Shown here: positions 1 through 64,000 of the stretch, piece by piece
How the letters are laid out: each line of letters starts with the position of its first letter
Position numbering within the stretch: the stretch's first letter is position 1
Sequence record: NC_047767.1
Direction: 5' to 3' (one strand)
Source: Staphylococcus phage vB_SscM-1
DNA length: 64,000 nucleotides
Notes under the pieces: generated by a model
The model's database searches: none
What the model was told of the DNA's origin: nothing
The model's input: the letters and a program-made list of their open reading frames with translations, nothing else
Position numbers and translations under genes: made by a program

Positions 1-300
1 TATGAGTAAGTAGGATGATAATTAAAACTTATAGGATGCATAGGATACGATAAGTTTTACTTATAGGATAAATCTTTAGGATGATTTACGATGAAATAGG
101 CTTAGGATGTTAGGATGCTTAAGTTACTATGGGATGATAAGATAAACTTATAGGATGTCTAGGATGTGATAAGTTTTACTTATGGTTATAACCATAAGTT
201 ATAGTTTGATAAGTTTTACTTATTATATAGGTTAAGGTGATAAGAAATTCAAATGATAAATTTCGAGGTATAAAAAGTATACCACCTTCAAACATGCATG
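1..300. repeat. Repeat-rich non-coding end/origin-like region (about ten TAGGATG/TAGGATA copies, three GATAAGTTTTACTTAT copies, palindrome TTATGGTTATAACCATAA)
   Basis: Direct reading of 1-300; no ORF of 60 aa or more in any frame. Confidence 0.6.
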
Positions 301-310
301 GTTGAGCCAT

Positions 311-330
311 TGTGGATAAACTGTGGATAA
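311..330. promoter_or_regulatory. Two tandem DnaA-box sequences TGTGGATAA (reverse complement of TTATCCACA)
   Basis: ccatTGTGGATAAacTGTGGATAAggt read directly. Confidence 0.45.
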
Positions 331-419
331 GGTAAAGTGTTATATTATAAGTGAAGTCAAGTTGATAACTTGATAAAGTATTTATACTTTATAACAAGAA
401 GAAACTTGATGAGTAGGTT

Positions 420-530
420 ACTCGAACTTAAGTAACCTACGAAGGCTTTGCCCTTAGATTTAGCCTTATAAATCTAAGTCGAGCTTGCTCGAAACGAAGC
501 GGTACGCTTCACAAACGATAACTTAAACTT
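420..530. other. Cluster of four consecutive stem-loops (AGGTTACT/AGTAACCT, CTTAGATTT/AAATCTAAG, GAGC/GCTC, GAAGCG/CGCTTC)
   Basis: Inverted repeats read directly in an ORF-free stretch. Confidence 0.4.
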
Positions 531-890
531 ATACATCAGACTCACATATAATATAAAGGCTACCACTATGTCCTTATTCAGGACTACATATAAGAAGTAC
601 TCAGGAGATTAATCTATAATAGGTTAGTCTCTTTTTTATTGGATTATACTCAAGTATACCAACATGATTTTGTCAAGAATAATAGGAGTAGGTTAATGCC
701 TTTCAGGCGTAAGTAACTCCTCAAATAAAAAGGTAAAATCTGTAAGTAGCAAGGGATATTTAGGTCAAGAATGTTGACTAAGTAGCGGAGTCTGATTTGC
801 TCAAGTAGCACCGTTAAATTCCGCCTACCCAGACCAGACCGCTTCTACCGGAATAAAATTCCGATTGAATAAGATTGTACACAATGTTTC

Positions 891-925
891 TGACCGTAAA
901 AGGATTGAGCACAATTAGCTTGTGC
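891..925. terminator. 12-bp perfect hairpin GATTGAGCACAA..TTGTGCTCAATC downstream of minus-strand gene 943-1203
   Basis: Perfect inverted repeat; lies 3' of the minus-strand stop codon. Confidence 0.5.
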
Positions 926-942
926 TCAATCTAATTACTTTA

Positions 943-1203
943 TTATTTAAAATAAATATCAAACCATTCTTCATATAATGATTCTGATAAATCTTTAAAT
1001 TTATCATTTTTATATTCAGTTTCTAACCAATCATAGTCTACAGTTAAAACAAATAAATATTTTTCTTCTTTGATATCTAATATTTCTCTTAATTCATTTT
1101 CTAAAATATTACATTGATAACGATTGTTTGTAGTTTGTAATAACTTGCGTACAAGTTTATTCAATCCTTCTTTACTTGCGTTTTTACTAAATTCCTTATT
1201 CAT
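943..1203 (-). CDS. Hypothetical protein (86 aa as re-called; ORF-track start at 1398 rejected)
   Basis: In-frame ATG at 1203-1201 preceded by AAAAGGA RBS; TTGACT-N17-TATCAT promoter at about 1262-1290 lies inside the longer ORF-track version. Confidence 0.45.
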   Translation of the reverse strand: MNKEFSKNASKEGLNKLVRKLLQTTNNRYQCNILENELREILDIKEEKYLFVLTVDYDWLETEYKNDKFKDLSESLYEEWFDIYFK

Positions 1204-1451
1204 ATAAATCAGTCCTTTTCTTTTTTTGTTTGCCTTGCTTACTACACTTATAATGATAAAGCATATAGGGTATAAAGTCAATAGTATTTTGAAACTTTTT
1301 TTATAAACTTTTAAAATAAGATTGCACACAATGTTTATGACCGACAATAGATTGTACACAATTCTATTTTTAAAATTTCTATGTCGTGTTTCTTCCATAT
1401 CAAACCAAAAAAAAGAATTTAAAAAAAATTAAACTTTTTTGCCTAAAAGTG

Positions 1452-1480
1452 TTTACAACGATTTCAGTATATGATATTAT
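1452..1480 (+). promoter_or_regulatory. Early sigma-A promoter TTTACA-N17-TATTAT
   Basis: Spacing counted directly; RBS AAAGGAGG follows. Confidence 0.55.
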
Positions 1481-1509
1481 TAGGATAGTTAAAGAAAGGA
1501 GGTGCGACA

Positions 1510-1818
1510 ATGAACGCGGAACGGATTGCAACGAACATTTGTTCGGTATTCGATTTTGACGGGTACAGGGACGATATAACGCCTAGCTACTATAATAGGT
1601 TAGGTCATAGTCGCTGGTATGAGTCACTAACGGTCAATGTACCTTATGGAGTGTTAAACACTGAAATACACTTCTACAAGCGTACAAGACGTTTTAAAAG
1701 CCCTACAGCGTTGGAGTGGGGAGTTGCTAGGGAGTTCAAAGGTTATGTAATATTGAGCCTATCTGGTACTGTATACATCATGAAAGATAACAGGTTACTA
1801 GGACAAAAAAAGTTTTAA
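1510..1818 (+). CDS. Hypothetical early protein (102 aa)
   Basis: ORF track; RBS AAAGGAGGTG 6 nt upstream. Confidence 0.6.
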   Translation: MNAERIATNICSVFDFDGYRDDITPSYYNRLGHSRWYESLTVNVPYGVLNTEIHFYKRTRRFKSPTALEWGVAREFKGYVILSLSGTVYIMKDNRLLGQKKF

Positions 1819-1837
1819 AAAAAGTTTATATAAAGTG

Positions 1838-1866
1838 TTGACAACCTCAGCACTTTATAGTAAACT
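1838..1866 (+). promoter_or_regulatory. Early promoter TTGACA-N17-TAAACT
   Basis: Counted directly. Confidence 0.5.
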
Positions 1867-1935
1867 AAAGATAGTTAAAGAAACAAGGCAAGTGCAAGCC
1901 AATTGCACACAATACAATATTAGGAGATGTTAAAT

Positions 1936-2232
1936 ATGAATAAAAACGAATTAAGCACAATGGAATTACATGAAATGTTAGTGGAGGCAAACGAAAACAC
2001 GAACGGAGCATATGAACACGTTCTGAAATACGAAGAAGCGGTATTTTGGTCTGATTTAGAAATGAGAGAGTTAAGTCCACAAGAAGCTATAAACATGGCA
2101 TTATATGGCAGTTATAAAACACATCATACCTATATAGGTTTAGACGGATATGGCAACCTAGCAGGCATGACGGAGGCGGAGTATAGAAAGGAATTACTGG
2201 ACTTATACGAAGAGTATTCTCAAGAATTATAA
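1936..2232 (+). CDS. Hypothetical early protein (98 aa; start moved to second ATG)
   Basis: AGGAGA then 8 nt then ATG at 1936; first ATG at 1927 sits inside the RBS. Confidence 0.6.
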   Translation: MNKNELSTMELHEMLVEANENTNGAYEHVLKYEEAVFWSDLEMRELSPQEAINMALYGSYKTHHTYIGLDGYGNLAGMTEAEYRKELLDLYEEYSQEL

Positions 2233-2309
2233 TAGTACACAATTAAATAGCGGTAGAATTCTACCGCTTCTATATTAAATTAAACACAATCTAATAGGAG
2301 ATGATTTTA

Positions 2310-2510
2310 ATGAAAAAAGAATTAGAAATTTTTACAGGTAATATTTATACAGAAAAGGATGTACACAATTTAATTGATGAGGTATCAGAAATTTTTATTA
2401 ATGAATTGGATACAATTGAAAGCGTGTATGTAATAATTAAAAAAGTTATTAAGTCTAATGGTAATCAAATAACTGTAGAAGCTTATAACATTTCAGATTT
2501 AATAAATTAG
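2310..2510 (+). CDS. Hypothetical early protein (66 aa)
   Basis: AGGAG then 9 nt then ATG at 2310. Confidence 0.5.
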   Translation: MKKELEIFTGNIYTEKDVHNLIDEVSEIFINELDTIESVYVIIKKVIKSNGNQITVEAYNISDLIN

Positions 2511-2554
2511 AATTAAATAGCACACAATCTATTAAAAAAATTATAAAAAAGGGT

Positions 2555-2857
2555 ATGATTAAAATGACAAACCAATTAACTAAAAAAGAAATTGAACAAA
2601 CTAAAGAATATATTTTAAATGCAATTGTTGAAGAAATTAATAATCAAGGCACTACATTTAATTTTATGAAAAAGGTTTATAACGATTATATGAAAAATGA
2701 ATTTGAACCAATTAATAATATAGATTTTGAAGATAGTATTGTATACAATGTATTTGATGTGGCGTATGAAGATTTATGTTATAATTATGAATTAATTTGG
2801 GAATTAGAACAACTTGGAATATTTTCAACATCTGATTTAATGGATGATTACATTTAA
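2555..2857 (+). CDS. Hypothetical early protein (100 aa; alternative start 2564)
   Basis: ORF track; weak RBS. Confidence 0.5.
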   Translation: MIKMTNQLTKKEIEQTKEYILNAIVEEINNQGTTFNFMKKVYNDYMKNEFEPINNIDFEDSIVYNVFDVAYEDLCYNYELIWELEQLGIFSTSDLMDDYI

Positions 2858-2874
2858 TAGTACACAATCTAAAA

Positions 2875-2910
2875 GAAGCGGAATCTAATTGACCGCTTCT
2901 TTATTTTTTA
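2875..2910 (+). terminator. Rho-independent terminator GAAGCGG..CCGCTTC plus T-run
   Basis: Hairpin plus TTTATTTTTT; the same hairpin family recurs at 2246-2270, 4394-4430, 5530-5552 and 7741-7775. Confidence 0.6.
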
Positions 2911-2974
2911 TTTATTAAATTGTATGCAAATCAATTGTACACAATTCAATTCTAAAAAAACTTAAAATTAGGTC

Positions 2975-3003
2975 TTGACAAAGGTTTAAAAAAATGGTAC
3001 AAT
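2975..3003 (+). promoter_or_regulatory. Early promoter TTGACA-N17-TACAAT, embedded in an AGGTCT..AGACCT stem followed by T7
   Basis: Counted directly. Confidence 0.55.
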
Positions 3004-3283
3004 GGAGTGGGAGACCTTTTTTTATATAAAAAAGATATTAGATTGTGTACAACTATATTCTCCAGGTATTAGATTGTACACAACTAGATTGTGTGCAATT
3101 TTATAAAAAAAAATTATTTATTTCTGGTCTTTCCCCCAACCTCGTCATTTGTATAGCGGAAGGGTTAGGCTGGTTACCGCTTGTCTTACTTTCTATATAT
3201 AGTATACCATGCGGTTAAATCATTGTCAACAGTTTTAACAAACTTTTTTTAAAAATATTTTTTTATTTTTTTACCTAAATCTG

Positions 3284-3312
3284 TTGACAGGTATTTTCAT
3301 TGTATGTTACAC
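3284..3312 (+). promoter_or_regulatory. Early promoter TTGACA-N17-TTACAC with TG extension, plus the conserved leader TTAACAAATCAAAGGAG
   Basis: The same promoter-leader unit recurs at about 7086-7142, 7438-7487 and 9043-9090. Confidence 0.6.
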
Positions 3313-3342
3313 TAGGTTTAACAAATCAAAGGAGTGGTCACA

Positions 3343-3669
3343 ATGAACCAATTTAAAAAAGACTTAACAGTAAAAATTTTACAGGATTACATCGATAGCC
3401 AATACTTAGGAGATTTAGATAATCAGCTTTTAGATGAAGATATCACACAAGAAGAATACAACGAAGCGGTTAGCCTAGAAGCTATTAAGAACTACACAGA
3501 AGGCGTTTTAAGCCACGCATATAGTACAGGGTACCTAGTTAGTCCAATTGACAACAGAAGGACTGTAGAAGCTAAACATATCAAATTTAGCGGTACAGAA
3601 AACATAGAAATGATGGTTATGCTTGCCAGTGCAGTATGCCATGCAATACATCAAAAAGAAATAAATTAA
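3343..3669 (+). CDS. Hypothetical early protein (108 aa)
   Basis: AGGAG then 8 nt then ATG at 3343; the ORF-track GTG start at 3334 is rejected. Confidence 0.6.
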   Translation: MNQFKKDLTVKILQDYIDSQYLGDLDNQLLDEDITQEEYNEAVSLEAIKNYTEGVLSHAYSTGYLVSPIDNRRTVEAKHIKFSGTENIEMMVMLASAVCHAIHQKEIN

Positions 3670-3742
3670 TTTCAAATAAAGGCTTGCAACGGTCAAGCCT
3701 TTATGTTATACTAAATTTAACAAATCAAAGGAGGTCGTCAAA

Positions 3743-4129
3743 ATGATGACATTAAAAAACAAAGTCGAAATTATTGTACCAAAATATGACAATGAAGGTG
3801 CTGAGATTTCAAGTCCTGTAATCAAAAGTGAAATAAATATCATGACTAAACTTGCTGGAGGTAATACAATCACTGAGGTTAAGGGTCAATGGTACTCAGA
3901 CGATACAGAAAGCGTTATGCAAGACGACAACTTGAATATTGAGTGGTACTATGACAAGGACATGGAGGACGCTCAAAGCTTTGTATTAGGCTTGTCGGTT
4001 ATTACTAGGGTATTGATTCTACAGTACCACCAGGAGGCGGTAAGCGTTAAAATTGATGGTGTGTTATACATCGTAAACGCTGACGACCTGTACAAGCTAT
4101 CAGGCACATTTGACAATTTAATGTTCTAG
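3743..4129 (+). CDS. Hypothetical early protein (128 aa)
   Basis: RBS AGGAGG then 8 nt then ATG. Confidence 0.6.
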   Translation: MMTLKNKVEIIVPKYDNEGAEISSPVIKSEINIMTKLAGGNTITEVKGQWYSDDTESVMQDDNLNIEWYYDKDMEDAQSFVLGLSVITRVLILQYHQEAVSVKIDGVLYIVNADDLYKLSGTFDNLMF

Positions 4130-4184
4130 GGATTTATTCCCTAGGCATTATATAAAAAAATTATACAATAAAGGACGGATAAAA

Positions 4185-4379
4185 ATGAAAACAGTTAGAA
4201 TTCTAAAAAATATTGAGGTTACTTTGGCACCTATTCATAATGACATAAATTGTGGACAATACTTTGACAAATATTATACAAATGTACACAAGAATATAAC
4301 AGTTACAAAAATTCATAAACAAATAGAAAAAGATGTTTATGATAGAAAATATTTAATTGATGCAATTGAAGTTAAATAG
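4185..4379 (+). CDS. Hypothetical early protein (64 aa)
   Basis: RBS AAAGGA; terminator at 4394-4430. Confidence 0.5.
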   Translation: MKTVRILKNIEVTLAPIHNDINCGQYFDKYYTNVHKNITVTKIHKQIEKDVYDRKYLIDAIEVK

Positions 4380-4998
4380 TGTACAATCTATTAGAAGCGG
4401 TTTAAATATAACCGCTTCTTTATTTTTTATTTATTACATTGTGTACAATTTAATTCTCCAGGTCTTACATTGTGTACAATTTAATTCAAAAAAAGTGTAA
4501 AATTAAGGCTTGACAAAAATCGAAAAATATGAGATAATGAAGTGACGACTATTTTTTCTATATAAAATTATTAAATTGTGTACAAGGTACTTTTTTTGGT
4601 CATCACTTTAATTATACCAAAAATGGTCTATAAAGTCAAGGATTAATTTTTACTTATTTTCAGAATAAAATTGTGTGCAATTAGATTGTGTACAATCTTA
4701 TAAAAAAAATTATTTATTTCGGCTCTTTCCCGTTACCCCTCTTGGGCAACTCTGGTAGTTATCTTTACTACACTTATAGTATATCATGGATGAAGCGGTT
4801 TGTCAACAGAAAAGATTAAAAAAGTTTTTTTAAATTTATTTATAAAAAGTGTTGACTTATGTATATTATCATGTTATTCTATATATAGAGTTAAGGAACA
4901 GCCACAAAAAAGAAAATAAAAAAACTTTTAAAAAAGGGTTGACACTTACTCTAAAGCATGATAATATAGAGTTAACAAAAGAAAAGGAGATGTTTTAA

Positions 4999-5274
4999 AT
5001 GAAAGATTACACTTACACAATTGAGGTTAAAGGCAAAACAAAAAAGAAGACAGTTTTAACATTCTTCTACAAGGGAGAAAAATTCGGTACTAGAACAAGC
5101 ACTAAACCTCCTGAAGCATTTGAAGCTTATGCAGTGGTAGAGGAGCCAGGTCAAGCACCTGGAATACTAGCGGTTGGCAAAATCAAAACATGTGAGCAGA
5201 ACACAAGAGAAATGAACAACTTCTACTCTAGAACAGGCAGACAAGAAAAAGCTTTCACAATCTTATTAAAATAA
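4999..5274 (+). CDS. Hypothetical early protein (91 aa)
   Basis: AAAAGGAGATG.. ATG at 4999; promoters at 4850 and 4936 upstream. Confidence 0.6.
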   Translation: MKDYTYTIEVKGKTKKKTVLTFFYKGEKFGTRTSTKPPEAFEAYAVVEEPGQAPGILAVGKIKTCEQNTREMNNFYSRTGRQEKAFTILLK

Positions 5275-5388
5275 AATAGTGCAGGATTCATTCCTGCACA
5301 ATCTTTTTAAAAACTTTTAAAAAAAGTATTGACACTTAAAAACAATTATGGTAATATTAAATTAACAAATCGAAAGGAATTGATAACA

Positions 5389-5526
5389 ATGAGATACGAA
5401 ATTACCGCATTAATCAATCAAGAGTTATTTATGTATGCAACATTCAACAAGCAGGAGGCAGAAGCAAAATATAGTGAATGGTGCGACCTGTACGGTCAAG
5501 ACAAAGTGAGCATGACAACAAGCTAA
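5389..5526 (+). CDS. Small hypothetical protein (45 aa); the ORF-track version starting at 5329 is rejected
   Basis: ORF-track start TTG at 5329 is the -35 box of a TTGACA-N17-TAATAT promoter; the real ATG is at 5389, after AAAGGAA. Confidence 0.45.
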   Translation: MRYEITALINQELFMYATFNKQEAEAKYSEWCDLYGQDKVSMTTS

Positions 5527-5573
5527 ACAGAAGCGGTTTAAACCGCTTCTACCTTTAAAGGAGGTGCTGGAGC

Positions 5574-5735
5574 ATGAACATGCTGGAGCATATCAGCAGG
5601 CAAGAGCATGTGCTGGAGCAGGTGCAGGCAGACCTGCAGGCGTTTCACAAGCTGGAGAAAAAAAGAAATAAAAAACTTTTAAAAAAACTGTTGACAGTAT
5701 CGAAACTATCCTGTAATATAATAATTAAGAAATAA
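5574..5735 (+). CDS. Candidate small ORF (53 aa), GC-rich CTGGAG/CTGCAG-repeat coding sequence, basic C-terminus
   Basis: RBS AAAGGAGGTG then ATG at 5574; translated by hand; its 3' end runs through the next promoter. Confidence 0.3.
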   Translation: MNMLEHISRQEHVLEQVQADLQAFHKLEKKRNKKLLKKLLTVSKLSCNIIIKK

Positions 5736-5761
5736 CAAAAAATAACTAGGAGATGTTACAA

Positions 5762-6088
5762 ATGAAATTTATCAAAACAATTGAAGGACTTTTAAACAAA
5801 GCAGAGCAAAAAGGGGAAGCGGTTTTAAATGGTCGCATGAATGAAGGCTGGGGAATGTTTGGAGAGCTGGAGGAGAAATATGCTATTGAGATTGAGGACA
5901 ATAAGCTGATTATGAGACACTGGGGAACGCAAACAATCGAAATTGATTTAAGTGTTAACAAAATCATTTCATACTATGGTGAGTCAGTGAGTGACCGTGA
6001 CAGCTTAAATACGCTTGTATATTGTTTAGGAATGGAGCCTAACTTTAGATACTTACCAAGCAAAGACTTATTCATCTATGAGGACTAG
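5762..6088 (+). CDS. Hypothetical early protein (108 aa)
   Basis: AGGAGATGTTACAAATG; second ATG used. Confidence 0.6.
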   Translation: MKFIKTIEGLLNKAEQKGEAVLNGRMNEGWGMFGELEEKYAIEIEDNKLIMRHWGTQTIEIDLSVNKIISYYGESVSDRDSLNTLVYCLGMEPNFRYLPSKDLFIYED

Positions 6089-6101
6089 AGAGGGTTAAAA
6101 A

Positions 6102-6130
6102 GTGCTGGAGCTTTCTCCAGCACATTATTT
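6102..6130 (+). terminator. Hairpin GTGCTGGAG-CTTT-CTCCAGCAC plus T-rich tail; an identical copy lies at 6803-6830
   Basis: Read directly; two identical copies. Confidence 0.55.
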
Positions 6131-6156
6131 AAAAAAATTAAATGGAGGTTTTACAA

Positions 6157-6657
6157 ATGAAAAATAATCAAGAATTTAGCAAAAACTTTTTAAGACTTTT
6201 AAAGGTTAAGAATGTGAATGATAAGAGAGTGCAGGGTTTTATAAATGCATATAATATCAAGCTGGAGGACAAAGAAGAAAGCACGCAGGGATATGTGAAC
6301 GTATTATACAGGGGTTATGATTTTGTAGTGTCTAAAGACTATGCAGGACAAACAGCCTTATATGTGAACGGTTATAACTTGAATGTGGACTATAAACATT
6401 TTAAGCACCTAGATTTTGATAATATTGTGCGGGCGTTAGAAAGGAAGAATAATAACCGTGTTGAGTACAAGAAATCAAAAACAGAGCAGTATAAAGAATT
6501 TAAGCACCGCCAGAGAACAGAAAAGCAAATGCTGGAGTATTATAAGGAGGATGTAGAAAAGCTGGAGCAGGAACTTAAAAGACTGCAGAGAGCCTGCAAG
6601 GACAGAGCGGATAAGGTAAAAAGCTATGACAGAAAAATAGCTAGATTATTTAAATAA
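6157..6657 (+). CDS. Hypothetical early protein (166 aa), C-terminal coiled-coil-like K/E-rich
   Basis: GGAGG then 8 nt then ATG at 6157. Confidence 0.6.
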   Translation: MKNNQEFSKNFLRLLKVKNVNDKRVQGFINAYNIKLEDKEESTQGYVNVLYRGYDFVVSKDYAGQTALYVNGYNLNVDYKHFKHLDFDNIVRALERKNNNRVEYKKSKTEQYKEFKHRQRTEKQMLEYYKEDVEKLEQELKRLQRACKDRADKVKSYDRKIARLFK

Positions 6658-6717
6658 AATGTTTGACAATCATAAATTAGTATGATAATATTAAATCAAA
6701 GGTTAGGAGGTGCAGGA

Positions 6718-6798
6718 ATGAAAGAACGATTATACAGATATGGACTTGTATTTTTTGGATGTGCATTCTGGTTATTATTCAGAATGATTTATGGTTGA
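6718..6798 (+). CDS. Candidate 26-aa hydrophobic peptide (MKERLYRYGLVFFGCAFWLLFRMIYG)
   Basis: RBS AGGAGG then 7 nt then ATG; TTGACA-N17-TAATAT promoter at 6665-6693; ends in terminator 6803-6830. Confidence 0.35.
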   Translation: MKERLYRYGLVFFGCAFWLLFRMIYG

Positions 6799-6857
6799 AA
6801 AAGTGCTGGAGCTTTCTCCAGCACAACTTTAAAAAAACTTATTAGGAGATGTTGAAA

Positions 6858-7085
6858 ATGAACATGAACGAAACTATTGAGAGCCTGAGGGAAGAGTTTT
6901 TACTACTTGATAATTATTACCCTCAGGGAGTGGCGTTAGACGTTATGGAGCGTATTGTAGCATGTGGTAAGGGTAAGGAAGCGGTGGACTGTATTGTTCA
7001 GCATATGCCTGTTGAAGCACCTGCAAGTGATATTGACCTATTCATTTATGAATGCATTCATCACTTTATAAATTATTATGAATAA
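6858..7085 (+). CDS. Hypothetical early protein (75 aa)
   Basis: AGGAGATGTTGAAAATG; second ATG used. Confidence 0.55.
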   Translation: MNMNETIESLREEFLLLDNYYPQGVALDVMERIVACGKGKEAVDCIVQHMPVEAPASDIDLFIYECIHHFINYYE

Positions 7086-7151
7086 AAGTGTTGACAGTTA
7101 TTTTTAACCTATGTTACACTTGTATTAACAAATCAAAAGGAGATGTTTTCA

Positions 7152-7430
7152 ATGAAAAACACAATTAAATCAGTTATTGAGGTATTAGAGAATAAAGGCT
7201 ACACAGTGGAGCAGGCAGAAGAAAACAGAATGCTGGAGGTTATAAGTCCTGCAGGTGTTGTGGAAGATATTACACCTAGCTTTGTTAATGCTGGAGCAGT
7301 AGAGGACTTACCAATTAGTGAATTCATCAATGAAGACACTAGAAACATATGTTTTGAGTTTTACGGTTGGACTTTAAACTTCCCAACAGCTAAAGAGTTA
7401 ATAACAGAAATTGAAAAAGTTTTTAAATAA
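7152..7430 (+). CDS. Hypothetical early protein (92 aa)
   Basis: Conserved leader plus AGGAGATGTTTTCAATG. Confidence 0.6.
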   Translation: MKNTIKSVIEVLENKGYTVEQAEENRMLEVISPAGVVEDITPSFVNAGAVEDLPISEFINEDTRNICFEFYGWTLNFPTAKELITEIEKVFK

Positions 7431-7496
7431 ATGTTTGACAGAAATATTTAACCTATGATACAATGAATTTAACAAAACAAAAGGAGATTGATAAAA

Positions 7497-7760
7497 ATGA
7501 TTATTAAAGAAATAGTACAAGGTTTCGTAGCAAATGAATTCGACAGAATGGAAGACTTGAAAGAGTCAGCGGTTAGCTGGTTAGAACTAACAGAAGATAG
7601 CTACAAGGAAGAGCAGAAGCACAACCAACAAGATTACAGCAGGAACATTAAAGCCTGCAGGGAAGCAATGCAGGAGGTCGAAAACACAGAAGACCTGCAG
7701 GTAATCAATGAGTGGTTAAGCTTTGCTGGAGTACAATATGAGGTCGAAGCGGGTTACTAA
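7497..7760 (+). CDS. Hypothetical early protein (87 aa)
   Basis: AGGAGATTGATAAAAATG; the TTG start of the ORF track is rejected. Confidence 0.6.
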   Translation: MIIKEIVQGFVANEFDRMEDLKESAVSWLELTEDSYKEEQKHNQQDYSRNIKACREAMQEVENTEDLQVINEWLSFAGVQYEVEAGY

Positions 7761-7789
7761 CCCGCTTCTAAATTAAAGGAGGTAATCAC

Positions 7790-8077
7790 ATGTTTACTAA
7801 AAAAGAAAACTACTCAAAATTACTACAGGTGCAAGAAATAAAAGCCGATACAACTTTTGAAGATACTACAACATTTTGGAACGTGGCAACATTTGAAAAC
7901 TCAACAGATGAATTAGAAGATAGCTATATCACAATTGAGGTATGGTCTGATGAAAGCAACTCAATAAAGATAATAGAATCAGACGACACAGACCATCAAG
8001 AGATTAGCGACAAGCTACCTAAAAATGTACTAAACCACTTACACAAATTAGTATATGCAGAACTAAATAAATTATAA
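7790..8077 (+). CDS. Hypothetical early protein (95 aa), acidic
   Basis: RBS AAAGGAGGTAATCAC ATG. Confidence 0.6.
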   Translation: MFTKKENYSKLLQVQEIKADTTFEDTTTFWNVATFENSTDELEDSYITIEVWSDESNSIKIIESDDTDHQEISDKLPKNVLNHLHKLVYAELNKL

Positions 8078-8092
8078 AAAGGAGGTAATCAC

Positions 8093-8275
8093 ATGTATGG
8101 TATTTGGAACGCAATAGAAGACGTGCAGGAGGTAAGAGACTACAGCAGGGAGCAGGTCATAGAGTTTGCTAATATTGAGCGTGTAACAGTCACAGGCATA
8201 AGAGAAGAAATCAAGACACTAGAAGAAGCGGAAGAGTTTTTACTAACACTAGGCTATATAGTAGAGGAGATGTAG
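8093..8275 (+). CDS. Hypothetical early protein (60 aa)
   Basis: Identical RBS AAAGGAGGTAATCAC ATG. Confidence 0.55.
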   Translation: MYGIWNAIEDVQEVRDYSREQVIEFANIERVTVTGIREEIKTLEEAEEFLLTLGYIVEEM

Positions 8276-8278
8276 ACA

Positions 8279-8443
8279 ATGACAATTAAAGAACTTATAG
8301 AGCAGTTGCAGGCAGTAGAGGACAAAGACCTACAGATATACGCATGTAATGAGCAGGGAGACAATTTACCTATTAACTCAGTATCATTGTATGATGAAGA
8401 GGACAAGCACAGCAACACAAACCCATTAGGACTAAACTATTAA
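8279..8443 (+). CDS. Small hypothetical protein (54 aa), translationally coupled
   Basis: ATG 3 nt after the upstream TAG; GAGGAG 11 nt upstream; translated by hand. Confidence 0.4.
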   Translation: MTIKELIEQLQAVEDKDLQIYACNEQGDNLPINSVSLYDEEDKHSNTNPLGLNY

Positions 8444-8456
8444 GGAGATGTTTATA

Positions 8457-8840
8457 ATGAACAAAGAACAGTATAACTATTTATTTAATAAGGTAACAGT
8501 ATTCAAGGATATGGAGGACTACAACAACAAGACAATTGACGGAGCAGAGCAATTAGACGAAGCACTGCAGGAAGGCTTTATACAAGACCTCACAAGAGGT
8601 GTATATAATGGAGCAACGGACACATTCACACCTAACACATTAAATGCTAAAGAACTTGTATTAGCAGTACAACAATATTTATATGAAACTGATTGGTTAT
8701 CTACTCTATACACTCAACATGAGGAAGATGACGACCTAGAAACTTTTGAGCAGTTAACAAGGTTTGATATGCTAGAGGACTATCTCAACTGTTATAGTGT
8801 GTTTACAATCGGTAACAGAATATATGCAGATATAAGCTAA
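8457..8840 (+). CDS. Hypothetical early protein (127 aa)
   Basis: AGGAGATGTTTATAATG; second ATG used. Confidence 0.6.
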   Translation: MNKEQYNYLFNKVTVFKDMEDYNNKTIDGAEQLDEALQEGFIQDLTRGVYNGATDTFTPNTLNAKELVLAVQQYLYETDWLSTLYTQHEEDDDLETFEQLTRFDMLEDYLNCYSVFTIGNRIYADIS

Positions 8841-9099
8841 TATAAGGCTCCTAGAGAGCCTTTAGATATTTTAGGTATAAAACTATTAAGAGAGGAATGG
8901 TGAGCGTATATGAGCGTACTAGAATCGGTAGACAATGCAATAAAGGAATTTAATCAATTACCTTATGAAGAGAAGAAAAACAAAGAAATCACGATTGATA
9001 AATTAATTGAAAAAAATCTAAAAAAACTTTAATAAAACCTTTGACAGATATTTTAGTTGTATGTTATACTTGTATTAACAAATCAAAGGAGTGGTAAAA

Positions 9100-9285
9100 A
9101 TGAAAGATACAATCAAAATGTACCAAGAAAGAATCAAATACTTCACGAAAGAGATTCACAGAATGCTAGACCTAATCGACAACGCAGAAATTCACGAACT
9201 GAATGATATCCTAGCAAGTGTGGACGACCTAAGATTCTTAAGAGCAGATGCTGAAAGAATGCTAGAATTTTATGAAGCAAGATAA
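9100..9285 (+). CDS. Hypothetical early protein (61 aa)
   Basis: Conserved promoter-leader; AGGAG then 8 nt then ATG. Confidence 0.55.
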   Translation: MKDTIKMYQERIKYFTKEIHRMLDLIDNAEIHELNDILASVDDLRFLRADAERMLEFYEAR

Positions 9286-9292
9286 AATGAGT

Positions 9293-9320
9293 AAGGGAAT
9301 TAATTCCCTTGCTTTTTTAT
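9293..9320 (+). terminator. Terminator AAGGGAATTAATTCCCTT plus T6
   Basis: Perfect palindrome followed by GCTTTTTT. Confidence 0.65.
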
Positions 9321-9483
9321 TTGTCTTGAATTAACTTGCACACAATGTAATCTATTCTAATTAGATTGTACACAATATAACCCACCCCGTGCGTTTTCAA
9401 CACATTGTGCACAACCTAATATCAGCTACGGGTGCTACCTGAGGTTCATATTTTTCGTGCTTAAATATAATTTTAAAAAATTT

Positions 9484-9660
9484 CCTAAATAAGGTAAATA
9501 TAAAAGTCAACATCCATACCCCCTTATTTAAAGTCAACATTACTAGCCCTTAACCCTCCCCCTATAATAAAAAATTAGGAAAGGGTAATTTATAAAAGTC
9601 AACATTTATAGTATATCTATAAAAGTCAACATCTACAACCCTTTCCTAAAAGTCAACACT
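9484..9660. repeat. Five direct iterons (T)AAAGTCAACA(T/C) at the early plus / minus-block strand switch
   Basis: Copies at about 9504, 9530, 9596, 9626 and 9651; no -10 box at promoter spacing, so they are not simple promoters. Confidence 0.55.
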
Positions 9661-10690
9661 ACTTATTATATACCTCCCTATATCTACACTTAATAAGTAC
9701 AGGGTCTACATAGGTATATTGGTTAAGGCTCCCTATGATATGATTGAATGTGCTCCTACGTGCATCCACCTCTATATAAGTTATATCATTGTCCTTACAA
9801 TACTGTTTCTTTATTATGTCCGATTCCTTAGTAATTTTATGGCTCATATATCCTGTTACTTCTTGATAGTGTTGCATACCATGTACTTCTACTGCTGTAT
9901 GAGATTCAGGTAAGTAGAAATCAAAACGTTTCAATCCTAGGTCTTTAAACTTGTACTCTCTTATATAAGGTATATTAAGTATATCTAGATAGGCTTGTGT
10001 GACCCTCTCACCGAAAGATGAATAAGATTTAGTACAAGTACACTTATAGGTATCACTTGTTAAGTCTAGCACCCTTATACTTTTTTTAGTATGGCAATTA
10101 GGGCAAGTTGTTGATATTCTACTTCTAGATGAGTATCTATAGTTGAAGAGGTCTTCTCTATTAGTTACATATTGGTGTATATGCTTATGGTGGTAAAGCA
10201 ACTTACTCTGCGGTACTGTGCTGTGTGGTACGTAGCTATCTCCTTTTATTGCTTTGAGTTTTTGATTAGAGATTATACCATATACTTCTTCCCTTATATT
10301 ATAGACTAAATAAAAGTACGTATCTGCTTCCTTTTTAACTGCTAGTATCTCACACCCTTTTACCTTATCTCCTACTTTATAGTCTTGCATCGTGTACTTC
10401 TTATTTTGTGTTGTGATATAGTTAAGCTTAACTCTCTTTAAGTTATTGACTTGTTGTGTGAACGTTTTATTGTTATACGTAATATCTATAAGCACGGTCT
10501 TAGACTGACTAGGACTATACTTAAGGTGTAAGTGACCTTCTATATCATGATACTTAAATGGTACGGTATGGTTCGTAGCTTTCCAATATATAGACTTGCC
10601 ACGTCTTGGTAATGTAGATAGGTCTATAAAGTTAGTTATACCTGTCTTAGTCTCTGAATAATAAATGTTATTGTTATTATAGTATTTCAT
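9659..10690 (-). CDS. Free-standing homing-endonuclease-like protein with a Vsr/DUF559-like nuclease C-terminus (343 aa)
   Basis: C-terminal RFDFYLPES..VEVHG..H..K..D motif shared with 43287-44219 and 60856-61788; RBS AAAGGAG; promoter 10715-10743. Confidence 0.55.
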   Translation of the reverse strand: MKYYNNNNIYYSETKTGITNFIDLSTLPRRGKSIYWKATNHTVPFKYHDIEGHLHLKYSPSQSKTVLIDITYNNKTFTQQVNNLKRVKLNYITTQNKKYTMQDYKVGDKVKGCEILAVKKEADTYFYLVYNIREEVYGIISNQKLKAIKGDSYVPHSTVPQSKLLYHHKHIHQYVTNREDLFNYRYSSRSRISTTCPNCHTKKSIRVLDLTSDTYKCTCTKSYSSFGERVTQAYLDILNIPYIREYKFKDLGLKRFDFYLPESHTAVEVHGMQHYQEVTGYMSHKITKESDIIKKQYCKDNDITYIEVDARRSTFNHIIGSLNQYTYVDPVLIKCRYREVYNK

Positions 10691-10714
10691 TAAAAAACAT
10701 CTCCTTTTTTTCTT

Positions 10715-10743
10715 ATTATAACATAAGAGTTTGGAGATGTCAA
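10715..10743 (-). promoter_or_regulatory. Consensus promoter TTGACA-N17-TATAAT (minus strand); a twin with the same TTGACATCTCCAAAC core lies at 11323-11351
   Basis: Counted on the reverse complement. Confidence 0.6.
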
Positions 10744-10899
10744 TAGGTTAAAGTATTTCTATTATAAGTGATATCGTACAAAGGATGATAAGTATAGCTA
10801 GTAATACAATACCTAAGACTCTATCTAAGTCGTCTCTGGCATCTACTATCATAAATACACTGAATATGAGAAGGAAGGCAAGTATAAAAGGCATTATCA

Positions 10900-11286
10900 T
10901 TACTTATCCTCCCCTAGTAAGTGTGGATTCTCAAATTTGTTGCCTATGATTTCTACATCAGTATCCCCTTGTTCATTAACGACTAGTTTCCAACTTTGAC
11001 CATTTTGCCATGCAGGATACATTAGCCAATATCCATCAATACGTCTCTTCACAACGCCAATTGCTTTATATCCCTCCGATATAGCTGTAACAATATCTCC
11101 CTCATATATCTCCTTACCGTTCTTATCTAATAGCCCAGTTGATTGTAAGAGTTCGATATCTTCGAAATTATCCACTTCGGTATATTTTCCATTCACCCAT
11201 ACAATCTCTTTATACTTATAATTAATTTCTTGAACATCAACAATCTTCTTGTGTATGTTTAAATATGCTCTAAACTTCGGTATCAT
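10900..11286 (-). CDS. YopX-family protein (128 aa)
   Basis: N-terminal MIPKFRAY.., C-terminal IIGNKFENPHLL; paralogous to 12165-12575 and 13313-13672. Confidence 0.65.
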   Translation of the reverse strand: MIPKFRAYLNIHKKIVDVQEINYKYKEIVWVNGKYTEVDNFEDIELLQSTGLLDKNGKEIYEGDIVTAISEGYKAIGVVKRRIDGYWLMYPAWQNGQSWKLVVNEQGDTDVEIIGNKFENPHLLGEDK

Positions 11287-11379
11287 TTATTTGTCCTCCT
11301 CTATAACATCTCATTTTGTCTTATTATATCATAGACGTTTGGAGATGTCAATTATTAATTTCCTCATACCATAATCTTA

Positions 11380-11592
11380 TTAGAACTTTAATATATATTT
11401 AAATTCCAATTCCTCATACTTAATATCTGCTATACTACTTGTTGGTATCTCTACATACTCACCATTACTAGATATTACATTTATTTTATCCTTACTAAAT
11501 ATCTCTCTTAGTACCTTATCATTATTAAATACAGAATAATATATATAAAGGTCATTATTTTTTGTTATTATTTTTATTAAGTGATAGTGCAT
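11380..11592 (-). CDS. Hypothetical protein (70 aa)
   Basis: RBS GGAGG then 8 nt then ATG. Confidence 0.5.
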   Translation of the reverse strand: MHYHLIKIITKNNDLYIYYSVFNNDKVLREIFSKDKINVISSNGEYVEIPTSSIADIKYEELEFKYILKF

Positions 11593-11604
11593 TATTATTC
11601 CTCC

Positions 11605-11760
11605 TTAGTCTTCGACAACAATGATAGGTCGTTCAAATTCACTATCTTTATACTCAACCTCAATTGTTATATCTTGTTCATCTGATGTTTTTAAATCAAC
11701 ATTTTCCCCATACCGTTCAGCAATATAGTTTAGTTCTTCTATCATCTCTTTTATTAGCAT
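11605..11760 (-). CDS. Small acidic hypothetical protein (51 aa; not in the ORF track)
   Basis: RBS AAGGAGG then 8 nt then ATG at 11760; translated by hand. Confidence 0.45.
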   Translation of the reverse strand: MLIKEMIEELNYIAERYGENVDLKTSDEQDITIEVEYKDSEFERPIIVVED

Positions 11761-11773
11761 TTAAAAGTCCTCC

Positions 11774-11938
11774 TTATTTTTCATCAAATTCTTGCAAAGT
11801 TTTTAATACTTTAAATCCTTCCATTTTAGAAACCCTACTACCAATAAAACGCTCTGGTGTATGTTCTATTTCTTCTAAGGCTTCTTCTGGATAACCGTCT
11901 GCTAGGTCTATAATAAAGTCTTCGTGCTCGTAGTCCAT
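11774..11938 (-). CDS. Small acidic hypothetical protein (54 aa; not in the ORF track)
   Basis: RBS AAGGAGGG then 6 nt then ATG at 11938. Confidence 0.45.
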   Translation of the reverse strand: MDYEHEDFIIDLADGYPEEALEEIEHTPERFIGSRVSKMEGFKVLKTLQEFDEK

Positions 11939-11981
11939 TAATTACCCTCCTTGTCTGGTTTTATAATTATTTATTAGTATC

Positions 11982-12164
11982 TTAAATTCCATAAGTTATT
12001 ACCAAAGAAATCATAAAAATAAAAGCAAAAAACATAAGAGTAAGTGCTGATATTGTAAATAACTTATTATATATTTCCTTTTCAATTGTCATTACTAAAA
12101 CAAATGATGTACCAAAAAAGAAAAAAGATGTTATCATTAGTAAGCATAATATAGTTAGTATCAT
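11982..12164 (-). CDS. Small membrane protein (60 aa, two TM segments)
   Basis: Hydrophobic; ATG directly after the upstream TAA; RBS GAGGAGG. Confidence 0.5.
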   Translation of the reverse strand: MILTILCLLMITSFFFFGTSFVLVMTIEKEIYNKLFTISALTLMFFAFIFMISLVITYGI

Positions 12165-12575
12165 TTACTTGTCCTCCTCTAGTAAGTGTTCATCCTGATA
12201 AACATTTCCTAGTATTTCAATTTCCAATGTATTTGTATAACTTTTAAAATAAAAATCAGTTAAAGGTATATTTTTAGAGATATGTAATCCTTCAATATAA
12301 AATCCACCTTTTACTTTTTTAACTATACCTCTTAAATAAATTGTTCCTTCTAACGTGCGTACATCGACAATTTGAGATTCAAATACTTCATTACCATTCT
12401 TATCTAATAGTCCAGTCGATTGTAGTAGTTCGATATCTGAAAAATGGATAAAATCTCCCATATCTTCTTCATCAAATACTTCTTTAGTCCATACACCCTC
12501 TGCATCATAATTAATTCCATGAACATTTAACATTTCTTTTTCCCATTTATCCCATGCTCTAAACTTCTGTATCAT
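12165..12575 (-). CDS. YopX-family protein (136 aa)
   Basis: MIQKFRAWDK.., ..ILGNVYQDEHLLE. Confidence 0.7.
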   Translation of the reverse strand: MIQKFRAWDKWEKEMLNVHGINYDAEGVWTKEVFDEEDMGDFIHFSDIELLQSTGLLDKNGNEVFESQIVDVRTLEGTIYLRGIVKKVKGGFYIEGLHISKNIPLTDFYFKSYTNTLEIEILGNVYQDEHLLEEDK

Positions 12576-12594
12576 CTAATCTCTCCTCCATTGT

Positions 12595-13131
12595 TTAACT
12601 TATGTGCTTCCACGAACGTTTATTTTTCACATCTCTAATAGCTTGTTCTGATACATTAAACATTAATGACAATTCTTTAACTGTTTTTGAGCTCTCTCTT
12701 ATATATTTAACTTTTTCTTCATTTAGTTTAGCTGAATGTTGTTTTTCTCCTCTGCTCACGTTAGCTAATCCATATTCATGAGCGTGAATTGAATTTTCTG
12801 TAGGTGTTGACCATTCCAAATTTTCTAAATTAGAATTTTGTTTATTCCCGTCTATATGATTAACATATGCTTTATTAAGGGGGTTAGGTAGAAAGGCAGT
12901 TGCAACAATTCTATGAACTAAATGCCTTTTACATTTTCCGTTTATACATAAATTTACCATTGGATAACCTGCGTTTCCTAAATACTGTGACATTTGTCTA
13001 CCTTTTATTTTCATGTTACTCGTTTTACGTTGTATAACCCTGTCTAAACTTTTTATATTACCTAAATTACTAACCTCATAAAAACCCTCATATCCTTTTA
13101 CATCTTTCCATTCCTCATACTCATACGCCAT
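12595..13131 (-). CDS. HNH homing endonuclease (NUMOD4-like N-terminus, HNH_3 core, C-terminal HTH)
   Basis: EGFYEVSNLG; HRIVA..NHIDGNKQNSNLENLEW..N motif. Confidence 0.75.
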   Translation of the reverse strand: MAYEYEEWKDVKGYEGFYEVSNLGNIKSLDRVIQRKTSNMKIKGRQMSQYLGNAGYPMVNLCINGKCKRHLVHRIVATAFLPNPLNKAYVNHIDGNKQNSNLENLEWSTPTENSIHAHEYGLANVSRGEKQHSAKLNEEKVKYIRESSKTVKELSLMFNVSEQAIRDVKNKRSWKHIS

Positions 13132-13136
13132 ATTAA

Positions 13137-13310
13137 TTACACCCTTTCCATTTTTTTATTCATATAAGGTAAACTTTTATAGAAATCTCTAGCTTGATGC
13201 TTGTAATAAAATCTTTTACCTTGTGACTTTCCTTCATCGTCTACCCACAATACATTCCATTGGTTCATATCTAATGTGTCTGTAATATCTTGGAATATCT
13301 TTCTAATCAT
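13137..13310 (-). CDS. Small hypothetical protein (57 aa; not in the ORF track)
   Basis: GGAGAG RBS; translated by hand; stop overlaps the HNH start region. Confidence 0.35.
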   Translation of the reverse strand: MIRKIFQDITDTLDMNQWNVLWVDDEGKSQGKRFYYKHQARDFYKSLPYMNKKMERV

Positions 13311-13312
13311 AA

Positions 13313-13672
13313 TTAATTACTCTCCTTTAGTAAATTGTGGTTCTCGAACTTGTTTCCTACTTTCTCTAGTATAGGGCTGTAATCATATAAGGATAACCCA
13401 TCTACTTTCCATTCTCCACTAGGTTCTTGGTATACGTAACTATAGTAGGTTCCTAACTTATCTTCGAACCGTAAAATATCTCCATCATATATTAAACTAC
13501 CATCTCTGTCTCTCATGTTAGTACATTCTATAAAGTCTACATCTTCAAAACTAAGTAATTTACTATTTCCGTACCTCCAATAGTTAGATACTATAGCCTT
13601 ATTTTTAAAGTCTATAAAGGAGATGTCTACAATCTCCTTATTTACCTTATCCCATGCCTTATAGTTTTTCAT
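13313..13672 (-). CDS. YopX-family protein (119 aa)
   Basis: MKNYKAWDK.., ..VGNKFENHNLL. Confidence 0.65.
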   Translation of the reverse strand: MKNYKAWDKVNKEIVDISFIDFKNKAIVSNYWRYGNSKLLSFEDVDFIECTNMRDRDGSLIYDGDILRFEDKLGTYYSYVYQEPSGEWKVDGLSLYDYSPILEKVGNKFENHNLLKESN

Positions 13673-13869
13673 TTGTAATCTCCTTTATACGTTATTCTAT
13701 AAAACCTTTTTCTTTATCCCATAATAAGTAACTTACTTTATCACCTTCCATAAGGTAAACTTGGTAAGCCATATTCTTATGTTCCTTGCAAACTCTAGTA
13801 ATTCTGCTAAGCTCATTTGTTCTTCTGCTTTATTCATAATTATCATTCTCCTTTATTGTTTATAATAGT

Positions 13870-13936
13870 ATTATACCATGCTTTACTGTTGTTGTCAACT
13901 AATAATTAAAAAAAAGACTACAAAATGTAGTCTTAA
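13870..13936 (-). promoter_or_regulatory. Terminator (AAGACTACA..TGTAGTCTT plus T-run) followed by consensus promoter TTGACA-N17-TATAAT
   Basis: Reverse complement read directly; same module as at 17532, 19658, 27936 and 33935. Confidence 0.6.
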
Positions 13937-13940
13937 TTAA

Positions 13941-14297
13941 TTATTCCTTATCTTTGGTAGGATAAACTTCTACACCCCAAGAATTTTGGTCTTTACCTGA
14001 GGATGATACTTCTAATGGAATTAAACCACCTAATCCTGCCTCTAAGATAATCTTTGCTGTATCTAATGAGATAGGATTATCACCCGATGCTATCGTATTT
14101 TGTGTGAAAGATGATGCTACATTAATTTCATTGTTGTACACATAAAATACAACTAAGTCCTTCTCTGTTATACTGACCGGGTAAATATGATGTGTATTAC
14201 CAGGGTTATCAAATGCAACTGTACCCATTAATGGTATTTTACCTTGTTGTACATTGTACTTGCTTAATAGCTCTTCTAATTCTTTTTTCATATCCAT
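13941..14297 (-). CDS. Hypothetical protein (118 aa)
   Basis: ORF track. Confidence 0.55.
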   Translation of the reverse strand: MDMKKELEELLSKYNVQQGKIPLMGTVAFDNPGNTHHIYPVSITEKDLVVFYVYNNEINVASSFTQNTIASGDNPISLDTAKIILEAGLGGLIPLEVSSSGKDQNSWGVEVYPTKDKE

Positions 14298-14309
14298 TTG
14301 AATTTCTCC

Positions 14310-14672
14310 TTAACCTCTATATTCCCATTGTAAGGGGTCATTTTTAAACTCAGACTTAAAGTATTGTGAACCTTCTATATAGCCCTTAATGTCCTCTAAA
14401 GTCGTATCTTTTAATACTTCAACACCATATACTTTTAATGTGTGAGTTCCACTAGTACTTTCAATTGTTAAACTAGGTACAACAAAATCATGACCTTTAC
14501 CTACACCATAAACAACCGTTTTCTGTACTACCGTTACTTTATCTGAATTATATGGTTGGTAAATATTAACTAATTTGTTTGTGCCATTCTCTAATCCAAT
14601 AGCTACTTTCATGTTACCTACTTTAAAATCCGTGTTATCCTTTAGCCACTCGATAATATCATTTGTGTTCAT
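14310..14672 (-). CDS. Hypothetical protein (120 aa)
   Basis: ORF track. Confidence 0.55.
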   Translation of the reverse strand: MNTNDIIEWLKDNTDFKVGNMKVAIGLENGTNKLVNIYQPYNSDKVTVVQKTVVYGVGKGHDFVVPSLTIESTSGTHTLKVYGVEVLKDTTLEDIKGYIEGSQYFKSEFKNDPLQWEYRG

Positions 14673-14686
14673 CTAAATCCTCCTTA

Positions 14687-14917
14687 TTAAAATAAACTTT
14701 TTAATGGTTCTCCTACTACTTCTATATAACTTTTATCATGACTAATATTAACTTCTTTTACAGTATAATTTTCGGGTAGTCGTTCAAGAGCAACGCCTAT
14801 AATAATTTTAAAAACATCTTTCTCTGCTTCACAATAACCTACTCTTACTTTGATATCATTACCTGTTCCCATATTTGATACATGATTAATTTCATCTGAT
14901 TTTATTCTTCTTGTCAT
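14687..14917 (-). CDS. Hypothetical protein (76 aa)
   Basis: ORF track. Confidence 0.5.
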   Translation of the reverse strand: MTRRIKSDEINHVSNMGTGNDIKVRVGYCEAEKDVFKIIIGVALERLPENYTVKEVNISHDKSYIEVVGEPLKSLF

Positions 14918-14931
14918 TATATTTTCTCTCC

Positions 14932-15315
14932 TTAGTCTTTATAATCTGGTTTTACTGGAACCCACATTTTTGGATTATAGTTAATTTCATATTGGTACTT
15001 AGAAACGTTTTTAGTTGTTACATCTTCTACCACATATGAAACATTATCTGATAGCCCAATGATATGTTTTTGATATTTTCCGTCTTTTTCTTCCACTACA
15101 ATTTCTAGTTGGTCATCTTCCTTATCTGCCTTAATAGACATTCTTCCTGACATTTGGAAGATGACGTCATTTTTAATAGCGTTAATAACGGTTACCTTTC
15201 TTACTACATTAAAGTTGTCTGACTCCTTAGACATGTTAGAGCTTACCCTATCTGCCTGTGAACAACCGGATAAAACTAATACTAATAGTGTTACAATTAC
15301 TAATAACTTTTTCAT
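14932..15315 (-). CDS. Putative lipoprotein (signal peptide plus lipobox LSGC)
   Basis: MKKLLVIVTLLVLVLSGCSQ. Confidence 0.6.
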   Translation of the reverse strand: MKKLLVIVTLLVLVLSGCSQADRVSSNMSKESDNFNVVRKVTVINAIKNDVIFQMSGRMSIKADKEDDQLEIVVEEKDGKYQKHIIGLSDNVSYVVEDVTTKNVSKYQYEINYNPKMWVPVKPDYKD

Positions 15316-15329
15316 ATTTTCCTCCTTAT

Positions 15330-15860
15330 TTAAACTAACATAGTTCCTACTGATTTATCGGCTTCTTCCTTCTCGGTCTCATCCATAAGAATAATTTCTC
15401 CTGGACTGAATAATCCCTCTGTATTAAAAGCTTTATCTCTAGAATATACTTTTAATGTTGGAAAATCTTCTTTTAACTGCTTAGCAATATACTCCCTACT
15501 CACAACTAATTTTAAGTCATGTCTAATTGCAAGGTATACTAATGTTGATGTCTTACCTATACCTCTTCTTAAAGTATAACTATCAATTCTACAAGACCTA
15601 TTGTCTTTAAGGGCACTAGTAAATATATCATGTAAATTATGATTAATATACTTAATTAAAATATTAAGTGATGCTTCTTTTTGTTTTTCTCTGTTGGATA
15701 CTCTAAAACTAAGCTTATGAGTTATCTCTGAGTCCTCCTCATCAATTCCACCATTCATAAATTCTTCTTGAGAAATTGAGGTAGGTTCTAATACACCTAA
15801 ATTAATATCTCTAATTATCTCTTCTAACTTTTCAATACATTCTCTTTTCATATTCATCAT
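15330..15860 (-). CDS. Hypothetical protein (176 aa)
   Basis: ORF track; contains RRGIGKTST, a degenerate P-loop-like motif. Confidence 0.5.
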   Translation of the reverse strand: MMNMKRECIEKLEEIIRDINLGVLEPTSISQEEFMNGGIDEEDSEITHKLSFRVSNREKQKEASLNILIKYINHNLHDIFTSALKDNRSCRIDSYTLRRGIGKTSTLVYLAIRHDLKLVVSREYIAKQLKEDFPTLKVYSRDKAFNTEGLFSPGEIILMDETEKEEADKSVGTMLV

Positions 15861-16339
15861 TTTTCCTCCTTATAATCTTTATATGTTTTCTTTAATACGT
15901 TACATAACATGTTTAATATAAATGTTGTTCCTGCAAACACGACAAGTATAACTAGTAATATAAAGTCCTCTTGTACTTTAAATGATGTGAGTACTACATA
16001 ACATACAAATGAACTTATATATACTATTACTAACATGTAGATAATAGCCACCATGAATTCTTTAATTGATGGTCGTAAACTAGTATCCTCATCTGTTATC
16101 GCCTTAAATATACCTAATAGTATTCCTATTATAGTAACAAAGGATAATGGACTCAGTTCAGGTAATCCTATATAGTCTAGTAAATGGGAAACACCTATCA
16201 TAAATCCAATAGCCATAGCTAAAAATGCTATGGGAATACCTACAGCTAACAGATATATACCTATATAAGGTATACTATTTATTATACCACTCTTAATTGA
16301 TTTTGTCAAGTTACTTATAAATAATTTTAGAAATTTCAT
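15857..16339 (-). CDS. Membrane protein (160 aa, several TM segments)
   Basis: Hydrophobic profile. Confidence 0.55.
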   Translation of the reverse strand: MKFLKLFISNLTKSIKSGIINSIPYIGIYLLAVGIPIAFLAMAIGFMIGVSHLLDYIGLPELSPLSFVTIIGILLGIFKAITDEDTSLRPSIKEFMVAIIYMLVIVYISSFVCYVVLTSFKVQEDFILLVILVVFAGTTFILNMLCNVLKKTYKDYKEEK

Positions 16340-16782
16340 GATAAATTCTCCCTAACAGAATTTTTTTCTGTTACTGTAACTCTTAGTATACTACCATACT
16401 CTACTTCCTTTTGATTGATATTATAATTATCATTGAATTCATTAAAATCGACATAAATATAATCATTAGTTCCATCTTTATAAATTAAGTCCACTGCTGT
16501 AATGTCTGAATAATTTGTTATCATGTCATACACATTTGAGGGGTCTAAATCAAAAGCCATATCACTAAAACTTGTTTGTAATATTTCTCTAGAGTTAAGA
16601 ATCTCTATACTAAAATACTTACATCTCTTTGAATTACTTTTGTGCTGAACCCCGTCAGAACTTTCTCCGTAAAAACTCATAGTTTCAGTAACTTCTTCTA
16701 TATGAAAGTTATTTACTTGGTTAGGCTCTAATCTTACCACATCACAATTTTCTAATACTAGGTCTATATACTCTAATTTCAT
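16336..16782 (-). CDS. Hypothetical protein (148 aa)
   Basis: ORF track; 4-nt overlap with the downstream gene. Confidence 0.5.
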   Translation of the reverse strand: MKLEYIDLVLENCDVVRLEPNQVNNFHIEEVTETMSFYGESSDGVQHKSNSKRCKYFSIEILNSREILQTSFSDMAFDLDPSNVYDMITNYSDITAVDLIYKDGTNDYIYVDFNEFNDNYNINQKEVEYGSILRVTVTEKNSVRENLS

Positions 16783-16843
16783 TAATATTTCCTCCTTTTT
16801 TTAATTATAACATATTAGGTAGTTAATGTCAATACTTACTATA

Positions 16844-17086
16844 CTATCTCTCATAAGGTACTGTATAAGCATAGTCTATTACTAATAATAGTAGTTGTTC
16901 CCCCTCTTCACTATCCCAATACTCTTCACGGAAACCATGGTGTACTTGAAATTCTATAAGTGAAGTCCTATCAACTGTTATAAGTAGTCTTTTTTCTTTA
17001 ACATCCCATATGTTTATTCCCGTATCATTCACATGCAATTTAAGACGTAATTCATCTAGTCGTTTTATAAATTCATATTCACTCAC
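16844..17086 (-). CDS. Hypothetical protein (80 aa)
   Basis: ORF track. Confidence 0.5.
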   Translation of the reverse strand: MSEYEFIKRLDELRLKLHVNDTGINIWDVKEKRLLITVDRTSLIEFQVHHGFREEYWDSEEGEQLLLLVIDYAYTVPYER

Positions 17087-17500
17087 TTAAAATACCTCCT
17101 CTATCATCTCTCCATCTTTCCAAATTAACACTAAATTTTTATCTTCATCTTCAGTATAAAAATGAGTTATTTCACAATCAACAGGTAAATTTTTTAACCT
17201 ACTGTTTATAGTCGTTCTATCATACAAATAACTCACGTTACCTAGTTTTCCTATACATCTTGATACCAAATCCAATTTTGTATCCTCTGTTATTTCCACT
17301 TCAACTTTTACCTCAAACACATGGTGTATATTCACATCTCTCGATACAATAGGCATAGCATTTTCATTAAAGTGAATAATTGCCTTCTCTTTACACTTCT
17401 CATTTATAGCCTCAAGAATTATATTTTTAATATTGTTCTGAATTCCATAAGTAATAAGTTCATGTGCTGTCATGTCTACTTTTTGTTTTATTGTTGGCAT
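17087..17500 (-). CDS. Hypothetical protein (137 aa)
   Basis: ORF track. Confidence 0.5.
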   Translation of the reverse strand: MPTIKQKVDMTAHELITYGIQNNIKNIILEAINEKCKEKAIIHFNENAMPIVSRDVNIHHVFEVKVEVEITEDTKLDLVSRCIGKLGNVSYLYDRTTINSRLKNLPVDCEITHFYTEDEDKNLVLIWKDGEMIEEVF

Positions 17501-17531
17501 GTTTTAGCCCTCCTTTATTGATTATATAAGT

Positions 17532-17593
17532 ATTATAACATAGATAAAAGTAAGTGTCAACAAAAAAAACACCTAAAAATTAATTTAGGTGTT
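17532..17593 (-). promoter_or_regulatory. Terminator (ACACCTAAA..TTTAGGTGT plus T8) and consensus promoter TTGACA-N17-TATAAT
   Basis: Reverse complement read directly. Confidence 0.65.
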
Positions 17594-17786
17594 AAATAGT
17601 ATCTTCCCCATCAGTTGGGTAATATTCCCAATTCCAATGCCAACCATCACTTGTAAAGTGGTAGTAAGTACCATCCTTTACAAATGAATAATCATAGTTA
17701 CCTTCATGTAAAGGTCTAGTATTAAGCTCTTCATCATTATTCTTTACACGCTCTATTAATTCTAAAAAATCTACTTCAGGTGCCAT
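17592..17786 (-). CDS. Hypothetical protein (64 aa)
   Basis: ORF track. Confidence 0.45.
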   Translation of the reverse strand: MAPEVDFLELIERVKNNDEELNTRPLHEGNYDYSFVKDGTYYHFTSDGWHWNWEYYPTDGEDTI

Positions 17787-17791
17787 TATAA

Positions 17792-18202
17792 TTACTCCTT
17801 ATGAAATTTATTTTTGTAATCACTTTCGTAAGTTACATCAAAGCCTACAATATTGTCTTTGTTAATATAAATCTTTTTATTACTATTTTGGTCATCTATA
17901 CTATGACCTGCTTTTAAAGATTCTAAAATTTGTCTTAACTGGTGAGTTGTATAGTCATTCTTCGATAAAAGAATCTTGTATCCTTTAAGGAATATAGTAA
18001 TGTTCACAATATTACTTTCTGTTTCTATACCGTTAATAATGTCCTCTCCCTTCTTTAAGAGGTCTCTGTCAAACTTATCTCTGTAACTTTCTATCTTTTC
18101 ATACTCAGACTGTATTATATTCTTCTTAGCAAATTCTAGGTGCCAATACCTACTCTGAGTTATGAGGTGGTCTAATAAATTAAGCATATCCTTTTTATTC
18201 AA
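17792..18202 (-). CDS. Hypothetical protein (136 aa)
   Basis: ORF track. Confidence 0.5.
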   Translation of the reverse strand: MNKKDMLNLLDHLITQSRYWHLEFAKKNIIQSEYEKIESYRDKFDRDLLKKGEDIINGIETESNIVNITIFLKGYKILLSKNDYTTHQLRQILESLKAGHSIDDQNSNKKIYINKDNIVGFDVTYESDYKNKFHKE

Positions 18203-18244
18203 TGTAAAGACCTCTCTTCTATTTAGTCTATACTTAATATAATA

Positions 18245-18472
18245 CTACCAATCATGTGTATAGGCTTCCCATAAATCTTCACTTCTCATCTCATGTATAT
18301 TATCTATAATCTCATTGGCTCTTTCCTTATCTACTAAATCTAGCTCTATATCTTTTTTATCTATACCAAGCCTATATAAATAATAATGACTAGCTAGAAT
18401 ATACTCTTTTTGTTTAGGTGTCATCTTATTAACTCTTAATTTCTCTTGTTTTATATACTCTTGAAAGTCCAT
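18245..18472 (-). CDS. Hypothetical protein (75 aa; start moved to the ATG after AAAGGAGGG)
   Basis: RBS AAAGGAGGG then 6 nt then ATG at 18472. Confidence 0.5.
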   Translation of the reverse strand: MDFQEYIKQEKLRVNKMTPKQKEYILASHYYLYRLGIDKKDIELDLVDKERANEIIDNIHEMRSEDLWEAYTHDW

Positions 18473-18486
18473 ACGTAACCCTCCTT

Positions 18487-18909
18487 TTAATTCCATAAAC
18501 TAGGCATTATAATAGCTAGGTTCATAAGTATATCTTTTATTAATTCTTTTTCTCTATTGTGTTCTTCAATAATTAAATCGTAAGTTTTACCATAATCAAA
18601 CTCTGTTTCATGTAATTCTATAATTAAAGATTTAATATGCTCTATCATCTCTATTTCAGTTCTTTCAACACCGTTGGTATCCTTAAAAGTGAGATAGGTC
18701 GAATCCACACACGCACGTTCACTACTATCTATAAAAGCATTTAAATCTGCGTATAATTGAATAAAGAAAGAACTATCGAAGTTCCAATACATAGGTTCAT
18801 TCCTACCTAATTTTTTATTCAACTTTTTATAATATTTACTCTTCTTTAACCCAAAAACTTCTTTCTCAAAGTCGTTTAGTTTAAGTCCTTTATAGTATTT
18901 CTTCTTCAT
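18487..18909 (-). CDS. Hypothetical protein (140 aa; start moved to MKKKYYK)
   Basis: ATG at 18909 sits immediately after the phosphatase stop, with GAGGAA RBS. Confidence 0.5.
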   Translation of the reverse strand: MKKKYYKGLKLNDFEKEVFGLKKSKYYKKLNKKLGRNEPMYWNFDSSFFIQLYADLNAFIDSSERACVDSTYLTFKDTNGVERTEIEMIEHIKSLIIELHETEFDYGKTYDLIIEEHNREKELIKDILMNLAIIMPSLWN

Positions 18910-18910
18910 A

Positions 18911-19612
18911 TTATTCCTCCAATCTAATAAGTGGTAACTCACTAACACCAAATACTGCCCCTACATCACACATTAACATACTACCATTCTCTTCTACTTC
19001 TCTACTACTTGTAGGTGTATGACCACATACATAAATGTAATCATCATTCCTAGGTTTAAAATCCCTAGACCATAATAATTCACCTAGTGATTGTTCTTCA
19101 ACTGGTTTGTAACTTACACCACCTGAATGAGTAAAAATGTATTTACCTTCTTTATAGTACTTTCTACAATTAGCCATAAGTATTTTAAACTTTCTATAAT
19201 TATCTGATTTCTTAAGTTTAATTAGTTCTTCTTTAATAAAGTCAAAATTATCTCTCATATTATCTTCTACACTATTATATTTTAAGGGTAATGTACTTAC
19301 ACCATAAGAGCTAAGTGTTTCTATGCAATATCTCGATAACCATTCAATGTCATAAATATTTAAACGTTCTACTCTCTCCATAATGTTGTAAAACTCATAA
19401 TCATGGTTACCTAACAAAGCTACTATGTTATCATCATTAGACATTAAGGCAAATATATAGTTAACAACGTCTTTAGAATTGTCTCCTCTATCAATGTAAT
19501 CACCTAAAAATACGATTGTCTCATTAGGTTCCCTTACTTTGTTAATTCTTCTTATTACATTTAGTAATTTATTATATTCACCATGAATATCCGGTACCAC
19601 GTATATAGCCAT
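18911..19612 (-). CDS. Serine/threonine protein phosphatase (calcineurin-like metallophosphoesterase)
   Basis: Motifs DIHG, GDYIDRG, GNHDYE. Confidence 0.85.
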   Translation of the reverse strand: MAIYVVPDIHGEYNKLLNVIRRINKVREPNETIVFLGDYIDRGDNSKDVVNYIFALMSNDDNIVALLGNHDYEFYNIMERVERLNIYDIEWLSRYCIETLSSYGVSTLPLKYNSVEDNMRDNFDFIKEELIKLKKSDNYRKFKILMANCRKYYKEGKYIFTHSGGVSYKPVEEQSLGELLWSRDFKPRNDDYIYVCGHTPTSSREVEENGSMLMCDVGAVFGVSELPLIRLEE

Positions 19613-19657
19613 TAGTTATCCTCCTTTTAATAACCTTTTCTTTAAGTTGTTATTAAC

Positions 19658-19726
19658 ATTATACCATATGTGATTATAGGTGTCAACTAGAATATAAAAA
19701 AAACACCTAAAATTAATTAGGTGTTA
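19658..19726 (-). promoter_or_regulatory. Terminator (ACACCTAA..TTAGGTGT plus T8) followed by consensus promoter TTGACA-N17-TATAAT
   Basis: Reverse complement read directly. Confidence 0.65.
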
Positions 19727-22240
19727 GTTTCCTGCATAGAATGAAATTCCTGATAAACTTATATATTGTCCTTGAGTTCCTGTTTCTATAGCAAAGTTAC
19801 CTGTAGTATCTAGTAAAACTTTACTTATAGTACTATCTGCAACAAATGCACCAAATATTTGTTTATCTCTAGGTCTAAACCCTATAGGTAATGTGAAAGC
19901 TACAGAACCTTGTGCAGGTGTTCCTCCTTTTACTATACCATATAGATAAACCATACCATCCGGCATTTTTATAGCTTTTGCTTTGTAATCATCGTTATAG
20001 TGAACCCAACTGTTTTTAGTTGTTAGTTCTATAGTAACAGGTTCTCTATTAATATTTCCACTCTGAGTTAACTCTTCAGGTTTAGTTGCACCAGTCATCC
20101 ATGTAACATTACCATTGTAGTATACGTCACCTGCTTGAACAACCATACCTTTATCTGATTTATTAGTTCCATGTGTATTTGTAGCATCATTTCTTATAGC
20201 AGAACCATTCATAGATATAACACAAGTTCTTTGGTTATCAAAGTAACAAGAATTAAATCCTCCACCGGAACCATCCCATATTAATGATGGTACTGTAATT
20301 GAACTATCTGCCATTCTGCAAGCATGAACCGTTCCGTAAGCACATCTACTAAATCTAATAAATGATTGACCACTTATACCAGAGGAATTAAAAGATTCTA
20401 TACTTTCTACTTTACAATAAGAAACACAGTCAAAGAATGTTATAGATTTTACTTTTACACCAGTACTACCTAAACTAGGGTCTACTATACCATTTTTCCT
20501 AGATATCCATACTGCAGAACCTATAATACCTTTTACAATAACATTCTCATCATATTCTCCCTCATCTACTTTAATAAAATGGTCTTTTTCTATTAATTTA
20601 GGGATAGAGTCTACTGCTTTTTGTATAGTATTAAAAGGATTATTTTCTGTACCATCACCGTTATTAGTTCCTGATTTACTAACATAAATATTATTGACAC
20701 TTGTTCTAGTTTTATATACTTTATCCATGATTGAGTCTAATTTACTTCCTGGAAATCTCCAACTAGTCCAAGCATCCATACTACCATTAGTTCTTCGTAT
20801 TAACGTTTCCCCTAAGTTTATATGGAAAGGTACAATCATTTGTAAAGCACTAGTAGGGTTTACTTGCCAATGGAATAAACCATAGCTATAATCTTTAGGT
20901 GTATTAAGTGTAGCATTTGTAACCCAATACATACCAGACTGTCTAATTGTGTTAGCATCACTAACAAATGTAGCTGTATCTTTAAAGTCTCCAACATTAG
21001 GTATTGTTCCCATGTTTGCAAAATCTTTACTTAACTTATCCATTTTTACTTGTATATCGGATATATTTTTAGAGTGGTTACTAAATTCTTTTTGGTTACT
21101 TCTATTTTTTCTTATATCTTCACTAATAGTTACATATAAAAAGTCTTTTACTTTTCTTTCTTTAGTTCCATTCTCATCTATAGGATTTGTTATTATACTA
21201 CCTCTAACATTAGTTTGCATAGAGCCTCCACCATCTAAATGGTAGGCAAACTTAACACCTAACTCACTACAAATACGGTAAGTATCCTCATAATCCATAC
21301 CCTGACCATTAATACCTCTACCTTGAACTGATATAACTAATATTGTTCCATCTTCTTTTTGAGCTATAATTTGTCTAGGGTTTTTCTCACCTGTATTAGG
21401 TATACTACTATAAACACTAGGGTCTACTTTCTCACCATTTAATATGATAGGGAAAAATGCTGTTAAAGCATCTATTGAAGTAGTTATATCTTCTAAGTTT
21501 GTAGTGCTAGGTATAGCATTAAGGGTTCTATCATTATCTATAGTTAATGTATAATTTTCTCTATGTGGTGTATTATTTATGATAGTTCCGTTATCCATTT
21601 GTCTACCTAATAGTTTTCCCGTACTTGTATCGAAAACACTAGCATTAGTAACGAAAGATGCATTTTTTCTTAAGGCAAACTCTCTAGCAGTTTCTAGTGA
21701 ACCATCATTAGGGTCATCATTAGCATAACCCCTATTCAATTTTATAGGGTACCCATTACTATCTTCGGTAGGTATTGTTGTAACAGTATACTTTGTGTCT
21801 GTTACACTATCTATATAACTTAAATAGTCAATCTCACTATACATAGAATCTTCATTAATAGTACTACGTAAGATACTAATTTCATTTTCTATTGTATTCA
21901 TAACTATTTCAACAACATAATCTGATGTTATTCTATCTTCTTTACGACCACCAATTTCATTCCAAAAACCCCAATTACCATTTAATTTTGCTTTGGTAAA
22001 AACTCTTTCTGAATTGTAAGGTTGGAAAGTCATAATTGAATAATTAGGGTTCCTAATTAAAAATGTTACATATCCGTTAGCACTAACACCTTCAGGGAAA
22101 CCTGTACTTGTTGTTACATAGTAAAATCCGGAATTAGTAAAGTAAGTATCCGGTGCATTAAGATTAGGTTTATCAACGGTTATAACTGTACCATCATCAC
22201 TTGTAACTTTTCTCTTTTGCCAATTTTCTGTACCTGTCAA
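19724..22240 (-). CDS. Tail fibre / receptor-binding protein, C-terminal 838-aa segment (beta-helix-like), continuous with 22435-22974 after a -1 frame change
   Basis: Hand translation across 22241-22434 in the -1 frame gives GDPGEDG..GEPGKDGQDGQDG..LTGTENWQKRKVT, which runs into this ORF. Confidence 0.6.
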   Translation of the reverse strand: MTGTENWQKRKVTSDDGTVITVDKPNLNAPDTYFTNSGFYYVTTSTGFPEGVSANGYVTFLIRNPNYSIMTFQPYNSERVFTKAKLNGNWGFWNEIGGRKEDRITSDYVVEIVMNTIENEISILRSTINEDSMYSEIDYLSYIDSVTDTKYTVTTIPTEDSNGYPIKLNRGYANDDPNDGSLETAREFALRKNASFVTNASVFDTSTGKLLGRQMDNGTIINNTPHRENYTLTIDNDRTLNAIPSTTNLEDITTSIDALTAFFPIILNGEKVDPSVYSSIPNTGEKNPRQIIAQKEDGTILVISVQGRGINGQGMDYEDTYRICSELGVKFAYHLDGGGSMQTNVRGSIITNPIDENGTKERKVKDFLYVTISEDIRKNRSNQKEFSNHSKNISDIQVKMDKLSKDFANMGTIPNVGDFKDTATFVSDANTIRQSGMYWVTNATLNTPKDYSYGLFHWQVNPTSALQMIVPFHINLGETLIRRTNGSMDAWTSWRFPGSKLDSIMDKVYKTRTSVNNIYVSKSGTNNGDGTENNPFNTIQKAVDSIPKLIEKDHFIKVDEGEYDENVIVKGIIGSAVWISRKNGIVDPSLGSTGVKVKSITFFDCVSYCKVESIESFNSSGISGQSFIRFSRCAYGTVHACRMADSSITVPSLIWDGSGGGFNSCYFDNQRTCVISMNGSAIRNDATNTHGTNKSDKGMVVQAGDVYYNGNVTWMTGATKPEELTQSGNINREPVTIELTTKNSWVHYNDDYKAKAIKMPDGMVYLYGIVKGGTPAQGSVAFTLPIGFRPRDKQIFGAFVADSTISKVLLDTTGNFAIETGTQGQYISLSGISFYAGN

Positions 22241-22434
22241 TCCACCCTTAAGTGTTTCTAACCATTCTTGCTCTGTTCCAGTAAATCCGTTCTCTAATGC
22301 TATCTGGTAAGCAGATAAACCATCTTGACCATCTTGACCATCTTTACCCGGTTCACCTACTAAGCTATCTAGGAAATCCTGTATATTACCTACAAAACCA
22401 TTCTCTAATGCTATCTCATATGCACTAGCACCAT

Positions 22435-22974
22435 CTACACCAAAACCATCTTCACCTGGGTCACCTTTTCACCTGGTTCCCCAGGTTCACCTTTAAGTGA
22501 CTCTAGCCATTCTTCTCTAGTTCCTTGGAAACCTTCTGCTAAAGCTATTTCATAAGCAGAACCGCCTTCGGTAATATCAACACCATCTCTACCAGGTTTT
22601 CCAGGTTCTCCTTGCTCCCCTTGTTCACCTTTAAGGCTTTCTAACCATTCTTTTTGAGTACCATTAAAACCATTGTCTAATGCTACCTTATAAGCACTAT
22701 CACCTTTTATATCTACTAGTTGTTGTTCTGTTAAATCACTAAAGTATACAATTACTAATTTTTCTCTCATCTGTCTTAGTGTAGTAAATTCTGGTACAGT
22801 AGCTTTAGGTAGAATTTTACCTTCTACTTCCCACCCTACGTAAAATTCACCTTCTGGATAGTCAGTATCTGGTATAAGGTTTTCTATTGTTATATAACCT
22901 GTAGTACCTTTAACATCCATTGTGGTATTTATTACTTTATTATACTTATCATATAGTAGTAAATTTTTAGCCAT
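22435..22974 (-). CDS. Tail fibre N-terminal segment with collagen-like G-X-Y runs and repeated SAYEIAL-GF-GT-EWLESLKG modules
   Basis: GEQGEQGEPGKPGRDG and GEPGEPGEK; frame breaks at the A4/T4 run near 22461-22470. Confidence 0.6.
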   Translation of the reverse strand: MAKNLLLYDKYNKVINTTMDVKGTTGYITIENLIPDTDYPEGEFYVGWEVEGKILPKATVPEFTTLRQMREKLVIVYFSDLTEQQLVDIKGDSAYKVALDNGFNGTQKEWLESLKGEQGEQGEPGKPGRDGVDITEGGSAYEIALAEGFQGTREEWLESLKGEPGEPGEKVTQVKMVLV

Positions 22975-23034
22975 AATATGTCTCCTATTCTTTACATTTA
23001 ATCACTATATAATATATCATAAAAGACACTGAAA

Positions 23035-23271
23035 TTAATCAGTGTCTTCTTCTAAATATTCTATGAAGTTCATAATTTTAAGGTATTGAGTGTTAGAAGG
23101 GTTTATAGTTCTTTTAAGTTTAACAAACTTCTTTAATTCATCCCACTTCTTCTCACTTTCTTGCCACTTTTCAAAATGTAATAATGATTGTGCTTTATGT
23201 TTCTCAATCTCTAATGGTACATTTACATTGCTTGCAGTTACATTGTTTATCTTCTTCTCCATTAGCATCAT
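23035..23271 (-). CDS. Hypothetical protein (78 aa; overlaps the 3' end of the upstream gene, weak RBS)
   Basis: ORF track only. Confidence 0.3.
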   Translation of the reverse strand: MMLMEKKINNVTASNVNVPLEIEKHKAQSLLHFEKWQESEKKWDELKKFVKLKRTINPSNTQYLKIMNFIEYLEEDTD

Positions 23272-23821
23272 CCAATTTTTTAAATTTTTCTGTTAATTCT
23301 TTATTCTCTAATCGTAATCTGTTGAATTCATCTACATCTACAATAATAAGGTCTCCTAGTTGTTTAGGTTCCGGGTAAAAATCAGGAACACTTCTACCGT
23401 AATATTCTAATTCTTTTTCAATGTCTATAAGCTTTTTATAATAATTACGTTGTATAGAAGATAAGCTGTTCATTGCCCTAAGTGATTTACTTAAGGCATC
23501 CCTTTCAGTTTTATAGTGATTAACACTAGATTTCATTAAATAATTATGCTTTCTAAATTCCTTCATTAAATCTGATGCATATTCTTGTACTATAGCTGTT
23601 TCTGCACTCTTAGAGTCTCTGTTTAAAATTTTAATATTATAATCCCGGTCTTCTGGGTATACTTCAAATGTACCTTTTTCCGGAGAGTATATAGTGATAA
23701 CATAAGATTCTTCATCGTAAATACTTGTTACTATACCTGTGTCTACTTTATTATTTGATACATCATAAATCTCTATTTCCATATCTAGCCCAATTTCTTT
23801 AAACTCTACATACTTTTCCAT
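23204..23821 (-). CDS. Hypothetical protein (205 aa; start moved to MEKYVEF), Cys-rich C-terminus
   Basis: RBS GGAGG then 6 nt then ATG at 23821; the ORF-track TTG start is rejected. Confidence 0.5.
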   Translation of the reverse strand: MEKYVEFKEIGLDMEIEIYDVSNNKVDTGIVTSIYDEESYVITIYSPEKGTFEVYPEDRDYNIKILNRDSKSAETAIVQEYASDLMKEFRKHNYLMKSSVNHYKTERDALSKSLRAMNSLSSIQRNYYKKLIDIEKELEYYGRSVPDFYPEPKQLGDLIIVDVDEFNRLRLENKELTEKFKKLDDANGEEDKQCNCKQCKCTIRD

Positions 23822-24018
23822 AATATTCCTCCATATATTGTAATAAAAAATATTGTTAAAATTAATGTTACTCCTGATAAGATTACAATCCAACCTCTTA
23901 TGGTTTCACCATCACGTAAGTAAACAGTACCTAAATACGTGATGTTAGCTCCTGCTCCAAACAGTAAGCACATAAAACATAGTATAACTATTGCTAGTAT
24001 GATACTTAAAACTATCAT
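23806..24018 (-). CDS. Small membrane protein (70 aa, two TM segments)
   Basis: RBS AAAGGA then 9 nt then ATG. Confidence 0.45.
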   Translation of the reverse strand: MIVLSIILAIVILCFMCLLFGAGANITYLGTVYLRDGETIRGWIVILSGVTLILTIFFITIYGGILWKSM

Positions 24019-24114
24019 ATTTCATAATCCTTTGGAGCTTCAACTGTATCTGGTATAGATGCATCTGTATAAATTTTACAAATCATCAGTAACCCTAATG
24101 TAAATAAAACTAAG

Positions 24115-24435
24115 CTAGTAAATAGTTTCATCTTCAATTTCCTCCTCTGTTAGTTCATACGTAGATAGCTGATATTTAAATATAGCGTTTTTACAAGCTA
24201 TATTTAAATAATCATTACAATCTTTAATAGACACACAATTATCAGCAATATCTACTATATCTACATCTACCATTATAACCATACCATTGTAAACAATGTT
24301 AGCAACATATATGTGTTCTGTACCTTCTAGGGTAGCATGGTGAGTTAAGTTATGGTTAACTACATCTAAGTCAGTATTGTCAAAGAAATGTTTACAGATT
24401 AGCTCTAAATTATTAATCATGTAAACTGTTCCCAT
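24115..24435 (-). CDS. Hypothetical protein (about 106 aa)
   Basis: ORF track; first ATG is at 24435. Confidence 0.45.
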   Translation of the reverse strand: MGTVYMINNLELICKHFFDNTDLDVVNHNLTHHATLEGTEHIYVANIVYNGMVIMVDVDIVDIADNCVSIKDCNDYLNIACKNAIFKYQLSTYELTEEEIEDETIY

Positions 24436-24853
24436 TTTCAATAAAGTTCTTCATACGTGTAAAGTAAATTCTGATTTTCTCCACTTCTTTAGCCTCATCA
24501 TCTTTTCTACCTAACCTTACAGTATATTTCACAATGTTAAATATCATAGAAGTCATAAATCCTATTACAGTTACTCTGTCCTCTAAGAAAGATATAACAT
24601 CCTGTGAGCCCGCATAGTGCTTAGGTATCTCAATCTTAGACTCTACACCATAATATTTTTCTAACATTCTTATGTTTGTGTCTAGTGCTATTAATGAGTT
24701 ATGAATCTGAGCTTCCGTTGGTGGAACATTTTTAACCATAAATGGTGTGTCCTCTATTATCTTATTACATGAATTCAAAATGTTTAGTTTAAATGCTGTA
24801 ATACCTGTTTCTTCTTTCTCTTGACTTTTAATAAATTCCTCTGTACTTAACAT
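24413..24853 (-). CDS. Hypothetical protein (146 aa)
   Basis: ORF track. Confidence 0.5.
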   Translation of the reverse strand: MLSTEEFIKSQEKEETGITAFKLNILNSCNKIIEDTPFMVKNVPPTEAQIHNSLIALDTNIRMLEKYYGVESKIEIPKHYAGSQDVISFLEDRVTVIGFMTSMIFNIVKYTVRLGRKDDEAKEVEKIRIYFTRMKNFIENGNSLHD

Positions 24854-24970
24854 ATAATTCCTCCTTTTAGTTATAAAAAAACCTCCTACACTTTAAGTGA
24901 AGGAGGAAAAGGAAAAAGATATTATGGAATGTATAATTATCTTATACGCTCCTTAATATAACAATTTTCC

Positions 24971-25402
24971 TTAGTCAAGACCTGTAGAGCCAAATCCATT
25001 TTCTCCACGGTCTGATTCACCTTCAAAGCTGTCTACTACGTTAACTTCAGGGTATAAAACAGGTGCTATAACTAACTGTGCAATTTTCTTACCTTTTTCA
25101 ATTACGGTTTTAAATGGGTAGATGTTGTCTACCATTACACCAATCTCTCCTCTGTAGGATTGGTCAACTGTTCCTAACTGTACTCTGACTCCTGTTTTAC
25201 TTGTAATACCTGACTTAGGTCTTACCTGAGCCTCTACGCCTAAAGGTAAATCAATAGCAATACCTGTAGGTACAATAGCACTACTATGAGGCTCAATTTC
25301 AATACGCTCTGTAGCGTATAAGTCTAACCCTGAATCTGTAGGGTTGGCTCTGTTTGGAGCCTTAGCTTTCTCATTTAATAACATAACATTCAATTTTTCC
25401 AT
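24971..25402 (-). CDS. dut: dUTP diphosphatase
   Basis: Motifs NPTDSGLDL, RPKSG, DQSYRGEIGV, RGENGFGSTG. Confidence 0.85.
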   Translation of the reverse strand: MEKLNVMLLNEKAKAPNRANPTDSGLDLYATERIEIEPHSSAIVPTGIAIDLPLGVEAQVRPKSGITSKTGVRVQLGTVDQSYRGEIGVMVDNIYPFKTVIEKGKKIAQLVIAPVLYPEVNVVDSFEGESDRGENGFGSTGLD

Positions 25403-25417
25403 AAGTTTAATTCTCCT

Positions 25418-25648
25418 TTAATATATATCTTTAATATTTACATCTTGAAGTCGTAAACAACCTGAGTAACTTTCTACCTTCAAGTTATCGTCAACTAGTT
25501 CACGCAAGTTATTAGTGATATCGTACTCATCAATATATCCTACATCAGCGTTAGCCTTTACTTCTATTGTGATTGTGATATCTTCATTCAATACTTCTGG
25601 CATATTATACCGTACCTCCTTACTTCCCTTACACAGTAAGTATAACAT
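25418..25648 (-). CDS. Hypothetical protein (76 aa)
   Basis: ORF track. Confidence 0.45.
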   Translation of the reverse strand: MLYLLCKGSKEVRYNMPEVLNEDITITIEVKANADVGYIDEYDITNNLRELVDDNLKVESYSGCLRLQDVNIKDIY

Positions 25649-25803
25649 ACCAGGTAGTATAAGTCAAGTTAAATCTCAGAAAGTTTTATTTGTTTTTTTA
25701 AATCTTTATAAATGCGTTCCACTTCTTTATCCATTTTGCTTTTACTTAAATGTTCTTTTAATACTTTAGCATCTTCAATTGAAAAAATGATAACTGGTTT
25801 CAT

Positions 25804-27906
25804 TTAGCTTGCCTCCTTGAATTCTTTTCTGTTTATTTTTTTAATATCTTTCTCTAATTCTACTTTTAATTCATTAGGTAACCTATAAGTATCAATAGAC
25901 TGCTGTTGACCTAATACATACCCATTTTGAGTGATTCTAATCTCAACTGTATACCATGAGTTATCTAAGTCTTCTTCTAATCTGGCAAGTAAAATTAAAC
26001 AATTATTCTTTATAATTCTGTTAGCATATCCACCTACACAGTGGGATAACATTTTACCCTCTTCTTTTAATTTAGAAACTGAATCTGCTGGTAAAAATTT
26101 AACCTTTCTTCCATCTGCTAACTTATAAGTTTTGTTTATAATACTTGTTAACTTGTCTTGATATCTATTTTTTAATTCTTTATCATCGAGCTCACTCTGT
26201 ATAGCTTGTTTCTCATCTGTTACTATATCATGCTCTAATTTTAATGAGAACGGAGTTAAATTAACACTTCTTTCTGTTCTATATCCTGCACCTACCAAAG
26301 AAGCTAAATCATTAATATAGTCTTTATAAATATTTGATAGACCATAATAGGTTATACGCTGTCTATCTTGAGCATCTACATCTAAGTAATGAACCATTTT
26401 TTTAAAGTCAGCAAATGTAATATTTATAGTATTATTAACATGCTCTCCAAATTCTAACGCAATAGAAACACTAGAAGGATGTTGAACCATTAAAAATGTA
26501 TCATCAAATAGTTTATTCAAGTTTATTTCATTATATAAGTGGTTAAAACTCTTTTCTAATCTCTTAGAAAAAGTAAGGTAATTATTTTGTTCAAATCTAT
26601 TAAGCTCTGTTAACTTATTGTAAACTTGTTTATTGAGTCCAAACGCTGTGTGTATTTTCCATTTACTACCTTTAGGTATACTAAACAACGAACTAAACGT
26701 GTTGAACATTTCATGTGTAGGGCTGTTATTAATCTTATCTATATTTTTAACAATTAAGGCTACTACTTCTAAGTAGTTATGCTCCTCTACCTTTACGCTT
26801 TTGATACCCTCTACTCTTGTGTTGTCTCTATAAATTGTGTAATGATTATTACCTACTTTAACTGAGCTATATGAACTACCATCAGTATACCTAGCTCTTG
26901 ACATAGAGTAACTTTCGTTACGTAGTGTTTTTTGTATAATACTAAATAATGCCGATTCTGTTAGGTTAGACTTTCTATAGTTTTTTAGAACAACATTAAT
27001 AATAACTTTTAAGTTAATATTTTCTTTAAATTCAAGTTCACGTATATCATCTTTATAAATGTTTAGAGATATCTCTCTTCTAGATATACTATTAGATAGG
27101 TAAGCCTTTAACTCTCCTGTCTTAGTATCAATATAGCTATCTTTTGTTAATAGCCATTCACCACCTACACTATTCATGTCTCTAATGTGCTTGACTCTCA
27201 AACCAAAGTCAGAATCGTTACTGTTGTAAGGATGCATACGACTTGCTTGTCTCCATATATTATCTCCTAGTCTTAAATAATATTCAGTAGAGAACTCTTT
27301 ATAGTATCCTGGATACCCTAACTCAGTATTTACATCTATGTTTGCTCTTATAGGGTATAAATTAGCTTGACTAATAATATCTAGGATATCATTATTTAAG
27401 GTTTTTACTTCTTCCTTATATTTATCTAGTTTTTCCTTCTGCCATTCCAAAAGGTTCTCTTCATTTTCAAGCTCTTCTATTTCTTTTTCTAACCAAGCTT
27501 TAGTTGAAGTTGTAAGCCTACTTGCACTACTATACTTATTATAGTACCTACACCCTTTACGTGACTCTCTATCTAGTTTTAAATACTCTTCCCAATGACT
27601 ATTTCTGATATTCCTATGTGAACCTCTTACAAGCTCTTCTAATTTTTTATACGGGTCTCCTTTAAAGGATGTAACTTCCTCATGACCACATAGAGCTAAA
27701 AATAACATAATATTTGTAGCAGTGTCAAAATTAAACAGATTACTAATATCTCTGAATAGCTCTTTAGAACCTAAATTAATAATGTCGTTCTTCTTTTTCT
27801 TTAGAAATACATCTGTTTCTCCTATAAAAATACTATTACAGTTAACCTTAGGTAAATTAATAACCTCTTGTTCTGTTAATCCTTCTTGTTTAAATTTTGC
27901 TGACAT
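25804..27906 (-). CDS. Large hypothetical protein with a PcfJ-like C-terminal region (700 aa as re-called)
   Basis: C-terminal LSHCVGGY motif recalled as PcfJ-like; RBS AGGAGA then 7 nt then ATG at 27906; the ORF-track TTG start at 27936 is rejected. Confidence 0.4.
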   Translation of the reverse strand: MSAKFKQEGLTEQEVINLPKVNCNSIFIGETDVFLKKKKNDIINLGSKELFRDISNLFNFDTATNIMLFLALCGHEEVTSFKGDPYKKLEELVRGSHRNIRNSHWEEYLKLDRESRKGCRYYNKYSSASRLTTSTKAWLEKEIEELENEENLLEWQKEKLDKYKEEVKTLNNDILDIISQANLYPIRANIDVNTELGYPGYYKEFSTEYYLRLGDNIWRQASRMHPYNSNDSDFGLRVKHIRDMNSVGGEWLLTKDSYIDTKTGELKAYLSNSISRREISLNIYKDDIRELEFKENINLKVIINVVLKNYRKSNLTESALFSIIQKTLRNESYSMSRARYTDGSSYSSVKVGNNHYTIYRDNTRVEGIKSVKVEEHNYLEVVALIVKNIDKINNSPTHEMFNTFSSLFSIPKGSKWKIHTAFGLNKQVYNKLTELNRFEQNNYLTFSKRLEKSFNHLYNEINLNKLFDDTFLMVQHPSSVSIALEFGEHVNNTINITFADFKKMVHYLDVDAQDRQRITYYGLSNIYKDYINDLASLVGAGYRTERSVNLTPFSLKLEHDIVTDEKQAIQSELDDKELKNRYQDKLTSIINKTYKLADGRKVKFLPADSVSKLKEEGKMLSHCVGGYANRIIKNNCLILLARLEEDLDNSWYTVEIRITQNGYVLGQQQSIDTYRLPNELKVELEKDIKKINRKEFKEAS

Positions 27907-27935
27907 AATTTCATCTCCTCTTAATTTATAAACCA

Positions 27936-27998
27936 ATTATAACATTAATTTATATAAATGTCAACAAAAAAAGAAGAACTTTTTAAAGTTCTTCTAAT
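27936..27998 (-). promoter_or_regulatory. Terminator (AGAAGAACTTT..AAAGTTCTTCT plus T7) and consensus promoter TTGACA-N17-TATAAT
   Basis: Reverse complement read directly. Confidence 0.65.
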
Positions 27999-28249
27999 GT
28001 TATATCATGTGTTGTTCTTTTAATTCTGTTTACCGGTGTTATATTGCTTCTTTCAATAAGTGTAACATACTTTCTAGAGTTTCTAAAGTTTAACGTATTA
28101 GGCATTGCCAAGGCATCCTCAAAGTCCTTCGTAAAAGATACAGGATTATTAAACTCATCTACTTCACTAACATACTTGTTTTCTGTACTGTCTAGGAATA
28201 TAACCTCATCGTTTGTTATAATCGTATCCGATTTTACAACTTCACTCAT
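27983..28249 (-). CDS. Hypothetical protein (88 aa)
   Basis: ORF track. Confidence 0.5.
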   Translation of the reverse strand: MSEVVKSDTIITNDEVIFLDSTENKYVSEVDEFNNPVSFTKDFEDALAMPNTLNFRNSRKYVTLIERSNITPVNRIKRTTHDITLEEL

Positions 28250-28262
28250 CCCTCAACACTCC

Positions 28263-28586
28263 TTAATATTTTATAATAATGTATTGTCCTTTATGTAGCT
28301 TATCAGAGGACAATCCGTTATACTTCTTTATTAACTCCTTGCTAACTCCATAATGTTTACTTATAGATTGCAAGCTTTCACCTTCTCTTACTTCGTGAGT
28401 AAGATAATCTTTAAATACTAAAACCTTATCTAGATGTGATATACCTACAGATTTAATATTGTTAAGTTCTTGTAGTCTTTCTACACTAACATCGTATTTT
28501 TTACTTATTGACCATAAAGTATCTCCTGATTTAACTCTATGATAGAACCTATTATGAATTCTTTCCAACTTCAGGATTTCTCTCAT
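28263..28586 (-). CDS. LysM-domain protein (two LysM repeats)
   Basis: YHRVKSGDTLWSISKKYDVSVERLQELN and HEVREGESLQSISKHYGVSKELIKKYN. Confidence 0.8.
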   Translation of the reverse strand: MREILKLERIHNRFYHRVKSGDTLWSISKKYDVSVERLQELNNIKSVGISHLDKVLVFKDYLTHEVREGESLQSISKHYGVSKELIKKYNGLSSDKLHKGQYIIIKY

Positions 28587-29202
28587 TATCTAACCCTCTC
28601 TCATAGTAGTTTGCTTGTAGGTAACATACCATGATAAGAATAAAATTAAACACTTCTGTCGCAATAATATGTGGATACGTGTTAGTTAACACCATACTAG
28701 TAATCAAACATAGTAATCCAGTACCCATGATTAAGAACAACCATTTACTCGTTCCTGTTGATGTTTTGGTTTTAAAATAGTTAGTTATTTGACCAATATA
28801 AGCAAGGATTATAGATGCAGAAGCAACTGATTGAGTAATGTGTGGTTTATCTAAATATAGGTATGATAGCAGTATAAGAAAAATTAAAAATATTGAAAAG
28901 TCTCTTATAACAATACTATAATCTCTCGACTTAAATACATGAATAACCAAACATATTATTCCTAGTAATAAATTGATACCTACTGCATATATTTGAAACG
29001 TATTAGCTTCTGTAACAATTAAGTTATGGAAGCTAATACCTACAGTAATAACAATAAAGAACCAGAAGTATTTACCTACACCAGTTAAGTCTTTAAACTT
29101 AACTAGAGCAATTAACCCAGGGATGTAACCTACTATCATTAATATAGCATACAAAGAACTTAGTAATTCTGGTAAATTAAGGATAATCTTAAAAAATTCC
29201 AT
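28552..29202 (-). CDS. Integral membrane protein (216 aa, about 6 TM segments)
   Basis: Hydrophobic profile; RBS GGAGGAGG. Confidence 0.55.
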   Translation of the reverse strand: MEFFKIILNLPELLSSLYAILMIVGYIPGLIALVKFKDLTGVGKYFWFFIVITVGISFHNLIVTEANTFQIYAVGINLLLGIICLVIHVFKSRDYSIVIRDFSIFLIFLILLSYLYLDKPHITQSVASASIILAYIGQITNYFKTKTSTGTSKWLFLIMGTGLLCLITSMVLTNTYPHIIATEVFNFILIMVCYLQANYYERGLDNERNPEVGKNS

Positions 29203-29207
29203 ATTAA

Positions 29208-29777
29208 TTAAATACCTCCTCCAATCTCCTCAAGCTCTTTAACAATTTCTTCCCATGATATAATACCTTTACCTTTAGTTAGGTACTGTACTTGACCATA
29301 TACATAAGCGTTAAAAGAACTAGGAACTCTATCAGGGTGGTCTGTCATATCCGCTGTATTCCATCTTATATCATCTGAGTACATAAATACCGGTTTCTTT
29401 AAAATATCTTCTACATAATTTAATAACTCAGGTGTTAAATCATAATTAAGTAGATTCTCTGCATCTCTTTTCATTTGGAAAATCTGACCAATCTCTGCAA
29501 CTGTTCCTCTTCCACCCGCATCTGCTGTAGGTACGTCAATAACATAAATATCTGCATTTTCAATAGCTACTGTATCATGTTCCACAATACGCTCTGCTAA
29601 TTTATCTGTATTAGCATTCTTTTTATCATTGATATCATTATTAGAACTAGGATTATAAACTGAAATACCAATTATTCCTTCTAACTCCTCTTTCTGCTTT
29701 TTACGATACTCAAATTGTGCTTTGTGCAACATATCTCCTGCAAGATATACTTGTAACTCTTTAACTTCATTAGTCAT
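29208..29777 (-). CDS. Nucleoside 2-deoxyribosyltransferase-like protein
   Basis: N-terminal VYLAGDM and DAGGRGTVAEIGQ resemble the NDT family's YLAGPFF and catalytic-Glu loop. Confidence 0.55.
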   Translation of the reverse strand: MTNEVKELQVYLAGDMLHKAQFEYRKKQKEELEGIIGISVYNPSSNNDINDKKNANTDKLAERIVEHDTVAIENADIYVIDVPTADAGGRGTVAEIGQIFQMKRDAENLLNYDLTPELLNYVEDILKKPVFMYSDDIRWNTADMTDHPDRVPSSFNAYVYGQVQYLTKGKGIISWEEIVKELEEIGGGI

Positions 29778-30666
29778 GTACTATTTCTCCTTTTTCTTCA
29801 ATAACCTCTCTTAATGTGTGAGGCATTTTTTTCTTAATTTGTTTTTCAACTATCTTTAAGATATTTTCTTTTTCTTCTTCCATAATATCATTAACAAAGT
29901 CATTACCTACTTGTTTCATGATTAAAGAAAAATTTTCTAATTCTAAATCATCTTCAGATAATCTATTCTCCTCTATAGCTCTAAAAATCATTTTTTCCAT
30001 TCTTGCTTTAGTAATTGCATAATCTGCTACTGAATCGTTATTTCTAGTCTCTGCTTTCATCTTCTTTTTACTAAATTCTTTAAATTCTTTTGATACAATC
30101 TTGTAATAATCATCATACTCAGTTTTGCCATTCAAGTATTTGATAACTACACCCTCTCCTGTATTAGGCTTAACAGTCATATCTGACTTTCCTACTAAAT
30201 CTTTTATTTCTTGCATGTCTAGTTCATTTAAATACATAGAAGGTTTCAAAACCATTAAAGGTTTTACCATCTGTAATCCTAAATGGTGAGATATTACTTT
30301 TACTTCCTCATAGGGTAAGTAAATATCATATTCTTTATCATAAATATCAAATACATAAAAGTTATAATAATATTCATCTTTATAGTTAATTCTATTTTTT
30401 ACCAGCCATTCCCCAAATATAATGTATCTTTGTAGGGCTGATACATAAGTGTTATTCACATTAATATTTTCATGTACCCAGTTATAAAAACCTCTTAAAG
30501 TTTCATGCTCATTTAATTTTTTTCTACGAGAAAAACATACAAGTTCTAAGTCCTCCATAGTAAAACTTGCATTACTACCATCCAATTTTTCTTGAACAAC
30601 CAGTCCTCTTTCCTTAAAGCTCTCTAACATAACACCTTTATTTTTTATCTTATCATAATGCTTCAT
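29770..30666 (-). CDS. ATP-dependent nucleic-acid ligase-like nucleotidyltransferase (KxDG motif; RNA-ligase-like)
   Basis: VVQEKLDGSNASF motif I. Confidence 0.5.
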   Translation of the reverse strand: MKHYDKIKNKGVMLESFKERGLVVQEKLDGSNASFTMEDLELVCFSRRKKLNEHETLRGFYNWVHENINVNNTYVSALQRYIIFGEWLVKNRINYKDEYYYNFYVFDIYDKEYDIYLPYEEVKVISHHLGLQMVKPLMVLKPSMYLNELDMQEIKDLVGKSDMTVKPNTGEGVVIKYLNGKTEYDDYYKIVSKEFKEFSKKKMKAETRNNDSVADYAITKARMEKMIFRAIEENRLSEDDLELENFSLIMKQVGNDFVNDIMEEEKENILKIVEKQIKKKMPHTLREVIEEKGEIVHD

Positions 30667-30738
30667 AAAAAATCCTCCTTTAATTTATAGTATCATTATA
30701 CCATAAATCAGGAGGACTGTCAAGCTAATTTATTAAAT

Positions 30739-31500
30739 TTATTCTATAACACCATAACTTTTATTATACTCTGATAAAGTACCACGGTGCTCTAATTCTT
30801 CAAATCTTTCATCCATTTCATGATTTCTAAGGATACTCTCTACCATCTCTACTACAGGGTGTCTTTGTACTTCCGTTAAGTTTAAGTGGTCAAAGTATTT
30901 CTTATCCTTATCTTTCTCATATAATCCTGATAGTAACTTATATAAACCATTAGTTTCTGGTTTACGTAAAGTCTTATCATCACATTGTGCAAAGTTACCT
31001 AAGAAAATAAACTTACTGTTATTACCTGCACGAGTAGCAATAGCACTAATTGTATTTATATCTAAGTTTTGAGCTTCATCAATTATAAAGTATACATCAT
31101 TTAATGAACGACCACGTATAGATTGGATAGAATCAAAGAATACTTTCTTACGGTTTTCATCTTGACCTTCAAACAAAATGTAATCTTTAATATTACTATT
31201 ACTATCCATTACTTCTAAGTTATCCATAAATGGTGCTACATAAGGATATAACTTATCTTGTGCATCCCCCGGTAAAAAACCTTGAGACATACCTATTTCA
31301 ACTTGAAGTCTTGTATAAATTAACTTTCTATAATCCTTGTCCTCAATTACTTTCTCTAATCCTACTGCTTGAGATAATAATGACTTACCACAACCACTTT
31401 GTCCTGATATAAAAGTAAATGGTTTATCATTTGTTAAATACTGGAAAGCTAATTTCTGTTCTTCATTTTTTGCTGTTATACCAAAATATGCCATATACAC
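30739..31500 (-). CDS. phoH: PhoH-like ATPase
   Basis: Walker A GQSGCGKS, Walker B IIDEAQN, overall PhoH-like layout. Confidence 0.7.
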   Translation of the reverse strand: MYMAYFGITAKNEEQKLAFQYLTNDKPFTFISGQSGCGKSLLSQAVGLEKVIEDKDYRKLIYTRLQVEIGMSQGFLPGDAQDKLYPYVAPFMDNLEVMDSNSNIKDYILFEGQDENRKKVFFDSIQSIRGRSLNDVYFIIDEAQNLDINTISAIATRAGNNSKFIFLGNFAQCDDKTLRKPETNGLYKLLSGLYEKDKDKKYFDHLNLTEVQRHPVVEMVESILRNHEMDERFEELEHRGTLSEYNKSYGVIE

Positions 31501-31542
31501 ATTGCCACCTTATTTATATTTACTTACTTTTAATATAATACT

Positions 31543-32100
31543 TTAAAAATCAATCTCATCATCATATAAGTCTCCAATACAGGTGTGTAGATAGTCTAAA
31601 TCTAACTCTCTAATTTCAGTTTCATTTCTTGATAATCCTGTATAGTAAACTGCTTCTACTGAGTCTAAATCATTATCTGCATAGTGATTAACAACATCTA
31701 CTACTGATTCATTATCTGGTAAGAAAATATCGTTATCTGAGAATTTGATAATAACATCACCTTGAGGTAATACATCGTTAAAAGCATCTATACTTACCTC
31801 TTCAAATATAGGGAATTCTACACCTCTAATTTCTCCTAAAGAGGTATGTCTAAAAGTTACTAAATTATTATCTTTTTCAATTTTGTAGAATCCTACACCA
31901 CCTGCATCTTTGTTATACTGAGCAACAAAATCTTTATTTAAACTTACTAAGAAAGGATTTAAAGAATTCCTATCTTTAGCATCCTCTGGGGTACCTTTAA
32001 CAGTATCATGAGCACTTTTTACATAATCACTTATTTTTCCTAAATCCGTTGTGTTTACTTCTCTTAATTCTTTTACTACAAATGGACTAATTTTTTCCAT
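31543..32100 (-). CDS. Hypothetical protein (185 aa)
   Basis: ORF track. Confidence 0.5.
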   Translation of the reverse strand: MEKISPFVVKELREVNTTDLGKISDYVKSAHDTVKGTPEDAKDRNSLNPFLVSLNKDFVAQYNKDAGGVGFYKIEKDNNLVTFRHTSLGEIRGVEFPIFEEVSIDAFNDVLPQGDVIIKFSDNDIFLPDNESVVDVVNHYADNDLDSVEAVYYTGLSRNETEIRELDLDYLHTCIGDLYDDEIDF

Positions 32101-32112
32101 ATTATCTCTCCT

Positions 32113-32592
32113 TTATTTTCCTATTGATTTTTTAGCTAACATATCTACATGGTCATTCCACTTATTATCACTATGTCCTTTTACTTTTACGAACTCAATT
32201 GTTATATGTTTCTGATACTCTCTTAACATCTTAATGTAGGTTTGACTAAGGATATTTCTTGCCTGCCAACTACCTTCATACCACTTTATTAATCCTATAT
32301 AATCTACATAAACTACAACTTGCTTATAACCTAACTTTATAGCTTTCTCTATACCATAGCAACAAGCCAATACTTCCCCGGTTACATTGTTGTACTTAGC
32401 AAGAGCTTTTTTATCTCCGCCCTTACTAACCTCTGCTAATACTTCAGCATCTTCACTAGGTGAGTCTAATAATACTGCTCCTGAACCATAAGTACCTTCT
32501 TTATAATCTGATGAACCATCTGTATATACATAAACAGTACTATCCAATTGGTACCTCCCCTCTAGACAAGAAGTAAGGGTGGTATGAGTCAC
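32113..32592 (-). CDS. Ribonuclease H
   Basis: VYVYTDGS..GSGAV, VKGHSDNKWNDHVDMLAKK. Confidence 0.8.
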   Translation of the reverse strand: MTHTTLTSCLEGRYQLDSTVYVYTDGSSDYKEGTYGSGAVLLDSPSEDAEVLAEVSKGGDKKALAKYNNVTGEVLACCYGIEKAIKLGYKQVVVYVDYIGLIKWYEGSWQARNILSQTYIKMLREYQKHITIEFVKVKGHSDNKWNDHVDMLAKKSIGK

Positions 32593-32737
32593 TTGTAAGA
32601 TTATAAATATATTTTACATGAATACTTTCATAATCAAAACAACTAAAGCATAGAGACTTAACTTCCTTCTCATCCTTTGCTACAATAAATATTTCAAAAT
32701 CATCCAAAGTTACTTTAAATAAACTTTTAAACTCCAT
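32540..32737 (-). CDS. Small hypothetical protein (65 aa), overlaps the RNase H start
   Basis: RBS AAGGGGG then 9 nt then ATG. Confidence 0.4.
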   Translation of the reverse strand: MEFKSLFKVTLDDFEIFIVAKDEKEVKSLCFSCFDYESIHVKYIYNLTSDSYHPYFLSRGEVPIG

Positions 32738-32750
32738 TACTTTTGCCCCC

Positions 32751-33437
32751 TTAAGATAATCTTTTTAGAATACTTATAAGCTCTTTAATATCTTCTGCGT
32801 TATAATCATCAAAATCTCTACCTTCAAAGAAATCATAAGCTTCATATCTTACTCCGTCACTAATATTCTCTGAATCTATAATTTCCTCTAAATCATAAAA
32901 GGAACTAATAAGTTCTTCCATATCCACATCATCTAATAAATCATGAAACTCCTGAGCATCATCTGACATAGATTTTAAAATTATATTATGGTAAGTGCTA
33001 CCCTCACCTGCACTTGTATACAAATGATTAATATTAAGAATTACTAGTGTGTTCACTACAACATTAAATTCACTTATAATAGGTAACTCTTCTACTAAAT
33101 ATTTAATATTACTATTAATAATATCATTAATAAGTTCATCACCTAGCATAGCTTTTTCTTCTTTAGAGCTATACTCTCTAAGATTAGAGAAGTCATCTCT
33201 ATATGTTATTAGTGAGTTTCTATCTGTACTTAATAATCTATCCATAGCACCTAGTAGCATAATCATATCGTGATGTGTACTCATTTCCTTAAGTAAATCC
33301 ATTAGTACAAAAAAGGACTCTTCTCCTATAGCTTTTTTAATATCCTGTAACTCAAAGGATTCTATCATAGCTAGTGTATCATCTATTTCTTCAATTGTAG
33401 GCAAATGTTTAATTAAATTATTTTCCTTCATTATCAT
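32751..33437 (-). CDS. Hypothetical acidic protein (228 aa)
   Basis: ORF track. Confidence 0.5.
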   Translation of the reverse strand: MIMKENNLIKHLPTIEEIDDTLAMIESFELQDIKKAIGEESFFVLMDLLKEMSTHHDMIMLLGAMDRLLSTDRNSLITYRDDFSNLREYSSKEEKAMLGDELINDIINSNIKYLVEELPIISEFNVVVNTLVILNINHLYTSAGEGSTYHNIILKSMSDDAQEFHDLLDDVDMEELISSFYDLEEIIDSENISDGVRYEAYDFFEGRDFDDYNAEDIKELISILKRLS

Positions 33438-33648
33438 CTTCCTCTTCTAATTCTTTGAATAGCTCCTCTGCTGTCATTCCTAAAGCTTTTTCTAATTTAG
33501 CTCTATTAGCACTTCTAGGTTTCTTTTTACCATACTCCCAGTAGGATATAAGAGAATAATGTACACCTAGTTCACTTGCTAAACTCCTTAAAGTAAATCC
33601 TTGTTCTTCTCTTACTTTTTTAAGTACTAGTGGTTTATTTTCCTCCAT
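33418..33648 (-). CDS. XRE-family helix-turn-helix transcriptional regulator
   Basis: TLRSLASELGVHYSLISYWEYGKKKP HTH. Confidence 0.75.
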   Translation of the reverse strand: MEENKPLVLKKVREEQGFTLRSLASELGVHYSLISYWEYGKKKPRSANRAKLEKALGMTAEELFKELEEEDDNEGK

Positions 33649-33649
33649 A

Positions 33650-33901
33650 TTAATCCTCCTTATATCTTAATGGATGTGAACCAGATTCTACTACCTTGAT
33701 AAAACGATAGCTATTACCTGGTAAAGCATTATCTCTTACATAACTCTTAGCCTTATTTTTAGCCTCAGCTTTACTCTTTGCTGTTACTTCTAATGGTACT
33801 GTCTTCTCTTTATTACCTAAGTTATAATTAAAGTAAACAGTAAATTTTAATTCCTCTTTCTTAAGAACATTTATTCTAAACCATCTTTTAAGTCTACTCA
33901 T
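33650..33901 (-). CDS. Hypothetical basic protein (83 aa)
   Basis: ORF track. Confidence 0.5.
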   Translation of the reverse strand: MSRLKRWFRINVLKKEELKFTVYFNYNLGNKEKTVPLEVTAKSKAEAKNKAKSYVRDNALPGNSYRFIKVVESGSHPLRYKED

Positions 33902-33934
33902 CTTAATATCTCCTTTCTTTATTAACTTAAATAC

Positions 33935-34006
33935 ATTATAACATATTTATAAAACCAAGTCAACTTAAATATAAAAAAAAGACTAGGAAATTAATCCTAA
34001 TCTTTT
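33935..34006 (-). promoter_or_regulatory. Terminator plus promoter TTGACT-N17-TATAAT downstream of the lysin genes
   Basis: Reverse complement read directly. Confidence 0.6.
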
Positions 34007-34015
34007 AGAGTCGTG

Positions 34016-35134
34016 CTAGTATACTTTAGTAATAATTAATCTTTCGTGCCACACGTAACCGTTATTATCTGGTGAATATACTCTACAATACCCATCTTTA
34101 GTAACTTCATAAACATAGAATATTTGACCCGGTTTGTATTTCTCATTCTTAAGTGTACCATTTCTAGTTGTAATTGTAACACCTGCACTATCGGCTTTAG
34201 CTTGTAGTATAGGTTTCTTTTGAACCTTTATTGTCCCTTTAGGAACTTTTTTACCAATTGCTAACTTAAGTTTTGGTGCCGGTGTTTTTTTCTTAGGTGT
34301 TACTTTCTTTTTAGCTTTAGCAACTGTAGCTTTAGCTTTAGCAACTGTCTTATTCTTAAATATCTCTACAACTCTTAAGCGTTCGAACCATACCCAACCA
34401 TTATTACTATTTGAGTATACTCTAGCCCAACCATTTTTAATTTCAAAGATATAAAATTGGTCATATCCTGCTTGGTAAACTTCGTTAGTAGGGTAGTACT
34501 TACCATTTTGTAACTTACAAATATTTACACCATACTTATCTGCTTTAGCTCTGAAATAAGCACCTTTAGAGTTAGATAAAGTTTTAGGTGGTACTTTACC
34601 TTTAACAATAGCTTTAGCTCCACTTGAACTATTAGATGTTGCAGGTGCTTTAGGTTTAGTAACTGGTTTAACTGTAGTAGGTTTACTTTCTGTAACTGTA
34701 GAACTTTTAGCGTACTTAGGTCTAATAAATACCATTGATGGGTCGTATGAGTGAGAACGTCTAGTAGCAACTTCAGTCTTACTTATTCCTCCACCCAACC
34801 AATTCTGCTCGATTACAGTTATTGTATTAAGTGTAGCACTGATAACTGAGGCAACGTGACCATATCCACCACCAAAAGTAGGACTAGTCCATACTACAAT
34901 ATCACCCGGTTGTGCTAAAAATTCAGGTGTATTGTTATATATATCTGCCTTACCTGTGAAGTCATTTTTATAAGGTATATCCTTAGCACCTTCACCGGCT
35001 AATGACATTCCCATTGCAAAGTAAGCATGGTAGTTAGCAGTATCAAAGCATTGCCATCCTGCATAGTTGTCCCAATCCCAACCTTTACCTTCTAAGGACT
35101 TAATGTAGTCCACAACTTGTTTTTGTGTTTTCAT
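34016..35134 (-). CDS. Endolysin: CHAP peptidase plus two SH3b-like cell-wall-binding repeats
   Basis: CHAP Cys (WQCFD) and His (GHVASV); C-terminal repeats homologous to the amidase C-terminus. Confidence 0.8.
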   Translation of the reverse strand: MKTQKQVVDYIKSLEGKGWDWDNYAGWQCFDTANYHAYFAMGMSLAGEGAKDIPYKNDFTGKADIYNNTPEFLAQPGDIVVWTSPTFGGGYGHVASVISATLNTITVIEQNWLGGGISKTEVATRRSHSYDPSMVFIRPKYAKSSTVTESKPTTVKPVTKPKAPATSNSSSGAKAIVKGKVPPKTLSNSKGAYFRAKADKYGVNICKLQNGKYYPTNEVYQAGYDQFYIFEIKNGWARVYSNSNNGWVWFERLRVVEIFKNKTVAKAKATVAKAKKKVTPKKKTPAPKLKLAIGKKVPKGTIKVQKKPILQAKADSAGVTITTRNGTLKNEKYKPGQIFYVYEVTKDGYCRVYSPDNNGYVWHERLIITKVY

Positions 35135-35223
35135 TTATTCTATTTCCTTTCTTGTTATATTGTATTCTTAATATAACAAGATACAAAAATAGGACTAAGG
35201 AATTAACCTTAGTCCTAAATATA

Positions 35224-36105
35224 TTACATAACTTTAGTAATAATTAATCGTTCATGCCATACCCAAAGATTTGAGTCTTTTGAATAAATTCTAGCCCAAC
35301 CATCTTTAACTTCGTAAACATGGAAATTAGGTGTACCTGCTTTATAAACTAGGTTAGTCTTTTGATACTTACTACCTACTTTTTTACACACTGTAATTCC
35401 TGCACTATCAGCTTTAGCAATAAATTGTTTAGAACTTTTATGAGCTAAAGTTTTAGGTGCTTTTTGTCCTACTTTAAGTTTACTAGTTGTTTTCTTAGTC
35501 TTAGGCTTAGTTGTTTTCTTAGCCGGTGCTTTTGTAGAGCCTCCAATAGATTTACCATGGATACCTTCTGCAATCTTCTTAGTAAATGATTGTAGGTTTT
35601 TCTTAATATAGTTCATGTCACCACTATTAGTAATAAATCCTAGTTCTACTAAACGGTAGTTAATATTAATTTGACCTGCAACATTACAATTTAATAAATC
35701 GTTACGTTTAGTTACACCTCTAATAACTCCTACTGTATCTTTAAGTGCTTTTTGAATACCATTATCAATACTATCTGCTGGATAAGCACTAGGTATAATA
35801 ACATGTCCTCCACTTGCACTTGGACTAGCACTATCTAAATGGAACTCAACTACAACTTTATATCCTTGAGATTTAACCCAATATAATCCGTAGTCTTTAG
35901 TATTACCTAATTTTTGACCATAAGCTGTATCTTGGTACATGTCTTGTGACTTACCGTAAATAGCAACAGTATGCCCTGCTTGCTTAAGATACTTAGCTAC
36001 ATTATCGACAATATTGTTTCTAATGAAATCTCTCTCATTTGTACCATTTCCGACTGCTCCAGGGTCGTTATATCCGTGACCTGCTACTAACATAATTTTA
36101 GTCAT
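35224..36105 (-). CDS. Endolysin: N-acetylmuramoyl-L-alanine amidase (Amidase_3) plus SH3b-like binding repeat
   Basis: MLVAGHGYNDPGAVG..; C-terminus ..GWARIYSKDSNLWVWHERLIITKV shared with the CHAP lysin. Confidence 0.8.
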   Translation of the reverse strand: MTKIMLVAGHGYNDPGAVGNGTNERDFIRNNIVDNVAKYLKQAGHTVAIYGKSQDMYQDTAYGQKLGNTKDYGLYWVKSQGYKVVVEFHLDSASPSASGGHVIIPSAYPADSIDNGIQKALKDTVGVIRGVTKRNDLLNCNVAGQININYRLVELGFITNSGDMNYIKKNLQSFTKKIAEGIHGKSIGGSTKAPAKKTTKPKTKKTTSKLKVGQKAPKTLAHKSSKQFIAKADSAGITVCKKVGSKYQKTNLVYKAGTPNFHVYEVKDGWARIYSKDSNLWVWHERLIITKVM

Positions 36106-36170
36106 TAAAAAATCACCTTTCTGTTATAATTTGTACTACATCTAATATAACAGAAAGGTGATTTATAATT

Positions 36171-36365
36171 TTATTTATTTCTTGATGATAAACTTTCTAG
36201 TTTCTTAATAATTTGAGATGCTGTTTTATTATCTACTGACTCTAAAGTTGTTTCTGGTAAAAGTTCAATTGCATCCCAAACTTCTTGTTTATTACTAAAT
36301 TTTTCATTAACAATAACATTACCAATTAATGATTCCATATAGTAAACTTGTTTATTAGTTGCCAT
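36171..36365 (-). CDS. Hypothetical protein (64 aa; start moved to MATNKQ)
   Basis: RBS AAGGAG then 9 nt then ATG at 36365. Confidence 0.45.
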   Translation of the reverse strand: MATNKQVYYMESLIGNVIVNEKFSNKQEVWDAIELLPETTLESVDNKTASQIIKKLESLSSRNK

Positions 36366-37732
36366 TCCATAAAACTCCTTTTTTATTATATGTATAACCA
36401 CGGACGTCAACGTGGCTTTAAACTTCGGTTTCCATCATCGTAATAACTTCCACCTCAATACTCCGCAGAGTAGACATAGCTATGTAAAGTATATAACTAG
36501 CATCTCTTCCTAGGAGAACACGCTTGCGTTATATACTCAATGAAACTCTACCCTCATTCGAGGAAACAGCAAACCGATTCGTCAATCGCACATGTTAATT
36601 CTCAAGTTTCATTTATGTATAACTCCCTCTAACCTGTAACTTGGGAGCGTGGTAATTTACCATACGTACAAATTCCAGTTTTACATATTCAGGTACTAGT
36701 AAATATTTCAACTAGTTTGTGAAGTACGCTACCTTGAACTCATAAACTCCAATAGCTAAATAAGTTGTTTTTACTGAGGACATTTTTATTATGTATATAC
36801 CCTAGTGGTTAACTAGGGAGTTACTAAGGAACCACCTTAGCAAGTGGATATCTACAAACGTTGGCTAACTCGATACCTGCTACGAGTACTCCTAATATTT
36901 AAAAATAGCGTTAGGCACGCCCACGACCTTCGTAACGTTTTGTTTAGTAAGCTTGTTTATTCTATCAAATAAGTTTATAAATTGTACTTGGTCTGATACA
37001 ATAGTTTACTTACCTATGTATCCCCCTGGGCAATTAAACGCAGGAGGCAGTTCTTATGCCTATCACTTATAAGAAAACCTAAAACCATTATAAGCTGGAC
37101 TTTTGAAGATTGGTTTATTTTGTTCACGCATACGTAAAAACTTACCACTATCCATGGTTGATAAATTCTTACGCCCAGTATCATAGGGTTAGTTGAACAG
37201 GGACAAGTTATGGAACTAACTTGCGATAAAAGAGTTTTGTAGTTTATGTATGGCTAGTTATTTTTTATGTAGGACGAACTAGCAAAACTACATATCATCA
37301 TATAACCAGTAACTTCAGATGATAATAAAGTTTTTTTACAACTGGTTCATTTATGTATTGCCTACTCCTCGTAAGGTGGTAAGCTGAATTAATATATTAT
37401 GTATACTAGGATTGTACCAGTAAACTTCCTAGTGTTATCTTCCCATCTTGCACAGGAGACCTCGAGATTATCAGTCCCTTTAAATAGTTTTTTTCCTATG
37501 CCTATTACTAGATAGTAAGGATTGATTAATTCCAAACGTTACCCTCAATCTTTGGGTTAGCTCACAATATTTGAGTATGACACAGACTGGTTCGTGGATG
37601 ATTACCTCAATTCTATATATGTAACCTTGCACCTTGAACCCATAAACTCAGGTGCACCTAAAGCCGGCTAAGGAGTTTGGGTGACTTGGGGACATAGCAT
37701 TACCTCTTTTTTTGTTAGGACTATGTATATAG

Positions 37733-37797
37733 AAGTGCAAGGGATTCGAACCCTTAGACTTAGCCTGCCTCCGGACACGCCGACTAGACACTTCTAT
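37733..37797 (-). other. tRNA-like minihelix: perfect T-arm (AAGGG-TTCGAAT-CCCTT) and 7-bp acceptor stem, but no D or anticodon arms
   Basis: Reverse complement TAGAAGTGTCTAGTCGGCGTGTCCGGAGGCAGGCTAAGTCTAAGGGTTCGAATCCCTTGCACTTCT folded by hand. Confidence 0.35.
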
Positions 37798-38833
37798 TAT
37801 GATACCTACACTCAACTTAGTGCTTACACTTAAGATAGCCTAAGGTTTACAAATGTTTAGTTTATATGCATTTCAGCATTTGGCACGGTATCCTACCTTT
37901 TCCCTTCATTTTCTTAAGACAAATGCTATAACCTCACGATTATAGAGACTGTGTTTAAGCACACAGTTAAGCTACTATTGTAATTTCATTATACCATATT
38001 ACTTGTTGTTTGTCAACTTCTTTTTTGTATTAAAAAAGTACACCTAGGAAACCTATACCATAATCTTATAGTGTACTGTGGTTTTTTATCTTAGGCTCGA
38101 AGCAACTCGGTACCTAAGAAAGGAAAATATGTATTTCTAGCAGGAAGTTTAGAAAGGATGTTGATATACCAATGTATAACGCTTTAATTAGAGAGGAGTT
38201 AACTTCCTGCTAGACATTATCAGTAAAGGAGTTTTAAGTCTGATAATATGTTTATGTTATTAAAAGAGGAATGATTCTGTTGTATTCTGATTAATACAAC
38301 TAAATATCCAAGCATAGCCCTTCTCAGGGGGAACTACCCAGTAAGAAACAGTATTAGACGACCTAGTGTAAGAAGATTCTATACGGTTGCAAGTCGTAGT
38401 CCATCTTTTACAGCAAAGAGCAATATAGGGGTTAGGTCTTTTACTAACCAACTTTCACACGATATGAAGAATTATAGTAAATTTCTATTTTAGCCTACAT
38501 ATCAAATTTGTTTTGTAATGTGGATTTGTGCTACTTGTACAGGTAACTTTCATTATCAAAACTATTTCTAGTCTCCAACCACATCAGAACTTTAAAGCGT
38601 AGTTTAAAAAGTTTCCGCTAAGAACTCCTTAAACGATTATTCCTGACTGTTACCTTGTCCTATATCCCTTACAGAGTAGTACCAAGCATTCCCCTCGTAT
38701 TAAAAAATACTCTAAGGTAAATGTCTGAGTTCTCACGCAGATTTATTACCTGTGACAATCTTGTACGTTACTCCTATCAGAGAGTTATTCCGTCACTATG
38801 CTTAGATATTTAGTTGTATTATCTTGTATATAT

Positions 38834-38862
38834 AATATAGCATACTTTTAATTCTTTGTCAA
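38834..38862 (-). promoter_or_regulatory. Promoter TTGACA-N17-TATATT inside the ORF-free region
   Basis: Counted on the reverse complement. Confidence 0.5.
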
Positions 38863-39041
38863 GTTCATTTTCAAATTATTTTAAATATGTATGTAGGATT
38901 CCACTATTAATCCTACATGTTTAATTATTTTAAGTGGTTTGATATAAGTTTTAAACTTATAAGAAAAATTGTTATTGTTTATACTGGAAAACAATTTTAT
39001 AAAAACAGTTGTGTAAGGGGTTTTAATTTGTTTGTAAATAC

Positions 39042-39070
39042 ATTATACCATATAATTCTACCCTTGTCAA
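39042..39070 (-). promoter_or_regulatory. Consensus promoter TTGACA-N17-TATAAT firing into the ORF-free region
   Basis: Reverse complement TTGACAagggtagaattatatggTATAAT. Confidence 0.6.
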
Positions 39071-39088
39071 GTTTATTTTAAACTTTTT

Positions 39089-39304
39089 TTATTCTCCTGA
39101 TAATTCTTCTTGTAATTTATCCCAATATTTCTCCGCTTCACTACGATTATCTTCTACGTGCTTAGTTACTTTTCCACATTTGACACAATATAAATCTTTA
39201 ATATGCCCTTCTTCTCTTTTTCTACTTCTCTTACGTGGTACCATAAATACTGAACCACATTCTTTACAGTTTAATTTTGAATAAGTCATTGCTTGTCTTT
39301 TCAT
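39089..39304 (-). CDS. Zinc-ribbon protein (71 aa; CxxC..CxxC)
   Basis: CKECG..CVKCG; RBS AAAAGGA then 9 nt then ATG at 39304. Confidence 0.5.
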   Translation of the reverse strand: MKRQAMTYSKLNCKECGSVFMVPRKRSRKREEGHIKDLYCVKCGKVTKHVEDNRSEAEKYWDKLQEELSGE

Positions 39305-39342
39305 TTTTATCATATCCTTTTCTTGTTTTATTTGTTAATTGT

Positions 39343-39640
39343 ATTATATCATAAATAAAAGTATAAGTCAACAAGTATTTAATATTTTTATTCCTGAGTA
39401 AACTTATAAATTTAATTTATAACTGTATTATACTATATCCTGAGTAATAAGTCAACAGATTATACTAAATTTTTTATATTCTGAGTAAATTAAAAAGTAA
39501 AATCCTTTTATATCAAGGGTTTCAAGCTCTAAATTTTATGTTTAGAAAATAAGGAGTACTCCTAATATATAATACTATATCTATTATAAATAAATAAAAG
39601 AACTTAAATATAAATATATAAATAATAGAGTTAAAGTCAA
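39343..39640 (-). promoter_or_regulatory. Three tandem minus-strand promoters (TTGACT-N17-TATAAT at 39343-39371 and 39427-39455; TTGACT-N16-TATATT at 39613-39640)
   Basis: Each counted on the reverse complement. Confidence 0.55.
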
Positions 39641-39790
39641 CAACTTAATTATTACTAAGTTATCTGAATATTCAATTAACTTTATGTTTAGAAAATAAGA
39701 AACCTTCTAATATATATTACTATATATTTATAATTAAATAAAAGAACTTAAATATAAATATATAAATAATAGAGTTGGAAAAATCAGCAA
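39530..39790. repeat. Two copies of a roughly 110-bp AT-rich direct repeat (..TTATGTTTAGAAAATAAG..AAATAAAAGAACTTAAATATAAATATATAAATAATAGAGTT)
   Basis: Aligned by eye, about 85 % identical; only two copies and no spacer structure, so not CRISPR. Confidence 0.55.
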
Positions 39791-39815
39791 CAAAAAAGTG
39801 ACTTACAAAAAGTCA
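39787..39815 (-). terminator. Terminator AAGTGACTT..AAGTCACTT plus T-run (minus strand)
   Basis: Reverse complement read directly. Confidence 0.55.
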
Positions 39816-39816
39816 C

Positions 39817-40026
39817 TTAGAAAAATAGTTTATAGGATTCAATCATTCGGGTATTTACATATACAGAAGCAGAGTCTATACTGCTTTCAGTAAATACTTT
39901 TACAGTAGGAGTACTAGCTCCACTAATTAGATAATCAATATCTCTGTGTTTAATTGGTTCTTCCTCAGTAGAAACTAAGAAATACTTAGCTCCACTAATC
40001 ATAGTTAGTTCTACATGTTTAATCAT
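39817..40026 (-). CDS. Hypothetical protein (69 aa)
   Basis: ORF track. Confidence 0.45.
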   Translation of the reverse strand: MIKHVELTMISGAKYFLVSTEEEPIKHRDIDYLISGASTPTVKVFTESSIDSASVYVNTRMIESYKLFF

Positions 40027-40038
40027 AATATAATCTCC

Positions 40039-40371
40039 TTATGTGAATTTGTTGAATACGAAAGAAAGTATAGCACCCAGAACAAGAAGCAAAACTTTCT
40101 CAGTAGTATCTTTTTTCTTATCATCTTTACTTTTAGTATTCTTTTTAAGTTCTTCAATCTTTTCATCTAACCTATCAAGCTGAACATATATAGCAGATTG
40201 TTTCTCAGAATTAACAGCTAGGTCTTTGTCTAAATCATGTATAATGCTTTTAAGTCTTTCTACATCTTCATCCAGTGACTTATAAGTTTCTTTATCAATA
40301 TAACCCTTTTCTTGTATTTGATTCCTTATTTTTTCTATTTGTTTAACAAGGGATTCAACATTTTGGCTCAC
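40039..40371 (-). CDS. XhlA-like coiled-coil protein with C-terminal TM segment (possible lysis accessory protein)
   Basis: N-terminal coiled-coil, C-terminal VLLLVLGAILSFVF; architecture only. Confidence 0.35.
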   Translation of the reverse strand: MSQNVESLVKQIEKIRNQIQEKGYIDKETYKSLDEDVERLKSIIHDLDKDLAVNSEKQSAIYVQLDRLDEKIEELKKNTKSKDDKKKDTTEKVLLLVLGAILSFVFNKFT

Positions 40372-40383
40372 TTATAATCACCC

Positions 40384-40704
40384 CTAAACACAATCGGCTT
40401 CAGAATAAATACTATATTCATCAAGAAAAGTACTTATTATATTTTTATAATCCTGGGTAATGATTTTACCATAAGAAGTCTTTACATCAATTACAAAAGT
40501 AATCTTTCCGAAAGTATCAAGGTTTAGCTCACATATAACCTCGTTTGGGTTATCCGAAGGTAGAAAATAATAATCAAAGTGTAGAATAGAACCATTTGTC
40601 AAAAGTCTATTAATTCTATATATGTGGTAAAAATCCCTATCCCCATTAAAATAAGACAAGGACTCTTTAAATTCTAACTTTAATGTATCTTTATACTTTA
40701 TCAA
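40384..40704 (-). CDS. Hypothetical protein (106 aa)
   Basis: ORF track. Confidence 0.5.
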   Translation of the reverse strand: MIKYKDTLKLEFKESLSYFNGDRDFYHIYRINRLLTNGSILHFDYYFLPSDNPNEVICELNLDTFGKITFVIDVKTSYGKIITQDYKNIISTFLDEYSIYSEADCV

Positions 40705-40741
40705 TCTTCAAACCTCCTCCACCATTTAATTTTTATATCTA

Positions 40742-41005
40742 TCACTTGTGTGGTATAATAGTAATGATATAAGATACTACAACAATAATAAGTAATATAA
40801 TTATTATGAATATATTCTCATGTACAATAAGAAATATATTAAAGCTTGACATTAAATATATTCCTAAAACATATGATGCCTGTAATTTTATATAGTAAAA
40901 GTACCTCATGTAAATATACCTACTAAGATTATCAATGGTGTTATTCAGTGCTATAAAATAGAACCAGAATAGAGGTAAAGATATACCGATAGCTAAGTAA
41001 GTCAT
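40742..41005 (-). CDS. Small multi-TM membrane protein (87 aa), holin-like candidate
   Basis: Three hydrophobic segments; lies near the lysins. Confidence 0.35.
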   Translation of the reverse strand: MTYLAIGISLPLFWFYFIALNNTIDNLSRYIYMRYFYYIKLQASYVLGIYLMSSFNIFLIVHENIFIIIILLIIVVVSYIITIIPHK

Positions 41006-41159
41006 TTACAGCAACACCAATCTATATAATATAGAGTATCCATATATTACCTATTAAATACCTGGATTACATAACTAATATAACATTCACAAACTTTTAC
41101 AAAGGAGGAATGTTAGATTAATAAGTGTAGCAAAATTTACCAAAGGAGGTCTCTAGGAC

Positions 41160-41546
41160 TTGTTTAATAACGTTTTTAAATTAATAATAAAGACAGTAAT
41201 CATCATTATATTCTTATTACTCATTCTATCTATTAATAACGCAATAGCTCTTATCTTTGGTATTAGACCTCAAACAGTAATAGCTTACGCTTTAGTAGGC
41301 GTAGGAGCTTCATATATATCTTTGATGTTCTATGATAGAGCAGTAGAGAAGAAGGAAGACCCTCTACCAGAGTATATACTCAAAGAAGTTGAAATTACAA
41401 GAGAAGAAGTAGAAGTTCTTAAATCTATTATACACGAGAAGATAGATATGAGCGACACAACAGAAGAGGAGATAAGAGTTCGTGCTAAAGTAAGGGAGAG
41501 GGAAAAACGTGAAAGAGAAAACCAGAGCAGAAGTAAAGAAAGCTAG
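41160..41546 (+). CDS. Membrane protein with basic RE-rich C-terminus (128 aa; TTG start)
   Basis: RBS AAAGGAGG then 9 nt then TTG; TM N-terminus. Confidence 0.45.
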   Translation: MFNNVFKLIIKTVIIIIFLLLILSINNAIALIFGIRPQTVIAYALVGVGASYISLMFYDRAVEKKEDPLPEYILKEVEITREEVEVLKSIIHEKIDMSDTTEEEIRVRAKVREREKRERENQSRSKES

Positions 41547-41778
41547 GAAGGAACTACTAAAGTCTGCAGAGGTTAAATCCATAACCTATAAAGGTGATAA
41601 ACGTATATCAAGCCCTAGTAGGGTATGTGGCGTGTGTAGAGCACCTCTATCAGGCATGAATTACGTGGAGGGTGTTGTACTATCAAAAAAGAAACACATC
41701 CACTTACAGTACTCTAAATTCCTTTATATAGACATATGTTATAACATCACAGACTGCTACAGAAATTTAAAGATATAG
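41509..41778 (+). CDS. Basic protein with a CxxC motif (89 aa; GTG start; overlaps the upstream gene by 38 nt)
   Basis: RBS GGGAGAGG; the overlap makes this uncertain. Confidence 0.35.
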   Translation: MKEKTRAEVKKARKELLKSAEVKSITYKGDKRISSPSRVCGVCRAPLSGMNYVEGVVLSKKKHIHLQYSKFLYIDICYNITDCYRNLKI

Positions 41779-41789
41779 GAGGTAATGAC

Positions 41790-42209
41790 TTGAATTCTAA
41801 AAATATAAGAGAGAAGATGCAGAAAAAGAAAGCACAAGAAGAGGATGCAAGACAAGCTATCACTAATGGTTTTATGCACAATATACACAAGTTAATGATG
41901 GACTTTAGTAAGAAAGTAGATAGCAATCAAATAGAAATAAAAGATACAAATGATTTGTATAAACTGTATGTTATCTTTAGCCAAATGAGTCAGTTGGATA
42001 ATAATGGTAATGAAGGCGGAGGAGCCTTACCACAATTATCAAGTACACAACAGCAAGTATTTGAAGATATCATAGACAACTCAGAAATAGACTCTGAAGA
42101 GGCAAAAGTAGACTTACAGAAAATTTCAGAAATGACAGAAGATGAGATTACTCAAATGATTTTAGAGAAAGAACAAATCATGAATGAAGAGAATTCTCAA
42201 ACATTCTAA
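41790..42209 (+). CDS. Hypothetical protein upstream of terL (139 aa; possible small terminase subunit)
   Basis: Position only; RBS AGGAGG then 7 nt then TTG. Confidence 0.35.
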   Translation: MNSKNIREKMQKKKAQEEDARQAITNGFMHNIHKLMMDFSKKVDSNQIEIKDTNDLYKLYVIFSQMSQLDNNGNEGGGALPQLSSTQQQVFEDIIDNSEIDSEEAKVDLQKISEMTEDEITQMILEKEQIMNEENSQTF

Positions 42210-42221
42210 GGAGAGATATGA

Positions 42222-42566
42222 ATGGATGGAAAGAAAATATTAAAAATAGCTCAAGAAACATTTGGTACTGAGGAGATAACAAGAGAACAATTAGACCACA
42301 TTATCAACATGTTAAATCCCTCAACATATATGTTAAGGTACCATACTTTAAGAGGGCACCCTATTACATTTAGTATTCCTAATAGGGATAGAAGTAAAGC
42401 ACAGGCACACCGCCCCTGGCAAGTAAAAATCGTAAATGACACCCATCCAAATAAAGTAGTAATTAAAAGCAGACAGCTTGGATTATCGGAAATGGGTGTA
42501 ATGGAGATGGTGCACTTTGCAGACCTTCATAGTTATGCTAACGTGAAGTGTTTGTTTACATTCCCT
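42222..42566 (+). CDS. terL: Terminase large subunit, exon 1 (ATPase Walker A KSRQLGLSE)
   Basis: SRQLG-type Walker A as in T4 gp17; exon end set by P1 pairing of UUCCCU with intron GGGGAA. Confidence 0.6.
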
Positions 42567-42855
42567 AAATAGTTGGGGAATTAAAACTCTGTTAAACGGG
42601 CAAAGCTGAATAATGAATAAGCTGGTAAGAGAACCTAAGTCCAAACGGATAGAGGCAATCCCGTGCTAAATCGAACTAAGGTATATATACCTTAGTTACG
42701 TAAAAGCCTAACGACTAAATTTCTAGGTAGCTATACAAAAGGGTATAGTGAGAACTAGATAAGAAAGCTCTTTATAGAGAAGTAAAGCAGAGAGCTTAAC
42801 ACCAAAACGTTGAGCTAAGATATAGTCTAGTCCGTATATAAATATCACGAAAGTG
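42567..42855 (+). mobile_element. Group I intron 1 in terL (T4 td-like IA2 core, no ORF)
   Basis: GGCAATCCCGTGCTAAAT and GCCTAACGACTAAATTTCTAGG core; P1 with U-G at the 5' splice site; terminal G at 42855. Confidence 0.55.
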
Positions 42856-43041
42856 ACGGTAGTAACGACTAACGAACAAATGAAGAAATTTGTTCAGTCT
42901 AGGTTAAACCCAGTACTAGAGAAGGAATATTTTAAAGATATTGTAAACTGGGACAAAGACTCACTAGGATATAAACAAATAAGAAATTCTAGTATGTTCT
43001 TTAGAACTAGTAGTAAAGCTAGTACTGTCGAAGGTGTGGAT
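42856..43041 (+). CDS. terL: Terminase large subunit, exon 2
   Basis: ..IVNWDKDSLGYKQIRNSS.. aligns with gp17 VEWNKGSIELDNGSS; exon end set by P1 GUGGAU/GUCCAC. Confidence 0.55.
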
Positions 43042-44274
43042 AGGTAGTAAGTCCACATTAAACTCTGTTAAACGGGGAAACCCCTAACGTAAAGACGAGG
43101 GCAATCCCGTGCTAAATGTTGACTTTATATAAAATATATGTTATAATATATTTGTAAGGTTAATTAAATGCCTAACGACTAAATTTCTAGGTAGCTATAC
43201 AAAAGGGTATAGTGAGAACTAGATAAGAAAACCGCCAAGATTATTTTTAGTAAGTAAATAAGTTTATAAAAAAGGAGGGTTATTGTATGGATATGGAGGA
43301 GAAATTTAAAGAAAAACTATATAATTTAGTAAAAGATGAATATACATTAATAGGTAAATACATTAGAAGTACTGAAAAAGTATGCATTAAACACAATAAA
43401 TGTGGCTATGAATGGGATGTATACCCTGGAAATATACTTAATAAAAATACTAGATGCCCTAGATGTGCAGGTAATGCAAAGCTAACACACAGTGATTTTT
43501 TATCTAGAGTTAAACATGTACATGATGATTCTATCGAAGTACTTAGCACATATAAAGGTCAACTTAAGAAAGTAGATTTACAACATGAATGTGGTTACAG
43601 GTGGTCAGCAACACCTAATAACATACTGAGAGGTAAAGGTTGCCCTAAGTGTAGAGGCTCAATGAAGCTAACACAAGAGCAGATAGATTGTAGGATGTCT
43701 GAGTTATTTGAAGGTGAGTATAAATTTTTAGAACCTTATATAAATAGTGACACAGCTATTATGTGTAAACATTCATGTGGTCATACATGGAAGGTAAGAC
43801 CTTACAATTTATTTGGAGGTAGAAAGTGCCCTGTATGTTATAGAAGGTCACAGGGAGAATTATTCATCCAAAATATTCTAGAGACTAACAAGGTTAACTT
43901 TACAATAGAAAAATCATTTGAGGGTTGTAAAGATAAGATAGCACTAAGGTTTGACTTTTACTTACCCGACTATAATTGTGTTATTGAATATGATGGTGAG
44001 CATCATTTCTTAGACAATCGTTACTCTAAAAATTCAGATTCACTAGAAGTGGTGAAAAAGCGTGATAAGATAAAGGATGATTTCTGTAGAGATAATGGTA
44101 TTAATATGATACGCATTCCATATTATATGGATGATTTAAAAGTTAAGGAACTAATATTAGAACTTCTTGGCGGAAGTAAAGCAGAGAACCTTTCACCTAA
44201 TAGAAAGGTTATGATATAGTCTAATCCGACTCTTAAATGAGTGTTAAAGTATTAGGAAACTAACGGTATAAATG
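43042..44274 (+). mobile_element. Group I intron 2 in terL carrying a homing-endonuclease ORF; core nearly identical to intron 1; internal TTGACT-N17-TATAAT promoter at about 43131-43159
   Basis: Same conserved blocks as intron 1; terminal G at 44274. Confidence 0.55.
43287..44219 (+). CDS. Intron-encoded homing endonuclease: three zinc-ribbon modules plus Vsr/DUF559-like nuclease domain
   Basis: Three C..H..CG..W..CPxC repeats; C-terminal RFDFYLPDYNCVIEYDGEHH..KRD; RBS AAAGGAGGG. Confidence 0.65.
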   Translation: MDMEEKFKEKLYNLVKDEYTLIGKYIRSTEKVCIKHNKCGYEWDVYPGNILNKNTRCPRCAGNAKLTHSDFLSRVKHVHDDSIEVLSTYKGQLKKVDLQHECGYRWSATPNNILRGKGCPKCRGSMKLTQEQIDCRMSELFEGEYKFLEPYINSDTAIMCKHSCGHTWKVRPYNLFGGRKCPVCYRRSQGELFIQNILETNKVNFTIEKSFEGCKDKIALRFDFYLPDYNCVIEYDGEHHFLDNRYSKNSDSLEVVKKRDKIKDDFCRDNGINMIRIPYYMDDLKVKELILELLGGSKAENLSPNRKVMI

Positions 44275-45567
44275 ATTGACTACCTTTCACTCGATGAGTA
44301 TGACCGTGTAAATGCACTTGCTGAGTCCTCAGCATTAGAGTCTATGTCTTCTTCCCCTTTCAAAGTAGTAAGGAGATGGAGCACTCCTACAGTTAAAGAT
44401 TATGGAATAGATAAGTTATACAAACAATCAGACCAATGGTTTTATGGTTATGACTGTAAACACTGTGACCATTTTAATGAAATGAAGTATGAAGACTACA
44501 ACCCAGATGATTTATCCGCAAGTGGAAATGTTCTTCTAGTTAACCCAGATGGAATAGATGAAGAAGCTAAGACTGTTCAGGATGGAACATATCAATATGT
44601 GTGTCAAAAGTGTGGTAAACCTTTAGAAAGATGGTATTCTGGTAGATGGGCTTGCAAGTATCCTAGCAGAACTGAAAATAACAAAGGTATAAGAGGATAC
44701 TTTATAAGCCAACTTAACGCTGTATGGATTTCTTTAGATGAGATTAAAGAAAAAGAAATGAGAACAGAGTCTAAACAAGCATTTTATAACTACATTATAG
44801 GAGCACCTTTCGAAGATGTAAAAATGAAAGTGTTAGATGGAGATATCCTGGATAATAAATCACCATTTGCTAAGAAACAATTATTTAATAGAGATAGATA
44901 CAAGTACATTTCAGTAGGTATAGATTGGGGAAATCATCATTGGGTAACAGTTCATGGTATGACACATGATAATAAGGTAGACCTTATTAGACTGTTTAAT
45001 GTTAAGAAAATGAGTAGACCTGATTTAGTAGAAGCAGACTTAGAGAAGATAATGTATGAGATATCAAAATATGACCCTGATATAATTGTAGCAGATAACG
45101 GAGACTCAGGTAACAATGTTCTTAAACTCATAAATAGATTTGGAGAAGATAAAGTATTTGGATGTACTTATAAATCTTCACCAAGGTCATCAGGACAACT
45201 TAGACCAGAGTTTAATGAGAAAAAGAATACTGTAACAGTAGATAAGCTAATGCAAAATAAAAAGTATATACAAGCATTAAAAACAAAAGATATTAGGATG
45301 TACCAAGAAGTAGATGATGACTTAAAACTTTATTTAAAACATTGGCAAAATGTTATAATTATGGATGAAGAAGATGAAAAGACAGGAGATATATACCAAA
45401 TAATTAAAAGACGTGGAGACGACCATTATAGTCAGTCAGCAGTTATTGGGTATATAGGTATTAATAGACTTTTAGATTTAGAAACTAAAACTAAAGGTAC
45501 TAACTTTGAATCTACATTTGTATCTACTGATTACAACACAGAAGATAATCCCAAATATCATATTTAG
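44275..45567 (+). CDS. terL: Terminase large subunit, exon 3 (Walker B plus nuclease domain)
   Basis: Junction ..TVEGVD/IDYLSLDEYDR gives a hhhhDE Walker B; 431-aa ORF. Confidence 0.6.
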   Translation: MDYLSLDEYDRVNALAESSALESMSSSPFKVVRRWSTPTVKDYGIDKLYKQSDQWFYGYDCKHCDHFNEMKYEDYNPDDLSASGNVLLVNPDGIDEEAKTVQDGTYQYVCQKCGKPLERWYSGRWACKYPSRTENNKGIRGYFISQLNAVWISLDEIKEKEMRTESKQAFYNYIIGAPFEDVKMKVLDGDILDNKSPFAKKQLFNRDRYKYISVGIDWGNHHWVTVHGMTHDNKVDLIRLFNVKKMSRPDLVEADLEKIMYEISKYDPDIIVADNGDSGNNVLKLINRFGEDKVFGCTYKSSPRSSGQLRPEFNEKKNTVTVDKLMQNKKYIQALKTKDIRMYQEVDDDLKLYLKHWQNVIIMDEEDEKTGDIYQIIKRRGDDHYSQSAVIGYIGINRLLDLETKTKGTNFESTFVSTDYNTEDNPKYHI

Positions 45568-45581
45568 GAAGTGAAATAAAC

Positions 45582-46406
45582 TTGACAATTAAAACAATTA
45601 ATGATATAATAAGTAATGTAGATTTAACTACTAAATCTATGGATGAGAATAAACTGTTTTTCTATACAGGTAAATTCTTCTCCATGGAGGATGTTATTGA
45701 TAACTTAGATAAATATAATGTTGTTTATGAGCAAGTATATAAAAGTTATGGATTTAATAACTTTTATGATATGTTCATTTACGCAGACTCCAATACTGAT
45801 AAAGTATATAAAGGAGGAAACAAAGAATTATCTAAGCTTAATAAGGTTAAAAGAAAAGTAATGAGAAATGGCAAAATGATAGAGATGACTGTGTATGAGG
45901 CTAATGGTAATGAAGAAGAAGGTAAAGATAAACAACCATCTTCAGAAGATACTTCTACACCTAGGTCAGCTATCGGAGCAAAAGCAAAAGATAATGGTAA
46001 TGGAGATACTAAGGTAAATCCTAAAAAATTAGCAACCACTTTAGGACAACTAAAGAATTCAGGAGCTAATATTGAAAATGTGAGACAAGATGCTGATATG
46101 TATAGAGAATACACTGATGAAAATGGAGAAACGATAGGTTTGTCTGTTTTTAAAGAAGACGATAATACAATCACATTAGGAGGTTTCACTGGAGCAGAAG
46201 ATGTAACAGGACTAGGTATAAGGTCAGTTATGGAACTTATAAAACTAGGAATACAGAAAGAGAAAGGTATAATTGTAGAAGGTATAGACTCAGTAGAAGC
46301 AGAAGAGTTTTTAAAAACTTTGGGGTTCAAAAAAACTCAAGAAGTTTATAAGATGAGTAAAAAAGATGTTAAAGGATTTATTGGAGACTATGGAGACTTT
46401 TTATAG
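45582..46406 (+). CDS. Hypothetical protein (274 aa; TTG start coincides with a TTGACA-N17-TATAAT promoter-like sequence)
   Basis: ORF track; start uncertain. Confidence 0.45.
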   Translation: MTIKTINDIISNVDLTTKSMDENKLFFYTGKFFSMEDVIDNLDKYNVVYEQVYKSYGFNNFYDMFIYADSNTDKVYKGGNKELSKLNKVKRKVMRNGKMIEMTVYEANGNEEEGKDKQPSSEDTSTPRSAIGAKAKDNGNGDTKVNPKKLATTLGQLKNSGANIENVRQDADMYREYTDENGETIGLSVFKEDDNTITLGGFTGAEDVTGLGIRSVMELIKLGIQKEKGIIVEGIDSVEAEEFLKTLGFKKTQEVYKMSKKDVKGFIGDYGDFL

Positions 46407-46548
46407 TATAATAGTAGTCTATACAATTATATTTTTCACATACACAATTTCAAAGACCTACCATAACATTGTTAGCCTATCTAATCATAAGAAGATTGAT
46501 AGTAGCTTAACAGAACTAAAAAAGGATATAGAAAATTTATTAAAGTAA
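46366..46548 (+). CDS. Small membrane protein (60 aa)
   Basis: TM segment FYSIIVVYTIIFFTYTI; overlaps the upstream gene. Confidence 0.35.
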   Translation: MLKDLLETMETFYSIIVVYTIIFFTYTISKTYHNIVSLSNHKKIDSSLTELKKDIENLLK

Positions 46549-46567
46549 AGGAAGAGGAAATTATATT

Positions 46568-47035
46568 ATGGAAAGAGAATTTAACACACTAACATTAGAA
46601 GAGTCTATTACACCTAAAAGTGAAGAAGTAAGAAAAGAAAAAGTAAAAGAATTCAGCCAAGAGTTATGTAATATGGTAAAAGACTTATACAAAACTTATA
46701 ACTTCTTTAGACAAGACCCTGTAGACGAGAAAGATGGTCACATGATGGTATTCTCTAGTAGACTAGGGGATGAAATAACAGGAGCTTACCATGAAAGAAT
46801 GTTTAAACTTGCTTTTGATAATTCATTAACTATTTTTGAAACAAACAAGCAATTTAAACAAGATGTTGAAGAAGGTAAAGCAATAGAACTAGGTGATGTT
46901 GTAATAGTAGAGACAGCACATCAAAATGTTCTAACAGGAAATGAATTTAACCTAAGCATTACATTTATGCTTAGAGAAGTATATGAAGAAAAACAAAGGA
47001 TTGAAAAGGAAGAAGAAGAGAAGCTTGATTTATAA
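46568..47035 (+). CDS. Hypothetical protein (155 aa)
   Basis: RBS AAGGAAGAGG. Confidence 0.55.
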   Translation: MEREFNTLTLEESITPKSEEVRKEKVKEFSQELCNMVKDLYKTYNFFRQDPVDEKDGHMMVFSSRLGDEITGAYHERMFKLAFDNSLTIFETNKQFKQDVEEGKAIELGDVVIVETAHQNVLTGNEFNLSITFMLREVYEEKQRIEKEEEEKLDL

Positions 47036-47075
47036 GCTTCTCTATTATTATGAGACTAATTTAGGAGTTTAAATA

Positions 47076-48074
47076 ATGAAAAAAGAAAATAAAGTAACAG
47101 GTGTAATAGGAACTTTATTTGTTGTATTTATGGCTGTTGTTATTGTGCTTATGATTATTATGTATCAAAAAACACAACAACAAAAACAAGAAAATGAATC
47201 ATTAGAGAGACTAGTGGAGATTTACAAAAAAGAAGATGAAACTACTGATGACTCCGCTAAAGAGTATGTTAAGAAGATAAATAAAGCGGAAGATGAACTA
47301 GTTAAAGTAAAAAAAGAAACAAACTATAAAAATTACAATTCTAAATCTAAAAAAGAAAAAGCAAAAGAAGATAGAGAAACTAGGGAAAGAATATACAACA
47401 TTAGTAGTGATGAGGATATAGAAGATGAAATAATTATGGTTAGAGGATTGATAGAAGAAAGAGAAGGTATAGATGCACCAAAAATAGTAATAGATGAAGA
47501 AGGCATAGGAACAATAGTTGTTCCTAAAGGTACAGACCTTGAAGATTTAGAAGTAACGAGTATTATATCTGATAACATAGATACCTCTACTTCTAATTTA
47601 AATCCAGCAAGTCCTCTTATACCATCAGTACCTGTTTTACCTCCTTTACCAGAAAGTTCTAACAATAATGATAATACTTATTACCCTCCAGAGGATAATA
47701 ATGTTTTACCAACAACACCTATAGAACCACCTACAACAGAAGAACCTCCTATTGTAAATCCACCTATTATACAACCTCCTGTTGTACAACCTCCAACAAC
47801 TGAGGAACCAAGCACAGAAAATCCAAGTACTGAAGAACCACCAACAGAAGAACCTAGTACTGAAGAACCAAGTACTGAGGAGCCTTCAACAGAAGAACCT
47901 TCAGAAGAACCAAGCACTGAAGAACCTTCAGAAGAAAATCCAATAACAGAAGAACCGTCAATAGAGGAGCCTAGTACTGAAGAACCTACAACTGAAGAAC
48001 CAAGTACTGAGGAAGAAATAACAGAAGAAGTACCTACAACAGAAGAAGAAATTAATGATGAAGAAGAGTCTTAA
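47076..48074 (+). CDS. Membrane-anchored protein with a Pro/Glu/Thr-rich tandem-repeat C-terminus (332 aa)
   Basis: N-terminal TM; (T/S)EEP(S/T) pentapeptide repeated about 15 times. Confidence 0.55.
   Translation: MKKENKVTGVIGTLFVVFMAVVIVLMIIMYQKTQQQKQENESLERLVEIYKKEDETTDDSAKEYVKKINKAEDELVKVKKETNYKNYNSKSKKEKAKEDRETRERIYNISSDEDIEDEIIMVRGLIEEREGIDAPKIVIDEEGIGTIVVPKGTDLEDLEVTSIISDNIDTSTSNLNPASPLIPSVPVLPPLPESSNNNDNTYYPPEDNNVLPTTPIEPPTTEEPPIVNPPIIQPPVVQPPTTEEPSTENPSTEEPPTEEPSTEEPSTEEPSTEEPSEEPSTEEPSEENPITEEPSIEEPSTEEPTTEEPSTEEEITEEVPTTEEEINDEEES
47800..48040 (+). repeat. 15-nt tandem repeats encoding TEEPS units
   Basis: actgaagaaccaagt-like units read directly. Confidence 0.6.
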
Positions 48075-48154
48075 AAGCTCTTCTTCTTTGATATTTAAGG
48101 TTATGATATATTAATTATGTAAGTAAATTAACCATATGGTGGTGTAAATTATTG

Positions 48155-48505
48155 ATGGGTATTAATATATTATCTTCATTAATAGTTGTTATAACATGTA
48201 TTAGTTTACTATCTCTATTATTAATACTGACTACAGGATACTTCAATAAAAACATTTTGGTTAAAATAACACTTTATGTTATACTAATAGCAGGAATATA
48301 TTTTTTAATTATAATGTTTAAACAGACATCAGGTATTATAAAAGATGATGTTATCAATACAATAGAAAACACAGAAAGATATAATGGATTTGTAAGTCCT
48401 ATTACAGTAGTATCTACAGGTATAATAGGTACAATACTAGGTTCGTGTTGGTATAAGTTTAACAGTTATATAAAAAACTATAATATGAAGAATAAAAAAC
48501 GCTAG
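48155..48505 (+). CDS. Membrane protein (116 aa)
   Basis: Three TM segments. Confidence 0.5.
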   Translation: MGINILSSLIVVITCISLLSLLLILTTGYFNKNILVKITLYVILIAGIYFLIIMFKQTSGIIKDDVINTIENTERYNGFVSPITVVSTGIIGTILGSCWYKFNSYIKNYNMKNKKR

Positions 48506-48520
48506 AAATGGTGAGTAATA

Positions 48521-48892
48521 GTGACATATTCAAAAGACAAAAAATGGGATGAAGCTAAAGAATTTATTAAGAACCAAGGTATGAAAGATAACTGGATTGA
48601 GATAGTGGATTATTATAGGCAGATAGGTGGTAAGCATGTAGCAGTTTTTATTGCTCTAGATAAAACTAAATACATGATACTAGAAGCAACAAAGGATAAC
48701 AGAGTTATTTTAGTTGATAAAGATAATAATATTAGACTAGAGGACTACACTGTGGTTACAGAAAGTAAAAAAATGTTCTATTATATAGAGGAGCCTTTTG
48801 AAATACAAATAAAGTTACCAGAGCATGTTAGAGACATAACATACAATAACACAGTAGTACTAACGATGGTTAGAGTCAAGGAGGGTAAGTAA
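48521..48892 (+). CDS. Hypothetical protein (123 aa; GTG start)
   Basis: RBS GGTGAG. Confidence 0.5.
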   Translation: MTYSKDKKWDEAKEFIKNQGMKDNWIEIVDYYRQIGGKHVAVFIALDKTKYMILEATKDNRVILVDKDNNIRLEDYTVVTESKKMFYYIEEPFEIQIKLPEHVRDITYNNTVVLTMVRVKEGK

Positions 48893-48893
48893 A

Positions 48894-50606
48894 TTGGCAG
48901 ATTTTTTTAAAAATTGGAGGATAGGGGATTTACCTAAACAAAATGAAAAAATAAATCAAGTTTCTATAGATGGAGACTTACAAGCTAACATAAGAAAGAT
49001 AGAAGAAGATAATAAGAATTACAATGAGAGTATAGCAAAGTCTTTATACGGACAGCAACAAGCATACGCAGAGCCTTTTATACAAATGATGGATACTAAC
49101 CCAGAGTTCAGAGATAAAAGAAGTTACATGAAAAGTGAACATAATCTTCATGATGTTCTTAAGAAATTTGGTAACAACCCTATTCTTAATGCTATAATAC
49201 TAACAAGAGCAAACCAAGTGTCTATGTATTGCCAACCTGCCAGATACTCTGAGAAAGGTCTAGGATTTGAAGTAAGACTTAGAGACCTAACTAAGGAACC
49301 AGGTAGAAAAGAGCAAGAAGAAATTAAGCGTATAGAAGAATTTTTACTAAACACAGGAACTAAGAAGGATGTAGATAGAGACTCATTCCAATCTTTCTGT
49401 AAAAAGATTGTAAGAGATACTTACATCTTTGACCAAGTTAATTTTGAGAAGGTGTTTAGTAAAAAGAATAATACTAAACTAGAGAAGTTTATTGCAGTAG
49501 ACCCTTCTACTATATTTTATGCCACAGATAAAAAAGGTAAGATTATAAAAGGTGGCAAGAGATTTGTTCAAGTAATGGATAAAAAGGTAGTAGCAAGTTT
49601 TACATCAAGAGAGCTTGCAATGGGTATAAGAAACCCTAGAACAGCAGTAGAGTCTTCTGGATATGGATTATCAGAAGTAGAGATAGCAATGAAAGAATTT
49701 ATTGCTTATAATAATACAGAATCATTTAATGATAGATTCTTCTCTCATGGTGGAACGACTAGAGGTATATTACAGATACGTTCAGACCAACAACAATCTC
49801 AAAGAGCTCTAGAGAACTTTAAGCGTGAATGGAAATCCAGTCTATCAGGTATTAATGGTTCATGGCAGATACCAGTAGTTATGGCAGATGATATTAAGTT
49901 TGTTAACATGACACCTACTGCTAATGATATGCAATTTGAAAAGTGGTTAAACTATCTTATCAATATTATTGCAAGTTTGTATGGTATTGACCCTGCTGAA
50001 ATAGGATTCCCTAACCGAGGAGGAGCTACAGGTTCTAAGGGAGGAAGTACTCTAAACGAGGCTGACCCTTCTAAGAAACATCAAGCTTCACAAAACAAAG
50101 GTTTGCAACCATTACTTAGATTTATAGAAGATTTAATAAACACACATATAATTTCTGAATATGGAGATAAATATACATTCCAATTTGTTGGTGGAGATAA
50201 TTCAGCAGAGAAAGAAAAAATAGAAATACTTAAAGCTAAGACTGAATTAGGAATGACTGTTAATGAAGCAAGAGAAGCTTTAGGATTAACAGGAAAACTA
50301 AAAGGTGGAGATGCACCATTAAACGGAGCATACGTACAATACTATGGTCAATACCTACAACAAGAACAATATGAAGAAGCTAAGCAAAAAGAAAGATTTG
50401 AAATGCTTCAACAAATTCTACAGGGCAACAATGAAGAAGAAGATGACCAAACAGTAGAAACAGCTAAAGTTGATAATAAGAAACAAATGGATGGTAAAGT
50501 AGAACCTGAAAGTAAAGTAGGAAAAGATGGTCAAATAAAAGACCAAGATAATACAAACTCTAAAGGTGTAAAACATTCATATGATAAAAAAGATTGGAAA
50601 CAATAA
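48894..50606 (+). CDS. Portal protein
   Basis: 570 aa directly upstream of protease and capsid; size and synteny as in Twort/K-like phages; TTG start after AAGGAGGG. Confidence 0.7.
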   Translation: MADFFKNWRIGDLPKQNEKINQVSIDGDLQANIRKIEEDNKNYNESIAKSLYGQQQAYAEPFIQMMDTNPEFRDKRSYMKSEHNLHDVLKKFGNNPILNAIILTRANQVSMYCQPARYSEKGLGFEVRLRDLTKEPGRKEQEEIKRIEEFLLNTGTKKDVDRDSFQSFCKKIVRDTYIFDQVNFEKVFSKKNNTKLEKFIAVDPSTIFYATDKKGKIIKGGKRFVQVMDKKVVASFTSRELAMGIRNPRTAVESSGYGLSEVEIAMKEFIAYNNTESFNDRFFSHGGTTRGILQIRSDQQQSQRALENFKREWKSSLSGINGSWQIPVVMADDIKFVNMTPTANDMQFEKWLNYLINIIASLYGIDPAEIGFPNRGGATGSKGGSTLNEADPSKKHQASQNKGLQPLLRFIEDLINTHIISEYGDKYTFQFVGGDNSAEKEKIEILKAKTELGMTVNEAREALGLTGKLKGGDAPLNGAYVQYYGQYLQQEQYEEAKQKERFEMLQQILQGNNEEEDDQTVETAKVDNKKQMDGKVEPESKVGKDGQIKDQDNTNSKGVKHSYDKKDWKQ

Positions 50607-50752
50607 AATAAATTGTTAATTCAATTTTGAAAACAACTTCTTGTGTGCTATAATAGTACTTAAGAAGTTGTTATTTTTCTTATTTGTTGATTAAGTGTTA
50701 TATTATGTATGTAAGTACAGAAAAATAATTAACATTGTGAGGTGTAATAAAC

Positions 50753-51535
50753 TTGCACACAGATGAGCAAACATTTATGTTTAATGCCTTTATGCCAGTA
50801 GACGTAAAGAAATCAGTGGATACAGAATCTGAAACATATACAATATCAGGATGGGCTAGTACAGGACAACTAGATTTACAGAATGAGATTATAGACCCAA
50901 AAGGTATAGATATTACACATTTCCGTGAGCATGGTTACATAAACTATGAACACAAGTCTAATATCAGAATAGGTTATCCTACAGAGAATTGTTACGTTGA
51001 CGTAAATAAAGGATTGTATGTAGAAGCTAAGCTATTTAAAAATAACCCTTACGCTACTGAAATGGTTCAGTTAGCAGAAACTTTAGAGAAATCTGGAAGT
51101 AATAGAAAGATTGGATTTTCTATAGAGGGTGCTATTACTAAACGTAACATTAATGATACACGAGTAATAGAGGGTGTTAAGATTACAGATATAGCAGTTA
51201 CAGCCACACCTGCTAATCCTTCAGCTACTATAGAAACTATTTTGAAAAGTTTCTTAACAGGTAATGGTATATCTCCTGAAACTCAGGTAGATGCAGGAGC
51301 CTTACGTAGAGAAGAACTAGCATCAAGTATAACAAAGCTAACTTATACTTTAGGTATTAAAGACCCTAAAGAGTATAAAAACATGTGGGATGGCGTAGTT
51401 GAGTATTTGACAAAATCAGAAAGAATGGGTTATGAAGAATCTATCATAACTTTACAATTAGCCAAAGGTTTATCAAGAAGAGATGCAGAGTTAGCAGTAT
51501 TAGATATACGGAAGGAGAACTTAAATAATGAGTAA
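50753..51535 (+). CDS. Prohead protease
   Basis: 260 aa between portal and capsid; TTG start after GAGGTG. Confidence 0.6.
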   Translation: MHTDEQTFMFNAFMPVDVKKSVDTESETYTISGWASTGQLDLQNEIIDPKGIDITHFREHGYINYEHKSNIRIGYPTENCYVDVNKGLYVEAKLFKNNPYATEMVQLAETLEKSGSNRKIGFSIEGAITKRNINDTRVIEGVKITDIAVTATPANPSATIETILKSFLTGNGISPETQVDAGALRREELASSITKLTYTLGIKDPKEYKNMWDGVVEYLTKSERMGYEESIITLQLAKGLSRRDAELAVLDIRKENLNNE

Positions 51536-52481
51536 AGAAATGAAAAATATTTTGGATGAGTACGAAAAACTTAACCAACAAGAAGTTTCTAAATCAGAAG
51601 AACCTAAAGAAGAGGAAGCTAAAGCAGAAGAAAATACAGTAGAAGAAACAGAACAAACTGTAGCTGAAACTGAAGTAGCAGAAGCTCAAACACCAGAAGA
51701 GGTAGACCCTGAGAAAGTAGAAGAGCAAGAAGAAGAAGCTAAACCAGAAGAAGATGCTGAAGAAGCTAAGGAAGCTGAAGAAGAATCAGAATCTGTAGAA
51801 AAATCTAAAAAAGAGTCTAAAGACCCTGTAGACCATAAAGACACAGATACAGAAGATAAAGACAACGAGAAACGTAAGAACAAGAAAGATAAAGATAAAG
51901 ATGAAGATAAAAAGGACAAAAAAGAAGAAGGTAAAAAAGAAGAAGCTAAGAAATCTATTTCAGATGAATTAATTCTTGAAGGCTTTACTCAAATTCTTAA
52001 ATCAATCCAAGATATCAATGAAGACAAACAAGAGTATGTTTCTAAAAGTGAATTCAAATCTTTAGAAGAAAAATTAGATGCTATTCTAGGTAAACAAGAA
52101 GAAGTTAAAGAAGAAGTTTCTAAATCAGAAGAAGAAGTAGAATCAGATGAAGAGGAAGCAGTTTCTAAATCTGTTACTTCTAAAGAAGAAACTAAAGAAG
52201 AAAAAGCAGACGGTTATGTTTCTAAGTCAGCAACAGTTGAAGAAGATACTCAAGAAGAAACAGCAGAAGCAGAAGAAGTTCAAGAACAAGAACCTACAAT
52301 TAGTCGTGAAGAACTACGTACTAAATTTATGAAGAGCTTCCGTGAACAAGCTTCTAAGAAAGACAAATCTGTTATTCAATTAAACCACGCTAACGAGTCT
52401 TATACACGAGTAATGAATGACTTTGATAATGCATCAGAACATGATTTACAAATTGTAAAAGAATTTGCAGGTATTGAATAA
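51528..52481 (+). CDS. Acidic E/K-rich protein with VSKSE repeats (scaffold-like)
   Basis: Position between protease and capsid; low-complexity acidic sequence. Confidence 0.5.
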   Translation: MSKEMKNILDEYEKLNQQEVSKSEEPKEEEAKAEENTVEETEQTVAETEVAEAQTPEEVDPEKVEEQEEEAKPEEDAEEAKEAEEESESVEKSKKESKDPVDHKDTDTEDKDNEKRKNKKDKDKDEDKKDKKEEGKKEEAKKSISDELILEGFTQILKSIQDINEDKQEYVSKSEFKSLEEKLDAILGKQEEVKEEVSKSEEEVESDEEEAVSKSVTSKEETKEEKADGYVSKSATVEEDTQEETAEAEEVQEQEPTISREELRTKFMKSFREQASKKDKSVIQLNHANESYTRVMNDFDNASEHDLQIVKEFAGIE

Positions 52482-52586
52482 TATACTCAAAGAAGTGTTA
52501 TATTATAGAGTGTAACTAATGAAATAAAGGGTAGGGTAATACTCTACCCTACATATAAACAAAAAGATGAAAGGTGATTAACTTTT

Positions 52587-53996
52587 ATGACTAACGCAGG
52601 AAAAGAAAAACAATTATCCCCGGCTCAAGATAAAGTAGCGGATAAGTTACAAGATGAATTATTTGAAAAAGTTTCTAAATCATACCAAACTGGTTATGGA
52701 ATTACTCCAGATACACAAGTAGATGCAGGAGCTTTACGTAGAGAGATTTTAGATGACCAAATTACAATGCTTACATGGACTAATGACGATTTAATTTTCT
52801 ATCGTGAAATTACTAAACGTCCAGCACAATCAACAGTAGTTAAATATGATGTTTACTTACGTCATGGTAACGTAGGACATTCACGATTTGTTCGTGAAAT
52901 TGGGGTAGCTCCAGTATCAGACCCTAACATCCGTCAAAAAACCGTATCAATGAAATACGTATCAGACACTAAAAACATGTCAATCGCATCAGGTCTTGTA
53001 AATAACATTGCAGACCCAGCTCAAATCTTAACAGAAGATGCTATCGCAGTTGTTGCAAAAACAATTGAGTGGGCTTCATTCTACGGAGATGCTTCTTTAA
53101 CAGCAGATATCGAAGGAGAAGGTTTAGAGTTTGATGGTTTAGCAAAATTAATTGACAAGAACAATGTAATTGATGCTAAAGGTGAATCTTTATCACAAAA
53201 ATTATTAAATGAAGTAGCAGTTCGAGTAGGTAAAGGCTTCGGTACAGCAACTGATGCATTTATGCCTATCGGTGTTCAAGCTGACTTTGTAAACAACTTA
53301 TTAAATAACCAATACCAATTAATGGCAGATAACAGCGGTAATGTAAACGCAGGTTACAACGTACAAGGATTCTATTCTTCTCGTGGTTTCATTAAATTAC
53401 ATGGTTCTACAGTAATGGAAAATGAATTAATCTTAGATGAGTCATTACAACCATTACCAAACGCACCACAACCAGCTAAAGTTTCAGCTACAGTTGAAAC
53501 AGCTCAAAAAGGTAAATTTACTGATGAATCTGACCGTGCTTTAACTTATAAAGTTGTAGTTAACTCTGATGATGCTGAAAGTGCTCCATCAGAAGCAGTA
53601 GAAGCTACTGTAACAAACGCTACAGATGGCGTTAAGTTAACAATTTCAGTTAACTCTATGTACCAACAACAACCTCAATTCGTTTCTATCTACCGTCAAG
53701 GTAAAGAAACAGGTATGTTCTACCTAATTAAACGAGTTCCAATGAGTCAAGTTAACGAAGAAGGTAACTTAGTATTCGTAGATAAAAACGAAACTTTACC
53801 AGAAACAGCAGACGTATTCGTTGGTGAAATGTCTCCACAAGTATTACACTTGTTCGAGTTACTTCCAATGATGAAATTACCATTAGCTCAAATTAACGCT
53901 TCTGTTACATTTGCAGTATTATGGTATGGTGCATTAGCTTTACGTGCTCCTAAGAAATGGGCTCGTATTAAGAACGTTCGTTATATCGCAGTTTAA
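52587..53996 (+). CDS. Major capsid protein
   Basis: 469 aa, strong RBS, position; matches the SPO1-like capsid size class. Confidence 0.75.
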   Translation: MTNAGKEKQLSPAQDKVADKLQDELFEKVSKSYQTGYGITPDTQVDAGALRREILDDQITMLTWTNDDLIFYREITKRPAQSTVVKYDVYLRHGNVGHSRFVREIGVAPVSDPNIRQKTVSMKYVSDTKNMSIASGLVNNIADPAQILTEDAIAVVAKTIEWASFYGDASLTADIEGEGLEFDGLAKLIDKNNVIDAKGESLSQKLLNEVAVRVGKGFGTATDAFMPIGVQADFVNNLLNNQYQLMADNSGNVNAGYNVQGFYSSRGFIKLHGSTVMENELILDESLQPLPNAPQPAKVSATVETAQKGKFTDESDRALTYKVVVNSDDAESAPSEAVEATVTNATDGVKLTISVNSMYQQQPQFVSIYRQGKETGMFYLIKRVPMSQVNEEGNLVFVDKNETLPETADVFVGEMSPQVLHLFELLPMMKLPLAQINASVTFAVLWYGALALRAPKKWARIKNVRYIAV

Positions 53997-54093
53997 TTAC
54001 TATATTATAAACAACTTAATACAAAACAAAATAGTGGGTAAACTTAGTTTATCCACTTTTTTTATTAAAAATACTTGAAAGGAACATCAATAT

Positions 54094-54390
54094 ATGTTAA
54101 AATTTACTAAAAATAAAGCAGAAAAAATTGCTACCATTCATGGTACATTAACAATTAAAGAAGATGGAACAGTAGAAGGTCTAACACCTGAGCAGGAAAA
54201 AGAATTCTCAAATGTTCCAGGATTTGAATTCGAAGAAGAAAAGAAAACTACTAGAAAACAATCAGCTTCTACTAGTAAGGAAGAAGAACCTAAAGAAGAG
54301 GAAAAGAAAGCCTCTACTAGAAAATCTACAAGTACTACTAGAAAATCTACAGCACGTAAAACAACAGCCAAAAAAGACGAAGATAAGTAA
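54094..54390 (+). CDS. Hypothetical basic K/E/T-rich protein (98 aa)
   Basis: ORF track. Confidence 0.5.
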   Translation: MLKFTKNKAEKIATIHGTLTIKEDGTVEGLTPEQEKEFSNVPGFEFEEEKKTTRKQSASTSKEEEPKEEEKKASTRKSTSTTRKSTARKTTAKKDEDK

Positions 54391-54404
54391 AGGGTGAGAT
54401 AGTA

Positions 54405-55310
54405 ATGGCATTATTCGGAGGTCATTTAGACCCTTATGAAAAAGCATTAAATTATGAATATCCATACCATCCATCAGGTAACCCTAAACACATAGATAGA
54501 GAAGCTATAGATGATATAACATTAGCAGATTATGGATGGACTCCAGATGCTATAAAATATCATTATATGTATGGTATAACGGTACAGAACCCAGATACAG
54601 GTAAACCTATGGGGGATGAATTTTATAACCATGCTTTAGAAGTAGCAATATCAAAAGCAGAGAAAGCACTAGATATTACTATACTGCCAGATATCATGCA
54701 TGAGATGAGAGACTATAATGAAACAGAATTTAATAGTTATATGTTTGTTCATGCCTATAATAAACCTATTTTACAGGTAGAAAACTTACAGCTTCAATTC
54801 AATGGCAGACCAATATATAAATATCCTGCAAACTGGTGGAAAGTAGATAACTTAGCAGGACATGTACAGCTATTCCCTACAGCACTAATGCAGACTGGTA
54901 ATAGTATGTCATATGATGCAGTGTTTAATGGATATCCTCAACTAGCAGGTGTGTATCCACCTTCAGGAGCTAGGTTTGCACCTCAAATGATACAACTAGA
55001 ATATGTAGCAGGAATGCTACCTAGAAGAAGAGGTAGAAGAGCTAAACCTTGGGAAGTACCGGCAGACTTAGAACAATTAGTTATCAAATATGCATTGAAA
55101 GAAATATATCAAGTATGGGGTAACTTAATTATCGGTGCTGGTATTGCAAACAAGACTCTATCTGTAGATGGTATTACAGAAACAATTGGAACTACACAAT
55201 CAGCTATGTATGGTGGAGCAAGTGCACAAATTCTTCAAATAAACGAAGATATAAAAGAACTAATAAGTGGACTACAAGCTTATTACGGTTCAAACATGAT
55301 AGGACTATAG
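54405..55310 (+). CDS. Virion structural protein (301 aa)
   Basis: Synteny between capsid and sheath. Confidence 0.5.
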   Translation: MALFGGHLDPYEKALNYEYPYHPSGNPKHIDREAIDDITLADYGWTPDAIKYHYMYGITVQNPDTGKPMGDEFYNHALEVAISKAEKALDITILPDIMHEMRDYNETEFNSYMFVHAYNKPILQVENLQLQFNGRPIYKYPANWWKVDNLAGHVQLFPTALMQTGNSMSYDAVFNGYPQLAGVYPPSGARFAPQMIQLEYVAGMLPRRRGRRAKPWEVPADLEQLVIKYALKEIYQVWGNLIIGAGIANKTLSVDGITETIGTTQSAMYGGASAQILQINEDIKELISGLQAYYGSNMIGL

Positions 55311-55324
55311 GGAGGTTTTAAATA

Positions 55325-56203
55325 ATGGGAAATGATTTTACATTAGGTTCTCCCGGAGAAGGAAATATAGCTAATAAGTCTACTAACTATTCTTCTAATA
55401 GTGATATAAACAATGTAACTAAAAAGTCAGAAACAGCAAGAGTAGAATTTGATATACCTAGTATGATTAAATTTATAGAGGACAGAGGTATAAAAGTATT
55501 ATGGGAAAGAGCATACTTTTGTCCTTGTTTAAATCCAGACACAGGGCATCCTAGAATGGATTGTCCTAGATGTCATGGTAAAGGTATAGCATATCTACCT
55601 CCTAAAGAGACGATAATGGCTATACAATCACAAGAAAAAGGTATTAATAATATAGAGATTGGTTTATTAGAAAGTGGTACTGCTATTGGTACAACAAGAT
55701 TAGAGCATAGAATATCTTACAGAGATAGATTCACAGTACCAGAAGTACTAATGCCTCAATCAATGGTTTATTTTGTAAGTGATACACGTATTAAAAAAGG
55801 AATACGATTGTACTATGATGTAAGAGAAGTTACGTTTATAACTACTCAAGAAGAGGTTATTAGAGAAGAAGATTATGAAATTAAAAATGGTAGACTATTC
55901 CTAGATGAAAAATATAAGAATAGTACTGTATCCTTAAACATTTTAATGACTTTAAGATATGTCGTATCAGATATACTAAAAGAAAGTAGATACCAATATA
56001 CGAAGTTTAACCAACCAAAACCCAGATTTGATAACTTACCTCAAAAACTTCTTTTAAAGAGAGAAGACGTTATAGTTCTTCAAGACCCTTACAAAATGAA
56101 TGATGGGGATATTGAGGATATAGAATTGCAAGTAGAAGACCCTAAAGCATCAGTTAATAATAATGCTTCAGGAGGATTCTTTGGAGGGGCGTTAGGTAAC
56201 TAA
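55325..56203 (+). CDS. Virion structural protein (292 aa)
   Basis: Synteny. Confidence 0.5.
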   Translation: MGNDFTLGSPGEGNIANKSTNYSSNSDINNVTKKSETARVEFDIPSMIKFIEDRGIKVLWERAYFCPCLNPDTGHPRMDCPRCHGKGIAYLPPKETIMAIQSQEKGINNIEIGLLESGTAIGTTRLEHRISYRDRFTVPEVLMPQSMVYFVSDTRIKKGIRLYYDVREVTFITTQEEVIREEDYEIKNGRLFLDEKYKNSTVSLNILMTLRYVVSDILKESRYQYTKFNQPKPRFDNLPQKLLLKREDVIVLQDPYKMNDGDIEDIELQVEDPKASVNNNASGGFFGGALGN

Positions 56204-56823
56204 TGGCTAGAATAAAAGGTAATAGACCTAAAATGTTTAAAGAGCCTAAAAAGGTAGGTAGAAGGGCTATATCAGCTATACAGGGAGAAATACTCGATAA
56301 CTTACAACAGACAGCTATGAGAGTAGATGACGTGTATATTAAAAGAATGCCTAACTACCTTGAAATAACAGAAAGAAAGCTAGAAGAAAAAGGTGTAGTA
56401 GATTTAAAGAAAGCCTTTGCAACTTCTAGTAAAAAGAAGCGTACTAAAGATGGTGGATGGTACTTAGTCGTACCTATTAGGTTAAAGACTAGTAAGATGT
56501 CTAAAAAGACATATCAAGACCTAAGAAAGTTAGAAACACCATCAGGACAAAAAACAACACTAACAGATTACTTAGAAGGACTAGAAAAAAATCAAGTTAC
56601 ACATGCAAGTATGGTTCCTAACACGCCTTATAAAAATACAACTAAGATTAAGCGTAAAAAGGATAGAAATGCATCATACTTTATGTTTAGAACAGTTTCA
56701 AATAAGTCACCTGCTAATGCATGGGTTCTTAACAGAGATAAAGTAAATAAAGATAATTTCTCTAACACAACAATGAAACATGTACAAAGCTTGATGAAGT
56801 GGAAAATGAATAATCTGAAATAA
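56203..56823 (+). CDS. Virion structural protein (206 aa)
   Basis: Start overlaps the upstream stop (ATGA). Confidence 0.5.
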   Translation: MARIKGNRPKMFKEPKKVGRRAISAIQGEILDNLQQTAMRVDDVYIKRMPNYLEITERKLEEKGVVDLKKAFATSSKKKRTKDGGWYLVVPIRLKTSKMSKKTYQDLRKLETPSGQKTTLTDYLEGLEKNQVTHASMVPNTPYKNTTKIKRKKDRNASYFMFRTVSNKSPANAWVLNRDKVNKDNFSNTTMKHVQSLMKWKMNNLK

Positions 56824-56834
56824 AGGAGGATATT

Positions 56835-57671
56835 ATGGCTATTACTTCTGTAGACTCATATCTATTGTCAGAAATCAAGCCTAGACTCAAAACAGTGCTA
56901 GAGAATTGTTATATTATAGATGAAGTTTTAAAAGACTTTGATAAACAATCAAGGGATAGTTTTAAAGAGGCTTTTGTAGGAAAAAATGCACAGCATGAAG
57001 TTACAATAGGATTTAATTTCCCACAGTTTAAAACTAACCATGAAGCACATTATCTTATACAATTAGGTCAAGGAGAAGAAAGTAATAAATCTCTAGGTGG
57101 CTTACAAGGTGTATATGATTATGCTAACGGAGAAACATTGTCTGAAAGCTCTGTAGCAACTTTAGAAGGTAATGAATTATGTTTTACTGTTTCTAAAGAC
57201 ATCTACAAAGTTATAAATATAGAAGACATTGAGTTCTCTAAAGCAGACAAAGTAAGACATGAAGGAAACAAGATATACTTTGCTTATAGTGGAAATGAAG
57301 AGTATGAAGGATACAATGGTATAGTTAACTATGTTGAAAAAACAGGGGAAACTAAAGGACTTGTTAAAGGTATGACTATTAATGAACAAGTAACTATTGT
57401 AGGGTTATCTCACAATGTAGATGTAGCAAGATGTCTAGATGCAATACTAAAGATGATATTAATATCTATGAGAGATAGCATAGAAGAACAACAAACATTC
57501 CAACTACAAACATTATCATTTGGAGACTTAGCTCCTATAATAGGAGAGGGTGAGTCTATGATATTTGGTAGACCCACAATTGTACAATACACATCTTCTA
57601 TGGATATGGACTATACAGTAACAAATGATATTAATAAGTTAACATTTAAAGCAAGAAAGGAATGGAATTAG
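56835..57671 (+). CDS. Virion structural protein (278 aa)
   Basis: Synteny. Confidence 0.5.
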   Translation: MAITSVDSYLLSEIKPRLKTVLENCYIIDEVLKDFDKQSRDSFKEAFVGKNAQHEVTIGFNFPQFKTNHEAHYLIQLGQGEESNKSLGGLQGVYDYANGETLSESSVATLEGNELCFTVSKDIYKVINIEDIEFSKADKVRHEGNKIYFAYSGNEEYEGYNGIVNYVEKTGETKGLVKGMTINEQVTIVGLSHNVDVARCLDAILKMILISMRDSIEEQQTFQLQTLSFGDLAPIIGEGESMIFGRPTIVQYTSSMDMDYTVTNDINKLTFKARKEWN

Positions 57672-57890
57672 ATGGTTAGAAAAAAGCAAGTAGCAAAACC
57701 TAAGCCTAAAGATTTCACAGGTTATATCCATATAGATACCTTCTTAGAGACAGCTAAAGTTATGTTTAACATGACAGGCGGTCAAGCAGAAGGATTTAAA
57801 GCATATATGTATGGTAATACTTATCAGTACAGTGAGTTAGACTTTTTACCTCATTTAGAAAAGTATTTAGGAAGAAAATTAGATATTTAA
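57672..57890 (+). CDS. Hypothetical protein (72 aa)
   Basis: ORF track. Confidence 0.45.
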   Translation: MVRKKQVAKPKPKDFTGYIHIDTFLETAKVMFNMTGGQAEGFKAYMYGNTYQYSELDFLPHLEKYLGRKLDI

Positions 57891-57911
57891 TAAGATAGGA
57901 GAATTAAGTAT

Positions 57912-59675
57912 ATGGCAAAAGATGTATTCCCAAGAAAACCAATACAAAGACCGCATACCTCAGTTGAAGTAGATACTTCAGGTATCGGTGGTTCCGCTAG
58001 TGCTAGTGAGAAAGTACTTTGCTTGATTGGTAAAGCAGATGGTGGAGAACCAGATACAGTTTATGAATTAAGAAACTATGCTCAGGCTAAACGTGTTTTC
58101 CGTAACGGAGAATTACTAGATGCTATCGAGTTAGCATGGGGTTCTAATCCACAATACACAGCAGGTAAGATTTTAGCTATGCGTATTGAAGATGCAAAAC
58201 CAGCAAAATTAGAAGCAGGTGGATTAAGAGTTATTTCTGAATTATACGGAAATGATGCAAACAATATCCAAGTAGCTTTAGAAAAGAACACACTAAATGA
58301 CTCATTACGTTTACGTTTAATTTTTGAAAACGATAGAATTAACACAACATTTGATAACTTAGGTAATATCTTTACTATCCGTTACACAGGAGACGAGTCT
58401 ACAGGTTCATTCTCTGTTGAGAAAGACCAAGAGACAGGTAAAGCTACTAAGTTAGTTTTAAAAGCAGGTAGTCAAGAAGTTAAGTCTTATGATTTAAACG
58501 GTGGAGCTTACAGTTACACAAATGAAATCATTCAAGATATTAATCAATTACCAGACTTTGAAGCTAAGTTATCACCTTATGGAGATAAAAATATTGAATC
58601 TAAAGAATTAGATGAAGCACAAGATGTAGACATCAAAGACAAAGCTAAGTATGTTAAATCTATTTTTGGAGATATCCAAAAGCAAACAGCATACAATGGT
58701 TTAATCCGCTTTGAACAAGTAGAAGAAGACCAAAGTGCTCCAGAAGACGTAGAAGTTGAAGCAGGGGAAGAAGATGCTACTGTAACAGCAACATCTACAG
58801 TTAAAGCAATCGAACCATTTGCATTAACTAAATTAGCGGGAGGAACTAACGGAGAACCTCCAACATCATGGGCTCATAAATTAGAGAAGTTTGCTCATGA
58901 AGGTGGATACTATGTAGTACCTTTATCAGACAAGCAATCAGTACACGCTGAGGTAGCTCATTTTGTTAAAGAACGCTCAGATGCAGGAGAACCAATGAGA
59001 GCTATTGTTGGTGGAGGTATTAATGAATCTAAAGAACAATTGTTCGGAAGACAAGCATCATTATCTAACCCACGAGTAGCATTAGTTGCTAACTCAGGTA
59101 CATTCCCAATGGATGATGGTCGTCAATTAAAAGCACCAGCTTACATGACAGCATCAGCTATCGGTGGTTTAGTATCAGGTTTAGATATCGGTGAATCAAT
59201 TACATTCAAACATATCCGTATCAGCTCATTAGATGCAATTTATGAGTCTACAGATTTAGACCAATTGAATGAAAATGGAATTATCACTATTGAATTTGTT
59301 CGTAACCGTACATCTACTAACTTCCGTATTGTAGACGATGTAACAACATTCAACGATAAATCAGACCCAGTTAAACATGAAATGGCAGTAGGAGAAGCTA
59401 ATGACTTCTTAGTATCTGAATTGAAAGTACAACTTGATGATAACTTCATCGGTACACGTACTATTAATACAAGTGCATCAGTCATTAAAGACTTTATCCA
59501 ATCTTACTTAGACCGTAAGAAACGTGATAATGAAATCCAAGACTTCCCTGCAGAAGATGTACAAGTTATCGTAGAAGGTAATGAGGCTAGAATCTCATTA
59601 ACAATCTACCCTATCAGAAGCCTTAAAAAGATTTCTGTTAGCCTTGTTTATCGTCAGCAAACATTACAAGCCTAG
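57912..59675 (+). CDS. Tail sheath protein
   Basis: 587 aa immediately upstream of the tube gene; same length as Kayvirus sheath proteins. Confidence 0.75.
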   Translation: MAKDVFPRKPIQRPHTSVEVDTSGIGGSASASEKVLCLIGKADGGEPDTVYELRNYAQAKRVFRNGELLDAIELAWGSNPQYTAGKILAMRIEDAKPAKLEAGGLRVISELYGNDANNIQVALEKNTLNDSLRLRLIFENDRINTTFDNLGNIFTIRYTGDESTGSFSVEKDQETGKATKLVLKAGSQEVKSYDLNGGAYSYTNEIIQDINQLPDFEAKLSPYGDKNIESKELDEAQDVDIKDKAKYVKSIFGDIQKQTAYNGLIRFEQVEEDQSAPEDVEVEAGEEDATVTATSTVKAIEPFALTKLAGGTNGEPPTSWAHKLEKFAHEGGYYVVPLSDKQSVHAEVAHFVKERSDAGEPMRAIVGGGINESKEQLFGRQASLSNPRVALVANSGTFPMDDGRQLKAPAYMTASAIGGLVSGLDIGESITFKHIRISSLDAIYESTDLDQLNENGIITIEFVRNRTSTNFRIVDDVTTFNDKSDPVKHEMAVGEANDFLVSELKVQLDDNFIGTRTINTSASVIKDFIQSYLDRKKRDNEIQDFPAEDVQVIVEGNEARISLTIYPIRSLKKISVSLVYRQQTLQA

Positions 59676-59747
59676 TACCAACAAGGAGGTACTAGGTACC
59701 TCCTTTTTATAAAAATAATTAAGAAATAATTAGGAGAGTGAATATAG

Positions 59748-60092
59748 ATGGCATCAGAAGCTAAACAAACAGTCCATACTGGTAATACCGTCCTTCTAAT
59801 GATTAAAGGTAAACCGGTAGGAAGAGCTCAATCAGCATCAGGTCAACGTCAATATGGAACTACTGGTGTATACGAGATTGGGTCAATCATGCCTCAAGAA
59901 CACGTTTACTTAAAATATGAAGGTACATTAACAGTAGAACGTTTAAGAATGAAGAAAGAAAACTTTGCAAAACTAGGATATGCTTCATTAGGTGAAGAAA
60001 TCCTTAAGAAGGATATCATTGATATTCTTATTATTGATAACTTAACTAAACAAGTTATTATTAGTTATCACGGTTGTAGTGCCAATAAATAA
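59748..60092 (+). CDS. Tail tube protein, exon 1 (ORF stop probably lies in an intron; exon likely ends near 60086)
   Basis: 114 aa ORF against an expected tube of about 140 aa; followed by group I intron sequence. Confidence 0.55.
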   Translation: MASEAKQTVHTGNTVLLMIKGKPVGRAQSASGQRQYGTTGVYEIGSIMPQEHVYLKYEGTLTVERLRMKKENFAKLGYASLGEEILKKDIIDILIIDNLTKQVIISYHGCSANK

Positions 60093-60420
60093 TTGTTGCC
60101 TCTATACAGTAATGTATAGTTGAATAATACCTGAAATTGCGGGAACCCCTTAAAGCTAATCAAACTACAAAGTAATCCGAAAGGATAAGCTTGAATGTTA
60201 CGAAAGTAGAAAAAATTGATTAGATGGTATAAGGTGAGATAAAAGCATTAGTAACTAACGACATATTACTAGTGTCCTAAGTACTGGAACAATAGGAAAT
60301 CCGCAGGCAAGCTTACGAAAGTGAGAAGCTTCAACGACTGTAATAGGTAGACTCCTTATAAATAAGGGTCATGGGACAGTCTAACCCCTTTAAAATATAT
60401 TGAAAGATAGGGTGTAAGTG
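60093..60420 (+). mobile_element. Group I intron A (T4 td-like) in the tail tube gene
   Basis: GCGGGAACCCCT P3-like block; AAATCCGCAGGC; CAACGACTGTAATAGGTAG P7-like block; terminal G at 60420. Confidence 0.45.
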
Positions 60421-60498
60421 AACTATAACGAGAGCTGGACAACTAATGAAATTGTAACAGAATCTATTGAGTTTAGTTATTTAACAGCATCAACTAAC
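60421..60498 (+). CDS. Candidate tail tube mini-exon 2 (NYNESWTTNEIVTESIEFSYLTASTN)
   Basis: Open frame in phase with exon 1; flanked by intron cores. Confidence 0.35.
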
Positions 60499-60740
60499 TA
60501 GGTGCCTTTACACAGCAATGTGTATCGAACAATCCTCTAATTCAGGGAACCTCTAAACATATTAAGATGTAGACAATCCTGAGCTAAGCTCCTTTAAGGA
60601 GAAAGTGCAACGACTAGTCAGAATGACGTACACTCAAGTGAGTGGAAATGGGGATTACCCTTATGGGGTAGTGATATAGTCTGAACTATATGGAAACATA
60701 TAGAAGGTTAGGAATAACGAACCTAATCGTAACATAATTG
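60499..60740 (+). mobile_element. Group I intron B (T4 td-like) in the tail tube gene
   Basis: GGGAACCTCT..TAGACAATCCTGAGCTAAG and 3' ..ATAACGAACCTAATCGTAACATAATTG resemble the td intron core and 3' end. Confidence 0.45.
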
Positions 60741-60761
60741 CAGATAAAGCTTCAAATTAAT

Positions 60762-60800
60762 AAGGAAGACCTAACAATAAAAGTTAGGTCTTTAATTTTA
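60762..60800 (+). terminator. Terminator AAGACCTAAC..GTTAGGTCTT plus T-rich tail
   Basis: Read directly; placed after the predicted tube exon 3 stop at 60760. Confidence 0.55.
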
Positions 60801-60804
60801 TACT

Positions 60805-60832
60805 TGCTTTGTCAGAAGCAGTGTGGTATAAT
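60805..60832 (+). promoter_or_regulatory. Promoter TTGCTT-N16-TGgTATAAT for the downstream endonuclease gene
   Basis: Extended -10 sequence. Confidence 0.5.
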
Positions 60833-60855
60833 ATAAAATATAAGGAGGTAATATT

Positions 60856-61788
60856 ATGACAAATACAAATCAATTCACATTCAATATAGAGAAGAGTAAA
60901 GAGATATGGAATGAATGGTGTATAAACCAAAATTTAAAACCCTTAGTAGAATATGAAAAGTCACAACAAACTTTTTACTTTGAATTCTTAGAAGGTAAAT
61001 TTAAGGGGTTAGTAGGTAAAACATATTGGGCTAGTATTAAGAGAGGCTCTATTATGTTAATGAGTTGTTTAACACCTGAAAGTAAAGATAAATATATTAA
61101 GTCTTTAGGAGAGTCAAAAGGTATCAGGATACTTGAAGACTATAAAGGTGGTAGAAAGATTAAACATAAATTTATAGTAGCGGAAGGTAAATACCAAGGA
61201 TGTGAAGGATATATAACGTTAAATGATTTAGAGAGTTTAGGTAGAATAGACAACAGAAGTTTATCTGAAAAAGGAAGGAAACAATATTTTGATAAGCAAG
61301 CAAGACTCAGAGATTGTGTTATTTTAGAATATCCTAAGGAATATAGAATAAAAACTAAAGATAAGATAATAGTAAAAGATAAAGAAGGTCATGTTCATAA
61401 TATTATTGTACAGGACTTTTTTGAGAAAACATCTTTAATGGAACTATCTTGTGCTAGTGAAGGGGAGAAAATAGTTAAAGAAATACTTACTAAAAATGCT
61501 ATAAAATTTGAGAAAGAAAAATCATTCAGAAATAAAGAAGGTAGAATACAAAGATTTGACTTTTATATTAATGAAAATAATAAAGAGTATGTAATAGAAT
61601 ATAATGGTGCACAACATTATAGAGATTCTACAGGATACCTCAAAGATACTTTAGAAGTAACTCAGAAAAGAGATAAACTAAAAAAAGAATATATTAAAGA
61701 TAAAGGAATAGAGTTATTAATTATTCCTTACACAGTAACAGATAAAAAAGAAATGGAAGAAATGATTTTAGACTTTTTTAACAAATAA
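60856..61788 (+). CDS. Homing-endonuclease-like protein with Vsr/DUF559-like C-terminus (third paralog)
   Basis: RFDFYINENNKEYVIEYNGAQHY..KRD..IPY; RBS AAGGAGG. Confidence 0.6.
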   Translation: MTNTNQFTFNIEKSKEIWNEWCINQNLKPLVEYEKSQQTFYFEFLEGKFKGLVGKTYWASIKRGSIMLMSCLTPESKDKYIKSLGESKGIRILEDYKGGRKIKHKFIVAEGKYQGCEGYITLNDLESLGRIDNRSLSEKGRKQYFDKQARLRDCVILEYPKEYRIKTKDKIIVKDKEGHVHNIIVQDFFEKTSLMELSCASEGEKIVKEILTKNAIKFEKEKSFRNKEGRIQRFDFYINENNKEYVIEYNGAQHYRDSTGYLKDTLEVTQKRDKLKKEYIKDKGIELLIIPYTVTDKKEMEEMILDFFNK

Positions 61789-61844
61789 CCCTTGACTCAT
61801 CCTCAAGGGTTATGCTATACTTTAAATAAAGGAGGAGAGATATA

Positions 61845-62003
61845 ATGAATAACAGACAATCTAAAATAAAAGGATACAACATGTTTCATTATTACGACTA
61901 CCCTACAACTAAAGGAAAATTTAAAAAGATAATGAAAAGGAAATCTAGAACAGAACTTAAAAAAGACTTACAGAAAGAAAGGGATAACTATGAAAAAGAG
62001 TAA
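61845..62003 (+). CDS. Small basic protein (52 aa; not in the ORF track)
   Basis: RBS AGGAGG then 9 nt then ATG. Confidence 0.35.
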   Translation: MNNRQSKIKGYNMFHYYDYPTTKGKFKKIMKRKSRTELKKDLQKERDNYEKE

Positions 62004-62133
62004 TAAAAAGACCTTAGGTAAGATGACACATAAAAGAGCAGTTTGGGATATTAACCCTGTAACAAGAGTAACTAAAGACAAAACAAAATATACTAGAAAA
62101 AAGAAGCATAAAAATGTTGACAATAATTATTAA
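61990..62133 (+). CDS. Small very basic protein (47 aa)
   Basis: RBS AAAGGGA; overlaps the previous ORF by 14 nt. Confidence 0.3.
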   Translation: MKKSNKKTLGKMTHKRAVWDINPVTRVTKDKTKYTRKKKHKNVDNNY

Positions 62134-62175
62134 AGATGTTATAATACTATTATAAACAGTAAGGAGACGATATTA

Positions 62176-62436
62176 ATGAGAATGACAGAGCATGTAAGAT
62201 ATACTATGGATTGCTTTATGCAACTAGGTGTTACATTTGAAGTAACACCTGAAGCCATTATTGTAGTAGCAACAGATGAAGATGTTTACAGTATCCAATT
62301 TAAAGATGGTATTGCAGAGGTAGCATATAGATATTATGGAAAACTTAAAAGATTAGGTGTGTTACAGCATTTAACAAACTATACACTAGAAGAAACACCA
62401 CAAATGTGTGAAGAGATAAAGGAGCATATTCAATGA
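62176..62436 (+). CDS. Hypothetical protein (86 aa)
   Basis: TTGACA-N17-TATAAT at 62116-62144; RBS AAGGAG. Confidence 0.55.
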   Translation: MRMTEHVRYTMDCFMQLGVTFEVTPEAIIVVATDEDVYSIQFKDGIAEVAYRYYGKLKRLGVLQHLTNYTLEETPQMCEEIKEHIQ

Positions 62437-62729
62437 AAAAAATAACAATTATCAGAGAAGAATTAGAAAGTAATTTAAGTAAATTCCCAGAAGGGAAAAG
62501 TAAGTTTGATGCAATTGAAATTAACAGTATTTTAGAAGTATTTAAATCTAAAACTAGACAAGCAGAGAAGATTACTAAGAAGTACTTACCAGGACAAGAA
62601 GTACTGACAATTGATTACAGTCTGTATGACTCATTACAGGAGTATTATACATACTTAATCAATAATAAAGAAAGAATCATTCAAGGATTACAGGAAATTG
62701 TAAATAAAATAAAAGATTTAGAAAAGTAA
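62433..62729 (+). CDS. Hypothetical protein (98 aa)
   Basis: Start overlaps the upstream stop (ATGA). Confidence 0.55.
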   Translation: MKKITIIREELESNLSKFPEGKSKFDAIEINSILEVFKSKTRQAEKITKKYLPGQEVLTIDYSLYDSLQEYYTYLINNKERIIQGLQEIVNKIKDLEK

Positions 62730-62859
62730 TTTTGACTTTAAAAGTAAATATGTTATAATAGAGATAAGCTTAAGAGCCTGTACTAAGTACGTGTTATATT
62801 AAATATGACAGTGAATAGTACAGGTTTATTATTTATAAAAAGGAAGGTAAAGGATATTT

Positions 62860-63282
62860 ATGGAAGAAAATAAAGAGACTAAAGATGTTAAAGATATGAC
62901 ACCTGAAGAAATTGAAGAAATGAAATATAAAGTAGAAAAAGACAAAGAAAAGACAGTTAACAAAGTAATACGTGGCGTTAATGATGTATGGGAAAAGGAA
63001 TATGATTTTAAAGAACTAGACTTAAAATTTAAAGTTAAAGTTAGATACCCTAATGCTAGAGAGCAAGGTCGTATTTTTGCTTTACGTTCATCTTTCCTAG
63101 GTGGCATGGATATGTACCAAAATGAAGATGTATTCCAAGCATACCAGATGTTAGCAACGTTACAAGAAGTGGGGGAAGAAGTTCCTAAAGAATTCAGAGA
63201 TGTTGAAGAAGTATATAACTTATACCCATTAAAAGTTATGTTCCAAGACTGGATTGAATTCTTAAGTTCCTTTCGATACTAG
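62860..63282 (+). CDS. Hypothetical protein (140 aa; possible tail assembly chaperone by position)
   Basis: Position after the tube; RBS AAGGAAGG. Confidence 0.45.
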   Translation: MEENKETKDVKDMTPEEIEEMKYKVEKDKEKTVNKVIRGVNDVWEKEYDFKELDLKFKVKVRYPNAREQGRIFALRSSFLGGMDMYQNEDVFQAYQMLATLQEVGEEVPKEFRDVEEVYNLYPLKVMFQDWIEFLSSFRY

Positions 63283-63307
63283 AAATGAAATACTAGAGCA
63301 TGGGGGT

Positions 63308-63832
63308 ATGGACTCCCTAGTAAAGACACCTTATGCAAGAAATATGTGGGCTATCATGAAAGAATTTAAGGTATTACCTACAGAGAAGAGATTCCAGGAC
63401 TTATCATATGAACAGATGGACTTTATCATTGCAAGTATGAATAGAGATAATTGGTTAGAGTACCAAGCTTCTAAAGGACAACAACACATGGATAATCTTG
63501 TAGAAGATGACGATACTAGTTGGTGGGATACAGCTCATGATGAGTTTGACCCTGTACCAGACTTCTTAGATGCAGAAGACCTAGCTAGACAGGTAGAAGA
63601 TAAGATGTCTGATTTAGAGAAAGAACAAAGACAAAACAGATTTGATGCAGAAATGGAAGATGAAGAAGATTTAATGCATCAAAATAAGATGGAACTTATT
63701 AAGAGAAATATTGAGGAGCTAGATGAAGAATTAGCCAACGGAAGATTTGAAGGTGACTTAAATCCTCAAGTATCTCAAGAAAGTATTAACCAAGCACTAA
63801 ATGAATTTGATGATGATGATTTATACATTTAA
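63308..63832 (+). CDS. Acidic hypothetical protein (174 aa)
   Basis: ORF track. Confidence 0.5.
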   Translation: MDSLVKTPYARNMWAIMKEFKVLPTEKRFQDLSYEQMDFIIASMNRDNWLEYQASKGQQHMDNLVEDDDTSWWDTAHDEFDPVPDFLDAEDLARQVEDKMSDLEKEQRQNRFDAEMEDEEDLMHQNKMELIKRNIEELDEELANGRFEGDLNPQVSQESINQALNEFDDDDLYI

Positions 63833-63888
63833 GGGTGGTAGAATTTACTACCATCCTATTTTTTATACTATAGGATGGTGAGTAAAGA

Positions 63889-64000
63889 ATGGCAATGAAT
63901 GATAACTATAGGTTAAATATATCGGGTGATAGTAGAGATTTAGAAAGAAGTTTGCAAACTATTATTGCCATGATGGATGCTATAGAAGAAAGAGACCTAG
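63889..64000 (+). CDS. 5' end of a gene running off the window (MAMNDNYRLNISGDSRDLERSLQTII..)
   Basis: Open to the window end. Confidence 0.35.
   Translation, partial: MAMNDNYRLNISGDSRDLERSLQTIIAMMDAIEERDL

Follow-up and report, generated by a model that had tools for sequence, protein, structure and literature searches.

The first 940 bp of the vB_SscM-1 DNA that we analysed (64,000 nucleotides, hereafter the window) are a genuine repeat-dense non-coding spacer; the phage is of staphylococcal (Mammaliicoccus) type. It belongs to Sciuriunavirus (Twortvirinae), the window representing the left arm of the genome, and its structural genes are 97.8% identical to those of UHP46 and ZCSS1. The spacer has a mosaic build, with the sections 1–170, 170–685 and 686–940 (Table 1). 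Homology, together with one published PhageTerm figure, places window base 1 within the long terminal repeat (LTR), about 3.1 kb from its start. We tentatively favour, with a little less than even confidence, the reading that 1–940 is an LTR-internal non-coding spacer in the early gene region, carrying a DnaA-binding-site cluster, that is non-essential and is no origin. A sequence-only reading of this DNA had taken the region for a terminal-repeat boundary, packaging region or origin; a role as origin or packaging site is unlikely, and that interpretation was partly supported overall. Each motif named in it does exist and is non-random, in some cases at shifted coordinates.

No credible ORF was found at 1–940, in agreement with the sequence-only reading, the longest frames being 53 and 44 aa without PHROG or Pfam match. 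Three small ORFs on the minus strand (650–811, 176–310 and 814–912) gave no PHROG match, and the first two gave no Pfam match either. The ORFs adjoining 1–940 encode small LTR proteins, none of which matched an initiator family in PHROG or Pfam. A DUF7335 protein is encoded next to the spacer; scans of viral and metagenome contigs with it yielded no match or only contigs that end short of the region. Searches for identical proteins matched a single metagenome contig of 1.5 kb, which begins at window 972, and no viral contig matched in a 30-mer scan.

Table 1. Features of the spacer and of the inferred right LTR edge (window positions).
Position	Strand	Feature	Details or basis
1–170		AGGAT-type simple-repeat array, lineage-conserved	own version in vB_SscM-1
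11–166	+	TAGGAT[GA] array	nine perfect units; a variant, TGGGATG, at 130
13–64, 132–183	+	52-bp composite module, two copies	87% identical
18–532		15-bp dyad ATAAGTnnnACTTAT, six copies	at 18, 50, 137, 169, 209, 518; pattern scan of 64 kb
170–685		strain-specific non-coding cassette	six dyads, 22-bp palindrome, DnaA-box pair, four hairpins, terminator
178–199		perfect 22-bp palindrome ACTTATGGTTATAACCATAAGT	
311–319, 322–330	+	two perfect DnaA boxes, head-to-tail	TGTGGATAA-AC-TGTGGATAA; 11 bp start to start
360–376	+	direct 8-bp repeat AGTTGATAACTTGATAA	includes weak 7/9 DnaA-box-like site
413–440, 453–478, 479–492, 496–510	+	four consecutive stem-loops	without T-tails
603–641	+	intrinsic-terminator-like hairpin	followed by TTTTTTATT
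686–940		degenerate but conserved CTAAGTAGC repeat array, Chi site and terminator	
686–830	+	degenerate remnant of the relatives' 18-bp CTAAGTAGCTCC array	cores at 711 (AAGTAAC), 744, 780, 803
839–845	−	Chi heptamer GAAGCGG	in block conserved with relatives
868–916	+	49-nt motif with TTGTACACAA (875–884)	second copy at 1315–1363
902–932		13-pair hairpin	hairpin scan and comparison with PG-2021_31
9438–9444	+	CCTGAGG, inferred right LTR edge	conserved with relatives

The TAGGAT[GA] heptamers start at 11, 32, 41, 64, 77, 103, 111, 151 and 160, all on the plus strand and at irregular spacings of 8–26 bp, and seven of the 12 TAGGATG copies in the whole window fall within 11–166. Nine heptamers in 170 bp compare with three at most when the whole window was simulated 200 times with a Markov model; the approximately ten TAGGATG/TAGGATA copies noticed from the sequence alone are thus present as nine, plus TGGGATG at 130. 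In relatives the corresponding array is (AGGAT)n, of which this one is a dispersed form. Homologous arrays were found in ZCSS1 (3132–3222), PG-2021_31, MCE-2014 and Listeria phage P100, with window 30–117 homologous to ZCSS1 3132–3218, and the AGGAT copy number across lineages ranges from 8 to 22. In the relatives this array is a tight pentamer tandem, whereas in vB_SscM-1 the heptamers are dispersed and interleaved with dyads.

Each of the two 52-bp modules contains three heptamers and two dyads. Three copies of GATAAGTTTTACTTAT had been reported before, and we located them at 49, 168 and 208 as members of the six-member dyad family ATAAGTnnnACTTAT. All six matches to ATAAGTnnnACTTAT in the 64 kb lie within 18–532, against 1.5 expected, and the dyads look like candidate operator sites of a dimeric protein. 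The perfect palindrome, previously given as 18 bp long, is indeed present and extends to 22 bp. A strand bias overlooked by the sequence-only reading was seen in GATAA, which occurs 14 times on the plus strand and never on the minus strand within 17–521, the simulated maximum being 8.

At the position of the cassette (170–685), between the two repeat arrays, relatives carry a gene for a 54-aa membrane protein and a 115-aa gene, both of which the cassette replaces. It was absent from ZCSS1, UHP46, MSShimriz1 and PG-2021_31, and no phage or plasmid DNA proved homologous to it: for window 1–700 the plasmid collection gave no homologue, and the phage collection matched only 685–936 and the array. 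No remnants of the 54-aa and 115-aa genes were found, either in the DNA comparison or by tblastn. Between the AGGAT and CTAAGTAGC arrays each lineage has a segment of its own: ZCSS1 and PG-2021_31 carry the two genes, MCE-2014 has others, and Listeria phage P100 has a different segment again. Since the cassette is known from one genome, it offers no evidence of purifying selection. Its four consecutive hairpins had been assigned to 420–525; they exist, at 413–510, and this stretch has z of −4.7 as RNA and −5.1 as DNA. The stem-loop at 496–510 carries the Chi heptamer GAAGCGG at 496–502.

The two tandem perfect DnaA boxes reported at 311–330 are present as two copies of TGTGGATAA, the only perfect DnaA boxes in the 64 kb, and both lie within an 11-bp tandem duplication. 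The exact 20-mer TGTGGATAAACTGTGGATAA was found in more than 120 bacterial contigs of many phyla, where about one would be expected by chance on our own estimate, and 35 of the 120 bacterial matches listed lie within ~1 kb of an ORF with a DnaA signature, often inside box clusters. Across bacterial phyla, TGTGGATAAACTGTGGATAA is canonical for oriC and dnaA promoters. More than 120 viral contigs (IMG/VR), none of which encodes DnaA, also have box pairs with the identical 2-bp spacing. The canonical 20-mer and these equally spaced viral pairs support, at the sequence level, the recruitment or titration of host DnaA that had been proposed. The oriC/dnaA-promoter clusters of the Firmicutes basal unwinding system have in common with vB_SscM-1 the exact head-to-tail TGTGGATAAACTGTGGATAA with its 2-bp spacer; unlike them, the vB_SscM-1 pair has no more boxes, no trios, no strong AT-rich element and no dnaA/dnaN context. 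Sequence inspection found no DnaA-trio array or GC cluster 5′ of the boxes, the upstream sequence ending in CAAACATGCATGGTTGAGCCAT without a triplet array; the expected orientation of DnaA-trios, 5′ of the boxes as read TGTGGATAA, is reportedly that described by Richardson and colleagues in 2016. GC beside the boxes is 0.24–0.32, with no marked AT-rich unwinding element. No perfect DnaA box was found in the homologous LTR stretches examined of ZCSS1, UHP46, MSShimriz1 and PG-2021_31, and the boxes would be non-essential, as these four close relatives must replicate without them.

To the right of the cassette, window 685–936 is homologous to ZCSS1 3739–4003, and at the corresponding downstream site the relatives have a regular 18-bp repeat in six copies. 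Arrays like CTAAGTAGCTCC are also present in large phage contigs, MCE-2014 and P100 among them. The CTAAGTAGC array, degenerate in vB_SscM-1, is of the same kind as those of other Herelleviridae (MCE-2014 and the Listeria phage P100 group). The 10-mer TTGTACACAA is confined to the terminal repeat. The sequence-only reading was right that a long hairpin stands near the end of the spacer, and its coordinates and stem (891–925, 12 bp) are to be corrected to 902–932 and 13 pairs. Compensatory stem changes were seen in PG-2021_31, and we interpret the hairpin as terminating the leftward gene 943–1203, possibly acting in both directions.

Our analysis of repeat edges showed that CCTGRG occurs in the first 13.4 kb of UHP46 only at 23 and 12,881, 12,858 bp apart, and the published UHP46 DTR, obtained with PhageTerm, is 12,857 bp (PMC11861072). 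This suggests that CCTGRG motifs mark the terminal-repeat edges in Sciuriunavirus. Chi heptamers fill exactly the UHP46 span between these inferred edges, and in PG-2021_31 they start at the inferred LTR start. In the window, five AAAGTCAACA repeats (9503–9658) lie beyond the right-edge motif, and the left-edge CCTGRG is absent from the entire window. The Kayvirus terminal-repeat boundary is a 12-bp TAAGTACCTGGG / CCCAGGTACTTA (PMC7596081), and neither CCTGRG nor TAAGTACCTGGG had a match within 1–940. The Twort-like phages with such boundaries belong to the same subfamily as vB_SscM-1, whose Sciuriunavirus relatives bear the related CCTGRG at both inferred edges; unlike those boundaries, 1–940 has no edge motif, the right one being at 9438 and the left one outside the window. 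The array homologous to 1–170 is 3.1 kb inside the repeat in ZCSS1 and UHP46 and ~2.4 kb inside it in MCE-2014, where CCTGGG is at 274 and the AGGAT array at ~2675–2775. The ZCSS1 1–3100 stretch includes CCTGGGATTTTCG. The PMS3 record lacks duplicated ends, and neither CCTGRG nor Chi heptamers occur in it, so that it speaks neither for nor against CCTGRG as edge motif.

That 1–940 is a physical genome end, a terminal-repeat boundary or a packaging signal was the leading idea of the sequence-only reading, and we find it hardly credible. The window does begin exactly at the array, and the genus has repeat arrays at or near repeat edges, namely (ACATAGACAAC)n at the ZCSS1 record ends and the five AAAGTCAACA by the right edge. 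However, the boundary-linked CCTGRG is missing at 1–940, and comparison with the repeat boundaries of relatives, which had been suggested as a check, puts the homologous array (3132–3222 in ZCSS1/UHP46) far from the inferred edges at 23 and 12,881. The likeness to ZCSS1 also seems to reach window base 1 (12 of 15 comparable bases, by eye), and the accessible part of the source describes vB_SscM-1 and vB_SscM-2 as 454/MIRA assemblies with no mention of end mapping. The genome-end reading should be dropped. A replication origin, at which the repeats and DnaA boxes would recruit host DnaA or a phage initiator and open the DNA at each terminal repeat, is quite unlikely. Direct repeats, the box pair and moderately AT-rich flanks (GC 0.22–0.24 at 201–250 and 351–400) resemble iteron origins, and the regular six-copy repeat of the relatives lies immediately downstream. 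But the four close relatives examined lack the boxes and so must replicate otherwise, no trio array or GC cluster with trios stands on the expected 5′ side, and the AT content is unexceptional for a genome of 31% GC. Moreover, no initiator gene adjoins the region, judged by the PHROG/Pfam matches of its neighbours, and regularly phased iterons of 17–22 bp are absent, the heptamers being irregularly spaced and the 18-bp array degenerate. The origin proposed from the sequence alone is accordingly weak.

An element acting at the RNA level is decidedly improbable: the transcribed UAGGAUG array, with its GGA motifs of Shine-Dalgarno-like or CsrB-like type, would serve as a sponge, a structured small RNA would come from 413–641, or both. 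In its favour, AGGA reaches 37.5 per kb on the plus strand and 0 on the minus strand, a hairpin cluster and a terminator follow the array, and the arrays of MCE-2014 and ZCSS1, situated in an mRNA leader or between cistrons, provide the start codon of the next gene. The CsrB repeat is CAGGAUG, to which the UAGGAUG unit is similar. Yet our scan for sigma-70-type promoters on the plus strand of 1–1288 found none, the Rfam covariance-model search returned only chance-level matches (E of at least 1.6), the structure of the array RNA was unremarkable (z −1.9), and no CsrA-like signature was found in six-frame translations of the window; to our knowledge, staphylococci do not possess CsrA. We take more seriously, while still considering it unlikely, that the spacer is functionless and hypervariable, a hot spot of recombination or slippage between repeat arrays. 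The cassette would then be the scar that gene loss or illegitimate recombination left behind, its terminator hairpins would be orphans, and a chance box would have been copied by the 11-bp tandem duplication. About 0.5–1 perfect box is expected by chance per 64 kb, and therefore one chance box, once duplicated, could explain the pair. The inter-array segment is different in every lineage compared (ZCSS1/PG-2021_31, MCE-2014, P100), the AGGAT copy number is variable, the CTAAGTAGC array has degenerated in the vB_SscM-1 window, the hairpin at 496–510 resembles Chi-bearing terminator stems found throughout the LTR, and relatives manage without DnaA boxes. Against this stands the high order of the cassette, with six dyads unique in 64 kb, a GATAA bias of 14 to none between the strands, and four hairpins of high stability (z about −5); the box pair, furthermore, exactly matches a module that recurs in bacterial oriC, and pairs spaced by 2 bp recur in viral contigs.

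Under the reading we favour, a non-essential spacer with a DnaA-binding-site cluster, 1–940 would act at the DNA level, as a set of sites for proteins to bind, on DNA of which each genome has two copies. Host DnaA would be bound cooperatively by the tandem boxes and, as copies multiply, be sequestered or anchored. By analogy with the paired DnaA boxes of T5, such a role may be that of a non-essential accessory for host manipulation, and would not be that of a phage replication origin. Apart from this possible DnaA role, 1–940 is an ordinary though ornate intergenic spacer.

The best reading of 1–940 by comparison is that it is most like the untranslated DnaA-box repeat regions of the T5 terminal repeat. 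T5-like LTRs have large untranslated regions full of palindromes and of direct and inverted repeats, and their DnaA boxes are always paired, 3 bp apart (bioRxiv 10.1101/866236). The T5 region in question is the injection-stop-signal (iss) region (Davison, bioRxiv 10.1101/866236; Heusterspreute 1987, as cited there), and the DnaA-anchoring model of T5 is itself a hypothesis. Both T5 and vB_SscM-1 are non-permuted virulent phages with a large untranslated stretch in a long direct terminal repeat, and in both this stretch abounds in direct and inverted repeats and in palindromes, has consensus DnaA boxes as close pairs (with a gap of 2 bp in vB_SscM-1), and lies among early host-takeover genes distant from the replication genes. 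However, T5 has ~8 boxes in four pairs at fixed positions, kept in 25 T5-like phages, whereas the single pair of vB_SscM-1 is present in one phage, absent from its closest relatives. The two regions have no sequence similarity, the host of vB_SscM-1 is Gram-positive, unlike that of T5, and its terminal repeat is unlikely to encode a large A1-like protein, every ORF in window 1–9400 being of 171 aa or less. Two-step injection is not known for Twortvirinae, unlike T5. In T7, short heptamer arrays (SRL/SRR) reportedly adjoin the terminal repetition, as Dunn and Studier are said to have described in 1983. These resemble the vB_SscM-1 array as 7-base unit arrays in one orientation near a terminal repeat, but they abut the repeat edge, whereas the vB_SscM-1 array is kilobases inside, and the sequences are unrelated.

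If terminal-repeat DNA enters first, as in T5, the spacer might even be a non-coding host-takeover device whose DnaA-box pair captures DnaA, either pausing or anchoring the entering repeat at the membrane, the role suggested for T5, or titrating DnaA and stopping host initiation; we consider this very unlikely. If true, it would be the first such DnaA-capture element in a Gram-positive Herelleviridae phage, and true capture by the pair would mean that a Gram-positive myovirus can add to its terminal repeat a non-coding host-factor trap, comparable to the one that T5-like phages appear to carry. The relatives with two small genes at the cassette site are ready natural comparison strains. For the genus as a whole, the CCTGRG edges and a terminal repeat dense in the staphylococcal Chi heptamer provide landmarks for orienting Sciuriunavirus assemblies, and the Chi-rich repeat suggests a means by which exposed ends of the DNA may withstand the AddAB/RexAB nuclease of the host.

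The best-supported reading of window 1-940 is that of a DNA-level cluster of putative protein-binding sites inside the terminal repeat, which would therefore be present twice in each virion genome. The sequence-only reading had reported heptamers, the GATAAGTTTTACTTAT triplet and two perfect DnaA boxes, and all of these are present. The palindrome, given there as 18 bp, is perfect and has 22 bp. The four consecutive hairpins and the end hairpin also exist, at the coordinates in the table rather than at 420-525 and 891-925, and the stem of the last has 13 pairs rather than 12. The region was rightly said to have no ORF: the longest is 53 aa, and searches of PHROGs and Pfam with the ORFs of 1-940 gave no match.

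Parts and sequence elements of window 1-940
Feature	Position	Description
Part 1	1-170	local version of the AGGAT array
Part 2	170-685	slot content in vB_SscM-1
Part 3	686-940	conserved with relatives
TAGGAT(G/A)	within 11-166	nine copies, all +, exact match
TGGGATG	130	tenth heptamer, variant
GATAAGTTTTACTTAT	49, 168, 208	three copies, part of six-member ATAAGTnnnACTTAT dyad family
52-bp composite module	13-64 and 132-183	two copies
Perfect 22-mer palindrome	178-199	
TGTGGATAA DnaA boxes	311 and 322	only perfect ones in the window
Four hairpins	413-510	z -4.7 as RNA, -5.1 as DNA
13-pair hairpin	902-932	

TAGGATG is not over-represented in the window as a whole (12 observed, 8.8 expected). Seven of the 12 copies are concentrated in 156 bp (11-166), and nine heptamers per 170 bp compare with a simulated maximum of 3 in 200 first-order Markov simulations. 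All six members of the ATAAGTnnnACTTAT dyad family lie here; the dyad is absent from the rest of the 64 kb.

Homology places the phage in the genus Sciuriunavirus (Twortvirinae), with the window as its left arm. Staphylococcus phages UHP46 and ZCSS1 share 97.8% identity with it at 40-60 kb (terminase, portal, capsid, sheath) and about 91%, over 69% of the length, in its first 20 kb. Small rightward genes up to about 9.3 kb are followed by leftward genes, the usual Twort-like layout of terminal repeat and then leftward arm. The genus exemplars vB_SscM-1 and vB_SscM-2 are 454/MIRA assemblies, and the available text on them does not mention end mapping.

The direct terminal repeat of UHP46 is 12,857 bp by PhageTerm (PMC11861072). 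Only two CCTGRG motifs were found in the first 13.4 kb of this phage, CCTGGG at 23 and CCTGAGG at 12,881, with a spacing of 12,858 bp against the published 12,857 bp. We infer that direct CCTGRG motifs mark the terminal-repeat edges. Kayvirus repeat edges carry TAAGTACCTGGG (PMC7596081), and MCE-2014 has CCTGGG at 274. The right-edge context ctaCCTGAGGttcatatttttcg is kept in the window at 9438, with five AAAGTCAACA(T/C) repeats 3' of the motif (9503-9658); the left-edge motif was not found anywhere in the 64 kb. In ZCSS1, the array at 3132-3218 aligns with window 30-117, and 3739-4003 aligns with window 685-936; together with the edge motifs, these alignments put base 1 at the equivalent of a position about 3.1 kb into the repeat. 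Deposited genomes of this group start arbitrarily or within repeats, and several relatives are in permuted form. We conclude from these comparisons that the apparent end at base 1 is probably an artefact of the record or window start.

Both ends of the ZCSS1 and UHP46 records fall within an 11-mer (ACATAGACAAC)n tandem array, which has at least 10 copies and adjoins the CCTGGG motif on its left side (in the ZCSS1 sequences, L005 2640-2744 at the record end and L001 1-20). PG-2021_31 is without it at the equivalent junction. Directly right of the inferred repeat edge of the window lies a leftward 343-aa ORF (9659-10690, -) with no match in a Pfam search; it is common to PMS3 (homology from window 9667), and ZCSS1 has different small genes there.

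GAAGCGG is the staphylococcal Chi heptamer (PMC11442139; bioRxiv 2021.07.08.451572). The window holds 18 copies against 0.84 expected, 17 of them inside the inferred terminal repeat (496-8231; 11 +, 6 -) and one at 39133. Many of the copies make up the two arms of a terminator stem, and six are within coding sequence. In UHP46, all 31 copies fall within the inferred repeat edges (169-12,290), and the following 1.1 kb has none; ZCSS1 has none in its final 2.7 kb; PG-2021_31 has 27 rightward of the inferred repeat start, and its 4.5 kb on the other side are free of the heptamer. This distribution gives the inferred edges independent support. MCE-2014 has 8 in 3.5 kb, and PMS3, also infecting M. 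sciuri, none in 30 kb. This suggests that a Chi-rich terminal repeat might shield exposed DNA ends against AddAB/RexAB; our literature search found no link between Chi sites and staphylococcal phage terminal repeats.

By alignment, window 1-940 is a mosaic of three parts. The AGGAT array of part 1 is tight in ZCSS1 (3132-3222) and PG-2021_31, where 8-11 pentamers lie just 3' of a Chi-bearing terminator and the last of them supplies the start codon (TTAGGATG) for a gene encoding a 54-aa membrane protein. The array has about 14 copies in MCE-2014, where it occupies an intercistronic spacer (2675-2775), and 22 in Listeria phage P100 (3662-3748). In part 3, an 18-bp CTAAGTAGCTCC repeat with six copies in relatives is left with three or four cores, followed by a Chi heptamer (-), a small hairpin, the TTGTACACAA motif, which is confined to the terminal repeat, and a terminator. 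This last hairpin (902-932) is read as the terminator of the leftward gene 943-1203. Its stem shows compensatory changes relative to PG-2021_31 (L004 8210-8240), TTGAGCACAA/TTGTGCTCAA versus TTGAGTACAA/TTGTACTCAA.

Several large IMG/VR phage contigs, like MCE-2014 and P100, have AGGAT and CTAAGTAGC arrays together, and the two arrays seem to form a conserved frame for a variable slot. The slot holds genes of 54 aa and 115 aa in relatives, of which no remnant was found in the window. The cassette filling it in vB_SscM-1 has no homologue in phage or plasmid collections. It contains three of the dyads, the palindrome, most of a one-strand GATAA series (17-521; 14 on the + strand, 0 on the - strand), the pair of DnaA boxes, the four hairpins (Chi heptamer in the last), the sixth dyad and, at 603-641, a hairpin resembling a terminator. 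The CTAAGTAGC arrays lie at 3765-3875 in ZCSS1, 3378-3431 in MCE-2014 and 3829-4365 in P100, and four further loci (L213, L226, L173, L192) have both arrays together. CTAAGTAGC is often within CTAAGTAGCaGGCTACAaaa, with a GTAGC..GCTAC dyad. The paired arrays sit in early or terminal-repeat regions of Herelleviridae of Staphylococcus, Mammaliicoccus and Listeria, and the content between them varies by lineage.

Staphylococcal DnaA recognises the TTATCCACA consensus. A search of bacterial contigs with the exact 20-mer TGTGGATAAACTGTGGATAA matched at least 120, against about one expected by chance on our own estimate. Among the matches listed, the hosts include Bacillota, Spirochaetota, Pseudomonadota, Bacteroidota, Patescibacteria and others, 35 of 120 loci have an ORF with a DnaA signature (G.GKTHL or RDH[ST]T[VI]) within roughly 1 kb, and many copies lie in larger box clusters. 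Thus TGTGGATAAACTGTGGATAA is a canonical oriC/dnaA-promoter module. At least 120 IMG/VR viral contigs have the relaxed pair TGTGGATAAnnTGTGGATAA; among the matches listed, no contig codes for DnaA, and in about a third the two boxes are the only ones. The relaxed pair also occurs in unannotated DNA of a few cultured phages. Tandem DnaA-box pairs are therefore recurrent in viruses and, on these matches, not peculiar to vB_SscM-1.

A replication origin, which the sequence-only reading had also considered, is unlikely: the homologous LTR stretches examined of ZCSS1, MSShimriz1 and PG-2021_31 have no perfect DnaA box, neither a DnaA-trio array nor a strong AT-rich element was found next to the boxes, and family matches of the neighbours revealed no initiator gene nearby. 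Its proposal of a terminal-repeat boundary or packaging region is contradicted by the homology and the CCTGRG motif, which place the region inside the repeat; comparison with the boundaries of relatives puts the homologous ZCSS1 array equally deep, at ~3.1 kb.

The strongest rival is a functionless scar at a hypervariable slot: an 11-bp tandem duplication contains the box pair, and only one genome is known to have the cassette. Arguments against it are that the cassette is ordered and that the exact DnaA-box module recurs elsewhere. The CsrB/RsmZ repeat is CAGGAUG, and UAGGAUG (11-166, as RNA) is close to it and to the Shine-Dalgarno core. A role as RNA, either a UAGGAUG sponge (Shine-Dalgarno-like or CsrB-like) or a small RNA at 413-641, is improbable: no promoter was found by scanning, Rfam gave no match, the RNA structure of the array is not notable and no CsrA-like partner ORF was found in the 64 kb.

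If window 1-940 is a cluster of binding sites, its box pair would, from consensus and geometry, bind host DnaA, which might be sequestered or anchored; the region would then be an accessory for host manipulation that the phage can do without. T5 offers the nearest precedent: its DnaA boxes were proposed to hold entering DNA on membrane-bound DnaA (bioRxiv 10.1101/866236). In both phages, an untranslated part of the terminal repeat is rich in repeats and has DnaA boxes in pairs. Elements of this kind are already known; the variant proposed here would be new, belonging to a Twortvirinae phage of a Gram-positive host and restricted to one strain. We found none of these elements described for Sciuriunavirus in the literature. 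The by-products may be of more use than the finding itself: CCTGRG motifs as a rule for repeat boundaries, the saturation of the terminal repeat with Chi, the restriction of TTGTACACAA to it and the conserved AGGAT plus CTAAGTAGC frame.

Another motif, TTGTRCACAA, has 12 copies against 0.28 expected, in the terminal repeat only and usually within TAGATTGTACACAAT; recorded positions are 875, 1352, 2935, 3043(-), 3074, 4439(-), 4470(-), 4576(-), 4686(-), 9366 and 9405. It may be the operator of an early-gene regulator. Copies are often placed between terminators and early promoters, and a related metagenome contig (L239) has about eight per kb.

Follow-up and report, generated by a model that had tools for sequence, protein, structure and literature searches.

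The window analysed here, 64,000 nucleotides long, derives from a Sciuriunavirus-like, Twort-type phage of Mammaliicoccus and contains its early "tre" block, the region that is expressed first. Across this block are spread about two dozen copies of a short palindromic site. Exact matches to TTGYRYRCAA number 20 in the window, compared to a mean of 1.14 and a maximum of 4 in 100 dinucleotide-preserving shuffles. Nineteen of them lie within 875-9414, and the remaining one, at 33014, is internal to an ORF. Four additional one-mismatch copies (2233, 2518, 2858 and 4377) carry TAG in place of TTG, and each overlaps a stop codon. A preliminary description of this DNA had reported some 20 copies clustered early, and a site lies no more than 8 nt from each of its 20 positions, four being the TAG forms. 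Three copies were absent from its list: 2920 and the ORF-internal 1145 and 2739. A weight matrix derived from these copies extended them to a 22-bp palindrome, ATTAgATTGT(RY)ACAATcTAAT, and its top 26 matches in the window all fall in 875-9414. The sites had been described as confined to intergenic spaces; this holds for 21 of 23, against a coding fraction of about 67% in 800-9500, a figure that rests on approximate gene coordinates (binomial ~1e-8). A paralogous duplication links the segments 2858-3230 and 4377-4810 (77% identity), so site counts are not fully independent.

The leftmost site (875-884, TTGTACACAA) lies immediately left of the hairpin 902-932, which terminates gene 943-1203, the sole minus-strand gene of the tre region. 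The orthologous site in MSShimriz1, PG-2021_31 and PG-2021_33 has a flipped centre (TTGTGTACAA). Within gene 943-1203 is the copy at 1145-1154 (TTGCGTACAA), centred at +96.5 from the start of promoter P-1281, a start that, like all those used here, is predicted from a consensus promoter match. Its membership of the family is doubtful; ZCSS1 has an alternative version of this gene, likewise with an internal copy, at 4180. Upstream of the same minus-strand promoter (1281-1253) is a pair of sites 30 bp apart (1322-1331, TTGCACACAA; 1352-1361, TTGTACACAA). Measured to their centres, the two lie at -80.5 and -110.5 relative to the inferred start of P-1281; relative to that of P+1289, a candidate plus-strand promoter (1289-1317), they lie at +2.5 and +32.5. 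Site 1322 overlaps the inferred start of P+1289, and the geometry of the pair is reproduced in three relatives. A single site at 1903-1912, kept in four of four relatives, lies in the 5' leader of gene 1936-2232, with its centre at +34.5 relative to the start predicted for promoter 1838-1866.

Three gene ends display an identical order of stop codon, site and terminator. At 2233-2242, a one-mismatch site (TAGTACACAA) separates the TAA that ends gene 1936-2232 from the terminator 2249-2268, and its TAG is a second in-frame stop for that gene. The site at 2858-2867 (TAGTACACAA) provides a second in-frame stop in the same manner after the TAA of gene 2555-2857, and is followed by a terminator hairpin read off the sequence at ~2875-2901; the ZCSS1 orthologue has the full form TTGCACACAA. 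The one-mismatch site at 4377-4386 (TAGTGTACAA) overlaps the stop codon of gene 4185-4379, directly before the terminator 4393-4419. The fourth such site (2518-2527, TAGCACACAA) lies where a short spacer separates genes 2301-2510 and 2555-2857. An exact motif match inside the latter gene (2739-2748, TTGTATACAA) is a doubtful member that may have arisen by chance.

Many of the remaining sites surround promoters without genes. A strong plus-strand promoter at 2975-3003 (TTGACA, 17 nt, TACAAT, with TG) is an orphan, with no ORF with a ribosome-binding site after it. It opposes a minus-strand promoter (3229-3201) with a non-coding unit of ~95 nt (3100-3229, minus strand), which had no match to an Rfam family. 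Upstream of the orphan promoter are two sites 15 bp apart (2920-2944, cores starting at 2920 and 2935; centres at -85.5 and -70.5), whose arms are constant and whose centre sequences are different in every relative. Between this promoter and the 3' end of the minus-strand unit are three more (3043-3098, starting at 3043, 3074 and 3089), centred at +37.5, +68.5 and +83.5 from the inferred start; the copy number here ranges from 2 to 4 among relatives, changing by exact 15-bp units. Stab21 and phage K retain promoter 2975 together with the first bases transcribed from it, and the minus-strand unit has a Kayvirus homologue. The segment 3043-3098 is missing from that Kayvirus module. The phage K non-coding RNA snc002, a small RNA from an intergenic region (PMC9241854), maps to an AT-rich spacer and the first bases at the 3' end of the Kayvirus homologue of unit 3100-3229.

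The second module contains two convergent orphan promoters, P+4510-4538 and P-4639-4611 (4510-4639), which share one site (4576-4585, centred at +35.5 from P+4510 and +23.5 from P-4639, inferred starts). Kayvirus Stab21 has a similar convergent pair at ~7549-7680, with no site. Upstream of P+4510 are two sites 31 bp apart (4439-4479, starting at 4439 and 4470; centres at -101.5 and -70.5). Upstream of P-4639 are two sites 15 bp apart (4671-4695, starting at 4671 and 4686; centres at -71.5 and -86.5), which also lie beyond the 3' end of a second minus-strand unit (4697-4806, minus strand), paralogous to 3100-3229, with its promoter at 4806-4778, ~75 nt of non-coding sequence and a fold z-score of -2.3. 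The last three sites (9336-9414, starting at 9336, 9366 and 9405) follow the last tre terminator (9289-9314) and precede a block of AAAAGTCAACA repeats and the point where the minus-strand gene block begins.

Collectively, these positions display a fixed geometry. A few strong orphan promoters are flanked by sites at about -71, at -86 or -101, and at +36; tandem sites are 15 or 30-31 bp apart, and distances between flanking sites (95, 106 and 108 bp) are near whole numbers of helical turns. Relatives that have kept a given module show the same offsets, while PG-2021_31 and PG-2021_33 diverge downstream of the orphan promoters. Sites also adjoin the small minus-strand RNA-like units. Only at candidate promoter 1289 does a site cover a start; the others are clear of -35 and -10 elements, and therefore any repression would need looping or a roadblock. 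The sites had been said always to lie between a stop codon and a terminator or just upstream of a promoter. Some do, but several are 24-38 bp downstream of inferred start points, and others lie between convergent promoters or past the 3' ends of the minus-strand units. The proposal that they are operators of early promoters in general fails: most of the strong ones (3284, 4939, 5329, 5691, 6663, 7091, 7435 and 9041) have no site, and the interval 4696-9335 has none at all.

Comparison with relatives revealed how the sites vary. Sites occur at orthologous positions in four relatives, and their density is not similar genome-wide, since 20 of the 21 sites of the complete relative MSShimriz1 (139.7 kb) lie in its ~10-kb tre block. 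At orthologous sites in three relatives, 11 of 360 comparisons showed a change in the arms (TTG, CAA), whereas the outer flanks changed in 8.1% (Fisher p = 2.6e-4; 3% in the arms and 8-11% in the flanks), although these relatives are ~90% identical and have common ancestry, so the statistics overstate the number of independent events. The central four bases changed faster, at 46 of 240 comparisons; transitions outnumbered transversions 35 to 4 there and 98 to 90 in the flanks (p = 5e-6), nearly all changes retaining the Y-R-Y-R pattern. Half-sites vary independently: complementary flank pairs numbered 234, with 233 +/- 6 expected (P = 0.47), and this test found no compensatory pairing in the site flanks. 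Orthologous sites can differ in the orientation of the centre, as can the paralogous modules, and therefore the site has no polarity. This pattern of conservation fits a symmetric protein dimer that reads duplex DNA.

The same data bear on a role in RNA, in which nearly self-complementary copies would pair between transcripts, and short RNAs would regulate mRNAs with a copy in the leader or at the stop codon. Such RNAs could come from the orphan promoters or from 3' extensions of the minus-strand units; in a variant of this idea, hairpins between adjacent copies would stabilise or terminate the RNA. Adjacent copies at 15-bp spacing do fold into a 13-bp stem (z-score -2.9), and a Y-R-Y-R centre, which keeps Watson-Crick or G-U pairing in three of four combinations, would likewise allow only transitions. 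On the plus strand, AC-type centres cluster in the leaders and 3' ends of the left mRNAs and GT-type centres in the transcripts of the orphan promoters (runs test P = 0.05), and phage K has small RNAs in homologous intergenic regions (PMC9241854). Nevertheless, we regard this role as very unlikely. The flanks within sites do not compensate, the arms display 1 transition in 360 comparisons where RNA would allow the G-U-tolerated ones, and partner copies do not keep a matching orientation from one relative to the next. Transcription need not reach the sites that lie between divergent promoters or in the promoter-poor array of PMS3 (see below), and duplication history can explain the clustering of centre types.

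Slightly less credible still, and the least probable reading that we weighed, is that of a selfish or neutral extragenic palindrome at module junctions, of the REP/BIME or PeSL-cassette type, with no dedicated binder. Such a repeat would have spread by recombination and slippage within the hyper-plastic early region. Like REPs, the sites are extragenic imperfect palindromes, often in tandem and frequently right after stop codons, with the stop codon, site and terminator order at three gene ends; they are gained and lost by 15-bp units and flank segments that differ among relatives, such as the alternative minus-strand gene of ZCSS1. However, REPs are genome-wide and act as RNA or DNA stem-loops, whereas these sites are limited to ~10 kb of a 140-kb genome and lack stem covariation. 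Gene conversion would not give the position-specific conservation of the arms, and the promoter offsets are fixed across genomes. The same 10-mer also occurs in the PMS3 lineage, where tblastn over the first 50 kb of PMS3 detected no homologues of the tre-region ORFs of the window.

This distribution among other phages provides further insight. Two S. aureus Kayvirus genomes contained 0 sites; Kayviruses have the orphan promoters and minus-strand units in common with the window, in homologous modules from which the site-bearing segments are absent. Meanwhile, PMS3, from a second Mammaliicoccus lineage, also of the Twortvirinae, that falls outside the pair of Sciuriunavirus and Kayvirus by core-protein identity, carries the motif, although tblastn of the tre-region ORFs against its first 50 kb found no homologue. 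These observations raise the possibility that a transcription factor of the host (Mammaliicoccus), such as a dimer of the TetR or GntR type, binds the sites. It would tie a subset of early promoters to the physiology of the host or be titrated by the sites. Bacillus phage phi29, a virulent phage, has many boxes for the host factor Spo0A near its early promoters. The present sites likewise are many short copies near early promoters, with a distribution that follows the host and not phage phylogeny; unlike the Spo0A boxes, their host factor is hypothetical, and an unrelated 92-kb M. sciuri phage contained 0 sites. Known TetR-family regulators also protect nearly identical sequences: E. coli RcdA has the box TTGTnnACA (PMC3535384), and M. 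tuberculosis Rv3066 protects TTGTGTACATTTGTACACAA (PMC3467072). Both are HTH dimers whose core nearly equals the phage 10-mer, but each of those operators pairs two elements of this kind, placed head to head in the promoter region of the regulator itself, and the bacteria concerned are unrelated. This likeness suggests a kind of binder, not membership of that family.

The search for the binding protein covered phage and host, and no candidate was found in the proteins and genomes examined. None of 21 tre-region proteins scanned had a Pfam DNA-binding domain, PMS3 carries the motif without tre-ORF homologues in its first 50 kb, and no dedicated regulator, as had been proposed, is evident among the genes of the region. 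The core DNA-binding proteins that we recognised (an Xre HTH protein, an HU-like protein, a 540-aa HTH protein, sigma and anti-sigma) are all closer in the window lineage to those of the site-free Kayvirus than to those of the site-bearing PMS3. The two motif-bearing lineages have in common ~35 extra genes, several of them 85-95% identical, and the 30 scanned had no DNA-binding domain. No TetR-like protein is annotated in MSShimriz1 or was seen among the phage proteins scanned. The lack of a phage-encoded candidate favours a host factor, but a phage-encoded binder could have moved horizontally with those common genes, and UHP46, a Sciuriunavirus that matches the window over the record coordinates of ZCSS1, has S. 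aureus as its recorded host. A scan of bacterial genomes returned no Staphylococcaceae among the matches listed, which counts neither for nor against. On balance, we consider a host factor rather improbable.

PMS3 also bears on whether the sites serve DNA replication, end formation or packaging, as iterons, origin loading sites or marks of the long terminal repeat. In PMS3 and PG-2021_12, ~10 sites recur every ~70 bp in a very AT-rich, non-coding stretch of 600 bp, and a second non-coding cluster has 3 sites. In PMS3, this array of ~600 bp holds most sites and lacks good promoters; it looks more like an origin or nucleation region, which speaks against an operator, although one PMS3 site lies at about -73 from a consensus promoter. 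In the window, the orphan promoters lead into T-run and A-run spacers with no ORF, and such promoters and AT-rich spacers could be transcription-primed origins. Sites lie ~100 bp from the record start of ZCSS1 and ~40-75 bp from those of PG-2021_33 and PG-2021_12, and a triplet lies at the right edge of the tre block, but record starts need not equal physical ends. The borders of the Kayvirus long terminal repeat are themselves marked by a 12-bp inverted repeat (TAAGTACCTGGG / CCCAGGTACTTA), which we confirmed at the annotated repeat border of Stab21 and found twice, at a distance of 8.4 kb, in vB_SauM-C. In Twort-like phages, that too is a short conserved sequence tied to the long terminal repeat; it differs in sequence and has two copies, at the borders only, whereas the present motif is multi-copy and mostly internal. 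Unlike an origin, the window sites extend over 8.5 kb as small groups with fixed promoter offsets. Most are internal to the repeat, PMS3 sites also occur far outside its tre region, and its tre-block borders carry none. Hence the packaging role raised earlier, or one at the repeat borders, is not favoured, and we hold the replication and packaging functions together to be unlikely.

The sites most likely bind a putative regulatory protein. We give roughly even odds (about 50%) to the full proposal, in which a sequence-specific, two-fold symmetric (dimeric) protein binds them on duplex DNA and gates strong immediate-early promoters. From the symmetry, conservation pattern, fixed geometry and absence from the Kayvirus scaffold we infer protein binding, repression and DNA looping. 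One TTG(T) arm would be recognised by each half of the protein; the alternating pyrimidine-purine step at the centre would be required for the shape of the DNA, not for contacts to bases. Proteins on the promoter-flanking sites (~-71, ~-86 or -101, ~+36) may interact and loop out or occlude the promoter, and may also stop read-through between adjacent early transcription units. This is reminiscent of the lambda, lac and gal systems, which combine DNA looping with auxiliary operators: lambda OL/OR, lac O1-O3 and gal OE-OI are also ~20-bp palindromes, several per control region, on both sides of promoters and at near-integral helical spacing. They differ in that the phage sites are nearly all outside -35/-10 elements and number ~24 across 8.5 kb, with no cognate repressor gene among the proteins scanned and with looping only conjectured. 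Aca (anti-CRISPR-associated) repressors shut off very strong immediate-early promoters via inverted-repeat operators, a logic similar to the one proposed here, in which near-consensus early promoters would be turned down after an initial burst. Aca operators overlap the controlled promoter and the HTH gene is in the same operon, and neither applies to the phage sites.

Based on these findings, we postulate that these sites are a previously undescribed operator-like family with a putative regulatory function. Of the earlier suggestion of an operator set, the symmetric, conserved, non-coding early sites stand and the control of early promoters in general does not. Twort-like phages have in common an early-region scaffold of strong orphan promoters, often convergent, beside small minus-strand RNA units, and the sites would be a lineage-specific regulatory layer on top of it. 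By this layer, a subset of very strong immediate-early promoters may be shut down or gated after the first minutes of infection.

The sequence TTGYRYRCAA occurred 20 times in the window against 1.14 expected, and 19 of these matches fell within 875-9414. Each of the twenty positions listed for this motif in the preliminary description holds a site, with an offset of no more than 8 nt. At four of the positions the site has TAG in place of TTG and overlaps a stop codon, and the site at 2920 and two copies inside ORFs were absent from that list. Aligning the sites in both orientations yielded a 22-bp palindrome, ATTAgATTGT(RY)ACAATcTAAT (written as a duplex, ATTAGATTGTGTACAATCTAAT), in which TTG and CAA arms enclose a Y-R-Y-R centre. 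The top 26 window hits of a weight matrix built from the sites were all inside 875-9414, and an unbiased k-mer comparison recovered the words of the motif, with 10-14 copies in 800-9500 versus 0-1 in the remaining window. Only two of the 23 sites are inside ORFs, in a region that is about two thirds coding. Modules 2858-3230 and 4377-4810 are duplicates with 77% identity, hence the copies are not all independent events.

The best megablast matches to positions 1-12000 were MSShimriz1 (91% identity), PG-2021_31, PG-2021_76, PG-2021_33, ZCSS1, and UHP46. These are Twort-like phages (Herelleviridae, Twortvirinae) with Mammaliicoccus/Staphylococcus sciuri hosts, and those whose records include a taxonomy are assigned to the genus Sciuriunavirus. 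The stretch of these relatives that matches 1-12000 is annotated with "terminal repeat-encoded protein" (tre) genes, and in the Kayviruses Stab21 and K the region homologous to the early block is annotated as a long terminal repeat (LTR). In phage K, the genes of the homologous region are expressed before all others and reach their peak within about 2 min (PMC9241854; PMC11598898). Judged from this single window, 1-9450 is a putative terminal repeat. Positions 1-685 had no counterpart in the phage collection.

Several other repeats mark this region. Iteron-like repeats occur in positions 1-330, with four copies of TGATAAGTTTTACTTAT, about ten of TAGGATG, and two of a 52-nt unit, after which come two perfect DnaA boxes (TTATCCACA) at 311-319 and 322-330; this region could be origin-like or end-proximal. 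The Stab21 LTR has TAGGATAGGA repeats at 2556-2650. Short repeats of the AAGTAGC type occupy the same place in three lineages: immediately left of the sole minus-strand tre gene both in the window (755-830, three copies) and in Stab21 (3271-3343, TAAGTAGCTC four to five times), and just left of the motif array in PMS3 (1424-1700, CTAAGTAGT about seven times). Directly to the right of the motif's last triplet, where the tre block meets a block of minus-strand genes, AAAAGTCAACA(T) is repeated about six times (9499-9663), and TATGTCAACA is repeated four times at the equivalent junction of PMS3 (5375-5460); these junction repeats may be connected with the repeat border, or with signals for injection or replication. 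The words GAAGCGGT/ACCGCTTC and TGCTGGAG/CTCCAGCA each have 12 copies in 800-9500 and none elsewhere in the window. GAAGCGGTT is, moreover, the most repeated 9-mer of the Stab21 LTR (15 copies; Stab21 1-11400); it makes up many terminator stems, and some of its copies are apparently inside ORFs. Homing-endonuclease-like ORFs were found at 9659-10690, 12595-13131, 43287-44219, and 60856-61788. The first adjoins the tre block on its right side in vB_SscM-1, MSShimriz1, and PMS3 (73% identity between the latter two), and apparently has no counterpart in the ZCSS1 annotation. Farther right, about 2.6 kb are ORF-poor (approximately 36400-39100); at the matching place the Kayviruses have tRNAs and the very abundant lncRNA2, and no tRNA gene was found anywhere in the 64-kb window.

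The sites are not spread at a similar density over the genome. In the complete 139.7 kb genome of the Mammaliicoccus phage MSShimriz1, 20 of the 21 sites are confined to the tre block, about 10 kb long, and the 21st matches a site about 100 bp from the start of the ZCSS1 record. They are also kept at corresponding places in relatives: besides MSShimriz1, the Mammaliicoccus phages ZCSS1, PG-2021_31, and PG-2021_33 have 15-16 sites each in the tre block and flanks. Both observations bear out the early-region set proposed from the sequence. No site was found in the complete 140 kb of vB_SauM-C, a Kayvirus of Staphylococcus aureus, or in the first 66 kb of Stab21. Meanwhile, PMS3, a second Mammaliicoccus phage lineage which by core-protein identity falls outside the Sciuriunavirus and Kayvirus pair, has 11 sites in its complete genome. 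Its main array (seven exact and three degenerate sites) occupies a non-coding 600-bp stretch of the tre region that reads very AT-rich, a second cluster of three sites lies in non-coding DNA at 39.3-39.7 kb, and one further site is at 72193. Both PMS3-type arrays are present in the first 45 kb of PG-2021_12, a PMS3-like Mammaliicoccus phage. Within the main PMS3 array (1750-2320), AGATCT(G) follows many motif copies, a perfect 20-bp palindrome, ACAATCCAGATCTGGATTGT, joins two neighbouring copies, and several copies lie 4 nt past a TATAAT-like hexamer without a good -35 element.

This distribution bears on two alternatives. The sites might be read by a regulator of the Mammaliicoccus host, probably a TetR- or GntR-like dimer that responds to small molecules, and two separate virulent Twort-like lineages would have wired them around a few immediate-early promoters without downstream ORFs and non-coding RNA units. 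Such a factor would fit a motif that is present in Sciuriunavirus and PMS3-like Mammaliicoccus phages and absent from two Kayvirus genomes, but PG-2021_4, a 92-kb Sextaecvirus of M. sciuri, has no site. We consider this reading unlikely. The count of zero in PG-2021_4 does not support the motif as a general signature of Mammaliicoccus phages. It is mainly the PMS3 arrays, and the fact that record starts adjoin sites, that suggest a role in replication, end formation, or packaging, the last of which had been raised beside an operator function. The approximately ten sites per 600 bp of AT-rich DNA in PMS3 and PG-2021_12 form a dense array of the kind expected of replication-origin iterons; in the window the sites come in groups of 1-3 spread over 8.5 kb. 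We regard such a role as quite unlikely. A scan of IMG/VR for tandem sites returned 53 stretches, all unrelated local single clusters and none Sciuriunavirus-like, and a scan of bacterial genomes, likewise for tandem sites, gave no Staphylococcaceae among the matches listed.

To obtain the pattern of change within sites, we compared the window sites one by one with their orthologues in MSShimriz1, PG-2021_31, and ZCSS1; these genomes are of shared ancestry, and the p-values are therefore approximate. In the arms (positions 1-3 and 8-10), 11 of 360 positions had changed (3.1%; transitions to transversions 1:3), versus 46 of 240 (19%; 35:4) in the centre (positions 4-7), 10.8% (31:43) in the immediate flanks, and 8.1% (98:90) in the outer flanks. 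The arms are protected, and the centre evolves fast yet is held as pyrimidine-purine-pyrimidine-purine. Flips of the whole centre are frequent: site 875 reads TACA in the window and TGTA in three relatives, and flips also occur at sites 2920 and 3043. A flip amounts to inversion of the site, which therefore has no functional polarity. We rejected the site as a promoter element (TACAAT on one strand), given that orthologous copies differ in orientation and that the TG does not stand in register.

The left and right flanks of 69 distinct sites from seven genomes formed 234 complementary pairs, equal to the 233 +/- 6 expected for independent half-sites, which rules out a hairpin kept by compensatory change; a single-site hairpin with the arms as stem and Y-R-Y-R as loop likewise showed no covariation. 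Adjacent copies are able to pair as a 13-bp stem, and the centres of such partners are not co-conserved among relatives. Among close relatives, tandem arrays differ by exact 15-bp units, with two to four sites downstream of the promoter at 2975. A network of RNA-level pairing among copies would draw on the self-complementarity of the motif and on a weak clustering of centre types (P = 0.05), but the arms are invariant, making this explanation very improbable in our view. We give hardly any credence to the copies being selfish or neutral junction repeats; REP/BIME elements differ from them in that here compensatory stem changes are lacking and 20 of 21 sites occupy one 10-kb block of a 140-kb genome.

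A general association with early promoters, as first described, did not hold: between 4696 and 9335 there are at least eight strong promoters and not one site. The sites surround a few elements at fixed offsets, here given as the distance of site centres from transcription starts placed 7 nt after the -10 element (predicted, not measured), with promoters named by strand and window coordinate. They lie at -85.5, -70.5, +37.5, +68.5, and +83.5 for P+2975, at -101.5, -70.5, and +35.5 for P+4510, and at -86.5, -71.5, and +23.5 for P-4639. P+1838 has a site at +34.5, the candidate P+1289 has sites at +2.5 and +32.5, and the promoters of two minus-strand units, P-3229 and P-4806, have sites at +80 to +100. 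Only at candidate 1289 (+2.5) does a site cover the predicted start; elsewhere the positions are about -71, -86, -101, +24, and +36. The offsets are identical in relatives that keep a given module; PG-2021_31 and PG-2021_33, which are without the minus-strand 4639-type module, have downstream sites at +51.5 and +67.5, and PMS3 has one site about 73 bp upstream of the predicted start of a consensus promoter. Flanking sites are 95, 106, and 108 bp apart, and also 30-31 and 62 bp, all near whole helical turns, and tight pairs are 15 bp apart. Of the remaining sites, those at 2233, 2858, and 4377 lie between a stop codon and a terminator, 2518 is in a short gene spacer, and 875 and 9336-9414 mark the two edges of the block. 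The bidirectional terminator hairpin at 902-932, after a minus-strand gene, consists of two arms that resemble diverged copies of the motif, TTGAGCACAA and TTGTGCTCAA, and its flanks are of the motif type.

P2975, P4510, and P4639 are near-consensus, convergent orphans, without a plausible ORF downstream. They belong to a promoter family common to Sciuriunavirus and Kayvirus (window 2975-3030, 4510-4565, and 4585-4639; Stab21 5363-5420 and 7549-7690), whose members are near-consensus, often convergent, and followed by the first transcribed sequence GRAGTGRNGACC, a T-run, and no ORF. These promoters may produce short RNAs, act as sinks for RNA polymerase, or be transcription-primed origins. The minus strand carries two small non-coding units at 3100-3194 and 4697-4771, paralogues of each other and each with a strong promoter of its own; they are homologous to units of Stab21 and phage K and match no Rfam family. 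A Rfam scan of 1-12000 gave nothing at gathering score and only two sub-threshold chance hits.

Both window modules were aligned with Stab21 5345-5570 and phage K 4889-5169. Common to all four are a plus-strand promoter, the start of the sequence transcribed from it (GAAGTGAAGACCTTTTTT or a similar one), an AT-rich spacer, and a minus-strand unit of about 90 nt with its promoter, while the site-bearing segments are missing from the Kayvirus modules; Stab21 has a convergent orphan promoter pair and no site. A small RNA of phage K, snc002, was mapped to 5022-5067 on the minus strand (PMC9241854). This position corresponds to the spacer together with the initial bases at the 3' end of the minus-strand unit; a relative thus provides experimental support for the transcription of such units from the minus strand. 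Judging from the alignment, the scaffold predates the sites. The motif is thus a lineage-specific overlay on a conserved set of immediate-early orphan promoters and non-coding RNA units.

We propose, with a probability of roughly one half, that the sites are an operator-like set for a dimeric DNA-binding protein that gates a subset of the immediate-early promoters. Such a protein would recognise both TTG(T) arms and require a deformable alternating centre. Proteins bound on either side of an orphan promoter would interact with each other, and might occlude the promoter or loop it out, or else form roadblocks that separate early transcription units; the outcome would be the gating of a subset of very strong immediate-early promoters. 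The 22-bp site is like a phage-type repressor operator in its two-fold symmetry, in arms more conserved than the flanks, and in half-sites that vary independently. The overall anatomy is similar to repressor-operator systems with auxiliary sites (lambda, lac, gal) and to Aca control of strong early promoters. The sites are apparently not members of any named family, given that no cognate protein was recognised among the proteins scanned and that operator placement, measured from predicted starts, differs. The inverted repeats at Kayvirus LTR borders are a single pair, whereas the motif here differs in sequence and has about 24 mostly internal copies.

The search for a cognate protein covered the tre region and genes shared between lineages. 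Pfam found no DNA-binding domain in 21 tre-region proteins, and tblastn of the window tre-region ORFs against the first 50 kb of PMS3 found no homologue of any. By phylogenetic profiling, about 35 genes are common to MSShimriz1 and PMS3 and missing or divergent in Kayvirus. Several are 85-95% identical, which indicates horizontal exchange between the two Mammaliicoccus lineages; Pfam found no DNA-binding domain in the 30 that were scanned. A phage-encoded binder may have a fold that escapes such recognition. The Xre-type HTH protein (33418-33648, minus strand) was rejected as binder: it is a core Herelleviridae gene product, with approximately 72-77% identity to its Kayvirus counterparts and 54-58% to those of PMS3-like phages, and the HU-like protein, a 540-aa HTH protein, a 150-aa 'DNA binding protein', sigma, and anti-sigma follow the same pattern. 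Because they are closer to Kayvirus than to PMS3, these recognisable DNA-binding core proteins do not track the motif. A zinc-ribbon gene beside the second PMS3 cluster was also rejected, since it belongs to the core genes and has 72% identity to Kayvirus versus 46% to PMS3; in the window it has no sites upstream. The site-flanked minus-strand tre gene at 943-1203 was considered as an autoregulated repressor and discarded: it has no Pfam domain and no PMS3 homologue by tblastn, and ZCSS1 keeps the sites, yet its version is only 20% identical, with length and termini closer to Kayvirus g010c. The nearest published operator sequences are of the TetR family, namely the RcdA box TTGTnnACA and the Rv3066-protected TTGTGTACATTTGTACACAA; this likeness suggests a kind of binder, not an identification. 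The Bacillus subtilis GntR operator, with its TTGTATACAA core, is also alike.

The searched literature held no description of this site family: matches to the exact 10- and 12-mers were limited to primers, prophage att sites, and the two TetR operators, with no phage description, and the Kayvirus transcriptome papers make no mention of such a motif. On the basis of the compared genomes, the sites are a solid, conserved family of cis-elements, whose function we infer and whose novelty is moderate.

Phage therapy counts the Twort-like phages of staphylococci among its leading candidates, and this site family provides a concrete handle on the shut-off or gating of their immediate-early (terminal-repeat) transcription. 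The 22-bp duplex is directly usable as bait for the binding protein, the fixed geometry at three orphan promoters lends itself to testable reporter constructs, and the Kayviruses, with the scaffold present and the sites absent, are natural controls. A phage-encoded binder would be a regulator whose fold Pfam does not recognise, horizontally transferred between Mammaliicoccus phage lineages. If the binder is a host factor, the start of infection would be gated by host physiology, a counterpart of the Spo0A switch of the Bacillus phage phi29, and a strictly virulent phage of a non-sporulating coccus would be sensing the state of its host.

Follow-up and report, generated by a model that had tools for sequence, protein, structure and literature searches.

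What is the role of five short direct repeats that are packed between two convergent genes of a Staphylococcus phage? They lie in the window studied here, by which we mean the whole stretch of 64,000 nucleotides analysed from Staphylococcus phage vB_SscM-1 (sequence record NC_047767.1). A first, sequence-only reading saw in them either a replication origin or a regulator-binding array. Here, we place the repeats relative to the end of the long terminal repeat (LTR) and compare them with the same region in related phages. We conclude that the five copies are probably a landmark of the genome-end junction and not a replication origin.

BLAST assigns the window to Sciuriunavirus (Twortvirinae, Herelleviridae), whose members infect Mammaliicoccus and Staphylococcus sciuri. 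It matches ZCSS1, UHP46, MSShimriz1 and the PG-2021 isolates best, with 78-94% identity over the array region. In ZCSS1, the plus-strand genes upstream of the array include 'terminal repeat-encoded' proteins, and the first minus-strand gene past the array is annotated as BofL.

Five repeats in a gap between convergent genes

A motif scan of the 64-kb window finds five exact plus-strand copies of AAAGTCAACA, in good agreement with the five direct repeats noticed before. Named R1 to R5 from left to right, they occupy positions 9503-9512 (R1, with TGTTGACTTT on the minus strand), 9530-9539 (R2), 9595-9604 (R3), 9622-9631 (R4) and 9649-9658 (R5, which adjoins the stop codon of a homing endonuclease ORF). 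Their start-to-start spacing is 27/65/27/27, with gaps of 17, 55, 17 and 17 bp, and these values replace the spacings of 26, 66, 30 and 25 bp given earlier. Five exact 10-mers inside 156 bp are far beyond chance. Elsewhere in the 64 kb the exact motif occurs only twice, at 39633 on the plus strand and at 43117 on the minus strand. When up to one mismatch is allowed, 20 matches stand against an expected 9.5 ± 3.1, a number that 0 shuffles reached.

The extended repeat unit is TATAAAAGTCAACAT, or (R)ATGTTGACTTTTA(T/A) in its minus-strand form. On that strand the motif reads TGTTGACTTTTA, a conserved unit of 12-13 nt with the appearance of an extended -35 element aimed into the LTR. TTGACT, to which the sequence-only reading had drawn attention, is present on the minus strand in 5/5 copies. 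The C-rich tracts reported beside the repeats are found as well, namely CCCCC at 9519-9523 and CCCTCCCCC at 9554-9562, both on the plus strand in the spacers flanking R2; they are kept in relatives, with variable sequence.

The array is embedded in a gap of 373 bp (9286-9658) between convergent genes. The strand-switch gap of about 370 bp had thus been described correctly, while the supposed start of the first minus-strand gene at its right border is in fact a gene end, since the ORF at 9659-10690 ends at 9659. From left to right, the region comprises a terminator, three LTR-type palindromes, a cut block, a stretch that is AT-rich by eye, and R1. Then follow a C-tract, R2, more C-tracts, a minus-strand U-tract, a 12-bp perfect inverted repeat around R3 and R4, and R5. 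The terminator (9289-9314, plus strand) is an intrinsic one with an 11-pair stem and a subsequent T-run; it belongs to the last plus-strand LTR (early) gene, ORF 9091-9285, and is nearly invariant in relatives. The three TTGYRYRCAA sites of the earlier description are palindrome-like and located at 9336-9345, 9366-9375 and 9405-9414. They close a series of 19 sites that is restricted to the LTR: the window carries 20 such sites, where about one is expected, and 19 of them fall within 875-9405.

On the minus strand, part of the array is folded into a long hairpin with a U-tract (9564-9649). Its outer stem pairs 9638-9649 with 9575-9586, R4 and R3 are placed in the inner stem/loop, and the U-tract covers 9564-9574. 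The outer arms of 12 nt are 100% complementary and invariant in relatives, including those that lack R3. Minus-strand RNA of 9555-9665 folds at -33.9 kcal/mol (z = -4.9), a stability that 0/200 shuffles equalled, and is followed by U-rich sequence. This hairpin, interleaved with the array, probably terminates the leftward operon. In phage K a comparable hairpin is seen by eye to the right of all four copies. An Rfam search of 9200-9800 gave nothing above noise. A plus-strand TATAAT at 9563-9568 was considered as a promoter and dropped, as it is not conserved in MSShimriz1 and PG-2021_33.

The neighbours of the array are a 64-aa LTR ORF, the homing endonuclease, BofL and YopX. The endonuclease gene (9659-10690, minus strand) is free-standing and matches phrog_9084 of PHROGs with E = 1e-54; the C-terminal domain of its product is similar to the endonuclease encoded within the TerL gene (43287-44219). 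The BofL homologue (10748-10900, minus strand) has 50 aa and is 88% identical to the protein annotated as BofL in ZCSS1. Searches of Pfam returned no match for the endonuclease ORF, BofL or the last LTR ORF. The sequence-only reading had given weight to the presence of an endonuclease gene beside the repeats. The gene is indeed there, but it is absent in ZCSS1, where the array adjoins BofL. Its closeness to the array is therefore incidental, and the gene is an insertion outside the element. TerL is located at 42.2-45.6 kb of the window, in which no TerS gene was identified.

The right end of the long terminal repeat

In K-like phages, 12-bp inverted repeats, TAAGTACCTGGG and CCCAGGTACTTA, separate the LTR from unique DNA (PMC6022877, PMC4111496). 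The K record annotates the LTR end at 8486, inside CCCAGGTACTTA, with the junction GGTCTACC/CAGGTACTTA (a slash marks the boundary here and below), and the LTR start as ...TAAGTACCTG/GGAATTCTTTTACC. When the window is aligned to the annotated ends of K and Twort and to those of OPT-SC01 and StAP1, they coincide at GGGTGCTACC/TGAGGTTCAT, which predicts a cut after 9439 (± 1). In the alignment to K, this point reads GCTACC/TGAGG. It is located in the block 9394-9470 (plus strand), which is the best-conserved intergenic block and about 100% identical in four Sciuriunavirus genomes.

The length of the repeat in UHP46 leads to the same point. Both ZCSS1 and UHP46 exhibit a K-like start, ...GAGCCTG/GGATTTTCGTTCTCTCTCCCACTC, at position 27, and in UHP46 TGAGGTTCAT begins at 12,883. 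From the K-homologous start at 27 to an end at 12,882, the repeat measures 12,856 bp, which agrees within 1 bp with the direct terminal repeat of 12,857 bp given by PhageTerm (PMC11861072). Because of the homology to the K and Twort ends and of the repeat length in UHP46, we set the right end of the LTR at 9439, and the array therefore starts 64-65 bp outside the LTR. R1 is the copy closest to the LTR and the last copy is 219 bp from the predicted cut, so that the whole array (9503-9658) falls within about 250 bp outside the terminal-repeat boundary. Its position just outside the right LTR boundary is well established.

This position directly outside the boundary had been missed in the sequence-only reading. 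A sequence similar to TAAGTACCTGGG of K, TAAGTACAGGG at 9694-9709, was also considered as the LTR boundary and was rejected: its orientation and side are wrong, and the alignment as well as the UHP46 length give 9439. The left LTR boundary was not located within the window, the first 685 bases of which (1-685) match no phage record.

Conservation in Twortvirinae and beyond

In four Sciuriunavirus genomes, 40/40 core columns are invariant as compared with 60/87 spacer columns (Fisher p = 1e-5). The repeat cores are under purifying selection and the spacers are drifting. Of the two roles first proposed, the array behaves as a selected protein-binding array would, while the origin part finds little support. 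ZCSS1 and UHP46 carry five copies each, MSShimriz1 and PG-2021_33 four each; the 27-bp unit of R3 is missing in the two latter.

Across Twortvirinae, the motif occurs as an array in four genera and as a single copy in a fifth (Sepunavirus), although the flanks are unalignable. K (Kayvirus) has four copies at 8531-8628, the first of them at +45 from the LTR end, with a spacing of 26/20/42. Twort (Twortvirus), whose L-LTR is annotated as 1..9201, likewise has four copies (9245-9336), beginning at +44 with a spacing of 31/20/33. StAP1 (Silviavirus) has one copy at +45 from an inferred end and three more about 275 bp further, four in total. Four copies are also found in OPT-SC01, a phage with a K-like junction whose record gives no genus, and one copy was seen in BE07 (Sepunavirus). 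Orientation and offset of the motif are thus conserved while the flanks diverge, and the larger offset in the window, as compared with 44-45 bp in K, Twort and Silviavirus, results from an 18-bp insertion. The sequence-only reading had itself named a lack of conservation in relatives as the finding that would speak against a functional array; what we observe is the opposite.

A BLAST search of the array region with a permissive E-value limit of 10 matched 172 Staphylococcus phage records, not all of which are necessarily arrays. Among the matches listed, the Kayvirus records long enough for both LTRs, including B1 and JA1, show a single match place each. The B1 and JA1 records contain both LTR copies (PMC6022877), and the annotations of K and Twort put the array after the L-LTR. 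Judged by the listed Kayvirus records and these annotations, the array is present once per virion genome, outside the repeat.

The feature is not universal in Herelleviridae, since no comparable array is seen at the 3,125-bp boundary of Listeria phage A511. Among plasmids, BLAST gave marginal matches only and no similar array, and a scan of genome contigs gave 112 scattered matches in unrelated taxa and 0 in Staphylococcaceae. In these searches the array has no host or plasmid counterpart. A scan of viral contigs for two spaced copies yielded scattered, mostly single matches among the matches listed.

The left outer flank of the LTR bears repeats as well, but these are not conserved. K carries a tandem unit of 35-37 bp there, and ZCSS1 about 10 tandem ACACATAGACA units. 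The K-type unit is variable in copy number in Kayvirus 812 and absent from one 812 mutant (PMC6445280).

An array of the same architecture is present in SPO1. Five copies of CCTTCATTCAAAACTAT at 13,233-13,364 start 48 bp past the terminal redundancy, which we take to be 13,185 bp long, in agreement with the end of the AF031901 match. CampHawk has five copies, Adastra and SP8 have two each. As in the window, the ATTCAAAACTA array of SPO1 and the Okuboviruses is preceded by G/C tracts at the redundancy end, a conserved cut-site block and a spacer of about 48 bp, and then consists of 2-5 direct repeats at 22-33 bp spacing. It shares the orientation towards the repeat, with TTGAAT on the minus strand in place of the TTGACT of the window. 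The motif itself is a different one (6/8 positions are common with TGTTGACT), and in SPO1 both flanking genes are on the minus strand, whereas the window genes are convergent. The position just outside the right LTR boundary is the one positional feature kept from SPO1 to Twort. Arrays are hence present in the SPO1- and K-like phages to whose origin regions the sequence-only reading had pointed for comparison, but their position is tied to the LTR end, and the K origin has been proposed elsewhere.

A proposed junction array as the best explanation

The position relative to the LTR end, the conservation of motif, orientation and offset across Twortvirinae, the SPO1-type architectural counterpart and the selection on the cores are the observations from which a functional reading has to start. 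They suggest that the repeats are a cis-acting protein-binding array of the junction between LTR and unique DNA, which would act in LTR-end cutting or packaging. We assign this function a rough probability of 0.42.

In a concatemer, the order would be the right end of unique DNA, the outer repeats, the LTR, the cut (9439), a spacer of 45-65 bp, the AAAGTCAACA array, and the left end of unique DNA. Each virion genome would then carry one array, just inside unique DNA by the left LTR copy. A sequence-specific protein may bind the array; the most plausible candidate is a phage factor for packaging or concatemer processing, for example the terminase small subunit. The resulting complex could help to position or permit the site-specific cutting by which the right LTR end arises, or the accompanying LTR duplication. 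Kayvirus 812 is packaged from the left LTR end, and its right end is ejected first (PMC12886913). With packaging from left to right, the array is situated just beyond the terminal cut, and a terminase moving rightward would reach the array 45-65 bp after meeting the cut site of the right end. We favour a phage-encoded ligand over sigma-A because the motif changes with the lineage and host sigma-A specificity does not. The host RNA polymerase holoenzyme is a candidate ligand too, as TGTTGACTT matches an extended sigma-A -35.

Several points count against a junction array. The DNA on its side of the cut stays out of the head being filled, in contrast to lambda cosB at initiation. To our knowledge, a terminase small subunit has been assigned to none of the phages of this family. 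Copy number is loose, with one copy seen in BE07 and two in some Okuboviruses, and the conserved position could in part come from conserved gene order in a short intergenic region. The -35 match and the minus-strand RNA snc004 of K fit a transcriptional role just as well. Finally, one study saw no sharp right end in Kayvirus reads (PMC3896407).

Comparison with known systems

Two known arrangements, the SRL repeats of T7 and lambda cosB, resemble the proposed junction array, each in part. T7 has a terminal repeat of 160 bp and, just outside it in non-coding DNA, short direct repeats (SRL/SRR) with about 12 CCTAAAG units at 175-340. These are 7-bp units at 13-bp spacing, compared with a core of 10-15 bp at 20-65 bp spacing here, and the terminal repeat of 160 bp contrasts with one of about 9-13 kb; the packaging direction is opposite. 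We know of no proof of function for SRL/SRR either. Within the T7 array lies A0 (at 224), annotated as a leftward promoter for the E. coli host polymerase, which points into the repeat and has TTGACT as its -35 (AAGTCAAC, 253-260). This keeps a polymerase-based reading of our array alive.

Lambda cosB consists of several spaced R sites for the terminase small subunit, about 50-200 bp from the cosN cut. The window likewise shows several copies of one motif near a cut, at 64-65 to 219 bp from the predicted position. The R sites, however, are on the DNA that is packaged next, at initiation, whereas the window array is past the terminal right-end cut.

A third candidate for comparison is the injection-stop (iss) region of T5, a repeat-rich non-coding region at 9194-10856 with the LTR end at 10,139 (10.1101/866236). 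It shares with the window that it is rich in repeats, non-coding, placed at the LTR end and better conserved than the neighbouring genes. Unlike the window array, it has inverted repeats and paired DnaA boxes as its main elements and is largely inside the LTR. It is also part of the LTR copy that is first to enter the cell, while the window array is beside the copy that enters last (PMC12886913).

Alternative readings

The copies might instead be -35 elements that recruit host sigma-A RNA polymerase holoenzyme beside the LTR end. They could then give weak leftward junction transcription, in antisense orientation to the last early gene, or form a polymerase sink or roadblock where the early and middle units converge. 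We consider this unlikely, though worth keeping in view. The minus strand of 5/5 copies reads TGTTGACTT, and the same 9-mer is the -35 of the genuine promoters 39371, 39455, 39640 and 43119, where it is written TGTTGACT(T) and is joined to a good -10 at 16-17 bp; promoter 43119 drives the homing endonuclease inside the split TerL gene. Many of the 31 good promoters of the window carry a 'TG' directly before the hexamer. The array copies lack the second half of such a promoter. With a -10 hexamer defined by A at position 2, T at position 6, at least 5/6 matches and a distance of 16-18 bp from the -35, none of the five copies has one: the slots read TAGGAA, GATGTT, CCTAAT, AATGTT and GATGTT, and the promoter scan lists 0/5. 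This bears out the earlier statement that there is no -10 at promoter spacing and no promoter stack. Some copies outside this genus do possess an acceptable -10, for example TTGACT-16-CATAAT at the K copy nearest the LTR and one perfect case in StAP1, so that -10 quality is inconsistent between genera.

The conserved unit TGTTGACTTTTA is, moreover, longer than a -35. The SPO1 array reads TTTTGAAT, as against TGTTGACA in the adjacent SPO1 early promoter (by eye), and the -35 preferred by Bacillus sigma-A is no different. The motif is absent from the promoter tables in the accessible parts of two Kayvirus RNA-seq studies. As to transcripts, Finstrlova et al. describe for K a bidirectional terminator at 8370 and the minus-strand RNA 'snc004' (8370-8665), which spans the junction (PMC9241854). 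In the window a terminator hairpin is found inside the array, hence array RNA may be read-through.

An operator set for a phage-encoded transcription regulator that binds TGTTGACTTTTA appears distinctly unlikely. The regulator would also act at a few promoters with an extended -35, and the junction array would insulate early (LTR) from middle transcription or be a titration site between the two. An invariant core with drifting spacers is consistent with such operators, the extended motif recurs at promoters 39640 and 43119, and the array of K is at the border of temporal classes, between the early LTR genes and middle TU13 (PMC9241854). Yet no candidate regulator was identified, and the SPO1 array is located between two same-strand genes, so that an insulator of convergent transcription does not generalise. 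A fixed offset of 44-48 bp from the LTR cut in four genera would likewise be unexpected for operators. Both a sigma-A polymerase array and a regulator operator set would be compatible with a role at the junction.

A broader proposal, to which we give little credence, takes the array as a junction signal shared by direct-terminal-repeat phages: -35-like elements aimed into the terminal repeat would recruit polymerase, and leftward transcription or stalling at the junction would prime strand-displacement copying of the LTR or recruit terminase to make the end cut. It would unite T7 A0, the minus-strand RNA of K, the TTGACT/TTGAAT arrays of Twortvirinae and SPO1, and the 'origin' idea.

An iteron-type origin, at which an initiator binds the five repeats and melts the AT-rich 9461-9500, is very improbable. 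Four to five direct repeats do stand beside a 40-bp stretch that is very AT-rich by eye, as at plasmid and phage iteron origins, and the array is conserved among relatives; but the spacing is irregular and without helical phasing (27/65/27/27 in the window, 26/20/42 in K, 31/20/33 in Twort), no Rep/initiator gene is adjacent, the gap contains no DnaA box (the sole perfect ones in the window are at 311-330), and the site is between convergent, not divergent, genes and is tied to the LTR cut instead of replication genes. The searches of plasmids and Staphylococcaceae genomes yielded no similar array, copy number drops to 1-2 in some relatives, and Finstrlova et al. propose as the K origin the untranscribed AT-rich gap gp191/gp190 (PMC9241854), all of which speaks against the origin first proposed for this locus.

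Significance of the array

Earlier descriptions exist for the tandem repeat of the left flank and for the 12-bp inverted repeats at the boundary. For the array of the right flank, our literature search found no description, and neither motif string appeared alongside 'Kayvirus' or 'iteron'; an earlier mention is possible. SPO1/Twort/K and T5-type phages make exact terminal repeats of 8-13 kb from concatemers, and for K-like phages we know of no defined cis-acting signal besides the short boundary inverted repeats. The conserved array, with its fixed distance from the right-end cut, provides a specific candidate signal that can be mutated, and it is found in the many Kayvirus genomes used for phage therapy. 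It can also serve as an annotation marker: going upstream from the first AAGTCAACA copy, one reaches the right LTR end after about 45-65 bp. If the array is needed for end formation, it would provide a handle on packaging specificity, on correct genome ends in assemblies and on phage engineering.

A hairpin within the repeat array

On the minus strand, window 9564-9649 can fold into a long hairpin followed by a U-tract (-33.9 kcal/mol, z = -4.9). It is formed by a 12-bp perfect inverted repeat and encloses R3 and R4, two of the five direct repeats of the array, and its stem arms are unchanged in relatives, even in those that do not have R3. Transcription of the leftward operon probably terminates at this hairpin.

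Repeats beside the terminal repeats of other phages

In SPO1 (NC_011421), five direct repeats of CCTTCATTCAAAACTAT are located at 13,233-13,364 of the record (1734-1865 of the piece L132), the first of them 48 bp beyond the terminal redundancy; among the relatives of SPO1, CampHawk carries five copies and Adastra and SP8 two each. An array of CCTAAAG repeats adjoins the terminal repeat of T7 (NC_001604, L138) at 175-340, and A0, the leftward E. coli promoter annotated at 224, falls within it. Several of the T7 units read CCTAAAGTCAAC, which is near the motif of the vB_SscM-1 array, and the -35 element of A0 is TTGACT (AAGTCAAC at 253-260). This likeness of unit and promoter to the vB_SscM-1 motif may be a coincidence. 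The Sciuriunavirus ZCSS1 shows approximately ten tandem copies of ACACATAGACA directly outside its left LTR boundary (L005 14650-14744 and L004 1-26, at the record ends), at the position where Kayvirus has its variable 35-bp tandem repeat.

Homing endonucleases and other loci of the window

The window holds two related homing endonuclease genes. The one at 9659-10690 is free-standing, lies between the repeat array and the BofL homologue, and is missing from ZCSS1; the other, at 43287-44219, has its own promoter at 43119 and is located inside the split terminase large-subunit gene, whose C-terminal exon occupies 44272-45567. A paralogous-looking gene pair is found in the first leftward operon: the gene at 10900-11286 matches the Pfam family YopX (PF09643, 6e-18), and that at 12165-12575 is similar to it as judged by eye.

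The non-coding stretch at 39330-39800 comprises three strong minus-strand sigma-A promoters, two of them (at 39371 and 39455) of the form TTGACT-17-TATAAT and the third at 39640, as well as a unit of approximately 95 bp that is repeated twice. Its position calls to mind the highly expressed lncRNA locus at 37,679-38,832 reported by Finstrlova (PMC9241854), which is named lncRNA2 in other Kayvirus studies.

Left end and early region

The left LTR boundary of vB_SscM-1 was looked for within the window and was not found, and window 1-685 has no match to any record of the phage collection. Window 1-250 contains a dense TAGGATG array (seven copies at 11-166) and three copies of GATAAGTTTTACTTAT. 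At 311-330 follow two perfect DnaA boxes, TGTGGATAA, separated by 2 bp, which are the sole perfect ones in the 64 kb. No such boxes occur at the loci examined in ZCSS1, K, Twort and SPO1. The injection-stop region of T5 carries paired DnaA boxes (preprint 10.1101/866236).

TTGYRYRCAA occurs 20 times in the window, compared with approximately one expected site, and 19 of these sites lie within the LTR/early region (875-9414), the remaining one at 33014. They are frequently paired, the members approximately 30 bp apart, and their most complete form, AGATTGTRCACAAT, is a palindrome. The LTR of ZCSS1 contains 16 such sites and that of K none. The TTGYRYRCAA sites look like operators at which a regulator dedicated to the early region would bind.
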